Source: Atractiella rhizophila
Lineage: Eukaryota
DNA length: 64,000 nt
Reading direction: 5' to 3'
Assembly: GCA_021432655.1 (NCBI GenBank)
Contig: MU271394.1
Location: forward strand, 1-64,000
Shown: positions 1 through 64,000 of the stretch, in pieces
Layout: each line of letters opens with the position of its first letter
Position numbering within the stretch: the first letter of the stretch is position 1
Notes under the pieces: generated by a model
The model's database searches: none
What the model was told of the DNA's origin: nothing
Seen by the model: only the letters and a program-made list of their open reading frames with translations
Position numbers and translations under genes: made by a program

Positions 1-1130
1 CAAATCATCAAGGTCTCAAATCGAGGATCTGTCTGAACGTACCTTTAGGGATGAAATTGGCGGCACCGCTGGAATGGATCGTGCTGTTGCCTTCTCCTTC
101 GCTGGCGTATCCAAAACTTGGAATCGTGCTCAGTTTGAGGACTCACCTGAAGGATCTATGGATGTCGATGACGAAGGATTGCAAGCAGCTGAAGAAGCAG
201 GAGTAGAACAAAGGCAAGAAGAAGCAGAAGAAGCTCTCACAAGGATTGTCGACAAGCGCGATTTCAGGCGAATGGAGATTGTTGGGCAGTTTAATGCCGG
301 TTTCATCATCGCACGTCGCCGTGCCGCACTTCTGCCCCCAAGGAAAGGTCAGTCCTCTGGGGAGGAGCACGATGACCTCTTCATCGTTGATCAACACGCG
401 GCGGATGAAAAGTACAATTTCGAAAACCTGCAAAAGGAGAGGAAGATTCAGTCCCAACGACTGATCGCTGCAAAGCCTCTCCCACTTTCTACCTCAGATG
501 AAGTAGTAGCGATGGACAACCTTTCAAGAATACGTGACAGCGGCTTTGATATATCGATCGACTACGATGCGCCGGCTGGGCACCGTATCAGTCTCCTCGC
601 CATGCCGATCAGTAAAGATGTAATTTTCGACGATAAAGATCTGGAGGAACTCCTTTCACTCTTGGCAGACCGCACAGGTCGGGAGATCGTGAGGCCGAGT
701 AAAATGAGGAGGATGTTTGCTTCGAGAGCTTGTCGCATGAGCATCATGATTGGAACCACGCTGAAGAAAACGAGTATGAAAAAAGTAAGCCCATTCTTTT
801 TCCGTCTTCTTCGACGGTATCAACCGATATTTCCCAATACAGGTGGTGAGCAATATGGGAACAATGGACCAGCCATGGTCCTGTCCGCACGGTCGTCCTA
901 CAATGCGATGGGTTAGTTCCACTTGCCTTAGCGATCCTTTCATTGATGTAGCACACTCACACTGTCTGAAGCTCGCTTCCCTTCAAGACGAGCGGACCAA
1001 ACGCAACGCCCCTTATCAAAATAAGGCTTTCGGATTCAAGATGCTTACATGGTTCAGAAGGAGTCCGACAGCAGAAGTGCCGGGAAAGGAGCTCAAAGAA
1101 GAGAGCGTGCAGCCTAGCATGGAGCTTTGA
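1..1130 (+). CDS. PMS1: MutL-family mismatch repair endonuclease (PMS1/PMS2 type), C-terminal part; 5' end lies outside the window
   Basis: Motifs GQFNAGFII, DQHAADEKYNFE (endonuclease DQHAX2EX4E), FASRACR and WSCPHGRPTMR. Introns at about 785-842 and 912-971; stop at 1128-1130. Confidence 0.93.
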
Positions 1131-1337
1131 GACTTTTGACGAGGATGGTCTGCTCATTAGTTTGCTTTTTATCAGTGTTGGGTACATTTGGCAGCTCGTT
1201 CGTCGACAGTAACACAGATTAATGTTGAGAAACAACAACTGTAGAGGAAGTGAGTAAGATGCGATGGAATTTTGAATCAAAGGAATTTGGTAGCATGGGG
1301 CAGTCTAAAATTTGCACATTTTGAAAGAGAGAAAATA

Positions 1338-4300
1338 TTACATGGCTCGCACGAGCTGATCGTACTTGGGCGGTTCCTGGCCTTCCTCGTTGACCTCTCC
1401 GGAGATCAATTTGGAGAAATGTGTCTCCACTTCTTCAGTGAAGGTAGTCTGAACACGAGCCTTGTTTCGAGATGATGATTTTGCCGAGTGCTGATGTTGG
1501 TGTGGCTCATGGGAATGATGATGCTCCGTTGTAGCTGTGAAGTATGACGGTAGTCTGGATGTCGAGCAGTGGCACTTCATTCGTGCCAACATCAGCCACT
1601 CTGCCTTCGACAGAGAGAAGGCTGAAAAGACTTACAGAGAGAATTCTTATTGGAGCACCGAGGACGAGATCGAACAGCCTCTTCTTACCATTCACATCGA
1701 GGTACAACTCATCACCTCTCTCCAGGCGAACTGTAAACTTGACAAAGTGATGAATGCTCAGATTCGCCAACGAATGCCTAAAACTGGGTTGCAGGTTCGC
1801 AGTCGAACAATCCGGGATGGGCATCTGGCCTTCTACTGTCCATGGTCCAACTGGATCATACCATTGCGCCACACGTTCGACATCCTCGTTTCCGGCTCTA
1901 TCACGACTCAATGGCTCGAGCAAAGGATTGAAAGCCTTATAATCCCCCTTGAGCTCCTCGATGGGAAACAGGATATCGTGTCTAAGCGCGTTGACGGAGG
2001 TATCAAAGAGCTTGAAGAGAGATGTGTCCACCTTGAGGATGTCACGATCGGGGTGATTCATATCGTAGTATTGCACACGTTGTTCAAGAGTAGCAGATAT
2101 GCGGTAGAGCTTTATCTTGGCCATAGGTGTGATCCTTACGACGAAGGGGACGTTCGCTCCGATACAAGAAGCTTTCGCCCCTACTCCCATCTCGAAACGC
2201 ATCTGCGTCTCCCAGAACTTCTTGATCCCCATCCCCGTCAGTTCCTCCAAATTATCTGTCCCAAGCGGCCTGACGAGTTCGAGTTCTCTCTCGGACGAGA
2301 GGTTGGGATGGAGGACGCCTACACGCTTGACGGTGGCTTTTAGGAAGTAGGTAATGGACGCGTGGTGCGTTTTGATACTGGCGGGGAGGTTAGGGGGTAG
2401 TTGGATTTGTATGGGGTAGGAGTAGACCCCGGGGAGGAAATCGGCAGCGTTCGAATCCTTCCAAGGAGGCTTCTTTCTCCTGGACTTGCTCCTCCCGACG
2501 CTGCTCTCATCCTCACTCTCTGAATCTGATAACGAAACCTTTGACCGACTTCCTGTTCCCGATCCCAATGTTGTCGCCTTACTCCGGGTTGGAGAACTAG
2601 TGTTGTCCTTCTCCCCAGAGGACGGAGCTCGACGGTGCATGATCATATTGACGAGAGAAAATTTATGTTTCCTCTCCCCGTCCCTCTCTGCATCCTTAGT
2701 TTTCTCCTTCACCCTCCCCGCCAAAGTAGCCAATGGATTGCTCCCAGCCCTGCTCCTCCCACCTCCGACCGATTCCTCGCTCTCCGAGCTCCCCAAACTC
2801 ATGTTCGACCTCCCCATCATACCCACGCTTGCATTGCTCACGCTTCCCCCTCCAAGGCTGCTCACACTCACGCTCGTCCCCGTAGTTGTACTCGTGACGG
2901 TGCTCGCGCTCCTATCTGATTGAGCGGCCACAGAAACCGTCGAATCGAGCGCTCTCGTTAAGTTCAAGGACTGGGCGACGAGCGACTGCACCGCTCCGCC
3001 TCCGAAATTTACGGGAGAAGAATCAGAAGGGCTAGTTGGGTGTCTCCATCTCCGTTCGGTTTCGGTTTCTGCTGGGGATGGTTGGGATGGCGTGACGGAG
3101 GGAGGACAGTCCGGGACGAGCGCCTGCAGGCCGATCGGTTCTCCTCTCCCTTGTCCCTCGCCTTGAGGACGTTCGTGCGGAGGAGGAGGCTCGATTTCGT
3201 CCCCGTCTTCTCCCTCCTCTATCGCACTTGTTGATATTGGGAGAGAAGGAGACGGCATTGGATCGCGGTCCATAAGACTAGGTCTTCTCAAAAACGGCAT
3301 AGGTCGAACCGGTGGGACAGGGATGTAGAACCTGCTAAGGGTGTTGGTCTAGGGGTGTGTGGGGATCCAGGAGTTTGAGGAGCTCGGTGGATCTGCTGGC
3401 TCGGGAGGACTGGAGTGTGGGTTCGGGAGACGCGACGGCCTGGAAGGGTGGAGGCAGCTACGACGGGAGATTGCTGCATGTTGGGCAGCGAAGAGCGACG
3501 CCTCAGTGCTCCCGGTCTCGACGGCGCCGTCGTCTGTCGCTCGACTTGCGCACCTCCTTGGCTTCCTTGAGACGGTGCTGGTGCTGCCTCTTGATGCTGG
3601 GGTAGTGGCCGCGGAGGCAGGGTGGTCGACGAGCCTGTCTCTTCCCCTTGTTCCACCAAACCGTTAGCTTGAGCATGACCATTAGGATGAGAATGGGTAA
3701 CGGCGGTTGTTGCCGTCCTCCTCCTCGAAGCGTTTGAATTGGCAACAGCGAAGGATGGCGGCAGGTCGTCGAGGTCCATGCTCTCGTTGTGACGTAGGGA
3801 TGACGGCCCGTGAGAGATACCTGGACCGATGGAGGAGGTTCGGCGGAGGTTGGGGAGATGTGGCCTCGCTGATGGAGATGCGGTGGACGACGTTAATGTA
3901 GAGGTGGATGCGACAGACGTTGGAACAACTTGAGGGATGGGTTCGATTTCGTCCGCTCGGGAGGAAGCGTCGAAGAGGTCGTAAGTTCGATCGATGATTG
4001 TCGTCTCGTCGGGTTTCTCGAATGCTAAATTCCCACTGTTACTTCGCGTTCTCTTCTGCATCACTCTCGTCATCTTCCTCACTCTCGCTTTCGCTCTTCT
4101 CGGGAGGATATGACTCTCTGGAGGATATAACTCTCTACAGTGACCTCTGGAGAACTTTAATCTTTCTCCTCAGAGAAGCGAGGGGATAAGGAAGAAGAGA
4201 CGAAAGAAAGAAAGACATACGATCATCCTTATCCCAATCATTAATCCCCAGCAACCGCACACTGATCCTCTTAATCTTGGTTGCCCGTGTGACGTTCAAC

Positions 4301-4656
4301 TTCAAAATGCCCCTCAAGAGAGCCGGCTGGCCATCTATGTTCATATCATCTTCGATCGTCACCTCCCCAGCACCACCACTCCCACTCCCACTCGCACCTC
4401 CACCTCCGTTCCCTACACCCATCGGATCCTGTGCGGAGAATTCGGGCAGCGCTTCTCCCATCGCTGGACTCATTCCTTCTCCCAATCTCGACCTCAACCC
4501 CAACCCCATTCCGGTTCCTAAGGGGGGACTAGGTCCCGCACTTCCCGGTGCCATTCGGACTGTGGTTCCTCCGCCCTGATGAAGAGTTGGACGAACGCGG
4601 AATGGAGGGAGGAAGACGACGGGTTCCGCGAGGATGATTTGGAGGTTGGGCGACAT
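1338..4656 (-). CDS. Alpha-arrestin (ART/CreD-like Rsp5 adaptor), multi-exon, with an apparent frameshift near 3340
   Basis: N-terminus L-EPVVFL...PALLRGILKL, central FLPGVYSYPIQIQLPPNLPASI...YFLKATVKRVG, arrestin-C region, and C-terminal LPSY and PPKY (PY) motifs. Homologous to the gene at 39642-42975. Confidence 0.85.
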
Positions 4657-5027
4657 CGCTCTGGTAAGCGCTTGAGACGATTTGGATGTGATAGATGATG
4701 GACGACGCGATGTCGACGATGGGTTGTGAGAGGAACGAAGTGGAGAGTTTATATGGGTATGGATATATGGATCTCGTTGACCGGGGAGGATGCCGAGATG
4801 GGTTCTTGTTCTGGAACGAGAGTAACCTTGATGATTGTCGGTGGGCGGAGAGCGAGAGCGAGCGCGAGCCTAGGTAATGCCCTTTTTCAATTACAATCAA
4901 TATTAGCTGATGTTATATAATTTCACTCACTAGAACGTCAACTCAGTGGCAGTTAATCGCCCACCTTGTGAAATAGCTACTGAACTGCTAATACAGCATA
5001 AAGTGGAATTGCGAGCAAATATGGATT

Positions 5028-5052
5028 NNNNNNNNNNNNNNNNNNNNNNNNN
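5028..5052. other. Assembly gap (25 N)
   Basis: Run of 25 n directly visible. Confidence 1.
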
Positions 5053-7795
5053 CACCGCCCAGTTAGGGACCGGCCTTTAAATATTTTGTCGTTCTCTCGC
5101 GTACCTTCTATTAGGCTGAAACTTGGAGGTGGAGGCTTGATAATTAGGATGACTAGTCCTGGGAGCTGCTATGTTATCCGGTTGTCCAGTACCGTATCCT
5201 CTTTAACGTCATAAAGAATATCCACTTGTCAGTCCTCGATGTCGTCCATAGTGTTCCCTATAACACCAATTTGAAGCTGCAGGACTACCAGTCTTAAAGA
5301 AACTTTCTCAATCACTAGTCTTACGGTTGATGGAAGGAGATGCGAAGGGTGAAAACAAAGGGATGCCGCTCGTTCCAACCGTGTGTATATAGGGGGAGTC
5401 AGTACCTCTGAACGAGGTTGCACCAGGTGCTCTCCTTATAGCTTTGCTACTTCCTGTTTATCAACCATTATACCCCCTTGTCTTTGTGCAATGAGTCTAC
5501 TTGATGATGAGAATGGACGAAGTGGATTTCTTCCTGTGTAAGAGAGATTAAGTGGTACCACCGGCGGACAAGGTTCTTAACCAAACACTGCGAATACGAG
5601 TCTATCTTTCACCTTCTAACTCCAAGGACTCCATGTTAGTTCTTGAAGAGGCTTGACTCAGAATACGACCTGAACCGCTACGTAATCTTCTACCAGCTCT
5701 ACGACGTCTACAACCCTTCGCCTGGTAAGATGGTAGCAGTGTGTGACCTTCAGGGGCGGTTTACTTGGTCGTTAAGGTTCTACGATACCGCTAACAACCC
5801 TTGGCTCCAAGTGGACGATAGAAGTGTTGAAAGTGAACGTTAGGTGCCACCGGTCTTTAGTATCTTCGAGATGAAGGACCCGTTTGTCGACGGCTAGCTG
5901 GTCTGAACCAGAGATCTCAAAAGTTGTGTTTCCACTTCCGAATGTACGTCCTGTAGTTCCTATTGAGTTAGAAGCCTGCCAGTCAGCCGAAGCAGACCCA
6001 GTAACTTAAAGTCTTTGCACCAGAAGGAGTACGAGTGTAGGAATAGTAGGAGTTAGGACTTCTATGGTAGTCCCTACAGCTCCGTTAGCTGGCGTATCAC
6101 AGACGGCTTAACGGACTGTTCCTATGGCTGGGACTTAACAAACTCTAACAGACGTTAGTATACGAAGTACCTGGTACACCTCTATAGTTGGGTCTACGAG
6201 GTACGTACTATCTACTAGGATTTTTAGGACCTTCTTTCTAGACACCGTTTCCCAAAGGCTTCGGTAAGCACCTTCTCTGTCCGTAATTGCTCCTACCGAT
6301 AGGGTGGATGGTAGCGGCATTGTTACCTGCATGGAAAGTCTTTAGTGCCTTACCTAAATAAATGCTGTTAGCAACCCAGCATGGCAAATTACGAATACAG
6401 GAAGCCGCGAAATATCGAGTATAGTTACACCTTGAAACGTAGAGGTAGTTTAGTTAGTTCATGGAGAAGTTTATGTAGATGTTTCCTTTACTAGCCCGTT
6501 CGACAGGAAGTATCACGGGCTCCACTACAATCCCATCACCTACTCTAAGTTCTCATGAACCTACGATCTAAGTAGCCTAGAAGACTTCCATTCACAATTG
6601 TTGATGAGGACTCTACTACAATCCCGAATAAACTATGTTAAATGTCGGACAATATCCTAAAAGGTAAAATGAAATGTGGTCGTAAAAGGACACCAATAAG
6701 CTAACCGTCATGTGGAGGGACTAGTCGTAAGACACTGGAAATTAGGAGTCCTACTCAGGGACCCACTGTAAGAACCGGCCTTGTTGTAACGATTTTGTTA
6801 CAACTGTCTCAAGAAGTGAATGACAGCCCTTTTGGGGTTGTAATGACTTCTGGAATGGATAGGATTCCGAGGAGTTAAGGAATGGACCTTCAGTCCGAGT
6901 GCGAGAACCTTTTAGGCCCTCTCTGTTCTTCGGTAGCCGGCATAGATGATACAACGCGGTAGTGTTCCCCTCAATAAGATAGAGGCTTACGAAGACGTAG
7001 TCCAGCGGTCGGGTTTTAGAAAACTCCTATAGGCTTGTCAGCTCCCTTGACAGGTACTCTGAAAGTTCCGATGTACACACCGAGAACCCGAGAATCTTTC
7101 ACTGCTTCTTACCCTAATAACAGAGTTACTTCGGTCGTGTCAGTTCTTACCGAAACGCTACGCTAGAGACAAACAGATGTAGGACGATAAACCTCAGCGG
7201 TCGCTTGGGTCTTCTAATACCCTGCCGGTAGTACTCGTTGAGTCACTGCTAACATTTGTGGAAGATGCCTGTTTTATACCACATCTGTTAGGTTGCTTAC
7301 TCGTTTAATAGTCGGAGACAGAGGAGCTTTAACTTCTAGAGGAGGTTCGAGTACCATTTAGGGATTCATTGAAACCTGATGGTGTTGGGCGTCTCGCTGA
7401 TCTTTCTACCCCTCCGCTCTGTTCCTAATAACCTCTTCTTGAACGTATACTAGCTGGTGATGAAGTGCGTGCATAAGTCTGTCTCAATGGTAGTAATTTA
7501 GACCTGGTTGCAGTACGAATACTGTGCCAACATCTTCGTACCGTTTTACCTTTACCACCTAATAAAAAATAACTACCCGGTCCTCCCTGACCTTTCTGAA
7601 AACAACTTTTGGATAATGAACGGTCCCACGCGAAGTCCCTTTTAACGCGACCGTCACCGGAGAAGGCATAACGACGATAAGACGACCTTCCACCTGCTTG
7701 TCGGGTATGAGCGAAGGCCTAGGGTAATCTGTAACTTTCGACTAAGGCAGACGTCACAATGCCGAGTTTCACTAGTGTCAGTGAAACGGCTCTCC
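5053..7795. mobile_element. Helitron Rep/helicase coding sequence in mirror form (readable only as the complement, not the reverse complement)
   Basis: The complement read left to right gives WRVNPWPEIYKTARERM...YLPLRFPLLFPYGEQGWH...LPSSHTGSPRQM. Rep motif 1 FTTFTCNPRW at 5822-5851, motif 2 EFQKRGLPHAH at 6005-6037, motif 3 KYLFKYIYKG at 6458-6487. GT-AG intron at 6589-6646, Walker A GPGGTGKT at 7576-7599, then IAAILLEGGRTAHTRFRIPL. Confidence 0.95.
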
Positions 7796-8676
7796 ATCAT
7801 TCCTTGCAACTTCCTCAAAGTCCCTTCCTTGAGTTTGTGCTGTCCAACGGTCTCTACTCTCTGTCGAATCTGCTCTTCAGAATCCAGCATGTAGATTTGT
7901 GCGAACCGTTCATCTCCGTCAGAATCAGGTAGCAAAGCTCCAATGCGATGGCACAGCTCCCCTTGAATCCGAAAAGAGTAAACTCCTTGCCCAGGAATAG
8001 GAGGCCGCTTGACTCCAAGAGAAGTAAAGGAAAGAGCGTTATTGTAGGAGCGGATATTTTCTCGAAACTGCTTTGATTCTTGGCTATCTGGGTTGATTAA
8101 TAGCTGATGTAATTCTTCTGGTGGTTCTTCATAAGCAGGAAGAATAATCTTTCCCAGAGAACAACAGTTAGAAAACTTTGGATTCCGCTTAGAGCTCCTT
8201 GCTATCCGTTCCTCGAGCCAATGAAAAGCACCACATTCTGAGCAAAAGGCTTCATTCCATCCCGAAAGTCGGATGGCCTCCACTGTGTGTGGTAAGTAGT
8301 TGAATGCGGAAAAAGGATGCTGATCTTGTCTTGCATCCCGAGAAGCTATCACCGTTTGGTTAGGAAGATTGGGAATCTCAAATCCACCCTCCAGCTGTCC
8401 ATCTGAGAGACTGTCATCGATTTCTTCACGTAAAGGTGGAGGGTCTGGCTGACGTCGGCGTCGGCGTCCTCTAGGAGGTTCACCCTCCTGCTGCTGCATA
8501 CGAATTTGACGGGTCAAATGTTGAGGAGGTGTAGGTTGTGTAAGCTGAAAGCGCTGAGGCAATCCTGCAGTACGTCTCTCTGAACGGCGGGGGAGATCAA
8601 CAGGGCTATCTTCTCGCCTCTGCTGTTGGGCCCGAATTCGTGTCTCAGCACCTTTTTTTTGCTTGGGATGGGGCAT
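7796..8676 (-). CDS. Helitron RepHel N-terminal region in normal orientation
   Basis: CSECGAFHWLEER...KFSNCCSLGKIILP zinc-like motif, FRENIRSYNNALSFTSLG, FRIQGELCHRIGALLP and FAQIYMLD, all typical of Helitron RepHel N-termini. Similarity stops at LRKLQGMM (7796). Confidence 0.92.
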
Positions 8677-8821
8677 AATGAGTCTACTTGGCCATTAGAA
8701 GCATGTAAGAGGCTATATTTCACTTACATGTTAGTCCTTTCCTTCCCTCATGGATGGCAAAGCTAACTTTTGGCATACGACTGAGAAATGATCAAACCAC
8801 GCTATATAAACAAATCACATG

Positions 8822-8930
8822 TATGCAGGGCAATTCTGGGCAAGGCTGCAAATGCAGGGCAACTCTGGGTAAGCCTGCTGCGGCGGAATTTGGTTCATTG
8901 CGGGGCTGCTGCGGCGGAGTTGCAGGGACA
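8822..8930 (+). repeat. Short imperfect tandem repeats (about 28-30 bp) upstream of the Helitron ORF
   Basis: atgcagggg-caattctgggcaaggctgc / atgcaggg-caactctgggtaagcctgc, plus ctgctgcggcgga twice. Confidence 0.6.
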
Positions 8931-10687
8931 GAGTTGGCTATTTTCTTGCTTTCAAGGGTTCGAGTCCGGTACAAAACGCATTTTTGAACCCTTTCAGAAT
9001 AAAATTTCCTTGCAGGTTCAGAAAGGGGCAAGCATATGGGATATGATAGTATAATACATTTCATTCCATTGTGCATGGTGAGGGAGGTGTGAGGGCTCAA
9101 AAGTGCGTCTTATGACTCATGCCAAGAACTGATGAATCTTAGAGTATAGGATGCTTTGGGTGGTTCGACATGAGACTATTATAAACAAGTTTGGCTAATT
9201 GCTTTTGGGGTGGTAAGGCTCAATACTACCAACACTGCTATATTTATTGTTTTGAATAGTTGTTGAAGTGTTGAAGTGTTGAAATGTGCACAATATTCGG
9301 GAGCTATGTTATGTGAATTTCAATGCAGGCGCCGCTCTCACTCTATTCATAACATAAATTATCGCTTTGACTTCGACATAAGCGCTAGCGTGCTTCTTGT
9401 ACTCTCGAGGCATTCGTGCAATAATCCAAAAATGATACCACCAGCCCACCACAGAGAGTCCTAATGGGTCAACCGAACGAGAACCTGCCCATCGAATTCG
9501 AACTGTCCCGTTCGTTCGAAACCTCCATTCCATCTGGTTCAGACGTGGGCGACCTGTTTCCCTCTCCGAAAAAGCGACACTCCGCAGCCCATTCGTCGTT
9601 GAGAAGATCGTGTAGTGCGTCGACCTCTTGTGTGGTGTGTGAAATTCAGGAAAGACAGCCGCTGGAAGAACCTGGCACACTCGTCGTGATCCTACAATGG
9701 GAAACCCCGTCGCGTCGCTGCCAGCTAATACCTAACGAATATTGAGCATCAAGGCTAAAGAACGTGCGCATAAACGTACCTCTGATATGCTTTGGCCGCC
9801 AGTGATGACCTAGGGTTTACCAATAGTCTTATTGCCTTCCTGTCGATAAATCAGCTCACGAAGCATGCGACTTGTTATTTTTTGATCATAAACTGACTCA
9901 AAATGTTTCGTTATCTAAGTCACATAAGATTCCTTTATATTTAAGATTCTTTGAAATGTTATTGCCTTTTGACTGGGTTCGATGTATCCCTCGCCACAAA
10001 TTTCTTTATGCCTCTCGCTAACTTTCAAAGAGCTAACTTCAGCAACTGGAGCTGTAACGGCAAACTCGTGTTGCAACCGAGCTTTCAAACTGCGACACTA
10101 TCTAAGCTGAGGGCCATGGTCTGACTGTTTCAAGAATGGTAAAAAAGTGAGGGTACTTGTTGCAACTGGGCGAGGCATGTCGCCTCAAGTCAGAATCATT
10201 GAAATGGCTACGCGGTTTATTTGCAATGATCATATATCCAGAATTTCATTCCTGCTTAGGTGAGAGCAACTACGAACCAACAACCGCAATGTGAAAGTTA
10301 ACAGCGCTTACAGAGAGCACAGTCAGTTGCGATCTGTGCTATCCCACAATCGCGTGGTCAATACACTCATCTTGCTTCATTCTCGATGCTGAGAAGAGTG
10401 GTTGATAGAGCCCATGTCGCCTGGTTAAAAAGTCTACAAGGAACTTGGCAACAAAACTAACCGCATTCAATCGTCAAAGGGGTTGGACTAAATAAATAAA
10501 CAAATTGTCGATTTTAAGGTTTGACCCGCTAGCTTTCAACCAACCGGCGACCTCAAGGCAACTTCCACAAGGCAACCTCAGACGTCCACTGCCAGCGGGG
10601 CTCCGCACTTTTCTTTCTTTTTCTTTCTTTCCTTTTACTTATCTACTCCACTTCCTGTACCGTGGCATTCTCCGGATTGCAGCAGAC

Positions 10688-13374
10688 ATGGCTTACATCG
10701 ATACAAATAGTCAGCCATTTGCAGAGTTGGCATCTGCTCCGAGCACCAGTGCGAAGCAGAAGGATCACTATAAGGAGACTGATCAGGTTGAGCATGCGTG
10801 AGTCCCCCTCTTCATTAACGTTCTTGTTATTTTTGGTGACTATTGCTACAATTTTGTTCATCTTCACTCAACTTTTTGGTCGTGTGAACAGAGACATAGG
10901 ACGGCAACGAATCTTCCAAGACTCCTCCTCCCCAAACGACGATGAAGTCCCAACCTCGGATCCAGATCGAGACCACGAAATCGGGAGGACGCACCATACT
11001 GCTCACTTGCAGGATCCACATCCCAGAAGAGGAGCTGCTGCGTAAGTTCATCTTCCAGTAGCTGCATCATCTCCATAAACTTGAACTAAAGCCGTGATCT
11101 CAATGTAATATAGGAGGAGACCGACACCCCTCTTTGGTGGTCCTGCAGAGGATGATATCGAATCGAGACCTTTGGGAACGGTGGATGGGAATACGAATCC
11201 ACCTCACGTTTGGGAACATAATGTGAGGGTCCATCCTCAAAAACCTACTTTCTTCGACAAGTGTGTCACTGTGCGTATCCCATCCTTCGATCTCTCCTTT
11301 TCAAGCTGACTCTGCATTTCTGGTATGTAGGAAGGCTTTCAACTCGGCAGCTTCTTGGGCACCTCCACTTTCTTTTTGCTCTATGTAGTCTACGCTACGA
11401 CGGTCTATATCATCCATAAGGTCGGTCGGAACATTCCTTCCCCTTCACCTCTCTTCATGTCTACTTCTCCCTCCTCCCCTAGGTGAATGCTGAGCGAAAG
11501 ACGGACGGGACAGCTCAACCCATTTCACAAGCTCCCTCCGGGTCCGCCTATCAAGGGGAGCGAGTACGAGAAGCGGATCACCGGCGAACGGTTCAGGTAC
11601 GTTATTTATCCCCTCAACTTCCAATCAGTGGAATTGAGGATTCTTCGTTGACACGATGTGCACAGTGCGAGACCGGAGTATTATATCAGGTATTGGGGAT
11701 ACGAATGCGAGCTTGTCGAAGTAGAGACAGACGATGGATTCCTCGTCAGGTGCGTCCTATAGCGTCTTTGTTCCCCTTCCAGAATGTCTTCAGAATCTCT
11801 CCGAGTGGATGAATGCTGATGCTGGTGGACAGGTTGCACCATATCCTCCCAAAGAGGCATAAGGACGGTTCAGCGCCGTCGATCAAGGGAACACCAGTTT
11901 TGATAGTCCACGGTATACTCTCCAGCTCAACCACTTTCGTCGTTAACGAAGAGAGGAGTCTCGCGTTCTATTTGTTGGAGTCTGGATACGACGTCTGTAT
12001 GTCTCCTTCTCCCGCCCTCCCAGTCTTCTTTCGCACGAGGCTCACTGATTGATGTTGGTGTTGATGGAATGGCAGGGCTAGGAGATATCAGAGGAAATTT
12101 CAAAATGAAACACAAAACCTTCTCTCGCCTCAATCCACGTTACTGGAGCTGGAGCATCAAGTGAGTTCTCTCTCTTTCTCCTCCAAAATCCAAACAAAAC
12201 GGATGGACCGGTTGATTGATTACATCATGGTTTGAAGGGAAATCGCGATTTACGATTTGCCAGCGATGATCACACACATCTATCACCACACCGGAAAGAA
12301 GGTCGCGTACGTTGGACACTCCCAAGGAACCGGCACCCTCTTTCTCTCTCTAACGAGAGGATTGAGACCTGATGTCGGGAAAATGTTGAGGTGTTTCGTC
12401 GCCCTTGGTCCTGCCGTGTATGTCTCTCTCATTCACAATCTGCGAGTGCAGAAGAAGTGGTCAACGGCGCGTTTTTTGACGTTTGTGGTGGTGGTGGGAA
12501 CAGGTATGCGGGACCGGTCTTGAAACAGTTCCCTTTCAATATCCTCCGAAAGTTCAAGAGCAGAAAGCTCTGGGGAGTGTTGATGGGCGAGAGGGAGTTC
12601 ATACCCATCATGTCCCTTGTCGCTGGCTACCTCCTCCCGTACGTTCACCATCCCCTTCTTCCCCCTCCTACAGCCTCCTACAGCCGCTGATGGAAGAACA
12701 CAGGTCATGGGCTTTTGGGCATCTAGCTATGCCCGTCTTTTTGGATCTTTTCGATTGCTCCCCTCAGGTCAGTCTTTCCTTCCCCCCTCCTGATGGACAC
12801 AGTGCATATTTTCCAAACAGAATTGGGTCCCTCGTCAGATCCCGAAAATGTTTCGCGCCGTCCCCGTCCCGAACTCATCTGAACTTCTTTGTTAGTTCTT
12901 TCCCTCCTTCCTTATCGAGAGACACTAATTTGGGCTGGCGGGAAGATTATTACATGTCCACCTTCTCTTGGAAAGGCTGCATCTTCAAGACCGACCACCT
13001 CGAACCATGGTGGGACCATAACTTCCCTCCTCTCATGATTGCATACGGAAAACTCGATACCTTGGTCCTCGGCGAGCCTCTGGTGCAGAGAATCAAAGAG
13101 CGCGAACCTGACGTTAGGTTTGTTGCCCATATTATATTTTTCTTCTTTGTACTAGGAGGCTGAGGGTTGTGGGGGTTAGGTTGGTCAAGGTAGTCGCGTT
13201 GGAGAATTACGATCATTTGGACCTTACTTGGTGTAAGTCTTCGCTCAATATCACTGCGAAAGAGAAGGATTGTACTGATGACTGTGTGATTGATGTGACT
13301 TGGGAACAGCTGTGGATGCAGTGGAGAGGGTGTTCGTGCATATCAAGGACACCATCGAGGACTCCGCTCCTTGA
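10688..13374 (+). CDS. AB-hydrolase lipase / sterol esterase (TGL1/YEH-like), many exons
   Basis: VETDDGFL, PVLIVHGILSSS...SLAFYLLESGYDV, YDLPAMITHI, nucleophile elbow YVGHSQG, GKLDTLV and YDHLDLTW. Confidence 0.88.
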
Positions 13375-14189
13375 TCCTCTATCCATAGTAGCTAGTGGCT
13401 TGGTCGACCAAACGATCGACTAGTTCACCTTGTTGGATTCGAGAGGGCTTATTTATGCTTCCTGTTGTGTGCTTTTCAGGGTTGTTCACACTCATGTTGA
13501 AGCTGGATGTGGTTGGACTGTTCCGAGCCTTTGGGATTATTTATTTTTCGATGGTTTCTGTCTGTTCGCTGGAAACATCTTACCTGGAATGCTGCTTGCT
13601 ATAACAAAACTATGACAAAGGACGGATGATAAATCGCCGAGAAAGAGAAGGTGAACATGTCAATATGTCGACATAGGAGAAAGGCGATATCCGATCAGCT
13701 AGCGCGGCAATTAGGCCATGCGCATGCGTTCTCATTCACAATCACCAAAAACGACCACTCCGCCTCGGATCCTCCTTTCCACCTTATCCCCTCAGTCCCC
13801 TACGTTACCCTCGCCCTATCCATCTTTCGCTGGCACGTTGCCATTTCACCTGAAACGAGGGGTTTCCAGTTAAGATTCCTAAATTCGACGGAGGAAGTCC
13901 AACAGCGACACAATATTCTTAACCCAACATCTTTGTATCATTATTCCTTCTGCATTACCATTCTTCAAGAGAAACGTCGATTAGAAGTCCAATTGCGATT
14001 TAAGCGAAACTACGAGGCGGGGAGCAGTATTTAGCAGTCGTGTCGGTAAGTTTTTCGGTTATGGTTATGGAGGGTTCGGGGTTCAGAGGGAGTGCAGGAG
14101 AGTTTTTTCGGTCAGAAAACGACTAACCATCTATATTACCTCGCTTCGAACTCTCTCGACGCACGAAACGATTTCCAAGTAGTCTTGGG

Positions 14190-17100
14190 ATGGCTGCAGT
14201 CGCCACCTCTCCTTCTCCTTCCTTTCAACCTCTCAACATCGATATCCCCCCATCTTCTCTCTCTTTATCCTCTCCTTCCGTCTCCTCACCCAACATCGCT
14301 CGTTCTACACCGGCTTCAGTTTCAACACCTACCGGAAGCGCAAACTTGAATAAGATGTCTGCTCCGATGTCGATTGCGTCAGGATCAGGACGGAGGACGC
14401 CGTCGGCTGAACATGCCTCGAATCCCTCTTCACCAGTAGTCGAGGGATCATCGAGCCAACTTTTTCCGAGCAGAGTGAACTCTTCACCGTCGAATTCGAG
14501 TACGTCGCAGGGCTCTCTGTCTGCTGGTGCGTCATCCGCAGGCCCCTGAGTTGCACATCTGCAAAATGGTATTGATCCACGTATGGATGTGGTTAGGTTC
14601 TTCGACAGGCGGTCGCTCTCCTTCACCAGCCAGCTCGGCACGGACCACGGTCCCTCCCTCACCTGCGACCGCCAGCTCGTCAACCCTCTCGGTTCACGCC
14701 CCGAACTTCCAGCCATCGTATTCCCATCCTCAACCGTTTCCCTCCTCCCATCCACCTCCTCAGATTACGCCGTTTCAGCATCCGCATCCTTCACAGCATA
14801 TGAACGTAGGATACCCGTATCAGATGCCGTTTCATCCGCAAGGCAATCCCGTCTTCTTCAATTTCCCCTCACAGGCACACCCAACTCCGCCATCCCACCC
14901 ACACTCCTTGCCCCCACAAGGACATTATGGCGCTCCGGATCCGAACGTGTTGATGAACCTTGCATATCACCAACAGGCTCAGCACATGCAACAGCAGATG
15001 CAGCTTAGAATGCCCGTCAACATCAATGGGCAGGGAAGTCAACCACCAAGTCCGAGCGCGAGGAACGTAAGCGGGCCATCACATCCTGGTGCAGCTCAAC
15101 GGCAGCGGACAGGGAGCAGTTCGAGCCAACAACCCTATTATTTTGATCCACTTCACAGTCCATCTGGACCAGGAAGGGCATATGGCCCTCCTTCTCCTTC
15201 AATGTACGGAGGAGCAACAGGAGGACCACCCCCACCCTTCGTCAATGTAACCACCGGTCCAGGTTTCACACCTCCGATACCTTCCCCACACCAACAGAAC
15301 CAAGCCGAGCCCCCCTTCTCCGCTTATCGTCCTCAACCTACGAGCATTCGACCGCTTCCTAATCAACCTCCTGCTCCATCTCCCCCAGCTGCGGTACCTG
15401 ATTGGAAAGATTGGAAAGCGGCTCAGTATTCCAAGACCCCTGCTCCTCCCCAGCCGCTCTATGCTCAGCATAGCGCAAGGGGATCGACGAGCTCTGTTAA
15501 TTCCACTTCAGACAGAAGTAGCGATAATCGTCCCTTGCCCCCTGGTGCCATTCGCGTCAAACCTTCCGAAGTAAGGAACGATCCATCCGCCAGACCTCAA
15601 TACCCTCGTGCACGAACGGACAGCCAGAGTTCGACAGGTAGTCGATCTAGTTATCGACCATCTGAACGAGAGAGGACGCCATCGATGTCGTCCACAGCTT
15701 CTTCGAGACCGCCTCCCCCCAAACTCACCCTCTCCAATTCTGCGGGAGTTACTAAGCCTTCTCCCCTGTCCCAACAAGCGTTCAGGAGCGGAGAGCCTGC
15801 TGCTATTGGGACCGGAAAAGTGGATTTCGATGGTGAGAAGGGAAAGCCGAAGAAGACGATCACGGGAAAATTGAGGAGAGCGCTTTCCATGTCTTCGTTA
15901 CAGCAGATGGAGGGCGGAGATCCCACGTCCCCTTCGTCCTCTTCGAAACGAGCACCTCCTCACGCTCCTTCTGCAGGTGCGGGGAGGAGATTCGGGCTTC
16001 TCAATTCGAAGATGAATTCATCCACGGATAACATCTCGATCTCTTCGACGGTCTCGAGCGCTTCCGTCATGATTCGGAAGATTGGGAATATGGCTAAATT
16101 GGGTCGGAGGGGAAGTCTGATGAGCCTTGGATCTATGTTTAATAAAGATAAAGAGACGGATAACGAGGATGGAGAGACGACGACTTTGACGGATTCTAAG
16201 ACGAAGAAGAAAGATAAGAAGAAGTCGGCTGCTGCCATCGCTTCCGTCTCTCATGTCACTGCCGAGCTAGACAAAGGAGCCAATCCTACCCTCGTCAATG
16301 GAATGACCCCTGCTGAAGCTCTGGTCAAGAAGCACCAAGCGATGTATGCCGAACAAGAAGCTGCCGCTGCTGCTGCTCGTGGTCACGGACGAACGCCATC
16401 AACCGCTTCTTCTGTGGTTTCTACAGCTACTACTGGCACGATTGTCGGACGCTCCAGGACGGCAGAGGACGCTATCGATGCTGCAAAAGCGAGGGCAGCG
16501 GAAAAGGAGAAGGATAAGTTGAAGAGCAGGAAGCCGAGGAGCTGGGGCTTTGGCTCTTTTGGTGGTTCTTCAAGCGGACATGGAGCGCCGAAAGGGGAAG
16601 ACGACGAAACGATCAGGTTGTCGGTCGATCAGCAACAAGATCCCTTTGCCCATTCTCGCCATCCGACACGCGAGTCGTCCGCTTCCCAAGTTGAAGTTCT
16701 TGCCCATAGAACGTCGGTTGATGATGTGGAGACAGAAGAACCAGAGGAGACTGACGAGTATGAGGAATCGAACCTTAAGAATCTTAGCTCGCAAGTATTG
16801 CCCCATCGACAACCACCCAGACCTATCCGAAGTATTTTGAAGAGTGCGTCTTCCTTGATCCACCAGTATCTACTAACTCCTGTTGAATAGGACAACCGTC
16901 TGCCAACGATCCTACGAATGAACTTGCTCCTCCAAACATGCTCGGGAATCGAAGTCGCGCTAATTCCTACGACGCTCCTCATCAGCAAGGCGCCCCGAAC
17001 CAACCTGGTGAGAAGGCGACACTCGTCCAACTCATCCCATCTGAAGCACAAGTTGACGGTCTCGTGCCCTCCGAGTCGCGACGACAGGATCAACAACCAC

Positions 17101-17596
17101 GCTCACCCACAAATCGCCCCTCGATTGAGTTCTCAGGTCCATATGGCAATCCAGGTCTGAACGCTTCGGCTCCAGTCCTCCAAACTATGTACAATTCTGT
17201 ACCTCCTTCAAGAGCGGCAACGACCCCTACCCCTAAGAAAAATATCTCGTTTGCTACCCATCTTTCGTTTCATACAACATGGCCGGCCACGATGTATGAT
17301 CGGAAGAGCGAACCGGGAACTTGTGCTCATCTTACACCGGCTCTGGCCCAAAGGATAAAGTGAGCTCCTCCATTCATGTCCCGGTTTGATGGTAATGCTG
17401 ATGTGTGTCTTTGCAGAGAGGAGCTCAACGCCTTCAAGGTTTGTCTCGGATTTTGTTTGACGTGTGTTATACTGATTCGGTCCGTAGATGGAAGAAATGG
17501 AAGTCCATCACATGTCTCGATGTTACACACATTTCTTTGTGCGTCATTCCTTCTCCCCTACTTCCCCTGCATACTGAAAACAAGGCGCAGGTCTAA
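14190..17596 (+). CDS. Low-complexity Pro/Ser-rich protein with BNI4-like C-terminus (probable PP1/Glc7-targeting subunit)
   Basis: RSILK motif; C-terminus KNISF...YDRKSEP...LTPALAQRIKEELNAFKMEEMEVHHMSRCYTHFFV assembled across short introns. Confidence 0.78.
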
Positions 17597-18669
17597 GTAC
17601 ACTGCGTTTAGTTGTTCGTTGTCCATTAGTTACTCAGCTTTTTGTTTTGTGTGCCCACACCACCACCACGACAGGGAAGGCGGCTTGCATTATTCTTGCA
17701 CCAGAATCTTCTCGTCGACCAGACCAGCTCAGCCGCCGACTGGGATGGCGAGAAATGTTAATTCTTTTGTCTTATCCATCCGTAAATTAGCCAAACAAAG
17801 CAACAATCTACATTCTTCTCCCGCCAACAGTCTCGCAAGCATCTTTGATCTTTTCCTTCACTTCAATTGTCCTCTTTTCGGTTATATACCAACGAATGGA
17901 GCCAGATTCACTCATTTTTCATCGGTTCCGTCTCTGATTCATCTTTCTGTTCTCTCTGATCTTCCTTTCCTTTATTCTGATGAAGTGGACTCGATTCGAC
18001 TCTTCATTTCTTCGACAAATATTCAACTTTGAATCTTGCTCGTGTCTTTTACCTATCATCCGTTTCTCTTCTCAGTTCAATCGGTACATATGATGACAAT
18101 CTCCCTATTTACCCTCCTCCGTTATCCTTTAATTGATCGTGACTGTTGGAAGGATGTTCGCTGGCATTCCAGTTTCGCTACTTTCTATCGACGACTGTTT
18201 AGAGTCAGAACTTCACCTTCAGTAGACCGTCATTCCTTTCCTTCATTGCTGTTTTCCGTCCTTTTTCATCTCAAAAGTGCAATGTACAACTTCTTCCTTT
18301 CCTGAAAATGGTAGACAATTTCCCAGTCTCCCCTATTCACTACATCACTTCTCACCTGTGGGAAGGAGACGGCTTTTCTTTCTGATGATCAATCCAAGGC
18401 AACATCGCGAGCGAGCAACGACGTGCACAAAGTCAGCTCGTGGCACCTTGCACAATGGGATTATTCAAGGAACATAGGGAACTCATATTCGCATACTTAT
18501 CAGACTAGACCATATCGACAGTTCTGGAAACTCGAAATGTAAGAATCAAGAACGATCAAACCGAACGTGTCAAGAAACCATCGAATACTAAGAGGAAACT
18601 CGCAAATCGTGTATGGCAGACAACAGGGAAAGGAAACATAACGCAAACGATACCGGCGAACACGCATCA

Positions 18670-19324
<655 letters not shown>

Positions 19325-19491
19325 TTAGACGCGTTCTGAGTTGTTTATGGGGTGAGAGCTGAGCGTAGATGGGCTGGGGTAGATGTAGCAGAGGTATAGT
19401 TGAGTGAATGACTGTAGGGTCGAAGGGTTGGCGTGATGATTCTCTGAAAGCTCTTCGTCGTCGACGGGAAGTTGGGAGTGGGAATGGGCTC

Positions 19492-19499
19492 CTTTTATA
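19492..19499 (-). promoter_or_regulatory. TATA box of the histone H3 gene
   Basis: TATAAAAG on the minus strand about 170 bp upstream of the ATG. Confidence 0.55.
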
Positions 19500-20078
19500 C
19501 CTTTCCTTCAGTGGCCACTTGTCACAAGAACCTTGAGCTTATTTTGTGGTCACAAAAACAACGAGATGTCTCATTCCCTCCAGCGATTCCTTGAAACGTT
19601 TTTCGTGCTTCGGATCAGGTATTAACGCGTTATTTTGTCCAGAAAAGGGTCCCAGGGAACTTTGAACGGCGTGAGCGAGCTCTGAGCGAGTTAGGAAGAG
19701 GAGTTGTTCGTCCTTTACAGCAAACGCGTGTTATCGTGATGTAAACGAGGAGGAGTGAGGTCTGCGTCTTTTTCCGTGATAAATGGGCGCAGTGAGGAGA
19801 TTTTCTCAAGATTTTGCACCTCTTCAGCCAGGAAGAACCTGAGTTTGGCATATTAATCTGCCCAAACTTCGTGAGAACTTTGAGCCACAGTATCTCGCTC
19901 CTCTCGTCATTCATTGATTCATGTTTTAAAGACCTGACGCGACATTTCTCTGCGTCTGTTATACCTGCGTTTCTGTGATCATACCTCGACTTCTATATCA
20001 CGTGCAACGTCATGCTTGGTGCTGCGAGGATGAACGTTGGCAAGATCCTTTCTTTCTTTCTTTCGATTGACACCCAGG

Positions 20079-22317
<2,239 letters not shown>

Positions 22318-23187
22318 ATCTCGAAAGGTGTCGTTGTAGATTCTTGTCACCCATCATGAGATACGTGACAGGATGGCTGGAACAAAGACCAATAGACTGG
22401 CAAGAACAATTGTAGGAAACAAGTGTACAATGTAGAGGAATGATTACACTCTCGAACATCTCAAACCGGACTCTCAGGCAAAACTGATACATTCAACCAG
22501 CCGGTTTATGAGGCGAGGAACAAGAGAAGAAAATGTGCGAAAAGACCTTGCGTTCCTGTCCACAGTGAGGACAACAACGCACCCAAAGTCTTTCGTCCAA
22601 AAGAAGGCGTTCTCCGAAACACGGACGGCAAGCGAACTCTTGGATCCTCGACTTCTCTCAAGGAGGAGGGGATCAGCGAGCCTACTTGTGCTTTTAAGTG
22701 CTCGTGGTTTATGCGTTGCAGAAAAAATGTTCCCTTCTTGCTTTTAAGGTTTAGCCGGCTGTTTGGAGAGAAGTCACTGGGGAGGCTTTTGTTTTTTCCC
22801 TTCTGCCGAGGTCATCGTTTGTCTCTAACCAAGTTTAGCTGGGTAAGGATAGAATAGGGAACAGGTGAGTTTATGTTCTTGAACGGTGGACTCTGGTGGA
22901 TAGGTCGGCGTGAACTCTGCGTTTGAAGATGATTGTGCACACATTTCCTTTTCGCGCTGTACTGTCGTGGTGCGTGGGATGACCACCCTTCGCCATCAAA
23001 AGATCTCTTTGCTCCACTCTTGAATTATGGATGTGGTTGCATAGCGTCCAGACCCTCGCGGTTTGCGCAGCCAGCTTTCTGTGACGCATGGGAGCTGTGA
23101 GAAGTTTGGTGTTGCACTATTATTGTTGTAACTTGAAAGTCAAAGGGGCATGTGTTGACTCGCGCCCTTTTCCAGATTTCGATCAAA

Positions 23188-23883
23188 ATGCCCAAGGATA
23201 GCGTCTCCACTTTCGGAAAGAAGAAGACCGCCGTGTAAGCCCTGTTTTGGTCCTCTCGCTACTTCCTGTGAATGCTTAATTCTTGAACAGTGCCGTCGCT
23301 CTCGCCAAGGTATATATATATTCGATCTTGAGTGTTCTAGCTGACGGAATACATTGCCGCACGCTGTAGCCCGGCTCTGGAGCAATCCGTATCAACGGTA
23401 CCCCCCTCGCGCTCTACTCCTCCCCCATCCTCCGTCCCAAGATCTACGAACCTCTCCTACTCCTCGAAGGCGGTGAGGGTGGAAACCCTTTCTCCAAGAT
23501 TGATATCCGAGTTAAAGTCACTGGTGGTGGACACACTGCTCAGATCTACGCAATCCGTCAAGCTATCTCTAAAGCCCTTGTAGCTTGGTACAGCAAATAC
23601 GTCGATGCTGCTTCTGGATTGGAGTTGAAGAAGACGCTTGTTGGATACGACAGGTACGCTTCCTCCTCCTTTCAAGCGATGGTGGACAATGTTTGATGCT
23701 GCTGGTGCTGTGGTATAGGACCCTCCTGGTCGCTGATCCTCGTCGTATGGAGCCTAAAAAGTTTGGTGGACCGGGTGCGAGGGCAAGGTACCAGAAGAGG
23801 TGCGTTTCATTTCTCAAGTCCTCCCCCGCGGCGGCTATGGGGTCTAATGCGAGTAACTGGTGCCTTGGAACAGTTACCGATGA
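23188..23883 (+). CDS. RPS16: 40S ribosomal protein S16 (uS9), four introns
   Basis: [34 protein letters not shown] and [29 protein letters not shown]. Confidence 0.96.
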
Positions 23884-24098
23884 ACGTCCTATTGGTGGAT
23901 TTTGTTCTCATCTCACCTTCGAAAAGCACTCACTATCCCCATGTTATGCTCCCCATGACCATTTGCAATCTCACTATGTGACCTCAGCTTCCTCTCTCCT
24001 TACCCTTGCACAGACTCTCTGCTCTCAATGTGCGGGAGGATACAGTTGGAAAACAGTTAAAGTTTTACATTTTACTCTTCGGCATCTTTCATCTAGTA

Positions 24099-27000
24099 CT
24101 ACAAGAAAGGCAGCTTCCATCCCCCGAAGTTGAGGACAGGCTGCTCTTTGTGCACTTTTGCACTGTCCGGATACTCATCCGTAATCTGCGGCCACACTGC
24201 AGGAACAACCTCTCCAATCTTTCTTTCGAAAGTATCCAAACGATCCTGCAGTTCGCGAGCCTCTGCCATTGCCTCTTGGTCCTGCCGGAGACGGAGGAAA
24301 GAGACGAGAAGGGACCGCGTTTCATCTGTCCCACCAACTCAGTTTCAAATGTGAGACACAGGATGTACAAACCTTGTGCGATTTTAAGACGTGTCTGGAG
24401 CAGCTTTACGATGCTAGACAGGATGTATTCCTCTTCAGAAACCGTCCCTTTCCTCCCTCCCGCCATTTGCTTCAGCTTATTCTTCCTCCTGGAACTTGCA
24501 GTTTTACTGTTCTCATCAGTCATACAAATTTGATCAAAGGGAACAACAAACGCACCTTGAATGTTTTGATCGCCTGGAAGTTGCGATAGTGGTTGGAGCA
24601 ACAGTGTAGCGTGTGAACTGAGTCCCTCCCCATTCAGATTCTGCGTCTGCTTGGACGTTTCCATCGTCCACGAAGACAAGCTCGCTGCGATCAAAAAAGG
24701 CATCTATTATCTCTTTCAGGCCCCATTATCTTCTCTGGTGAAAGGAAGCGACAGACCAGGATCGGTTCGACGTATACCAGCTAAGGCGTCAAGACGAGAA
24801 GATTGTGTCGTGAACTGTACATCCATCTCACCAATGTCGTCCAGAATTCTATCCCGCACTTGGCTCATCTCTGGGACAATGCAACCTTCAAGCATCTCAC
24901 TGCGTCCGTGCTTCGCAACCTGTCGAAATCCCATAAACAATGTTGCAAGCAGACGAACTCAAGAATGGCGCACGAGTCGGAGGGCTTCGCTCCACTGTTG
25001 ACCAGCTGCGAGTACCTCAATTGCTCCCTTGACGTCTTGTGCATGATCAAGAAGCACCACTGCTGCGTCGTTGTAGAGCTGCCGATCTTTCAAGGTTTCT
25101 AAAACACGGGATAGTTGGGAGGTGGCTGAGGTAAGGCACAATGAAACTGCGAACCTGCCATGTCTTCTGCTGCTTCTTTCACTGATTCCGCTGGCTCGTT
25201 GAGGCTCAACGCCAGCTCGAAAAACTCGCGCCATGCACAGGCGGATCTATATGCCTCCATGGCTTCACGGTCCTGTCCAGACTGACGCAAGACTATCCCC
25301 TTTTTTAATATCAACCTTCACAGTAAGAACGTTAACGAACCAACAGCCCCATCGTAGAGATTGTCGGTCTCAACCAAGTGTTGTCCATATGCGCAAAGTA
25401 CAGCCTGCAAGCTTTTACGCTAAGAATTTGCACAAAAGAGAAACATACCCTCCAAGGATCTGGCTGATCGCGGTACATCTTCAAAGCCTGTTGGAACAGA
25501 TTGTGCGTTTTTGTGTACTTCAGAACCTCTTCAAGATGCGCGGGCCCAGCTCGAACCAAGTTCTCTAACGCCTTTTCGTATCGTCCCACTTCGTTTATGT
25601 GAACTAGAGTTTCAACGACAAACGCCATTACTTACAATGATCATCAATTCGAAACTTCGCCACTTGAGGCTCGAGCTGCCGAAGACCACGAAGAAACGGG
25701 AGGTATTCCCTTGGATCCTGACGGATAGTCAGCGATGAGTAAGGGATCAAGAAGACTCACCTTGTTCGATTGTTGGGCTATGAGCGTGACAAGCTTGAAT
25801 TCATACATGCCCAACGCGAGATCATACAGCTCATTGGTATCGCTCAGGAAGATGATGTATTTGACAGCGTCGTCCACTTCATCTCCTGAAACCATGTGAA
25901 ATTAGTGATTGATGTCTATGTTGGGCAACACAGTAGCGAACCTTGAAGCGTCAAAATCTTCCGTAAAGCTCCTTCGTAATCGGGAGGTGATCGACAAACA
26001 TAGGCAGTGAGGATGCACTGAACGAAACGAGACTGATCTTTCGTCTCCATATAACGCCGAACGGTGTCACATATAGCATTTATTTTCCCAGAAAGCTCAT
26101 GCCTTGTGACAAGTCAGGAAACGCCGGTAGCAGAATGATACACACACCTTTGGACGCCGTCAGCGTATTTAGTGTTGCAGGCATTAGTCTCGCTAGATCA
26201 TACTCAACATATGTGTATTTATTGTGAGTAGAACGCATACCTTAGGCTAGAAAGAAGCACATTCAACATGTCAACATCATTCACTTGATCCACCACTTGC
26301 GCCACATCGTCCAGGAACACTTGTGGATTGTGATCACAAATGAGATTGAGGTCTATGCGGTTCTTTCTGCAAGCAAGGTACGCCTCACGATATTTCTTCC
26401 TAAAAAACGGCTAAGGATCGAAATTTGTTCAAAAAGGTTATGAACGCACTCGTCGATCCTATTCTTTACGATCTCGAGGACGAGCGGACGGGGAGATATA
26501 GTTTCAAGGTTCCCCCGAGGCATTTGAAGGACGACAGTCACTATAAGGGCTGTCATCTTTGCCCTGTAGACGCTCACGAATAACATACTTGTACTAGCCA
26601 CAACGGTAACTATGCGGGAACCACGTTCGACGAATCTATCGCTCAGATTCGAGTCTCCATTGGTTATGGTCTGCCCCTTATTCTTCTTTTCCAGATCCAC
26701 ATCCTCTACACCATCCAATGAGACATTCGATTGATCACCGGGCAAACGCAGAACTTTGAGTCGATTTGAGAAGGTGGTCCAGAGAAGAAACTGTTCCGTC
26801 ACTTCGAAAGACGAGCAGTCATCCGCGAGTTTCTGAGCACCCAGATACAGACGTCCACTGCCTGAAAGACCAACTCCCAGAAGCTGTTGGACGCTGGGTA
26901 AAGGAAGTAACCAAGAACAGAATGTAGGAAAGCTGAAACTGGTGTTGTCTAGTGGCTCCAGACCTGTCATCTCACTGAGTGACCACTTGATGAGGGGTGG

Positions 27001-29172
27001 CAACGAGTAAGCTTACTTCGTATCGCCCCTGTAGAGGTTTCGTAATGCAAGCCTGTCTTACTAGCCAGCAGGACCTTCGCGTCCGACGCCTCCTGGTAGT
27101 TCAACTCGGATGGCTTCCACTCATCCACTAGACTGATAGCAGCCACTACCGCTTGCGTTCGACCTTCTCCCGTAAAGAGAACCCCAATCCGCAAGCTTCT
27201 ATCCTGTACGGATAATGCGATCTGGATGGCACTGTGAAAGTCGGGTCGACCAGAAGAGATATCAAAAGTAGTTTTCAAGACAGGCTGTTTGATCTTGCTG
27301 GCCCTGCCAGGTTCCGCTTCCATCTCCCATTCATACACCTTCACGAGGCCATCTGAGAACAGTACTCCAATGTACAAATTGAGTTTGTCCCCTGTTGGAA
27401 CTAAGATGCAGTGAGCGGGAGTAGTGGACGTTGAGGTTGAAAGTTTGATGGATGACATAGGAGGTGGGACATTTTGCAGTCGAAAAGGTGTGAGGAGAAG
27501 CGAAGCTGCCGCGTGATGAGCAACACATCGATATCAATGCACGCAGAAATGCTCACTTCCGTCAACAACGGCGACAGCACCGGTGTCGTTCGGCGCACAT
27601 TGCCCTTTAACTGAATAGGTATCCCAGACCAACTGTATATCTTCCATTCCATCTGTGGAACACATCGATCACAGGTGAAATCATGGAGAAATGTGCTGAC
27701 CTTCATTCAGCAGATAAAGCTGTAAAGGCTCTTCTGGATGCCAGACCATATTGAGGAGGCGGGATTTAGGTTTCAATTCCTGTTGCAGGTACCAATGATA
27801 ATTGTTCCTCTTCCACAGTTGTACTAAACGTCCAAAATGAATATTTAATTGCAGTGGACAGATAACGGGGTAAAACACACCAGAATGGTTTTCTCCATCC
27901 TCCACCATCCACACTGCGAGCACGGTCGAATCGGCATTCCACCTCAACTCTCTAACTGCGAAAGACCGTCTTCGTCGTGGACTGTCATCATCTTTATCGC
28001 TTGCATTGTTTAAGATCCTCTCTTCTACAGTTTTTTGTCGCTCGCCTCCTACGAAGTTCCTCAACGCGAAATCATATCGCCTTAATCCATTTCTCTCAAA
28101 AAATATGACCTTATCTTCGTCTGTCTGATCTGCAGAGTACTGAACAGAAGCGAGAAGGCTCCCGCTAGGCTGCCAGTCAAATGCTGAACCCATCCCGCTG
28201 ACATCTTCAGCGGTCGACATCAAAGCTGCAGCTCGAGAGTACACTCTGATTTTACGCCTCCCCTTCTCGAGCGAGGACACGGCGAAAAAGTCTCCATCGC
28301 CTCTCCAGGCTACGCGGGTGCGACCGTCTTCTTGAAGATCGGTGAGCGACGAAGAGGTCTCAACGACTGGCGAAGGTGAGGCTTGAGCGGCTTGCTTGCC
28401 CAGTGATCCGTGGAATTGAGTTGCTTTCTGACCCCAACCTAGTGCGATCGGCTTGTCTTCTCCATAATCTTCTGTCTGCAGTGGCGCTTCGGAGAGCACA
28501 TCGAAAGTCCTCGTCATCAAAACAAGATTATCCGTACCTGACAGATCATCATCAGCAAGTGAAACAAAAACAACAAACTTTTAAAATTGCTCAGGCGGGC
28601 TCAACATGAACAATGTGGTTTCAATGTTGAAACAATCGGTCATGAGTGCATTCTTGCAACATCAGCATTGATGTCGGGAAAAAGCTGAAGTCAATGGACA
28701 ATGTCCATCCATGTATCAGGGAACTGAATTCATCCCGATCTTTATATATTCACTCTCTCTTTCGAACACGAGGTTCCACAATGCAACAGTGCAACAGCCA
28801 CAAACTGGCCCACCCACAATGATCTCAGGATTACAAGGACGCACCAGAAACAAGGACTAAGCTCTCCTCGTCTGTTCCCCATCTAGCTTCCTTCACGCCT
28901 TCCTCCAACGCTCCAACTTCCTCCACCGTCTCTTCCTCTAGATTTACCATCACAATCTCTCCAGTTTTATAAATTACACATATCGAGTGGGAGTCATTGA
29001 GGTATTGCGCGTTGATTATCTCTGAATGGACGGGTAAGGGGATCGTCGTCTGTGAAGGAGTGACAAGTTCTGATGAGGAGAGAAGATAGTTGCCATCTGG
29101 CGTAGAGACCAAGTGTGTCGCTGGCTTCGTGAGACGCGCGAGACGTCGAGAGAGTAACAAGAGAGATCGCAT
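24099..29172 (-). CDS. ELP1: Elongator complex subunit 1 (IKI3/ELP1), multi-exon
   Basis: [70 protein letters not shown] and [15 protein letters not shown]. Confidence 0.95.
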
Positions 29173-29303
29173 CGTATCGTGGTAATAGCTTTCGAATCTT
29201 TCGATCACATTCCACAAATTTCTGGTCCACGACTAAAGCGCTCCAGCATGAGTCAGAGTATGCTCAATTGTTATCCCAAGAGTGAATAAACAGAGTAGAG
29301 GTC

Positions 29304-30620
29304 ATGGACGACATGGAAGGACAAGATGTAGAGATGGAAGTGGACAACTTGGTGGAAGAGGAGAAGGAGTGGGCACCATATTACTATTCGTCAGTTGAGG
29401 AGATAGCTGGGAGGCAGTTGGATCCCGAAGACAAGGCGATTGATGAGTTTGAGGTGCAGAAGAGGGTCTCTGGTGTTGGTATGTTCCTCTTTCTCTGGTG
29501 GTTGTAAAGAATTTCAGGTTATAGAGGTCGAATTGCAGACAACAATGCAGCTGTTGTCCCGTTATTCCCGTTCTCAAGTGCCTCAGGAACAATGAACCTC
29601 ATTGTGATCTCTGACATGCCACCTTCCAGCCTACTACACACGTCTTGCTCAATTGCCTTGAACTAATAATTTCTCAGCCGCGGCTCAGGCAATGCGGAAT
29701 CTTGAAGCAGAAACAATCCCTTTTCTTGCTCGACAAGCCACATCTCGATTACGGTCACTGCTTCTTGTCGCCGTTGCAGGCCACGTCCATCGCGAAACAT
29801 CCCACCACCTTGCATCACAACCGATCCGTCCTGCAAAGCGGAAACGACCGGATGATGAGGAAGAGTTCTATCCCATGTGGGAGGAAGAAGTCTTACAAGA
29901 CCCTGGGAAGGTGTTGGACGCGTTGGATCAACTCGAGAATGAAGAGGAGAAGAAGTCGCGTATTGAAAGGATGGACAGGGATGCTAAAGAGTCGACGCAA
30001 CAGAAGAGCGGGACTCCGAGCACACCAGTTCCAACAGGCGGAGGAGATGGAGCGTCGGCTGTCAAGAAAAAGAAGGAGGGTCCGACACTCTCGGCTCGAA
30101 ACACGAGCGAGGCAGTTCAGAAGAAGATGTCAGATATGACGGCTTTGCGATCTGTAGGATTATTGGGGAAGACAAGTAAATACAGTTGGCTCAGTGGAGG
30201 ACAAGGCGCTTGGGCAGATTCAGCCCCGAAAGCTGGTTCGACTGCAGCACCCGCTCCGAACTCGACTCCTGGTGTGTAATCTCTGTCTTGGTCACCTCAC
30301 ATGAGTAACGCAATGCAGGTAAACAAGGGCTTCCTCCCCCTCGTTTCGCATCCAACCTCCCGCCACCGAGATTTCAAAACACTGTCCAGGCAGATGCCGC
30401 ATCAGGTGCTCTCACGCCTACAGCCCCTGCTCCAATGCCTCAGAAGTTGCCACCAGCTCCACATTCCCTCTATGGCGAGCCAAACACCGTCGTCATCGAG
30501 GACATCCTGTGGGGTATCGAGCAAGAGCGAGTCCCAACTTTCCGCTCGTGGCCAATCTCATTCAAGAAGCCGGGGAAGACAGAGGTCGTCTCAAGGTGGA
30601 GGTGGGGAGTAGGACGATGA
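29304..30620 (+). CDS. TAF4-like TFIID subunit (histone-fold), multi-exon
   Basis: Histone-fold-like FLARQATSRLRSLL, KKMSDMTALRSVG...KYSWL, and C-terminal VVIEDILWGIEQE. Confidence 0.65.
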
Positions 30621-30793
30621 TGTGATTTATGGAATATTTTTGCAACGAAGCACACGAACGAATAGCCAATCTCCCCGTTGCACCGGATTGATGATCCCTG
30701 AATGTGGACCAAGAATGAATTGCGGAATCCCCATTAGTATTACAACGGATTGTCTTCAAGCAGCTAGAGATTTGAGGAGAGGAGGAAACTCCG

Positions 30794-32002
30794 TCAGTAG
30801 AGTTCCTCATCTTGTCCAAAGTTTACAAAAACGAGTGATAAGTCCAATTTTTCAAAGTGATATTTTAGCACATCTCTTGCAATCGCAATCTCCTCATTCC
30901 ACCCAGGCGCATTTTCTTTCAGGATTATCAACCGCAGCGCAGGGAACCTCTTCTTAGTGAGATTCTTCTTCAAGGTCTCAAATAAGTCGATCTTCCATTG
31001 ATAACACTCCAGTCTGAGATGTTCAAGAGTGCGCACCTGCCAGTCCCTAAGAAGTTGGTCCTTGAGTATAGACTTGTCCCGGAAGCCTAAGTCGAAGGTG
31101 ACCTCTTTTGCTGATGTTTTAGGAAGATAGGAATAGAGGACTGAAGTCCATCCACCGACTTTAATGTCATCCTTGGTGAATGCACACGGATTTCGTACTT
31201 TGATGATCGATATGCTTTCCCCATGTCGGTCAAAGAAAGCCTGGACTGCGTTCGTATTTCGTTCTTGGCAGCCTGATTGAGCAGAATCCAAAAGTCTGAC
31301 TTGCGTCAGATTTACAAGCTTACAAAGTGGTAACAATCCAGTCAGAACGACATCTGCAGGCGTCCGACTTAACTCAAGGTAACGGAGCTGGCTAGAGAAG
31401 CGTCGGGTGTTCATGGACACTTTATCCTCCATGGTACCTTCGCGCGGTCTATAAAAATCACAGTCTCTAATATGGAGCTTTTCGAGAACAGGATGATGCG
31501 CTGCAAAATCGGCGAGGTCATCAAACAGCCACCTCATTCGTTCGGTTTTAAAGAAAGTGAGTTTTCCGAACCCTTGCGTCAGATTTTCATCAAAATTCGC
31601 CGAAATATTTTTCAACGCCAACTTCGTTATGCTGAGTTTGTTCGTGAGGGCAAAAATGTCGTAAGGACCGCGAGGGACAGATCTCTCGTAATAATACTCT
31701 GAAAGAATAAGTTGCTTGAGATACTTGTGCAAAGTCTGATAAGGCGATTTGAGTAACGTTATCAACGTTTCCAGAGATTCTTCGTCCAGCGCGCTAAACT
31801 GCTCAAAATAGATTTCGCGGTCAAAATATGTCGCCCTCGACAAGTGCAGAAAGTCTCGGCAGACTAGGCTGCAGTTATCTAGAGTGGACCTGTCCGGGAA
31901 CAAGACTCGAACTCCTGCAAATCCGACTTGCGTATAGCAGTGAGGCGTAAAATTTTTGAAGATGTGTTCAAATATTTCGTTAGGGAAAGTACGAATTTCC
32001 AT
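30794..32002 (-). CDS. Intronless F-box/LRR-like protein, paralog A (402 aa)
   Basis: N-terminal FPNEIFEHIF...TLDNCSLVCRDF resembles a fungal F-box, followed by LxxLxL repeats. Clearly paralogous to 34645-35838 and 54780-55976. Confidence 0.75.
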   Translation of the reverse strand: MEIRTFPNEIFEHIFKNFTPHCYTQVGFAGVRVLFPDRSTLDNCSLVCRDFLHLSRATYFDREIYFEQFSALDEESLETLITLLKSPYQTLHKYLKQLILSEYYYERSVPRGPYDIFALTNKLSITKLALKNISANFDENLTQGFGKLTFFKTERMRWLFDDLADFAAHHPVLEKLHIRDCDFYRPREGTMEDKVSMNTRRFSSQLRYLELSRTPADVVLTGLLPLCKLVNLTQVRLLDSAQSGCQERNTNAVQAFFDRHGESISIIKVRNPCAFTKDDIKVGGWTSVLYSYLPKTSAKEVTFDLGFRDKSILKDQLLRDWQVRTLEHLRLECYQWKIDLFETLKKNLTKKRFPALRLIILKENAPGWNEEIAIARDVLKYHFEKLDLSLVFVNFGQDEELY

Positions 32003-32535
32003 GGAGCGCTGACACCTACAATCCCAAAAGTAAGGTCAGGAGTATGGCAGAAGATCGTGGAACCAATGATCCTTTTCTTCGGTGAATATCTTCCAACTGG
32101 CCAGCCTGATTGCCTGCACTAGACTGCAATCGACCTTCTACCACTTCGCTTTCTTTCGACAATGGTAGTTCAGAAAATGCAGTCCATTTCAAATTCTGAA
32201 GACTTCAGCTCACAAAAACACTCCACACTCGTCCTGTTACCTCACTCTTGAGAAGTTTTACTGCCAATTACACGAGGAAGAGAGAGGAGTTCTGCAAAAG
32301 GTTCGCGTGGGAACTATTGCTGTTCTTTCGTAGCCCAAAAATCTAGGACATTATTTACTAACTACAGTGTTGTTTTCAGCTAAACCTGTTCAGTATAGAA
32401 GGATACATGAAATACAGAGGTTGACAACAAGCACAAGAAAGGCTAGCGAGAAATGTGTGCTCTGGTCCCCTTGCGTGCTGCTCTGTTATGGCATGACTCG
32501 TAACGATGACCAAATGTAAATGTCACCATCGAGGT

Positions 32536-33950
32536 TTAGTAGGCGCTTTTCTTTGCATACCTTTGGAGGAAAATATCGGCTTCGAGGTGCTCTGCTCCTT
32601 CCTGTTCGACGGTCAAAATAAAATTGAGATCTCCTTTGTCACCGTCGGCTTGTATACGACTGAAACCTGGTGGCAGAACGCCACCTCCAGATGTCGTCTC
32701 GAAAGGTGTTCCCCAACCGAAGTCTAGTTTGGGTCCCTGAAGATTGAAGCGTGACCAATTCGTCATGATCACATCTCCTACAAAAACGGCAGTTCGAGGA
32801 GGATTACAGCGCCGAGCTGCCTCGAGGAAAGACATCTTGTGAATGAGAGCTTTGGGTGACATTTGCGTGTTGAGCGCTTTCCTGATCTCGACAGCGATGA
32901 GGGAGGCACATTCATGTGTCGGAGAAAGTAAGTGGCTGCGAGGGACGGTCGTTGCAAATAGGGGGTTGCAGTTGCCGAAGTACGGTTCCCGTGCTAGGTC
33001 TGGAGGAAAACGATCACGAAGATTGGAAGCGCTGATCAGGGTTTCAGTTGAAGAGGGGTTTGCTTTAGCTACCTTGCCATTATGACGAGCACGGGCAATG
33101 GCTCCCCAGATGAGAGTTGCCAAAGCATCCCCAGATGAGATCCAATCCTCTCCAGAGTTTGGAGAGAGGTCCTTCTTGAGCTGCTCTAGGTTGCTTTTCG
33201 GAATTTTCCATTTTGTTATGCTGGTGGGAGGCAAGGAGAACCCAGGAAGAGAATCGAGCAGAGTAAAACCTGGTGGTGGCGTTTCAGCGGGAATTTCACT
33301 CGGTACTCCAGGGAAGTAACGCTCGACATCGTGTAACCAATTCTTCGGGACCGTGGTGAGATTAGGAGCCTCGCCACGAGCGGTGGAAGCCCACAATTCG
33401 AGGAAATCGAGGCAACCGTTGAGATCTGCGACTTGGTGATGTAGCGAAGAAGCGACAGCTATAGTTCCACAGGAAAACTGCAGGAAAATTGATAGGTGCT
33501 TGTATGGAGTCGGGAAAAACTTACCGACGTCACCTTCACCGCGAACGTGCTGGATTCCGGTGGCAGAACCAATATTGGTCTTGGAGAAACGTCGTCGTTG
33601 TCTCCAGTAAATGGAACGTCTTTCTCTTCGACTAAAAACGGAGTTCCAGGTGTGCTGTCTCTGTCAATCACGATATAAGTTTCTCCATCCTCGTCGACCC
33701 GCACAATTCCGGAGACAGGGGGATAAAGCTCAAGTGCTTCTGCTAGCGACCTTTTCAAATTGAGGACAACTTCGTCAAAGCTGACATTGCTCGGAAGAGG
33801 GGCAAAGAAACGATGTAAGCTGATGTGCACGGGTACACTGATCAAGTCGAGCGCATGGAGTCTGATCTTGGAGAGGACGAGAGGTAGGTTGAACTTCGAT
33901 GTCGGGAACACATTGAACTGTTGAATTTGAGTGATTCCCTGGCGCGGCAT
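32536..33950 (-). CDS. BAHD/transferase-family CoA-dependent acyltransferase, one intron (33478-33524)
   Basis: LKRSLAEALELYPPVSG, spliced FSCGTIAVASSLHHQVADLNG (HxxxD), YFGN, TNW and LDFGWG. Confidence 0.92.
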
Positions 33951-34644
33951 GTTCTTCCAGTTGCAGTTATCTATGTATCACACCATGACCTGATCAACGT
34001 TCCAAAGCGTCAAAATACAGTAATCGCACCTGCTTCAATTGTTGGTATAAGGCGCTCTCGAGATCTAGGATGCACACCTGGCGGAATTCCACAGCTGTCA
34101 CTTTTACACAAGTCAACGCTTTCAAGTTATCGAAGGCTCGAGTCACTCCACCGAGCTCATCATGTCGTGGATCCTATGCTCCCCTTGAAGCTTATGACTC
34201 GGAGCTCAAGGTCCCAACAGGTCTGCATTTTGTATGAGCAGTGTGCTCAAAAATACCAGAAACGGCGTCTATTTGCATTATTGAACTCCTCCTGTCATTC
34301 TCAGGCTTTTCCGGGATTTGCTGCTGTAATGACTCGGATCAGGGACATCGCATTCGTGTTGTGGACTCCAAGCGCGCGGGAGCCTAGGCGGAAAGCGAAC
34401 GCCGTTGGCATACCCTACGGATTTATACCCTACGGATTTATTTCGCTGTTCACCAAGTTTAGTGGTGTAGGTACTCGAATTAGTGGACAATTGCAGTCAT
34501 CATACTCGGACAAGCAATGATCCCAAAGGCTTGAACCCTTCAGTCAACACAAGTCAGAAACAGCCCAAGGCTAGGACGACTAACTACCCAAACACTGCCG
34601 CCTGACTTTGACAGCATCTTAGGCTTCTGCTGACAACTACTTCG

Positions 34645-35838
34645 ATGTCTTTCCCTAACGAAATATTTCAGCACATCTTCGACACCTTCAAGCAACGGTG
34701 CTTGCAACAGATCGGACCTGACGGAGGGGTTTTTTTCCCAGCCAGTTTGACCGTCTTGACCTGCAGCCTTGTCTGCCGAGACTTTCTGCACTTTTCGAGG
34801 ACAGTATACTTTGACCGCGACATCTTCTTCGAGCAGTTTAAGGCGGAGGATGAACAATCTCTGATAAAGTTGAAAATTTTACTTAAATCGCCTTACCAGA
34901 CTTTGCACCCATATCTCAAGCAAGTCCTTCTCATGGATTTTGCACTGACCAGGATTCCTGGCGGTGATTACGACATTTTTGCTCTCACGAACGAGGTCAA
35001 CATCACGAAACTAACGTTGAAGAACATATCCGCAAATTTTGATCAGACTCTGATACAAGGGTTCGGAAAGCTCACTTTCTTTAAAACCGAACAGATGCAG
35101 TGGTTGTTTGATGATCTCGCCGATTTTGCAGCACATCATCCAGGTATCGAAAAGCTCCACATAAAAGACTGCGATTTTTATCGACCGCGCGAAGGCACAG
35201 TCGAGGAAAAAATATCCATAAACACCCGTCGATTCTCAAGCGAGCTCCGGTACCTATTTTTTGGTGGGACATCTGCAGATATTGTTCTGAATGGATTGCT
35301 TCCGCTTTGCAAGCTTGCAAAGCTGACGCACGTCAAGCTTTGGGACCCTTTTAGGCGGCCACACCACCACGAACGAAATATCAAGGCACTACAGACTTTT
35401 TTCGAAAGACAAGGCGACGTCATATCGACCATCGAAGCTCGAAATTCATATACGCCTGTTGACATTCAAGCTGCAGCATGGACATCAATCCTCCATTCTT
35501 ATCTGCCCAGAACATCAGCCAAAGAAGTCACTTTCGAGTTTGACCACAGGACTGATCCTTTGTTCTGGGGCGAGGCCATCAGCAGTTGGGAAATGCACAA
35601 CCTCGAACACCTCAGACTGGAGTGTCACAGGTGGGGAACCAGGTTATTTCAGGCCTTGAGGAAGAATCTCACTAAGAAGAGGTTCCCTATGTTGCGATTG
35701 ATAATCTTGAAGGAGAATGCACGGCCAGGGTGGAGAACGGAGACTGAGATGGCGAGGGATATGTTGAAGCGTCACTTTGAGGGATTAGGCATACGACTTG
35801 CTCTTGTAACCTATTGGCTAGATGGGAAACTCTATTGA
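34645..35838 (+). CDS. Intronless F-box/LRR-like protein, paralog B (397 aa)
   Basis: FPNEIFQHIF...LTCSLVCRDF; collinear with paralogs A and C. Confidence 0.75.
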   Translation: MSFPNEIFQHIFDTFKQRCLQQIGPDGGVFFPASLTVLTCSLVCRDFLHFSRTVYFDRDIFFEQFKAEDEQSLIKLKILLKSPYQTLHPYLKQVLLMDFALTRIPGGDYDIFALTNEVNITKLTLKNISANFDQTLIQGFGKLTFFKTEQMQWLFDDLADFAAHHPGIEKLHIKDCDFYRPREGTVEEKISINTRRFSSELRYLFFGGTSADIVLNGLLPLCKLAKLTHVKLWDPFRRPHHHERNIKALQTFFERQGDVISTIEARNSYTPVDIQAAAWTSILHSYLPRTSAKEVTFEFDHRTDPLFWGEAISSWEMHNLEHLRLECHRWGTRLFQALRKNLTKKRFPMLRLIILKENARPGWRTETEMARDMLKRHFEGLGIRLALVTYWLDGKLY

Positions 35839-36021
35839 GCCAACTTTGTTGGCAGGGATATCGATACACTGATGCTTTTGTGTTGCTACTCGAAATTGTA
35901 ATTGTCCGATTGGACCCTGTACGATGGGAAACTCTATTGAGTCGGCTTTTTGGCATGGATATCGATACACTGATGCTTTTGTGTTGCTACTCGAATTGTA
36001 ATATATGTCGGATGGGACCCA
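35821..36021 (+). repeat. Two-copy tandem repeat of about 101 bp spanning the F-box B stop codon and 3' UTR
   Basis: gatgggaaactctattgag...gatatcgatacactgatgcttttgtgttgctactcgaa starts at 35821 and again at 35922. Confidence 0.9.
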
Positions 36022-36192
36022 GCGACCTCTGTACACCACTGAATGAGGAACAAATTGCATCGATATTCACGAACTGAATCCCTTTTGAAGCTGTTCTTAC
36101 AAATAAAGATAGGTATCTATCGGCCCAAGGGTATCAACTGCCTTCACCGCACACGATGTGAGGTGATGTGAGGTGGTACAATCAATCTCCAA

Positions 36193-39187
36193 TCAATCAT
36201 CATCTGTCACGACTTCCGCATACGCTGGAGGCCTTGCCCCAGCAGCGTTGATTTCGCCTGCACAAACCAGGCAAATGTCAGCTGGACGCTCAACGCTCAA
36301 GAGAGACAAGATCAGTAGAGTGTACGAACCTGAAACGAGCCTGGCGAACTGTAATGAGTGGTTCAAGGCTCGTTCAGCGGACCTCAAGTCCACAGGGGCT
36401 GTTGGGGTTGTTGGTGATTGAGGAATTGTATGGGCAAAGGCTGAGCCAGAATGTTGAGGACGCTCAAGGTCTGATAGCTCGTGATGGTGGAAACCATGGT
36501 CTACGAGAATTGGCTGAACAGCTCCGCATTGATGGGACGCTTGGAGGTCTATTGTCCCGTCTGCGAAATAAGTCGGCAAGTGATTCTGTGAACATCGACA
36601 CTATAAATAACAAAGCACATTAAGCAAACTGTTGGCAGGAGCTGTAAAGGAGGGACCAACCGAGAGGATATGTAGTGGAGACTCGATAATAACATCCCAA
36701 AGCTTTCTCTGTCCTTTCGAATCAAGATGATCATCATCTCCACGTTCAACTCGAATAACAATTCTTAAAAGATGCGAGATCGCCAATAGAGCCTTTTCAT
36801 GCACCAAGGAGAAGTGAAGGTTGGACTGGCAATCCGGAAGCTGGAGCTCTCCTTCGAGGATCCAAGGTCCCAAAGGATCCGCCAACGAGGGAACCTGGGT
36901 CTCATCGCCCTCTCCAGCGACGAATAATTTTTTCAACGGGCTGTTCTCGAACGCATCTTCTTCATCGCTCGTGATCGGCAGAATCGCCGTCCGCTGCTCC
37001 CCAGGGATCTCAGCTTTGAGAAGTTGGAAGCGCTTCGGTCCTTCGTGCCTGCTGATCTTTTTTGAATGCGCAAAATAGTCCACCTTCTCTTCCAAGACGA
37101 CCAAAATTCGATACACCTTCACTTTGGCGAGTGGGTCGAGGCGGATCGAGACCGGGATCTTCGAACCGACGCAGAAGGACTAAGCACGGCTGTTGAGAAG
37201 AATTGTTGGAGAGTGACAGTGAACGACTTACCTTTCCTGACAATGCAACCATATATCGCATCTGCGTCTCCCAAAACCTCTCAATAACAATGCTCTCCAC
37301 AGCTTCCGTGCTTTCATCAGAAGGGCACGACACGAGATGAACCTCCATTTCGCTCTGGAGGTTCGGAGTCAAGACTCCAGCGCGCTGGACGTATGCTTTC
37401 AATCGATAGACGACTGCTCCGAAGTTACAATGCAGCGTTGGCGGCAACGACGACGAGACGGGGATTTGAACTGGATAGGTATACGTCCCGGGACGGAACT
37501 CTGTCCAGGCGTTCTCGTCTTCTTTCTCTTCCTCCTCTTCCCTTCCCTCATGTCCCGCTTTTCGACCATCTCCTATCCCTGAACCTGTTGACGGTTCCTT
37601 GCTGAGTAATGCCTCTTTGATCGCTCTCAACGTCTTCGTCCTTCCCCTCGAAGACTGGTCATTCTTCCCCGTCACGCTAGTCGTCGTATCCCTACTTTCG
37701 CGTTCCGGACTACTCGGTCTCCTCCCACCGCTTCCGCCTTCCAACATGCTCTTCAACTTCTCTTTATCGTTCCCAAAGATCTTGCTCAAACTAAACCTAC
37801 TCTTCTTCTTCCCCCCACCACCCGCTTTCTCCTCACTAAACCTCACCGTCGCCCCATTCCCACTCTCGCTAGGTCTCCTCCCGGACCCCGCAAACGAGAG
37901 CGAAGTGCCGGTGGTGGTGGAAGTGGCGGATTGGAACAAGTGTCCGTTTCCGATCGATCGTCCGCGTTCGCGCTCGAACGAAGAGACGGTGGATCCAGGC
38001 ACAGGAGCGGACTGATGTCCGTCCATCTGCCCCGAGTCTTCTCGGGTAGTAGAAATCGTGCTTCCGGACCCACTGCTCTGCGAAATGTCGCTCCCCCGAT
38101 GTGCTCCGTTCCCATTCGTCATCGCCAACCTGGACGATGGCGGCGGAGTGCCGGTCGAGGAGGAGGTCGCGTTTCGTGACAGTGGAGGGAAGAGGGAGGC
38201 GGGTGAATCTGACGACGTCGACGCTTCAATGTACCCCGGTATACGCGCATCCGAGCTCCTTCGACTGTCGCTTCCTGCGGTGGTGGAGGGAGAAGAGACG
38301 AAAGGATTGATCCAGCTCGCCCTCTTCTTTCCCTTCTGCGCGCTCGTCAATCCTTGAATGGGAGCGGTCGCAGGCCCATTCCCTACCGCATCCCGGGGCA
38401 CATCCGTCACGATTCGCCGTATTGGGACTTGGGACGATGCACGTGGAGAGCTCGCAAGACTGAACGACACATCGGGATCGTCCCTTATTCCTGGTCCGAT
38501 GGACACGGCGCGTCGGAGGGTGTTCTTGGATTCGGAGGCGGAGAAGAGGACGTGATTCTCATCGATGATCGTGCGCTCCTCGAGCACTTCCAAGCGATGG
38601 GAACCGATACCTGCAGAAACGAACGCCGAAACAGACAGTGGAGTTAGAACTTCGGATTTCGGATTTCGGATAATTTAGAATTGGAACATTTCAAATGACC
38701 CGAAGGAGAGGACGAGATTGGAGGAGAAAAGCAAATTGCCAAATTGGCTCTCTCGGCACGTTTTGTGCGGTTCCCAAGAGGAGGCGAGGAGAAATGTACT
38801 AAAAGCCATGAATGGACTGAGTGCATGGAAGAGCGTATGACCTCTGGCCAAGTGTGCCAATCGGCACATGATGAATGCTTCTCTTACAAAGCTGTCGTCA
38901 GCAGCAACGGTCAAGACAGCTCCGTCACGAGTCACCGACAGGTCACCAACGCAAACGTTCGTTCACCGAAGTGAAGTGCCTCCGACTCAGCGAAAAATGA
39001 GGAAAGGACGCACCCTCTGGCCAATCTGTATGAGACTTGCCCATCAATCGCACTCCCACCTTCTTGATCCTGCTCGGTTTTGCAAGCGTGAGCGTAAGCA
39101 AACCGCGAAGAATAGCTGGCGGAGAATCGTCTTCCTCCTCCCTCTCCCTCTCCAACCTCCCTCTCTCGTCCTCGAATTCCGCTCCGA
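36193..39187 (-). pseudogene. 5'-truncated duplicate of the alpha-arrestin
   Basis: Lacks the first ~117 codons and the promoter. Upstream of the junction the frame reaches a TGA with no ATG. The remaining exons are open. Confidence 0.8.
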
Positions 39188-39409
39188 CTGGAGTGTCACA
39201 GGTGGGGAACCAGGTTATTTCAGGCCTTGAGGAAGAATCTCACTAAGAAGAGGTTCCCTATGTTGCGATTGATAATCTTGAAGGAGAATGCACGGCCAGG
39301 GTGGAGAACGGAGACTGAGATGGCGAGGGATATGTTGAAGCGTCACTTTGAGGGATTAGGCATACGACTTGCTCTTGTAACCTATTGGCTAGATGGGAAA
39401 CTCTATTGA
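39186..39409 (+). pseudogene. Duplicated 3' fragment of F-box paralog B
   Basis: Matches 35615-35838 with no difference seen by eye. Confidence 0.9.
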
Positions 39410-39641
39410 GCCAACTTTGTTGGCATGGATATCGATACTCGAAATTGTAATATATGTCGGATTGGACCCAGCGACCTCTGTACACCACTGAATGAGGAAC
39501 AAATTGCATCGATATTCACCAACTGAATCCCTTTTGAAGCTGTTCTTACAAATAAAGATAGGTATCTATCGGCCCAAGGGTATCAACTGCCTTCACCGCA
39601 CACGATGTGAGGTGATGTGAGGTAGTACGATCAATCTCCTA

Positions 39642-42600
39642 TCAATCATCGTCTGTCACGACTTCCGCATACGCTGGAGGCCTTGCCCCAGCAGCGTTGA
39701 TTTCGCCTGCACAAATAAGGCAAATGTCAGCTGGACGCCAAGAGAGACAAGATCAGTAGAGTGTACGAACCTGAAACGAGCCTGGCGAACTGTAATGAGT
39801 GGTTCAAGGCTCGTTCAGCGGACCTCAAGTCTACGGGTGCTGTTGGGGTTGTCGGTGATTGAGGAATTGTATGGGCAAAGGCTGAGCCAGAATGTTGAGG
39901 ACGCTCAAGGTCTGAGAGCTCGTGATGGTGAAAGCCATGGTCTACGAGAATTGGCTGAACAGCTCCGCATTGATGAGACGCTTGGAGGTCTATCGTCCCA
40001 TCTGCGAAATAAGTCGGTAAGTGATTCTGTGAACATCGACACTATAGCACAATGAGCAAACTGTTGCTAGGACTTGAAAAGGAGGGACTAACCGAGAGTA
40101 TATGCAGTGGAGACTCGATAATAACATCCCAAAGCTTTCTCTGTCCTTTCGAATCAAGATGATCATCATCTCCACGTTCAACTCGAATAACAATCCTTAG
40201 AAGATGCGAGATCGCCAACAGAGCCTTCTCATGCACCAAGGAGAAGTGAAGGTTGGACTGGCAATCCGGAAGCTGGAGTTCTCCTTCAAGGATCCAGGGT
40301 CCCAAAGGATCCGCCAACGAGGGGACCTGGGTCTCATCGCCCTCTCCAGCGACGAATAATTTCTTCAACGGGCTCGTCTCGAACGCATCTTCTTCATCGC
40401 TCGTGATCGGCAGAATCGCCGTCCGCTGCTCCCCAGGGATCTCAGCTTTGAGGAGTTGGAAGCGCTTCGGTCCTTCGTGCCTGCTGATCTTTTTTGAGTG
40501 CGCGAAATAGTCCACTTTCTCTTCCAAGACGACCAGAATTCGATACACCTTCACTTTGGCGAGTGGGTCGAGGCGGATCGAGACCGGGATCTTCGAACCG
40601 ACGCAGAAGGACTAAACACGACTGTTGAGAAGAATTATTGGAGAGTGACGGTGAATGACTTACCTTTCCTGACAATGCAACCATATATCGCATCTGCGTC
40701 TCCCAGAACCTCTCAATAACAATGCTCTCCACAGCTTCTGTGCTTTCATCCGAAGGGCACGACACAAGATGAACCTCCATTTCGCTCTGGAGGTTCGGAG
40801 TCAAGACTCCAGCGCGCTGGACGTATGCTTTCAATCGATAGACGACTGCTCCGAAGTTACAATGCAGCGTTGGCGGCAACGACGACGAGACGGGGATTTG
40901 AACTGGATAGGTATACGTCCCGGGACGGAACTCAGTCCAAGCGTTCTCATCTTCTTTCTCTTCCTCCTCTTCCCTTCCCTCGTGTCCCGCTTTTCGACCA
41001 TCTCCCATCCCTGAACCTGTTGACGGTTCCTTGCTGAGTAATGCCTCTTTGATCGCTCTCAACGTCTTCGTCCTTCCCCTCGAAGACTGGTCATTCTTCC
41101 CCGTCAGGCTAGTCGTCGTATCCCTACTTTCGCGTTCCGGACTACTCGGTCTCCTCCCACCGCTTCCGCCTTCCAACATGCTCTTCAACTTCTCTTTATC
41201 GTTCCCAAAGATCTTGCTCAAACTAAACCTACTCTTCTTCTTCCCCCCACCACTCGCTTTCTCCTCACTAAACCTCACCGTCGCCCCATTCCCACTCTCG
41301 CTAGGTCTCCTTCCCGACCCCGCAAACGAGAGCGAAGTGCCGGTGGTGGTGGAAGTGGCGGATTGGAACAAGTGTCCGTTTCCGATCGATCGTCCGCGTT
41401 CGCGCTCGAACGAAGAGACGGTGGATCCAGGCACAGGAGCGGACTGATGTCCGTCCATCTGACCCGAGTCTTCTCGGGTAGTCGAAATCGTGCTTCCGGA
41501 CCCACTGCTCTGCGAAATGTCGCTCCCACGATGTCCTCCGTTCCCATTCGTCATCGCCAACCTGGACGATGGCGGCGGAGTGCCGGTCGAGGAGGAGGTC
41601 GCGTTTCGTGACAGCGGAGGGAAGAGGGAGGCGGGTGAATCTGAGGAGGTCGACGCTTCATTGTACCCCGGTATACGAGCATCCGAGCTCCTTCGACTGT
41701 CGCTTCCTGCGGTGGTGGAGGGAGAAGAGACGAAAGGATTGATCCAGCTCGCCCTCTTCTTCCCTTTCTGCGCGCTCGTCAATCCTTGAATGGGAGCGGT
41801 CGCAGGCCCGTTCCCCACCGCATCCCGGGACACATCCGTCACTATTCGCCGTATTGGGACTTGAGACGATGCGCGCGGAGAGCTCGCGAGACTGAACGAC
41901 ACGTCGGGGTCGTCCCTTATTCCTGGCCCGATGGAGACGGCGCGTCGGAGGGTGTTCTTGGATTCGGAGGCGGAGAAGAGGACGTGATTCTCATCGATGA
42001 TCGTGCGCTCCTCGAGCACTTCCAAGCGATGGGAGCCGATACCTGTAGAAGCGAACGCCGAAACAGACAGTGGAGTTAGAACAAAACTTCGGATTTCGGA
42101 TTTCGGATAATTTAGAATTGGAACATTTGAAATGACCCGAAGGAGAGGACGAGATTGGAGGAGAAAAGCAAATTGCCAAATTGGCTCTCTCGGCACGTTT
42201 GTGCGGTTCCCAAGAGGAGGCGAGGAGAAATGTACTAAAAGCCATGAATGGACTGAGTGCATGGAAGAGCGTATGACCTCTGGCCAAGTGTGCCAATCGG
42301 CACATGATGAATGCTTCTCTTACAAAGCTGTCGTCAGCAGCAACGGTCAAGACAGCTCCGTCACGAGTCACCGACAGGTCACCAACGCAAACGTTCGTTC
42401 ACCGAAGTGAAGTGCCTCCGACTCAGCGAAAAATGAGGAAAGGACGCACCCTCTGGCCAATCTGTATGAGACTTGCCCATCAATCGCACTCCCACCTTCT
42501 TGATCCTGCTCGGTTTTGCAAGCGTGAGCGTAAGCAAACCGCGAAGAATAGCTGGCGGAGAATCGTCTTCCTCCTCCCTCTCCCTCTCCAACCTCCCTCT

Positions 42601-42975
42601 CTCGTCCTCGAATTCCGCTCCGATGCCATCGTCCCTGTCCCGACTATCCGTTCCCACACCTCCCCTCTGTCGACTGGGGCTTCTAGACGAATTGCCTGCT
42701 CCACCCCTGCCAGACGTCGACGGCACATCTGCAGCACCACCGCGCGCAGGCGAGGCGGAGGAGGGCAGCCCGTTGGGCAGGCGCATGGTGCCGCCGTAGA
42801 CGGAGAACCAGAGGTCCTGCTCGTTCCTCACGTTCCTCCTGCCGATGTCCTCCGTGCCTGCGTTCCTCTGGGCGAGGCGTCGCGCATTCTGCCTGTTCCG
42901 TCGATAGTTCTGCCGATCGGAGCGGAGGAAGACGACGGGTTCAGTGAGGCGGAGCGAGAGCGTCGTCGGCGGCAT
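39642..42975 (-). CDS. Alpha-arrestin (ART/CreD-like), complete, multi-exon
   Basis: LRLTEPVVFL, PAILRGLLTLTLAKPSRIKKV, WTEFRPGTYTYP, IERFWETQMRY, arrestin-C region and terminal PPAY motif. Confidence 0.9.
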
Positions 42976-43266
42976 GTGCGCGCGTGCTGGTGCTGTCGAG
43001 TCAGTAGTTGCAGGGGAAGAAGCTGAGGAAAAGCTGGTGAAACTGGGGAAGCTGGAGAAGAGATGAGGTCGTCGTTTTGTTGCGGCCGAAAGACCGTGAG
43101 GCGCGTGGGTGTCATATGACTCAGAATACGCTAATGCATGCTTTCCACTTTCGGCCTTCTTCTCTCCGTCTTGTGTTCATCGTTGCGCATCATCGCACCG
43201 CATCGTCACCATCATCCTTTGTTTTTATTTCAAAGCCACACTCGTCTTCTTTCTCTATTCGTCAGT

Positions 43267-44057
43267 ATGGTGCGTTGTTGCGGGTGCATCGGGAGAAGTG
43301 CTGATGGAGCGGATGTGTAGGGATCTAACAAGCCTAGGGGACTTTTGGCAGCCAGAAAACTCGTCAACGACCGACGGGACAACCGATGGGTGCGTCTTTC
43401 ATTTATCATACGACAGGTCAGAGTGGTAATCGGAGTATTGGGATGTGTAGGCGGATAAGAACTACAAGAAGCGAGCGCTCGGCACCGCTTTCAAGTCATC
43501 GCCAACTGGAGGCGCATCGCACGCCAAGGGGATCGTTCTTGAGAAGGTGTGCCATTCGTTGCTTTTCAGTACCAGAATGCCTCATTGGATGGCAGGTTGG
43601 AGTGGAAGCCAAACAACCTAACTCGGCCATTCGCAAGTGTGTCCGTGTACAGCTCATCAAGAACGGAAAGAAGGTCACGGCTTTCGTTCCCAACGACGGT
43701 TGCTTGAACTTTGTCGATGAGAACGATGAGGTTCGTCTACCATTTCCCTTTCGCCATACACTTCTTCCTTTCTTCGGCTTTCTATCTGCGTCGTAGGTAT
43801 CAATGATGTTGACGGATGGGTGGTGCACAGGTTCTCATCTCCGGTTTCGGTAGGAAGGGCAAAGCTAAGGGAGATATTCCCGGTGTGAGGTTCAAGGTGG
43901 TAAAGGTTTCAGGTGTCGGATTATTGGCTCTGTGGAAGGAGAAGAAGGTCAGTCTTTCCCATTCGCCATCTCCTTGCTTGCCATTATCAATTAACCCTGG
44001 CTGCATGGAATGCTGATTGCTGCTCCGCTGCGTGAATAGGAGAAGCCAAGGTCATAA
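43267..44057 (+). CDS. RPS23: 40S ribosomal protein S23 (uS12); first coding exon is ATG only
   Basis: [63 protein letters not shown] and EKPRS stop. Confidence 0.97.
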
Positions 44058-44477
44058 ACGCCTGATGTGCCGATCGGGAGGAAGTTGGATGGAGGAGGAG
44101 AGAAGCAGAGGAGGGCCACATGCTACCTACCTACTATGAGGGCTGGAGTCCGTATGCCGCAATATGCAATGATCTTTTTCGTTCACCAATCTACGGTTTC
44201 CGGGTCTTTCCTCTGCGACATTGTATCGTCCCATCCTGTTCAAGATCTACGCTGCGTGAATAGGAGAAGCCAAGGTCATAAACGCCTGATGTGCCGATCG
44301 AGGTGAGGAAGTTGGATGGAGGAGGAGAACACAGAGGAGGGACACATGCTACCTACCTACTATGAGGGCTGGAGTCCGTATGCCGCAATATGCAATGATC
44401 TTTTTCGTTCACCCATCCCACGGTTTCCGAGCCTTTCCTCTGCGACATCGTATCGTCCTACCATATTTCAAGATCTC
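44026..44477 (+). repeat. Tandem duplication (period about 224 bp) of the RPS23 last exon and 3' UTR
   Basis: cgctgcgtgaataggagaagccaaggtcataaacgcctgatgtgccgatcg occurs at 44026 and 44250. Confidence 0.92.
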
Positions 44478-44766
44478 AAGAATAAGCAATGCCTGTCAGA
44501 GATTCAGATGGCGTCGGCACTCTTTACAGGCTACAAAAGAAGCATTGTAGCGTCCAGTATACATTATTCTTTTACCAAGTTAGCAGAATACGACAATAAT
44601 CTCCTTCATTTACATTTAGCATTGAGCGGTCGGAGAACCGGGAAGAATAAAGTTGATGAACAAAGTTCCTTCATCCACCACTGCCAAATAATCCCTGATC
44701 CACAGCTCCTCCTTCTCTCTTTTAATCGCCGCTCCACTGGAATACCACCTCTAAGCTGAGGGAAGC

Positions 44767-47700
44767 ATGAACATCCGAGCTCCTCGCTTCCTCACGGGGG
44801 CACGCAAAGGTGCGTCACGCCACTTCCACTTCCACGACACCCTCCAGCCCGGCGCACAGAAATGTGCATTGTGTATCTGGCTGGATGGAGGCGCTGATTG
44901 ACTGTGTGGTCGTGCGACCGTGTGGGTGTAGGGGAGAATCATGAGTTGAGAGCGGACTTGAATAGCGAGTATAGGGACAGAGTGAAGGATGCGATCCAGA
45001 GGACTATTGCTAACATGGTGCGTTTTCTCTCTCTGTGTCTCACTTTGTCGCTAATTTGGTGGCTTCAGACGGTGGGGAAGGTATGTTCGATATCCTACTC
45101 TCTATGTCGTGTCGTAGAGAGCAAGAGATTGAGATGCGTGCTGCATAGGACGTTTCTGGTCTCTTCCCCGACGTCCTCAAGAACATGCAAACCGACGACC
45201 TCGAGCAGAAAAAACTCGTCTATCTCTACCTCATGAACTACGCTAAATCCCAACCCGAACTCGTCATCCTGGCCGTCAACACATTCGTCAAGGTGTGCAC
45301 TCCTCCTTGCCTCATCTCTCTTTCCCTCCTCTCGAGAGGAGCTGAACCTGTGGAATACAGGACGCTTCCGATTCCAATCCTCTCATCCGCGCTCTCGCCA
45401 TCCGTACTATGGGATGCCTGCGTGTGGAGAAGATAGTGGACTACCTTTGCGAGCCTCTCCGTCAATGCTTGAAAGATGAGAACCCATACGTGAGGAAGAC
45501 GGCAGCGATCTGCGTCGCCAAACTGTACGATCTCAAACCGGAGCTTGCGCTTGACAACGGATTCGTGGATCAGTTGAAGGACATGGTATCGGACAACAAT
45601 CCTATGGTGCCGTCTTTCCCTTCCATTCTCTAGTCTGCCATATAGTGGTGGGATGTTAATTGCGATTTGTCGACTCGAACAGGTCGTCTCTAACGCGGTC
45701 ACCGCACTCTCCGAAATCTCAACCGTAGCTGCACAACAGAACCCTCCCATCTTCGTCCTCGACTCCGCTCTCCTCTCCAAGCTCCTGGTAGCCCTAGGAG
45801 AATGTACGGAATGGGGGAGGATTGCAATCCTTGGAGCGGTAAGCAAGTATAAGACGGAGGATGAGAAGGAAGCAGAACACATCTGTGAACGCGTCATTCC
45901 ACAGTTTCAACATGCCAACGGGAGCGTGGTGCTTGCTGCTATTCGCGTATGCTTCCCAGCCCTCCCTCTTGGTGCAAAAGCTTCTCTGACGATGCTGATG
46001 CGATTGTTGCGATTAGGTCATCATGATTCATATGCGTTCAATCCAGAATGAGGTCTTCATCAAAGGTCTCCTACGAAAGATGGGACCTCCTCTTGGTACA
46101 TCATTATTCTACTAGCTTTTCCCCATCATCCACCATCTAATCCCTGTTACAGTGACGCTCGTCTCTGCCGTGCCTGAAGTACAATGGGTCGCACTACGCA
46201 ACATCAATCTCATCCTCCAAAAACGCCCAGACGCATTAGCGAACGAGATGCGCGTCTTCTTCTGCAAGTATAACGACCCCCCGTATTGTAAAGTGGAGAA
46301 GTTGGAGATCATGATCAAGTTGGCGAACGAGAGGAATGCGGATACGCTGCTTAGCGAGTTGAGGGAGTGCGTACATCACTTAATATTCTCCCTCCCTCTC
46401 GGGAAGGAAGGATTGGATTGACGGTTCTGCGGTGATGTGTAGGTATGCCTCAGAGGTGGATGTCGATTTTGTTAGGAGGTCGATTCGGGCTATCGGACAA
46501 TGTGCGATCAAGATCGAGGGGTCGTCAGAGAAGTGCGTGAATGTCCTTCTGGACCTGATCGCTACGGGAGTGAGTTACGTGGTCCAAGAATCTATCGTTG
46601 TCATTAAGGTAGGTTACTCTACGCCCTTCTCGCCAAGACAGTAAGCGCTAACGTGTATGGTTTTAAAGGACATCTTCCGGAGATACCCTCACAAGTATGA
46701 AGGCATCATTCCAACCCTTTGCGCTTCGCTGGAGGAACTCGATGAGCCTGAAGCGAAGGCTTCTCTCATTTGGATTCTAGGAGAATACGCGGAGAAGATC
46801 GACAATGCTGATGAGTTGATCGAGACTTTTCTTGAGAACTTCCTCGATGATCCCGTTCAAGTCTGTCCCCCTGCTTGTCTCCTCCTTAATGCCATGTGCG
46901 GAGAGATTACTGACAACGAGAATTGCAGGTTCAAATTCAAACTCTCACTGCGGTGGTGAAACTCTTCTTAAAGAAACCGGACAATGCTCAAGCACTTGTC
47001 CAACGCGTTCTACAAATGGCCACGAAGTCGTGCGATAGTGCAGATGTGCGAGATCGGGCTTACATCTACTGGCGCTTACTATCGACAGATTCCGACGCTG
47101 CCAAGGTCTGCTGTTCATCAACTTCCTCTGTCGCATCTTTCATCTGCTGAGAGTTATACTGATATCAGTGCCGAATAGTCGGTAGTCCTTTCTGAACGTC
47201 CTCTTATCTCCATCCCTCCCTCTTCCGTCTCCCCACAACTCCTCGACGAGCTAATAGGCGAGATCTCCTCTCTTGCTTCTGTCTACCATCGCCCAGTTGA
47301 GACCTTCTTGGGACGCGGTCGTTTGGGAGCAGACGAAGTGCAGAGGAAACGACTGGAGTGCGTATTTATTTGTCATTCCGTCATTGACTTATTTGTTTCG
47401 CAACGGTGCAACAAATAGTCAAGAAGAGGAATCCATTGCGACAAAAGCCATCGAGACCCTGGCAGCGGGACAAAAGGCAGAAAACTTGCTCGACTTCGAC
47501 GAGCCCGTGGAAGACGCAACACCTGGACTCGGTGTCGGAGGCTCGAACGCACCCGTCAGTGTTGGGAACCCGTTGGACGATTTGTTGGGCATCTTCGACA
47601 GCACGAACCTAGGAGGCGGCGGCGGTGGAGCTGGAAACGTGTTTGGCGGAATGGGGGGAATGGGAGGATTTGGAATGCAGCCTCCGGCTTCCCAGCCCAT

Positions 47701-47875
47701 GCAAGGACAAAATGGGTTCGGAGGGATGGGAGGGATGTCGTTTGGCCAGCCGCAAGCACAGAATCAGTTTGGGGCGATGGGCATGGCTTCACCCCCGCTG
47801 CAGCAACAGCAACCAAATGGAACAGGAGTCAATGGGCAGAACAAGCAGGCAGACTTGTTGGATGGTCTTTTTTAG
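44767..47875 (+). CDS. APL2: AP-1 complex beta-adaptin, many exons including a 12-nt microexon at 45069-45080
   Basis: [73 protein letters not shown] and [13 protein letters not shown]. Confidence 0.9.
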
Positions 47876-48231
47876 GAATCTTAGTTATACATCATTTGTC
47901 TGTTTCTTACACCTAAAATGCAATGTGGTATCGTTCCCACATCCCACTCCTAAGAGCTCGACAGATAACATTCCTCAGCTATACCAGTCGACCGCAAAGG
48001 ATCGAGCAGGAAGTTCTTGCAGGTTCGCCAAGTAGCTCAAAAAGCAAGATATTGTGTATTGCACAACTTCAGACATACATCATCGTATTCGATAAACCTC
48101 CCCAATCCATTACAACCTTTTTGTTCAATCTGGGAAAAATCACGAGATCTCCGTTTTATCTGTATGCGAGCCAGTTAGAGCGGCCAAGCATTGTCGAAAA
48201 GGACTCGCCAACTTTCCTTCTTATCTCTTCA

Positions 48232-49161
48232 TTACCTCTCCTCTGACCGAATCTTATTCTTAAGGTTATAAAAGTTCTGTCTATACTCTTCAAACCCCTC
48301 GGGAAGTCCTGCACACCAAATCTCCGTGAACTCGTCCAAGATGATCTGCTCTTCTCTAGTCGGCGTGCCTTCGAAGAACGGTTTGGCGAGGAGACATTTT
48401 TCAACCGTTCCAAACCCAAACCAATCGTTGTTCGCATCTCCCACTTTAGCGTCGCCATCGAGCCAACCGTCCCACGAAGGCTTCACCAACTTCTCCCAGA
48501 ATTTGGTCGCAGAATCGAAATCAATAATTACAACCGCAGTTAAGTTGCCGTCGGCATCAAAATCAAGCATGATATTGGTGGGAGAGATGTCGTTATGAGA
48601 GAACCCGATAGAGTGGATGTGTTCGAGCCCTTTGCCCACTTCTTCCAGCACAAACGTAGAATCTATCCTCTTATTCCGATATATAGCCTCCCACAAGCTG
48701 ATTTGATGCTTCTCGAAGCAAAGACCAGTAACAAAGGTGCCATCTGTCACGTGACCGTGATAGCGACAGATGTTAGGGTGAGGACTGCGCGAAATGATGT
48801 CCAAAGTTTGCAATTCGTGAGAATACAAATCTCGAGTCCGATAGGCATCTGGTGCAGTTGTGTCCGTAACTCTTTGGAAAGGCATTCCTAGCAAGAAAGG
48901 AGTTTTGATGAAACCTTTTGAAGCACAGTCGGGAGAAGCGATAGTCATGTCTTCGAAATCAACCAATCGGGGTAAGTAGAACTGCCTGTCGATTCGTGTT
49001 CCAACGGTGCACGCTTGAATATACGAATTGTCGACACGAATTGAGGGGTCTTCTATGTCGAAAAGGTATACTTCACCGTCTTCTTCATAAAGAACCTCGG
49101 TATGAAGGAAGACCATGGGAGGGCCATCCCAACACCTTTGCGCCTTGAGTAATGTTCGCAT
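48232..49161 (-). CDS. Intronless atypical protein kinase-like protein, copy 1
   Basis: FIKTP (beta-3 Lys), HELQTL, HPNICRYHG, GLEHIHSIGFSHNDISPTNIML and IIDFDS. Start taken from agreement with copy 2 (MRTLLKAQ). Confidence 0.85.
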   Translation of the reverse strand: MRTLLKAQRCWDGPPMVFLHTEVLYEEDGEVYLFDIEDPSIRVDNSYIQACTVGTRIDRQFYLPRLVDFEDMTIASPDCASKGFIKTPFLLGMPFQRVTDTTAPDAYRTRDLYSHELQTLDIISRSPHPNICRYHGHVTDGTFVTGLCFEKHQISLWEAIYRNKRIDSTFVLEEVGKGLEHIHSIGFSHNDISPTNIMLDFDADGNLTAVVIIDFDSATKFWEKLVKPSWDGWLDGDAKVGDANNDWFGFGTVEKCLLAKPFFEGTPTREEQIILDEFTEIWCAGLPEGFEEYRQNFYNLKNKIRSEER

Positions 49162-49866
49162 GCTAGACAAACATCTCAGGTATAGGGCACATTCGCATGA
49201 AGATTTGAGCAATACCTTGAAGTAGGCACAAGTGTACCTCCCGAGAATGGTGGTGCACGGAATCAACTCACGATGGCTCCCTGAGGCCTGATTTGCGACA
49301 GAAAAGGCGGTGGGTCTGAAGGCAAGGAACGTTAAGAATAAAAGAGGCTGTGCATTAGTCACAAGGTTGCGGAATCGAGTTCTCGACATGAGAATCATGG
49401 AAAGCACGACCGGTAGAAGGACAAGGCTTCTGCATCGGGACATACACACTAACCGTCAAGTGCCCTTTTGTTCACCAGAAGTGTGCTTCGCGACGCGAGA
49501 GTCACTTCAGGCGAATAAACACAAAAGCTCCATGCCGAAAGTCTATCAACTGATCTGATTCCGAATTCACGCAGCCTTTTGTTGTGGTGAATAAACCCCG
49601 CTGATTGGAACTGAGCCTGGGAATTACACAACCAAGACAGTGTGCGCATGCCTGAGGGTTGAAGTCTCTTGTCAAGTCGGGCAAGCGAAGAAGGAGATTA
49701 TTTTGGGTCAAGGAATGCCTTGTCATGCAGGCAAGTGAGCAGCACGGAATCGACTGGCCATCAGGTACCGGATCATAAAAGGGCCTTTAGTCAACAGGAT
49801 TTAATCTGTTTCACTCGTCTGTCCTACACCACCCGATCTTTCGTCTAATTTCCAAGTCCTGCAATC

Positions 49867-50124
49867 ATGGTAAATATTTTGCTCTTTATCGCAAGCAAGC
49901 ATTAACATGAACCTGGGCAGTGCGGCACTGCTTACAACAGCAACACCAAGAAAAAGTGGGACTATGACTGCGGTTCAACGACATGTCCCAAGTCAACATC
50001 CTATAATCCGAATGCGACCAAAACAACCACGCAAAATTTTCACAATGTCCCTTCTAATCCGCCTACTTCTTCTGCATCGACGGAAGGGAAGACCGGAGGA
50101 TCCCCCGGAAAGAATAAGAAGTAA
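49867..50124 (+). CDS. Candidate 68-aa small protein (ATG-only exon, intron 49870-49920)
   Basis: CATAAAAG about 95 bp upstream; ATG|gtaaat...attaac...cag; then an open frame CGTAYNSNTKKKWDYDCGSTTCPKS...KNKK stop. Confidence 0.5.
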
Positions 50125-50994
50125 AGGGTGAGTGTGAACACTAGGCCATCTTGGCAAGTTGACATATCCCAACTTATGCAGGTGGCAGGGGCTAGCTATC
50201 GGAAAGGCACATCAAAATCCCAAACCGAAAAGAAAAAATTACACTTCTTCGCAGTCAGGCTTGTGTTATCGAAAAATTGTCCGTGTCATGTGCCTCAACA
50301 TATGAGAGTGTTCTTTGCCCCATGATTCGCTGCGCCGCCCTTTGAGTTACATTGTAGATACGATTAATTCAATAAAGTGAGACCACACGATGACTTTTTT
50401 GAACAATGAACACCAACAGCAGAGGTGGTGAACTGGAAGGAAATGAACAAATGGAGATCTCACCTAACTTCAGACGATGTCCCTCGCGATTTGACGGGCG
50501 GACACTTATTGAGAGACAAATGGACCATTGAAATTGTTTCACAGTATCAAAATACGTTGTTTTAAAACAAAATCAAAGAGCAAGTAAAGGCAGAAACTTT
50601 ATCAACCAAGTATGCACATGAAGGGGCAATAGAATGTTTATGCTTCTTTCTGGTTCTTTCGTCCCCACGTTCACTTCCGTCAAAGGAACACAGTGAGACG
50701 ATAGCACGGTTTGCAGGAGAGGAACCAACTTCCACTGTCCCGTTCACTCGCAGAAGACAACCACATACCTCAATCCCAGGATTGCGCGCCGTTATTTCCA
50801 AGATATTACACACACTTTCTCCGCATGTCACAAGCACAACTAAAGATCAGGCTCTAAGTCCCAGCTTGCACCGAGTATCGATACAAGAATATGGAAGAAG
50901 AACACATCCCTGCCTCCGCTTTCGTTGATCTGGCACGTGCTTGTCCTGAGCTTCTCTCTTCTCTTCCGTCGATTCAATGCATCATGCGATAGGG

Positions 50995-51120
50995 CGTCCT
51001 ATCGACCGATTCCGACGCTGCCACGGTGCCCTTTTGTTATTTTCATCTTTGAACTACTGAAGTAGTGCTAATTGAACACGAAATAGTCAGTCCTCTCATC
51101 TCCATCCCTCCCTCTTCCCA
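50995..51120 (+). pseudogene. Degenerate fragment of beta-adaptin 3' exons
   Basis: atcgaccgattccgacgctgccacggt resembles 47081-47107; gtcctctcatctccatccctccctcttcc resembles 47198-47226. Confidence 0.75.
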
Positions 51121-51408
51121 CATCCGCTTCCAACGTGTTCTGGCATGGAACTGACAGGCTAACTCCTCTACTATACGCCAGTACATGTCAAAGATCAACA
51201 GGAAAGTCCTTGGAGGCTCATTAAGGGATTCACAAGAATATGCTTTCTTGATTAAAATTTCTTCCGATTTAACTCTGGTCTTCTTGGCTTTGATCTACAT
51301 TATCATTGAGACGTCCCCTCCGTGACAGCATTGATTTTCACCTTAAAAAATCTGTATGAGAGTGAGATAGTACCGAGTTTCGACGAAGCGACCACTTACA
51401 AGCACTCC

Positions 51409-52338
51409 CTACTCATCGGCCGTTCGTACAATACTCTTAGCTTTGTAAAAGTTCTGTCTATATTCTTCAAATCCTTCTGGAGGTCCGTGGCACCAAACCT
51501 TCGTAAATTCATCCAAGACTTTCTGTTCCTCTCTAGTTGGAGTACCTTCGAAGAATGGCCGGGCAGCGAGACACCTTTCGGTTGTCCCAAACCCGAACCA
51601 GTCGTTGTTTGCATCGCCGACTTTGGCTTTACTATCGAGCCAACCGTCCCAGGAAGGTTTTACCAACTTCTCGCCGAATTTGGTGGCCGAATCGAAATCG
51701 ATTATCACAACGGTGGTCAACATCCCTTCGTCGTCAAAATCAAGCATAATGTTGGTTGGAGACAGATCATTATGGGAGATACCCGCAGAATGAAGGTGTT
51801 CAAGCCCTTTGCGAATTTCGGCAAGAACGAAAGTTGCATCGATCCTCTTGTTTCGAAATATAGCTTCCCACAGCGTAAAGTGATGCTTTTCAAAACAGAG
51901 ACCCGTTATGAAAGTGCCATCAGTTACATAGCCGTGATATCGACAAACGTTAGGATGAGGACGCCGTGAAATGATGTCCAAAGTTTCCAATTCGTGAGAA
52001 TACAGATCTCTGGTTCGATAGGCATCTGCTGCAGTAGGATCTGTGACTCGACGAAAGTGCATCCCGAGCGAGAAAGGGGTCTTTACAAAGCCATTTGACA
52101 AACAGTCGGATGGAGCTTGGGTTTTGTCCTCAAAGTTAACCAAAAGTGGCAAATAAAACTTCTTATCGAGCCGTATTCCTGGCGCACACGTTTGGACATG
52201 TGCATCGTCGACGCAGACTGAGGGATCCTCTTCATCGAAATAATAGACGTCGCCATCCTCTTCATAAAGAACTTCCGTATAGAGAAATTTCAGGGGAGGA
52301 CCGTCCCACCAGCTTTGAGCCTTGAGCAAGGTTCGCAT
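51409..52338 (-). CDS. Intronless atypical protein kinase-like protein, copy 2
   Basis: Collinear paralog of copy 1 with HNDLSPTNIML and IIDFDSATKF. Confidence 0.85.
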   Translation of the reverse strand: MRTLLKAQSWWDGPPLKFLYTEVLYEEDGDVYYFDEEDPSVCVDDAHVQTCAPGIRLDKKFYLPLLVNFEDKTQAPSDCLSNGFVKTPFSLGMHFRRVTDPTAADAYRTRDLYSHELETLDIISRRPHPNVCRYHGYVTDGTFITGLCFEKHHFTLWEAIFRNKRIDATFVLAEIRKGLEHLHSAGISHNDLSPTNIMLDFDDEGMLTTVVIIDFDSATKFGEKLVKPSWDGWLDSKAKVGDANNDWFGFGTTERCLAARPFFEGTPTREEQKVLDEFTKVWCHGPPEGFEEYRQNFYKAKSIVRTADE

Positions 52339-53261
52339 GCTAATGAAAATCAGCCTACGAACCACGATACCCTACTAAACGTACCTGAATTTCACTCGAT
52401 TTCAGTCTGAATATGGACACGTCACTATTGTAAGTGTCGAGAAGGAAGACCCCACTGAGTTGCGGTGGAGAATGATGTATCTAAAGGGGGACGGCATCAG
52501 AATCATGGAGGCTGTGCCAGGGTCCGAAGTTCGCGAACCCAGCTTGTCACACGGTTTGATTAATATCGATTCCGGTCTGATAAGGTGATGCCATGTTAAG
52601 CCCATAGTCCGACAAACAGAAAGTCCGCATGTGTCTGATCGATCATTCCAACTGCAAGTATTCTCCCACAGCAAGCTGCCAAGGGCAACAAAGGAAGCTC
52701 GAGCATGACATGGGATGGGAACGGCCGCAAAAAAAAATCGGCGATTAGTATATTCGAAGTCGCGAGTATACTTTGAAAGGCCAGCGAAAGACCATGCCCA
52801 TGGAAACATCAATCCAGAATCAGAAAGAACAGCTGTGTATTGCTTCAGAACCAGCGAGAACAGAGATGCTTTGCACCCCCAAATTGCTGTGAAAATTGAG
52901 GAGTATACCACGCGAAAGGCTCATTGAATTTCTCATGTAGAAGCGTTGTTGCACAATTCAGGTTCCAAGAGATCCGATCCGCAACAGTAGGTCTAAACAA
53001 ATAATGATATTGTTCGTGATCAGCTCGAACATCGGAGTAGGGCAAATGGACAAAGCTTTTCTAGGTCAAAAAGGTAAGCATGGAAAGGGCGTGGGGGTTT
53101 GTCGTGCCAATTGTACATATAAGAAGTCAATGCAACTCGTTGAGAGCGGTCACCTCAAATCGTATCTCTCCATCACTCCTGAGGTTTTTAGAATCCGGTG
53201 CAACAATGGTAAGCACTTGAATCTGCATTGTAACATACAGAGTCGTGAGCGAGCGTCGTAA

Positions 53262-54165
53262 GAGGAAGATCGGTGATGAAATCCATTGAAATGGATTCCC
53301 ACGGCACTGCTGGAATTGGGAGTGGCTGGAGTTTGCCTTTGGGCTTCTCGTTCGATGGTTTGGTCCGTGCACAAACGGCGCAAGATGCACACCAGTCCCG
53401 AATAACTTGGACTTGATGAGGGAAGAAGAAATCGCGAGAGACTGCGTTGAGGGTTTTATCCTGACCGAAATGGCCGCCCAGCGCGGAGTCGTGTCTCTCT
53501 TGAAGGATTCGGTTTCTCAGTTCTGTAGTCGGGAGGTATAATCGGGTTCTGTCTTTCAACAGGACTCCGGTTTCACTGAACGCTAAGCCGCGTAGTTTCG
53601 CGGTTACTGATCGATCGCGGTGGAGGCTTGGGTCACGCAGAAAAGGAAGCATGGGTGCCAACCATGGATCCAATTCATAGCTCGCCTTGCACTCATCTAT
53701 GAGGGGACTACTGATTCGAGATATACTGAGGTTCGACAACAATACTGACGGGGACTGCTCGTGGGAGAAGAAAGTGGTGTCTCCGATGGCTGTTGATTGA
53801 CAAGAGCCAGGGAGGAGCCGTAAGGCTGAGAGGTAGTACGATGGGTTCCTCGAGAGTGTGTCTGGAACGGAGTTCTGAGGACCTGGAATGTACTGAATGT
53901 CGAAGTTGTAAGTGGAGAGAACTTCGTTCCACCGAGCTTGACGACGTGAAAGGTTCGGTTGTGTTTGGAAGTATTTGAGCGAGTGGTGGTCAGATAGAAT
54001 GGTGAAATGAGGCATTCCTTCAAGGTAATGTCTCCAAGTCTTGAGAGCATGAACCACGGCGAGTAATTCCTTCTCATGGACCGGATACCTTGTCTCTGCA
54101 CCATGTAACTTCCTGGATTCAAAGGCAATAGGTTGCCATTTACCTGAATCCGGAAACTCTTGCTC
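53262..54165 (-). mobile_element. Ty3/Gypsy pol fragment (RNase H, integrase H2C2 zinc region, start of integrase core)
   Basis: PIAFESRKL...YPVHEKELLAVVHALKTWRHYLEG, SDHHSLKYF, RRQARW, HDSALGGHFG...CAVC and PWESISMDFITDLP. RNase H before integrase is the Gypsy order. No LTRs seen. Confidence 0.93.
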
Positions 54166-54779
54166 ATGTGCGCACAATTCGCGCGCTGCGACGATGGCAT
54201 CATCTTGGGTGGTACTGTACTAGGTGATCGGTTGAGTTGTCGTCCTTTACTCAGCACGTGCTTCAGTTGGGTGGGTAAGTTCTGTTGGTCTCGACCTACT
54301 TGTTTACAGACTTGTTCAAGAAGAGGTGTTCGAGGTGAATCTTCCATTCGAGAGATCGTATACTAGTACGAGACAACGTTGGAACAAGCGGTGCCACGAG
54401 GGTGGCACCAGCACTAAACTGCTTCAGTGAATCATCAAAATGCGACTTGCCTTGGTTCGATGAGGGAGGGAGTAGAGGAAACAGGGCTGGGAGTCTTTGT
54501 CCACTTCAGTAACATAATCGTGAAATGTAGTGAATGTATGAAATGAGAAAGGACCTGGAATTGGCGCAACAACACTTCTGAAACTAGCATCAACATCAAC
54601 GTGAGATCGATCGGTCCTCTTTCACTTTTCACACTGAGGTCGATAGATCCCAGCAGTCAATCAAGTTGCCAGTCAAGCGCTATCCACATCCACAGTCAGT
54701 CTCAGACCAAAAGGATCAGTTTCACTCTGTTTCGGCCTTGGAGATTTTGATATTGTAGGTTTCGATTTCGACTGGCTCC

Positions 54780-55976
54780 ATGGCAATTCGTACTTTCCCC
54801 AACGAAATATTTGAACACATCTTCGACAGTTTCAAGGCTCGCTGCAGCGCGCAAATGGGACACGGAGGAATTTTTTTCCCGGACGCTCGCACCCTCCTCA
54901 CCTGTAGCCTTGTCTGCCGAGACTTTCTGCACTTTTCGAGGGCAGCATACTTTGAACGCGACATCTTCTTTGAGCAGTTTGACGCCAGGGATGAAAAATC
55001 TTTGAAGAATTTGAAACAGCTGCTCAAATCGCCTCATCAGACTTTACACCAGTATCTCAAGCAAGTCCACGTCATGGACTCTGTGACGGATGTTCCTGGC
55101 GGTGGTTACGACATTTTTGCCCTCACGAATGGACTCACCATCAAGAAGCTGGCGTTGAGCAATACATCTGTGAATTTCGATCAAAATGTGGCGCAAGGAT
55201 TTGGAAACCTCACTTTCTTCAAAGCCGAAAAGATGAGGTGGCGCTTCGATGACCTTGCCGACTTTGCGGGATGTCACCCAGGCCTCGAAAAGCTTCACCT
55301 CAAAACCTGTAACTTTTATCGACCACGCGAAGGCACCATCGAGGAGAAAGTGTCCATGAACACTCGTCGCTTCTCAAGCCAGCTCCGATACCTATACTTG
55401 GGTCAGACACCTGCAGATGTTGTTCTGAACGGACTATTGCCGCTTTGCAAGCTTGTAAAGCTGAGGCACGTGAAACTCTGGGATCTATTTGTAAGACTAC
55501 AAGACCGAGAACGAAATGCAACGGCGCTCCAGGCGTTCTTCGACAGAAACGGCGAAAGCATATCTGTCATCGAAGTGCGGAATCCATACGGCAGGTTTAG
55601 CCTTCATGGCTGTAGATGGAGCTCAGTTCTTTATGCTTATCTCCCCAAAACATCAGCGAAAAGAGTCACCTTCGAGTTCCATAACAAGGAAAGGTCTTTT
55701 CTCGAAAACCAGGTTCTTGACAACTGGCAGATGGGCGATCTCGAACATCTCAGACTTGAGTGTTACAAATGGCCAACCGAATCATTTGAGACCTTGAAGA
55801 AGAATCTGACGAAAGAGAGGTTTCCTGCACTGCGATTGATCATTTTGAAGGAAATTGCACGGCCTGGGTGGCAACAGGAGACTGAGATTGCAAGGGATAT
55901 GCTAAAACGTCACTTTGAGAAATTGGAAATGCCACTCGTTTTTGTAAACTTTTGGCTGGATGGGAAACTCTATTGA
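54780..55976 (+). CDS. Intronless F-box/LRR-like protein, paralog C (398 aa)
   Basis: FPNEIFEHIF...LLTCSLVCRDF; collinear with paralogs A and B. Confidence 0.75.
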   Translation: MAIRTFPNEIFEHIFDSFKARCSAQMGHGGIFFPDARTLLTCSLVCRDFLHFSRAAYFERDIFFEQFDARDEKSLKNLKQLLKSPHQTLHQYLKQVHVMDSVTDVPGGGYDIFALTNGLTIKKLALSNTSVNFDQNVAQGFGNLTFFKAEKMRWRFDDLADFAGCHPGLEKLHLKTCNFYRPREGTIEEKVSMNTRRFSSQLRYLYLGQTPADVVLNGLLPLCKLVKLRHVKLWDLFVRLQDRERNATALQAFFDRNGESISVIEVRNPYGRFSLHGCRWSSVLYAYLPKTSAKRVTFEFHNKERSFLENQVLDNWQMGDLEHLRLECYKWPTESFETLKKNLTKERFPALRLIILKEIARPGWQQETEIARDMLKRHFEKLEMPLVFVNFWLDGKLY

Positions 55977-56132
55977 TCTAGTCCTCTTTTGCTACTCTAA
56001 AGGTACTTCCCTCAAAACTCCTAGGTGCTTAATAATAATCTTAAATTTTCTAGGTGGCTGTGATAATCCTTGTTGTGAAGGTTATGCAATCCATTCTTAG
56101 TCCAGATTCAGGCACCTCTGATACGAGCGCAA

Positions 56133-59100
56133 TCAACACTTATCTACTCCCCCAGACGTAATGACCGGCCCCTGCCCTACCCTATGGAAACCTGAACGCG
56201 ACTGAGCCGCTTGAATGTCTGCGAGCGATATGTCAGCGCTGGAGCACATGGAACCGAACAAGCTGGAAGGAGTAAGAGCGAGTCTTTCTGGGGAATCGAA
56301 CTCGGCTATCTTTCCCTCGTTCTGGGGAACAGCCATGTCAGGGGACAATTTTCGAACCTTGAGAATAGACCAACCATGACCAGAATTCGGTCGTAACCTG
56401 TAGCACCAGTTCATGAGCCTGAAGAAACACATAAGGGAGCTGCAAACCAATGATGGTTTCCAAACGGTGAGCGATGCACATAACCACTTTGTCCTTCAAT
56501 TCACAGCGTATCGTTTCTTGGATCTTCGAGTCCTGCTCAGATATCATTCAACCAACCGTTGCAAATGTTTCAGCTTTGTCTCCTACTTTCTCTTGGTCTA
56601 TGGAAGACGTCGCCTCGTCGATAAGATATATCTAGCTTTCGTGTCAACATTACATCAGGAGGACATATTAAAGTTCACCTTAGAGTCCTTGACAATGGCT
56701 CTTGCAAGAGATACCAAAGCTCGTTCCCCGACAGAAAGATTCGCGCCTTCATCTTCAATTTTCGTGTCCAGGTGGAAGCGATGGGTCGGGCTATCATTAA
56801 GATGACAGTGCTTGATCGCGTCGTTCAACCTAGCATCATCGTATTCTCCAAAAGGGTCGAGATTACTCCTCAGCGTTCCTGTAGGTGGTCAGCAGGATGT
56901 CAATCTGAGACAGGGGTAGCGCACCGTTGAACAATAAGGGTTCCTGAGGAATAATGGCGAGTCTACTTCGCAGAGTCTCCAGCCCCATCTTAGAAATGTC
57001 CTCGCCGTCTACTTCGATTGACCCAGATGCTAACTCTACGACCCGGAAGAGTGCCATGAGCAAAGACGTCTTTCCACTCCCCGTTCGGCCGCAGATGCCA
57101 ATCTAGCCAATTGGTAAGAAAAGGAGTCGTTTGGAGCGAGTTTGAAAGCGATACCTTCTCTCCTGCTTTCACTTCGAAACTAACCCTGTGCAGAACTTCG
57201 GGCAGTCCTCGACGGTAAATCATTCTGACGTCTTTGAAAGACAAGGAGCCGGTCTCCGGCCACGCAAGATCAGAAGGTCTGCCTTTAACGACGGCTGGCG
57301 CTTCTTGTACAATTTTATGGGCATAGTAAATCAACCGCTCAGCATCTGGCATTGCGAGAAGGGTCAATACTGAAGCCAGCCTGAACAAAAAACGACATAC
57401 TGTTCATTTCTGTTTCCAAAGTTGCCGATTCTCTCTTGAGAGGTCTTTAAGAGGGAATCTACAATGCAGACAAGCACTCACCACCAAAAAACCAAGCGCC
57501 TGGCTGATTTGCGTCACATATGAAAGCACCAACCCCACTTGGGCTGTTACGAACATAAGGATTACCCAAACCACGCAGCCGCAGGACGAACCAGGAGTAA
57601 CAGATGTTTTCGCCAGACCAACCGAAAGTAAGGTGACTGAAAGAGTGAGGGACATGGCAATTATATCAAGTCGTACCCCAAGCCAGTGTTGATTGCAATA
57701 GGAGAGATAATACGCGCTATTTTCGAGATCTATTGCCCGTTGATTATCTCGAACAAAACGTGCGGTCTCTCCATAAGCTCGAATAGTGCTCGTTCCAGCT
57801 CTATTCGCGAGACTGTTACGACTGACGCTGCATTCGATAGCCTTGGAACTCACATGCTTTCTGAGAAATGAGCAGCGACCCCTGATCTGAGAAGATTGTT
57901 GGACCTAAACATTATCTTCAATTGAGGCTGTTGCCCTGAAGAAACATACACACCTCTTAATTTCGCGAGCAGACGGTCGGTGGAACTTAGCGATCAAGAA
58001 AAAAACAGCACTAATGACTGCGAGTGGAGCGATGAACCATGGCAAAACAATGGCGATTATGACGAGGATCCCAGCCAATTGACCAAAAGTACTGAGTACA
58101 ACTGACCTCATGTTAAGAGACCTCAGGAGATGCGGAAATAAGTGGAGGGATACTTCTGATGGAACCATTTAGGGAATTATCGAGCACGTTAACGTCCGAA
58201 GAAAACCTAGGGAGGATTCTTCCGAGGGGGGTTGTGTCGAAGAAGTACTGAGGAGCGCGAATGACCCGCCTGAAGGCGGCATTGTGAAGCCTCTTGCTAG
58301 CTTGGTATCCTGCGATAACTCCAGCGAGTCCCATCAAGAAGCTGAACAGTGTCTGAGCGAATCCGAGTCCCCCGTATATACTTATGTAGAAGCCCCTCGA
58401 TTGATTGAACGCGTCAACCTCCCACCTTTCAACTCGACATGAATACATTTGTTGTGGTGTTTGTGTCAGGACGAACCAGACTAGCCACTGATTTTCAAGA
58501 AATTTTCAGGGGCTCCCAAGCTGAAGACTAAATCTTACATAATTGTTGAGAACTCCTATGCTGGAGAATAGTGCCAAGCTGAGCAGGAGGACGATGCCTA
58601 AAAAGGCTCCTCCTGCAATTGCGAACGCAACATACACTAAGGGTTCATCAACGAGTCGCATCGATCGCTACGTCTTGCCACAGGAGTACGACGAACCTGA
58701 AAACGCGACAGAGCCGGATGCTCTGTCTTCCTCCTGTATGATTTTCTTTCCCGCACGCTTCCTACTCTCTACCTTGCTCTCTTCAAGTCTTTCGTCTTGA
58801 GACTCGGAAATAACGACTTCTCTATCTGCATCCTCTTTATTCAATCTCCCAAACTCAGCTATCAGACGAGCGAAGACATCTCCACGCTGCACAAGTTCCT
58901 CGTACGTCCCCTGTTCCGAAATGCTTCCTTGATCAAGACAGATCACATAATCCACTTGATGTAAGATGTTTAGGTTGTGAGTGACGAGCTATTTGCGTTA
59001 TGTAAGCAAGATTTTAGAAGAATGTTAGCGCACAATTCTTGTCCTGTCCGCCAACAACCTTTTGATGGCGTGATTGAGCAGGGTTTCAGCGACATGCGCG

Positions 59101-61976
59101 TCGACAGCACTGCACGTCAGGGTGTGAGGGCTGGAAGCTGCTCCAGAAAGAACTTACGACAATGGATCGTCCAGCAAGACTAAGCCGGCTCGCTGAAAAT
59201 ACATAGCACGGGCGATGCTCACCCTGGGAAACATCAACGTCGCTTTGGGACCCATGCAGAAAATACCGTTGACGCTGGCCACCACTACTCTCAACAAATG
59301 GACCGTCGACATTAGCGCCACGAGCACTCTTCAACCAGGAGCGAAATATACCTAAGATTGATTCCCTTTTCGCCTGTATATAGCCCGATTCATGGTGAGG
59401 TTCTGAGGGTTGTAATAAAGGAGAAGACGAGAGCGAACCGATATCAGTCAAGTCTCCATCGGGTAGAACTTCGAGGTCGGGCTCAAGGCACGCCGCCTCT
59501 GGCCATCAATCTGATCAGGTGCTGGCTTTTTGAACGGGAAGGAAACAGGACGAACGGATGACGCTCCAGTACCTCTCTTCCTCAAACGGCTGACCAAACA
59601 ACACGTTATCCCTGCAATCCGTCCGGGAATGAGATCAACCCAAGTCCACCTTGGAATGAGATATAGGACGATGGGAAGCGAACCGGAGAGAAGCGTTCTG
59701 AATCCAGGCTATCTGAGGAACGTATGCGATTTCAGCTCCTACCTCATCCACCCATCAGACGCGGTCGAGGTAGAGTAGAGGGAAGAATAGACCCAGCTTC
59801 ACTTTCCCCTCCAACTTCTTCATTTCTCCGGTCAACGCAGCGAGGAGTGAACTCTTCCCGCTCCCCACAGGTCCCACTGTCCACATCGTTAAACTATCAA
59901 TGGGTTGTTCTCGGTAAAAAATGGGGAATGGACACACCGATGGCGACCAACTTCCCTCTCGCGATTCTCAAACAGATGTCCTTCAACTCCTTCCTGCTTC
60001 CATCTGAATCGGCATCCCCGTCCCATGTGAACCTTCCCCCCTCAATCTCAATGGCAAGCTCCGCCTCATCATCGACCACCAGCGCTGGCTGACCTTCTCC
60101 CTTCTCTTTCCCTGTCGTGAGGACAAACAGCTTTTGTAGTCGACGGATAGCGTTCCAGCCGTCAACAGAAAAGGAAAGGGAGAGGGGGAGGTATGTGAGT
60201 GGGATTCGGAGGAGGAAGAACCAAGAGATGGATGGGAAGATGATTGCTGGATCGAGGGTTCTGTCGGAGTGGATGGAGGAGTAGACGATGATTGATATCA
60301 CGCTGTGCCCCTCTTTCGCGTTAGTGAAATGTCAAATGATGATGATAACTGAAACGGAGAGGGAAGAGGTGGATGGCATACGCGGATAGGGAGGGGAGAC
60401 CAAAGTAGACGGCCATTGTGATCGCTCGGAAGGTGAGGAGCTTCTTTAGCTCCTGTAACTCTTCTCTCCTCACCCCTTCCATTTTCTTCACGAAAGGTCT
60501 CTCCCAGGCTGCATACGAGCACCATCGAGATCAACCCCGAAGAGAACAGGAGAAGGAACAGACCAAACAATTTCACGAGCTTGATCCCATTCATTACCTG
60601 CACAACAACGAGACATCGTCAGTGGAACAAGCAGCGGCGCCGACGTCGCGAAAGCACCTACCTCCCTGGTCAATCTCGACCTGCGATCGGTGACTTCCAT
60701 CACTCCCTTCCTCATCTTGGCCATCTTGCCCATTATCATCCCTTGGAGAGGGCTCGAGAGGATGACGAACCCCACGCCGGCGAGGGCGGAGGGACCGAGG
60801 GAGTGAAGGAGGAAAGCGAGGATGATGATAAATTGAATCACGGACTGGGATTCCCTTCAGAATTCAAATAACGATTCAGAATAAAGTGAAACGAACCGTC
60901 CAAGCCTGTGTGTCCCAGGGGCAGAAGGATGTCAAAATCAGTTGACTGACTGTAACTGAAATATAGGACGGAAGGGGGACAGACGATGTGAAAGAATCCC
61001 ATGGCTCCATCAACCATCCCAACATCCACCCCAATATGGTTCATCAGCCTCCCCTTATCCATATCCTTCGCGTTCATCCGCTCCATGCTCCGCTCAAAGA
61101 CTGACGCCACGATCGCTCCCCTCGCTCCTATCGTCGCGCGTTGGACGATCATGGAACCCTGTTGGGAGCATTGGGAGGCGAGGAGTTGGAGGGCGAGGAG
61201 AGCGAAACAGTAGCTGAGCCCTTTTCCGATCGACGGTTGTTGAGTAGGAGTAGGAGAGGATGACGTGCGTGCGGCGTGTGTGCGTTGTGCGAATCTGCAT
61301 TATCCATCGTTCGTGGTTTAAAAAAGTCATTTAATTGCAGTTGCTATGAAGTGAAGAGGGTGACGAACAGGATAATCTCTTTACTGATGAGCGGCGTACA
61401 AACTTGTATCACATCGCTCACCGCCCTCATTGCTCCTCCAATCCAAAACTCTCTGCCAATCGCGTCATTCATCGCCATCACAAGGAGTGGTTCTTTTTTC
61501 AAACCCCTCTCTCCCTTTCCTGCTTCACCTTTGACTCTCAAAAAAGGCAACAAGAACAGCTGCGTCCTTCTCCTCACCCTCTCCCACCTCTGCGACTTCC
61601 CCTCCTCCAATCGCTCGTTCCAAGCAGCCGCATCCAACTGTCGCCTCTCAAAACCCTCGCTCAACTTCCGACTGAGGTGCGTGCATGAGATGCTAGGAGG
61701 GAGGATGAAGAGGTCGGAGGTGTGGAGAGGACGCTGGTATCCGAGCGAGAGAAGGGGAGTGAGCCAGGACCACGTAAGACGGGAGAGGAGCCGCGCGGTC
61801 GCTTCTGGGGATGGAGGCAGAGGAGTAGATGCGGATGGGGATGAGGATGGAGGGGGAGGGGGAGGTGGTGGATAGTAGGAGAAGGGCCAGTATAGTTTGC
61901 GCTTCCTAACTGTGGGAGGAGCGGGAGAGTCGAGCTCGATGATTTTGAGGTCGACGTCTTCTTCTTTGGAACTCAT
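56133..61976 (-). CDS. Full-size ABCC/MRP (YOR1-like) ABC transporter, very many introns
   Basis: [21 protein letters not shown]1 GPVGSGKSS and [29 protein letters not shown]2 [24 protein letters not shown] and [10 protein letters not shown]. Confidence 0.92.
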
Positions 61977-63182
61977 TTTTCTTCGCTGCCGTTTACACTT
62001 TATCGTGGACCAGAGAACCAGAGAGCGTGGGAGATGGACAAGGAAAGAGACATGCTGATATACGAAGCTAGACGGCGCAATGGGCTCATGTCAGCACCAA
62101 CACACTCAAATGTAACTCCGTTTTGTCGCAGTGTTCCGGGCCGATCAGGAAGAAGAATGAAGGTGCTCTGACAAGCAGTCTGACGAGTAGTACATGGTTT
62201 GAAGTAAGTCCAAAGCACGATTGTTGACGACGGACGTAATCTATCAAGGCATACAGAACGGGACGAATTTCAACATGAAGTTCATCATGATTGCACGGCG
62301 CTCGCTCGAACCGATGAAGACGCTCAATCAGCTTATCATGCTTTACTTTGCCCCTTGAGCTGCTATTTCAAGGTTTTCCCCAAGTCACACCTCAGCCATT
62401 TGCACCACTTGTCACGTTGCTTACCTAATTGCACAAGGAACACGCTTCCAGCCATCGCCACTGGGCAATCCCCATGTTGTTGATTATATTTCAAGATATG
62501 TAACATTATAAGCGGATCTTTGGTGACCATTTCTTTACCTTTTCGGTTCCACACCGCCCTTGCTTCTTCAACCACAAGGCTACTGCTAATCTTATCCGCC
62601 ATATACAACTGCGTTGACGAAAGTCTGATGCCTCTCAAATATGATTAACAACACACCAACAACAACAACAACAACACGCTTCGAAGTCCAATCCCATTTT
62701 CTTCAATGCGATCACGTTCGCGTCCAACACGTCCAGGACGCCACCATCGTCCCTTTCGAGAACATTCCCCAATATTATGGATTTACGTCGCCGCCGTAAC
62801 AAGTCGGTCGCATACGCTCCCAGAGAAGAGGGAGAGGGTTGGAGAGGACAAGATGGAAGGCGTCCCTCTGAATTGCGTGTGTGCAGTACGAACACAAATG
62901 ATAGCTCTCAATTGGTTTCTTTGTCATAAATGAATTGAAGCTCGTCCAGTTCGACGGGAGCATACGGAGGATGACTTCCTCCGTGTTGTCCAGCGCACAT
63001 CCAACCATTTTCTTGTTGGTGAATATCGAACGTATTGAAGCCCGTCCAGTTCGGCAGATGACTCCGTGCGTCTTGTTCTGCTCACGACCGAAACATCCTT
63101 GTATCAGCCTCGAGGCTGAAATGCGACCATATAAAAGGCGCTGGAATACGATGTTCCTTCCTTCCAGAAGAGCTTCAACAAA

Positions 63183-64000
63183 ATGTCAGGCACAGATCGT
63201 TCTCTTGCAACCGCTTTGAAGAATATCAACGGGATCAGTTCCCTCCTTTCACTCGTCCCAATTTTGACCGGCAAGACCCAAAACGTCAAGATGGTCGCTT
63301 CTCGCATTCTTCCAGTGACTCTCATCTTCGGAGGAGTCGGAGCTGGTAGGTGTTTGGCCAAACTCCAGCTCGGAGTGATGCTCTGTAACCTTGAGCTCTG
63401 TGAGTACCTTCCCGTCCCCTACCTGAGGACATCAGGACAACACTCATCCTGTCCTAGACCGCAACATCGTCGCGGATTTCACATATGCCCACGACGAATA
63501 CGTCAATCGTTACTCGCCCGTCTTCTCTCACGTAGCCTCTGCGACTCCGGAGCGTCATTCAGGGAGTCAATACGTGAATCACAACCCATCGGAGGATTAC
63601 CTCGTCGAAGCCAGCTTCCAAGGAAAAGGGCAATTCCCGAACGTCGTCGAGCTTTCGCAAACAAATACCCAACGTGCCTTGGGCGGGTTCCTCATCTTCC
63701 TCCCGATTTATGCTCTCGAGGTCGTCATCTCTTTGTTCTGCGCGGCCGAAGGTACTAACGTCGCTTTGGCCGTCGCCTTGGGTCTGGCGATGATTCTCTG
63801 GATCGCCGGCATCGCGATCTTGCACTTCACGAGGGGTATGGGATTACGGTCGCTCCAATTGAACGGGAGAGGAGATGCCTGGCGACACCTTCAGGTCGTC
63901 ACGCTCGGACATAACGTCAAGAGCACACCTTTGAGCTTCAACACCGAATATGCGACTACATTCAACCTGTTCGAGGCAAAATACGACAGAAAGGCTATTC
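63183..64000 (+). CDS. Hypothetical membrane protein, runs off the window end
   Basis: ATG exon to about 63345, probable intron to about 63455, then an open frame to the window end with hydrophobic segments (ALGGFLIFLPIYALEVVISLFC; VALAVALGLAMILWIAGIAIL). Confidence 0.55.

Follow-up and report, generated by a model that had tools for sequence, protein, structure and literature searches.

What is the 2.7 kb of DNA that separates a scaffold gap from the abrupt end of a Helitron gene in the genome assembly of Atractiella rhizophila? The question arises at the left end of contig MU271394.1 (NCBI GenBank assembly GCA_021432655.1), of which positions 1 to 64,000 of the forward strand, hereafter the window, were analyzed. 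The first-pass annotation of this DNA, made from its letters and a list of open reading frames, had offered an unusual answer, namely that the block is the missing continuation of the neighboring gene, reversed without being complemented. As for how it arose, that annotation favored an orientation error of the software and mentioned, as the alternative, an undescribed copying process working in parallel orientation.

Reading frames and word composition of the block

The window contains a single run of N, and the block begins directly after it. With 2743 bases, it has exactly the limits proposed in the first-pass annotation:

5028–5052, no strand: run of 25 N, an open scaffold gap.
5053–7795, no strand: block with its letters in reverse order but uncomplemented; turned around at its position, it continues the minus-strand Helitron gene that breaks off at 7796 (as indicated by reading frames, tblastn, 5-mer score, and the loose end of read contigs at 7795).

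The six normal frames had been said to hold no credible gene, and indeed the longest stop-free frames of the block are of 67 codons on the plus strand and 97 codons on the reverse complement; reversal alone gives 120 codons at most. Complementing without reversing, termed here the complement-only reading, opens two frames of 486 codons (5054–6511) and 376 codons (6613–7740). In the window outside the block, the longest complement-only frame has 232 codons and the longest reverse-only frame 204. The first of the two long frames is the one that had been reported to run from 5054 to about 6500. Regarding the second, a frame does exist where the first-pass annotation placed it, but its end is at 7740, with homology as far as 7731, and not near 7630. 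Other complement-only frames were considered as candidate mirrored blocks and rejected, namely that of 232 codons at 42506–43201 and those of 219 and 210 codons at 3051–4129: they are without a Helitron match, and their 5-mer scores are positive.

The latter scores come from a test of orientation that makes no use of proteins. Strand-symmetric 5-mer frequencies were trained on the rest of the window, and windows of 1 kb were scored by log-likelihood as written versus reversed. Every one of the 120 1-kb windows lying clear of the block has a positive score (mean 102, sd 32, minimum 30), and the five that lie mostly inside it score from −65 to −163, with two edge windows at +26 and +38. Summed over its whole length, the block scores −314.7 as written and +314.7 when reversed, the value for 20 other blocks of 2743 bases being +303.5 ± 60, with a minimum of 190. 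The block is native-looking DNA written backwards, and it is the sole such stretch in the window. In a change-point run, for which positions 4000–9000 were left out of the 5-mer training, the cumulative score has its minimum at 7789, 7 bases from the junction with the normal sequence; its peak is found at 4900 instead of 5027, a displacement that is taken as noise in an AT-rich stretch.

The Helitron gene on both sides of the junction

The identity of the hidden gene was approached by tblastn with four full-length Helitron proteins of Microbotryum (P0002, P0003, P0004, and P0006) as queries. Against the window as given, all four match only 7786–8262 on the minus strand; against the whole window reversed without complementing, they match only 5081–7731. 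When the block alone is reversed in place, residues 68–705 of P0002 (E 3.7e-106) and residues 143–775 of P0006 (E 1.1e-109) are each covered by one alignment that crosses 7795/7796, followed by a second, colinear alignment with residues 736–1087 of P0002 and 806–1164 of P0006. At the junction, the printed alignment passes without a gap from ...KLQGM to MWRVNPW..., the same residues as in the exact junction LQGMMWRVNPW that the first-pass annotation had read from the letters. A boundary placed one base away would put the two parts out of frame, and for this reason the right-hand edge of the block is fixed to the base. Hence the in-place reversal restores colinear, in-frame homology across the edge of a block that adjoins an assembly gap, as is to be expected of an artefact, and the earlier description of the block as the missing continuation, reversed without complementing, holds. 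The parts of the gene are as follows:

7796–8694, minus strand: N-terminal part of the same Helitron protein, in normal orientation (open frame 7654–8694, protein search).
5054–6511, no strand: complement-only frame of 486 codons, the Rep part (HUH endonuclease, Helitron_like_N), aligned with P0002 248–705 and P0006 275–775.
6512–6612, no strand: disrupted link between the two frames, with two +1 frame changes and in-frame stops.
6613–7740, no strand: complement-only frame of 376 codons, covering the sequence between the domains and then ~60 residues from the start of a PIF1-like helicase, aligned with P0002 736–1087 and P0006 806–1164.
7741–7795, no strand: terminal 55 bases of the block, which follow a stop and show no homology (tail translation; homology ends at 7731), and which in the true order abut the gap.

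All three HUH Rep motifs and the PIF1 Walker A that had been announced for the block are present in the translation:

5822–5845, complement-only frame: Rep motif 1.
6023–6037, complement-only frame: HUH motif.
6461–6487, complement-only frame: Y motif.
7576–7599, complement-only frame: Walker A.

In the homologues, the Pfam family Helitron_like_N occupies residues 391–560 of P0002 and 446–630 of P0006, both of which are spanned in full by the reversed-block alignments, and PIF1 occupies residues 1027–1224 of P0002 and 1105–1289 of P0006, with the alignment ending at residue 1087 of P0002. The Rep domain is therefore complete within the block, and the PIF1-like helicase domain is present only for its first ~60 residues, Walker A among them. 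A Helitron_like_N domain with its three motifs, recognized here from the alignment to homologues and from the motifs themselves, is one of the marks of an autonomous RepHel gene. By contrast, the translation of the normally oriented part (7798–8694, minus strand) gives no hit to any Pfam family, so that its identity rests on homologues only: a protein search with this translation returned, among 2395 candidates, seven proteins at E ≤ 0.001, of which six are from Microbotryum, and these Microbotryum matches bear PF14214 (Helitron_like_N) with or without PF05970 (PIF1).

Between the two complement-only frames, the first-pass annotation had supposed one indel and an intron. The frame break is indeed found there, in the link at 6512–6612, but it needs two +1 changes, and the intron would be of 25 nt: running from GTAAGT at 6589 to AG at 6613, it restores the frame and is too short to accept, and the alternative that ends at AG 6623 (35 nt) leads into the wrong frame. 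One ~12-residue segment of the Microbotryum homologues is matched twice, by successive stretches of the link in different frames, and this double alignment at 6520–6640 suggests either that a short piece was duplicated locally in this copy or that two different copies were joined in the extending sequence. In the complement-only reading, a 10-base word is repeated in 6520–6640.

Taken with its block reversed, the locus reads as an ordinary autonomous Helitron on the minus strand, whose gene would run from ~8694 through 7796 into the block and be ended by the gap inside the helicase domain; the 3′ half of the helicase and the 3′ terminus of the element are absent from the assembly. As in the RepHel genes of Microbotryum (P0002, P0003, P0004, and P0006), an N-terminal region is followed by Helitron_like_N with the three Rep motifs and then by a PIF1-like helicase with Walker A, of which only the start is present here, and the proteins are colinear over about 1000 residues at 35–42% identity. 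Unlike in those genes, two thirds of the gene here are written backwards, the helicase is cut after ~60 residues, and the frame is disrupted at 6512–6612.

Read contigs at the locus and its surroundings

The public sequencing runs, designated X1 to X4, were consulted in the form of Logan contigs, which makes for thin evidence from reads, and were compared with the window over 3001–9900; X1 and X2 represent one sample. The share of words sampled from positions 1–10000 of the window that is present in each run is 0.53 for X1, 0.52 for X2, 0.35 for X4, and 0.09 for X3, and 375 contigs of X1 and 563 of X2 could be matched over 3001–9900. Contigs of all four runs are found on the left flank of the block, and those of X1, X2, and X4 also on the right flank (7796–9900), X3 giving no cover to the right of the block. 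Between them, over 5071–7600, the summed contig depth is zero in 11 of 11 bins in each of the four runs, which is what an artefact predicts, but holes in contigs prove nothing.

More can be learned from contigs that reach the edge of the block. Coming from the right, three contigs of X2 agree with the window as far as 7795, beyond which their letters no longer match it. By by-eye comparison, 28 of the 30 letters in their run-on consensus (agreement 0.87) are those met on reading the block backwards from letter 31 to letter 2, and the loose end appears at 7795 rather than at 7796 because the first letter of the block equals base 7795. At both mismatches, the window has C and the contigs have T. 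These two differences, together with the very large pile of contigs on 7831–9210, suggest that the contigs stem from other copies, and they probably derive from copies of the repeated element elsewhere and not from this very one. Left of 7796, the molecules of the sample carry in normal orientation what the assembly writes backwards, a statement for which the evidence is good as regards the family and indirect as regards this copy.

Across the gap, a contig of X4 reproduces 5020–5027 and goes on beyond this point with letters that resemble neither end of the block, which implies that the gap is real and still open, with sequence missing from it. The possibility that the mirrored sequence extends to the left of the gap was considered and rejected: the 1-kb window at 4001–5000 scores +126 in the 5-mer test, and contigs cover this flank in normal orientation up to 5019.

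The same contigs bear on the right-hand limit of the element. Helitrons begin with 5′-TC and end with 3′-CTRR preceded by a subterminal hairpin, and they insert between A and T. In three runs, contigs stop fitting the window at 9128–9152, including six contigs of X2 at 9152, and the summed depth falls from 19,482 (X1) and 53,638 (X2) in the bin 8981–9210 to 152 and 105, respectively, in the bin 9211–9440. From this we infer a probable 5′ end on the minus strand:

9150–9152, minus strand: probable 5′ end of the element, with A at 9152 and TC at 9151–9150; contigs stop fitting near there.

Over 7831–9210, the summed contig depth amounts to thousands, vs about 170–250 in the left flank, although such depth is not a copy number and serves only as a hint of a repeat. 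Within this part, the depth at 8981–9210 stands several-fold above that of the remaining Helitron sequence (about 1,000–15,000), and the 5′ leader of the element may occur in a far greater number of copies, perhaps non-autonomous ones, or there may be an overlap with another short repeat. Moreover, where the contigs depart from the window on the Helitron part, at 7847–9067, they mostly do so by transitions, and over all of 3001–9900 the differences in X1 include 22 G>A, 16 C>T, and 14 T>C. The prevalence of transitions fits diverged copies of the Helitron family that may have been affected by RIP.

The left flank, which is single-copy, shows discrepancies of another kind. Contigs of all four runs have, at full depth, an extra G behind 3319 and A>G at 3655, and insertions are found behind 4565 and 4815 in X1, X2, and X4 and behind 4959 in X1 and X2. 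Such differences have the appearance of wrong bases and indels left uncorrected in the assembly, and some fall inside a gene with arrestin domains. Directly left of the gap, three consecutive open frames lie on the minus strand (4135–4869, 3288–4169, and 1507–3348), the last of which has Pfam matches to Arrestin_N (E 5e-09) and Arrestin_C (E 1.5e-11), and 1507–4869 on the minus strand is probably one intron-bearing fungal gene for an arrestin-like protein. The surroundings of the Helitron consist of ordinary fungal genes. Elsewhere in the window, the following features were recognized by their domains, the first two being genes in normal orientation:

32536–33663, minus strand: open frame of the Pfam Transferase family, an ordinary gene (E 5.5e-19).
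48232–49455, minus strand: open frame with a protein kinase domain, an ordinary gene (E 5e-12).
53188–54362, minus strand: fragment of an LTR-retrotransposon pol gene (RT_RNaseH, E 7e-30; Integrase_H2C2, E 6e-18).

Origin of the reversal and its consequences

The origin put forward in the first-pass annotation, a software orientation error at gap extension, is borne out by the start of the block at the gap edge, by the gene that its in-place reversal restores, by the 5-mer score, and by the X2 contigs at 7796. We are confident that the block is a computational orientation error made while a contig end was extended into the gap, and not a feature of the organism's own DNA. The course of events would have been as follows. 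The left end of the right-hand contig, at 7796, would have lain inside an autonomous Helitron copy with a scaffold gap to its left, and a step of gap extension or gap closing would have added 2743 accurate bases overhanging that end. An overhang taken from a minus-strand alignment needs to be reverse-complemented; if only one of the two operations was applied, the bases would have been written reversed, or equally complemented, instead of reverse-complemented, and the 25-N placeholder would then have been left for the remaining gap. On this model, the plus strand of the organism would consist of 1–5027, a sequence of which the letters are missing, the reverse of 5053–7795, and then 7796 onward.

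That gap extension was the faulty step is what we infer from this arrangement. The long open frames in the block indicate that the inserted sequence was accurate and not a raw noisy long read, which fits some gap-filling tools and not others. As for the program, 25 is the default minimum gap length in the PBJelly utilities (PMC6240028), and the length of the N run is a pointer to PBJelly too weak to name it as the one responsible.

Other explanations were weighed against this one. That the complement-only frames and their motifs are due to chance deserves no credence: tblastn E values go down to 1e-109, the matches are colinear with the neighboring normal part, complement-only frames elsewhere in the 64 kb do not exceed 232 codons, and the reversed window has no other match. 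A reversal of computational origin but from another source, be it manual editing, a fault of format or coordinate handling when the record was prepared, or a decoy block inserted deliberately, is a minor contender that we consider improbable. The window does not identify the program behind the block, and reversal without complementing is a standard deliberate operation for making decoys in repeat searches, as stated in a preprint (bioRxiv 10.64898/2026.04.14.718546); still, the block is limited by the edge of a gap on one side and by the in-frame resumption of a gene on the other, a pattern such as results from the extension of a contig end, and a decoy or handling fault is not expected to respect both.

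The most far-reaching reading is that the mirror block is real in the strain, a Helitron copy made with parallel polarity by an undescribed process tied to rolling-circle replication. The sequence does stand in a public assembly, and the X2 contigs at 7795, with two mismatches in 30 letters, may have come from copies other than this one. Nevertheless, no known enzyme can make such a block, and its frames of 486 and 376 codons are legible only in a direction that no ribosome or polymerase uses, so that nothing would have kept them open; in addition, the block lies exactly at an N gap, and contigs that extend to 7796 show the normal orientation. The 5′→3′ polarity is maintained by polymerases, ligases, and recombinases alike, and to our knowledge no process writes a reversed, uncomplemented copy. 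We found no support for the parallel-orientation copying that the first-pass annotation had offered as an alternative, and we hold a biological origin of this kind to be extremely improbable.

With an error of gap extension as the preferred origin, the block can be placed among known phenomena. Like ordinary mis-orientations of assemblies, it is a block-level fault of orientation at a boundary between contig and gap. It differs from an inversion, real or mis-assembled, in that the latter is a reverse complement and can be read in the six normal frames, whereas the present block is only reversed, a state in which no molecule can exist. Mirror repeats, i.e., H-DNA-forming homopurine/homopyrimidine tracts, also read the same when reversed without complementing; these, however, are short, of low complexity, and symmetric in themselves, while the block extends over 2.7 kb, consists of complex coding sequence, and lacks a partner copy in the window. 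A further likeness is that to reversed, non-complemented decoy genomes, which serve to set false-discovery thresholds in repeat searches (bioRxiv 10.64898/2026.04.14.718546): the string operation is the same, but there it is deliberate and its product is kept apart from real sequence, whereas here it stands inside a genome record. Among the titles listed by a literature search, none concerns a reversed, uncomplemented error in assemblies, which is weak evidence of its being unpublished.

The practical consequences concern the public record. The assembly contains 2.7 kb to which no read can be mapped and which gene finders cannot read; the mirrored block conceals a transposon gene and yields sequence of “orphan” appearance. 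If a gap-closing program is at fault, the same error is to be expected beside other gaps, and in assemblies from the same pipeline as well. Such blocks can be screened for cheaply, either by the likelihood of 5-mers forward versus reversed or by tblastn on the reversed sequence. The database record of this block needs to be corrected; as to its meaning for the organism, the mirror block is a writing error and not a biological feature, and it is without bearing on biology.
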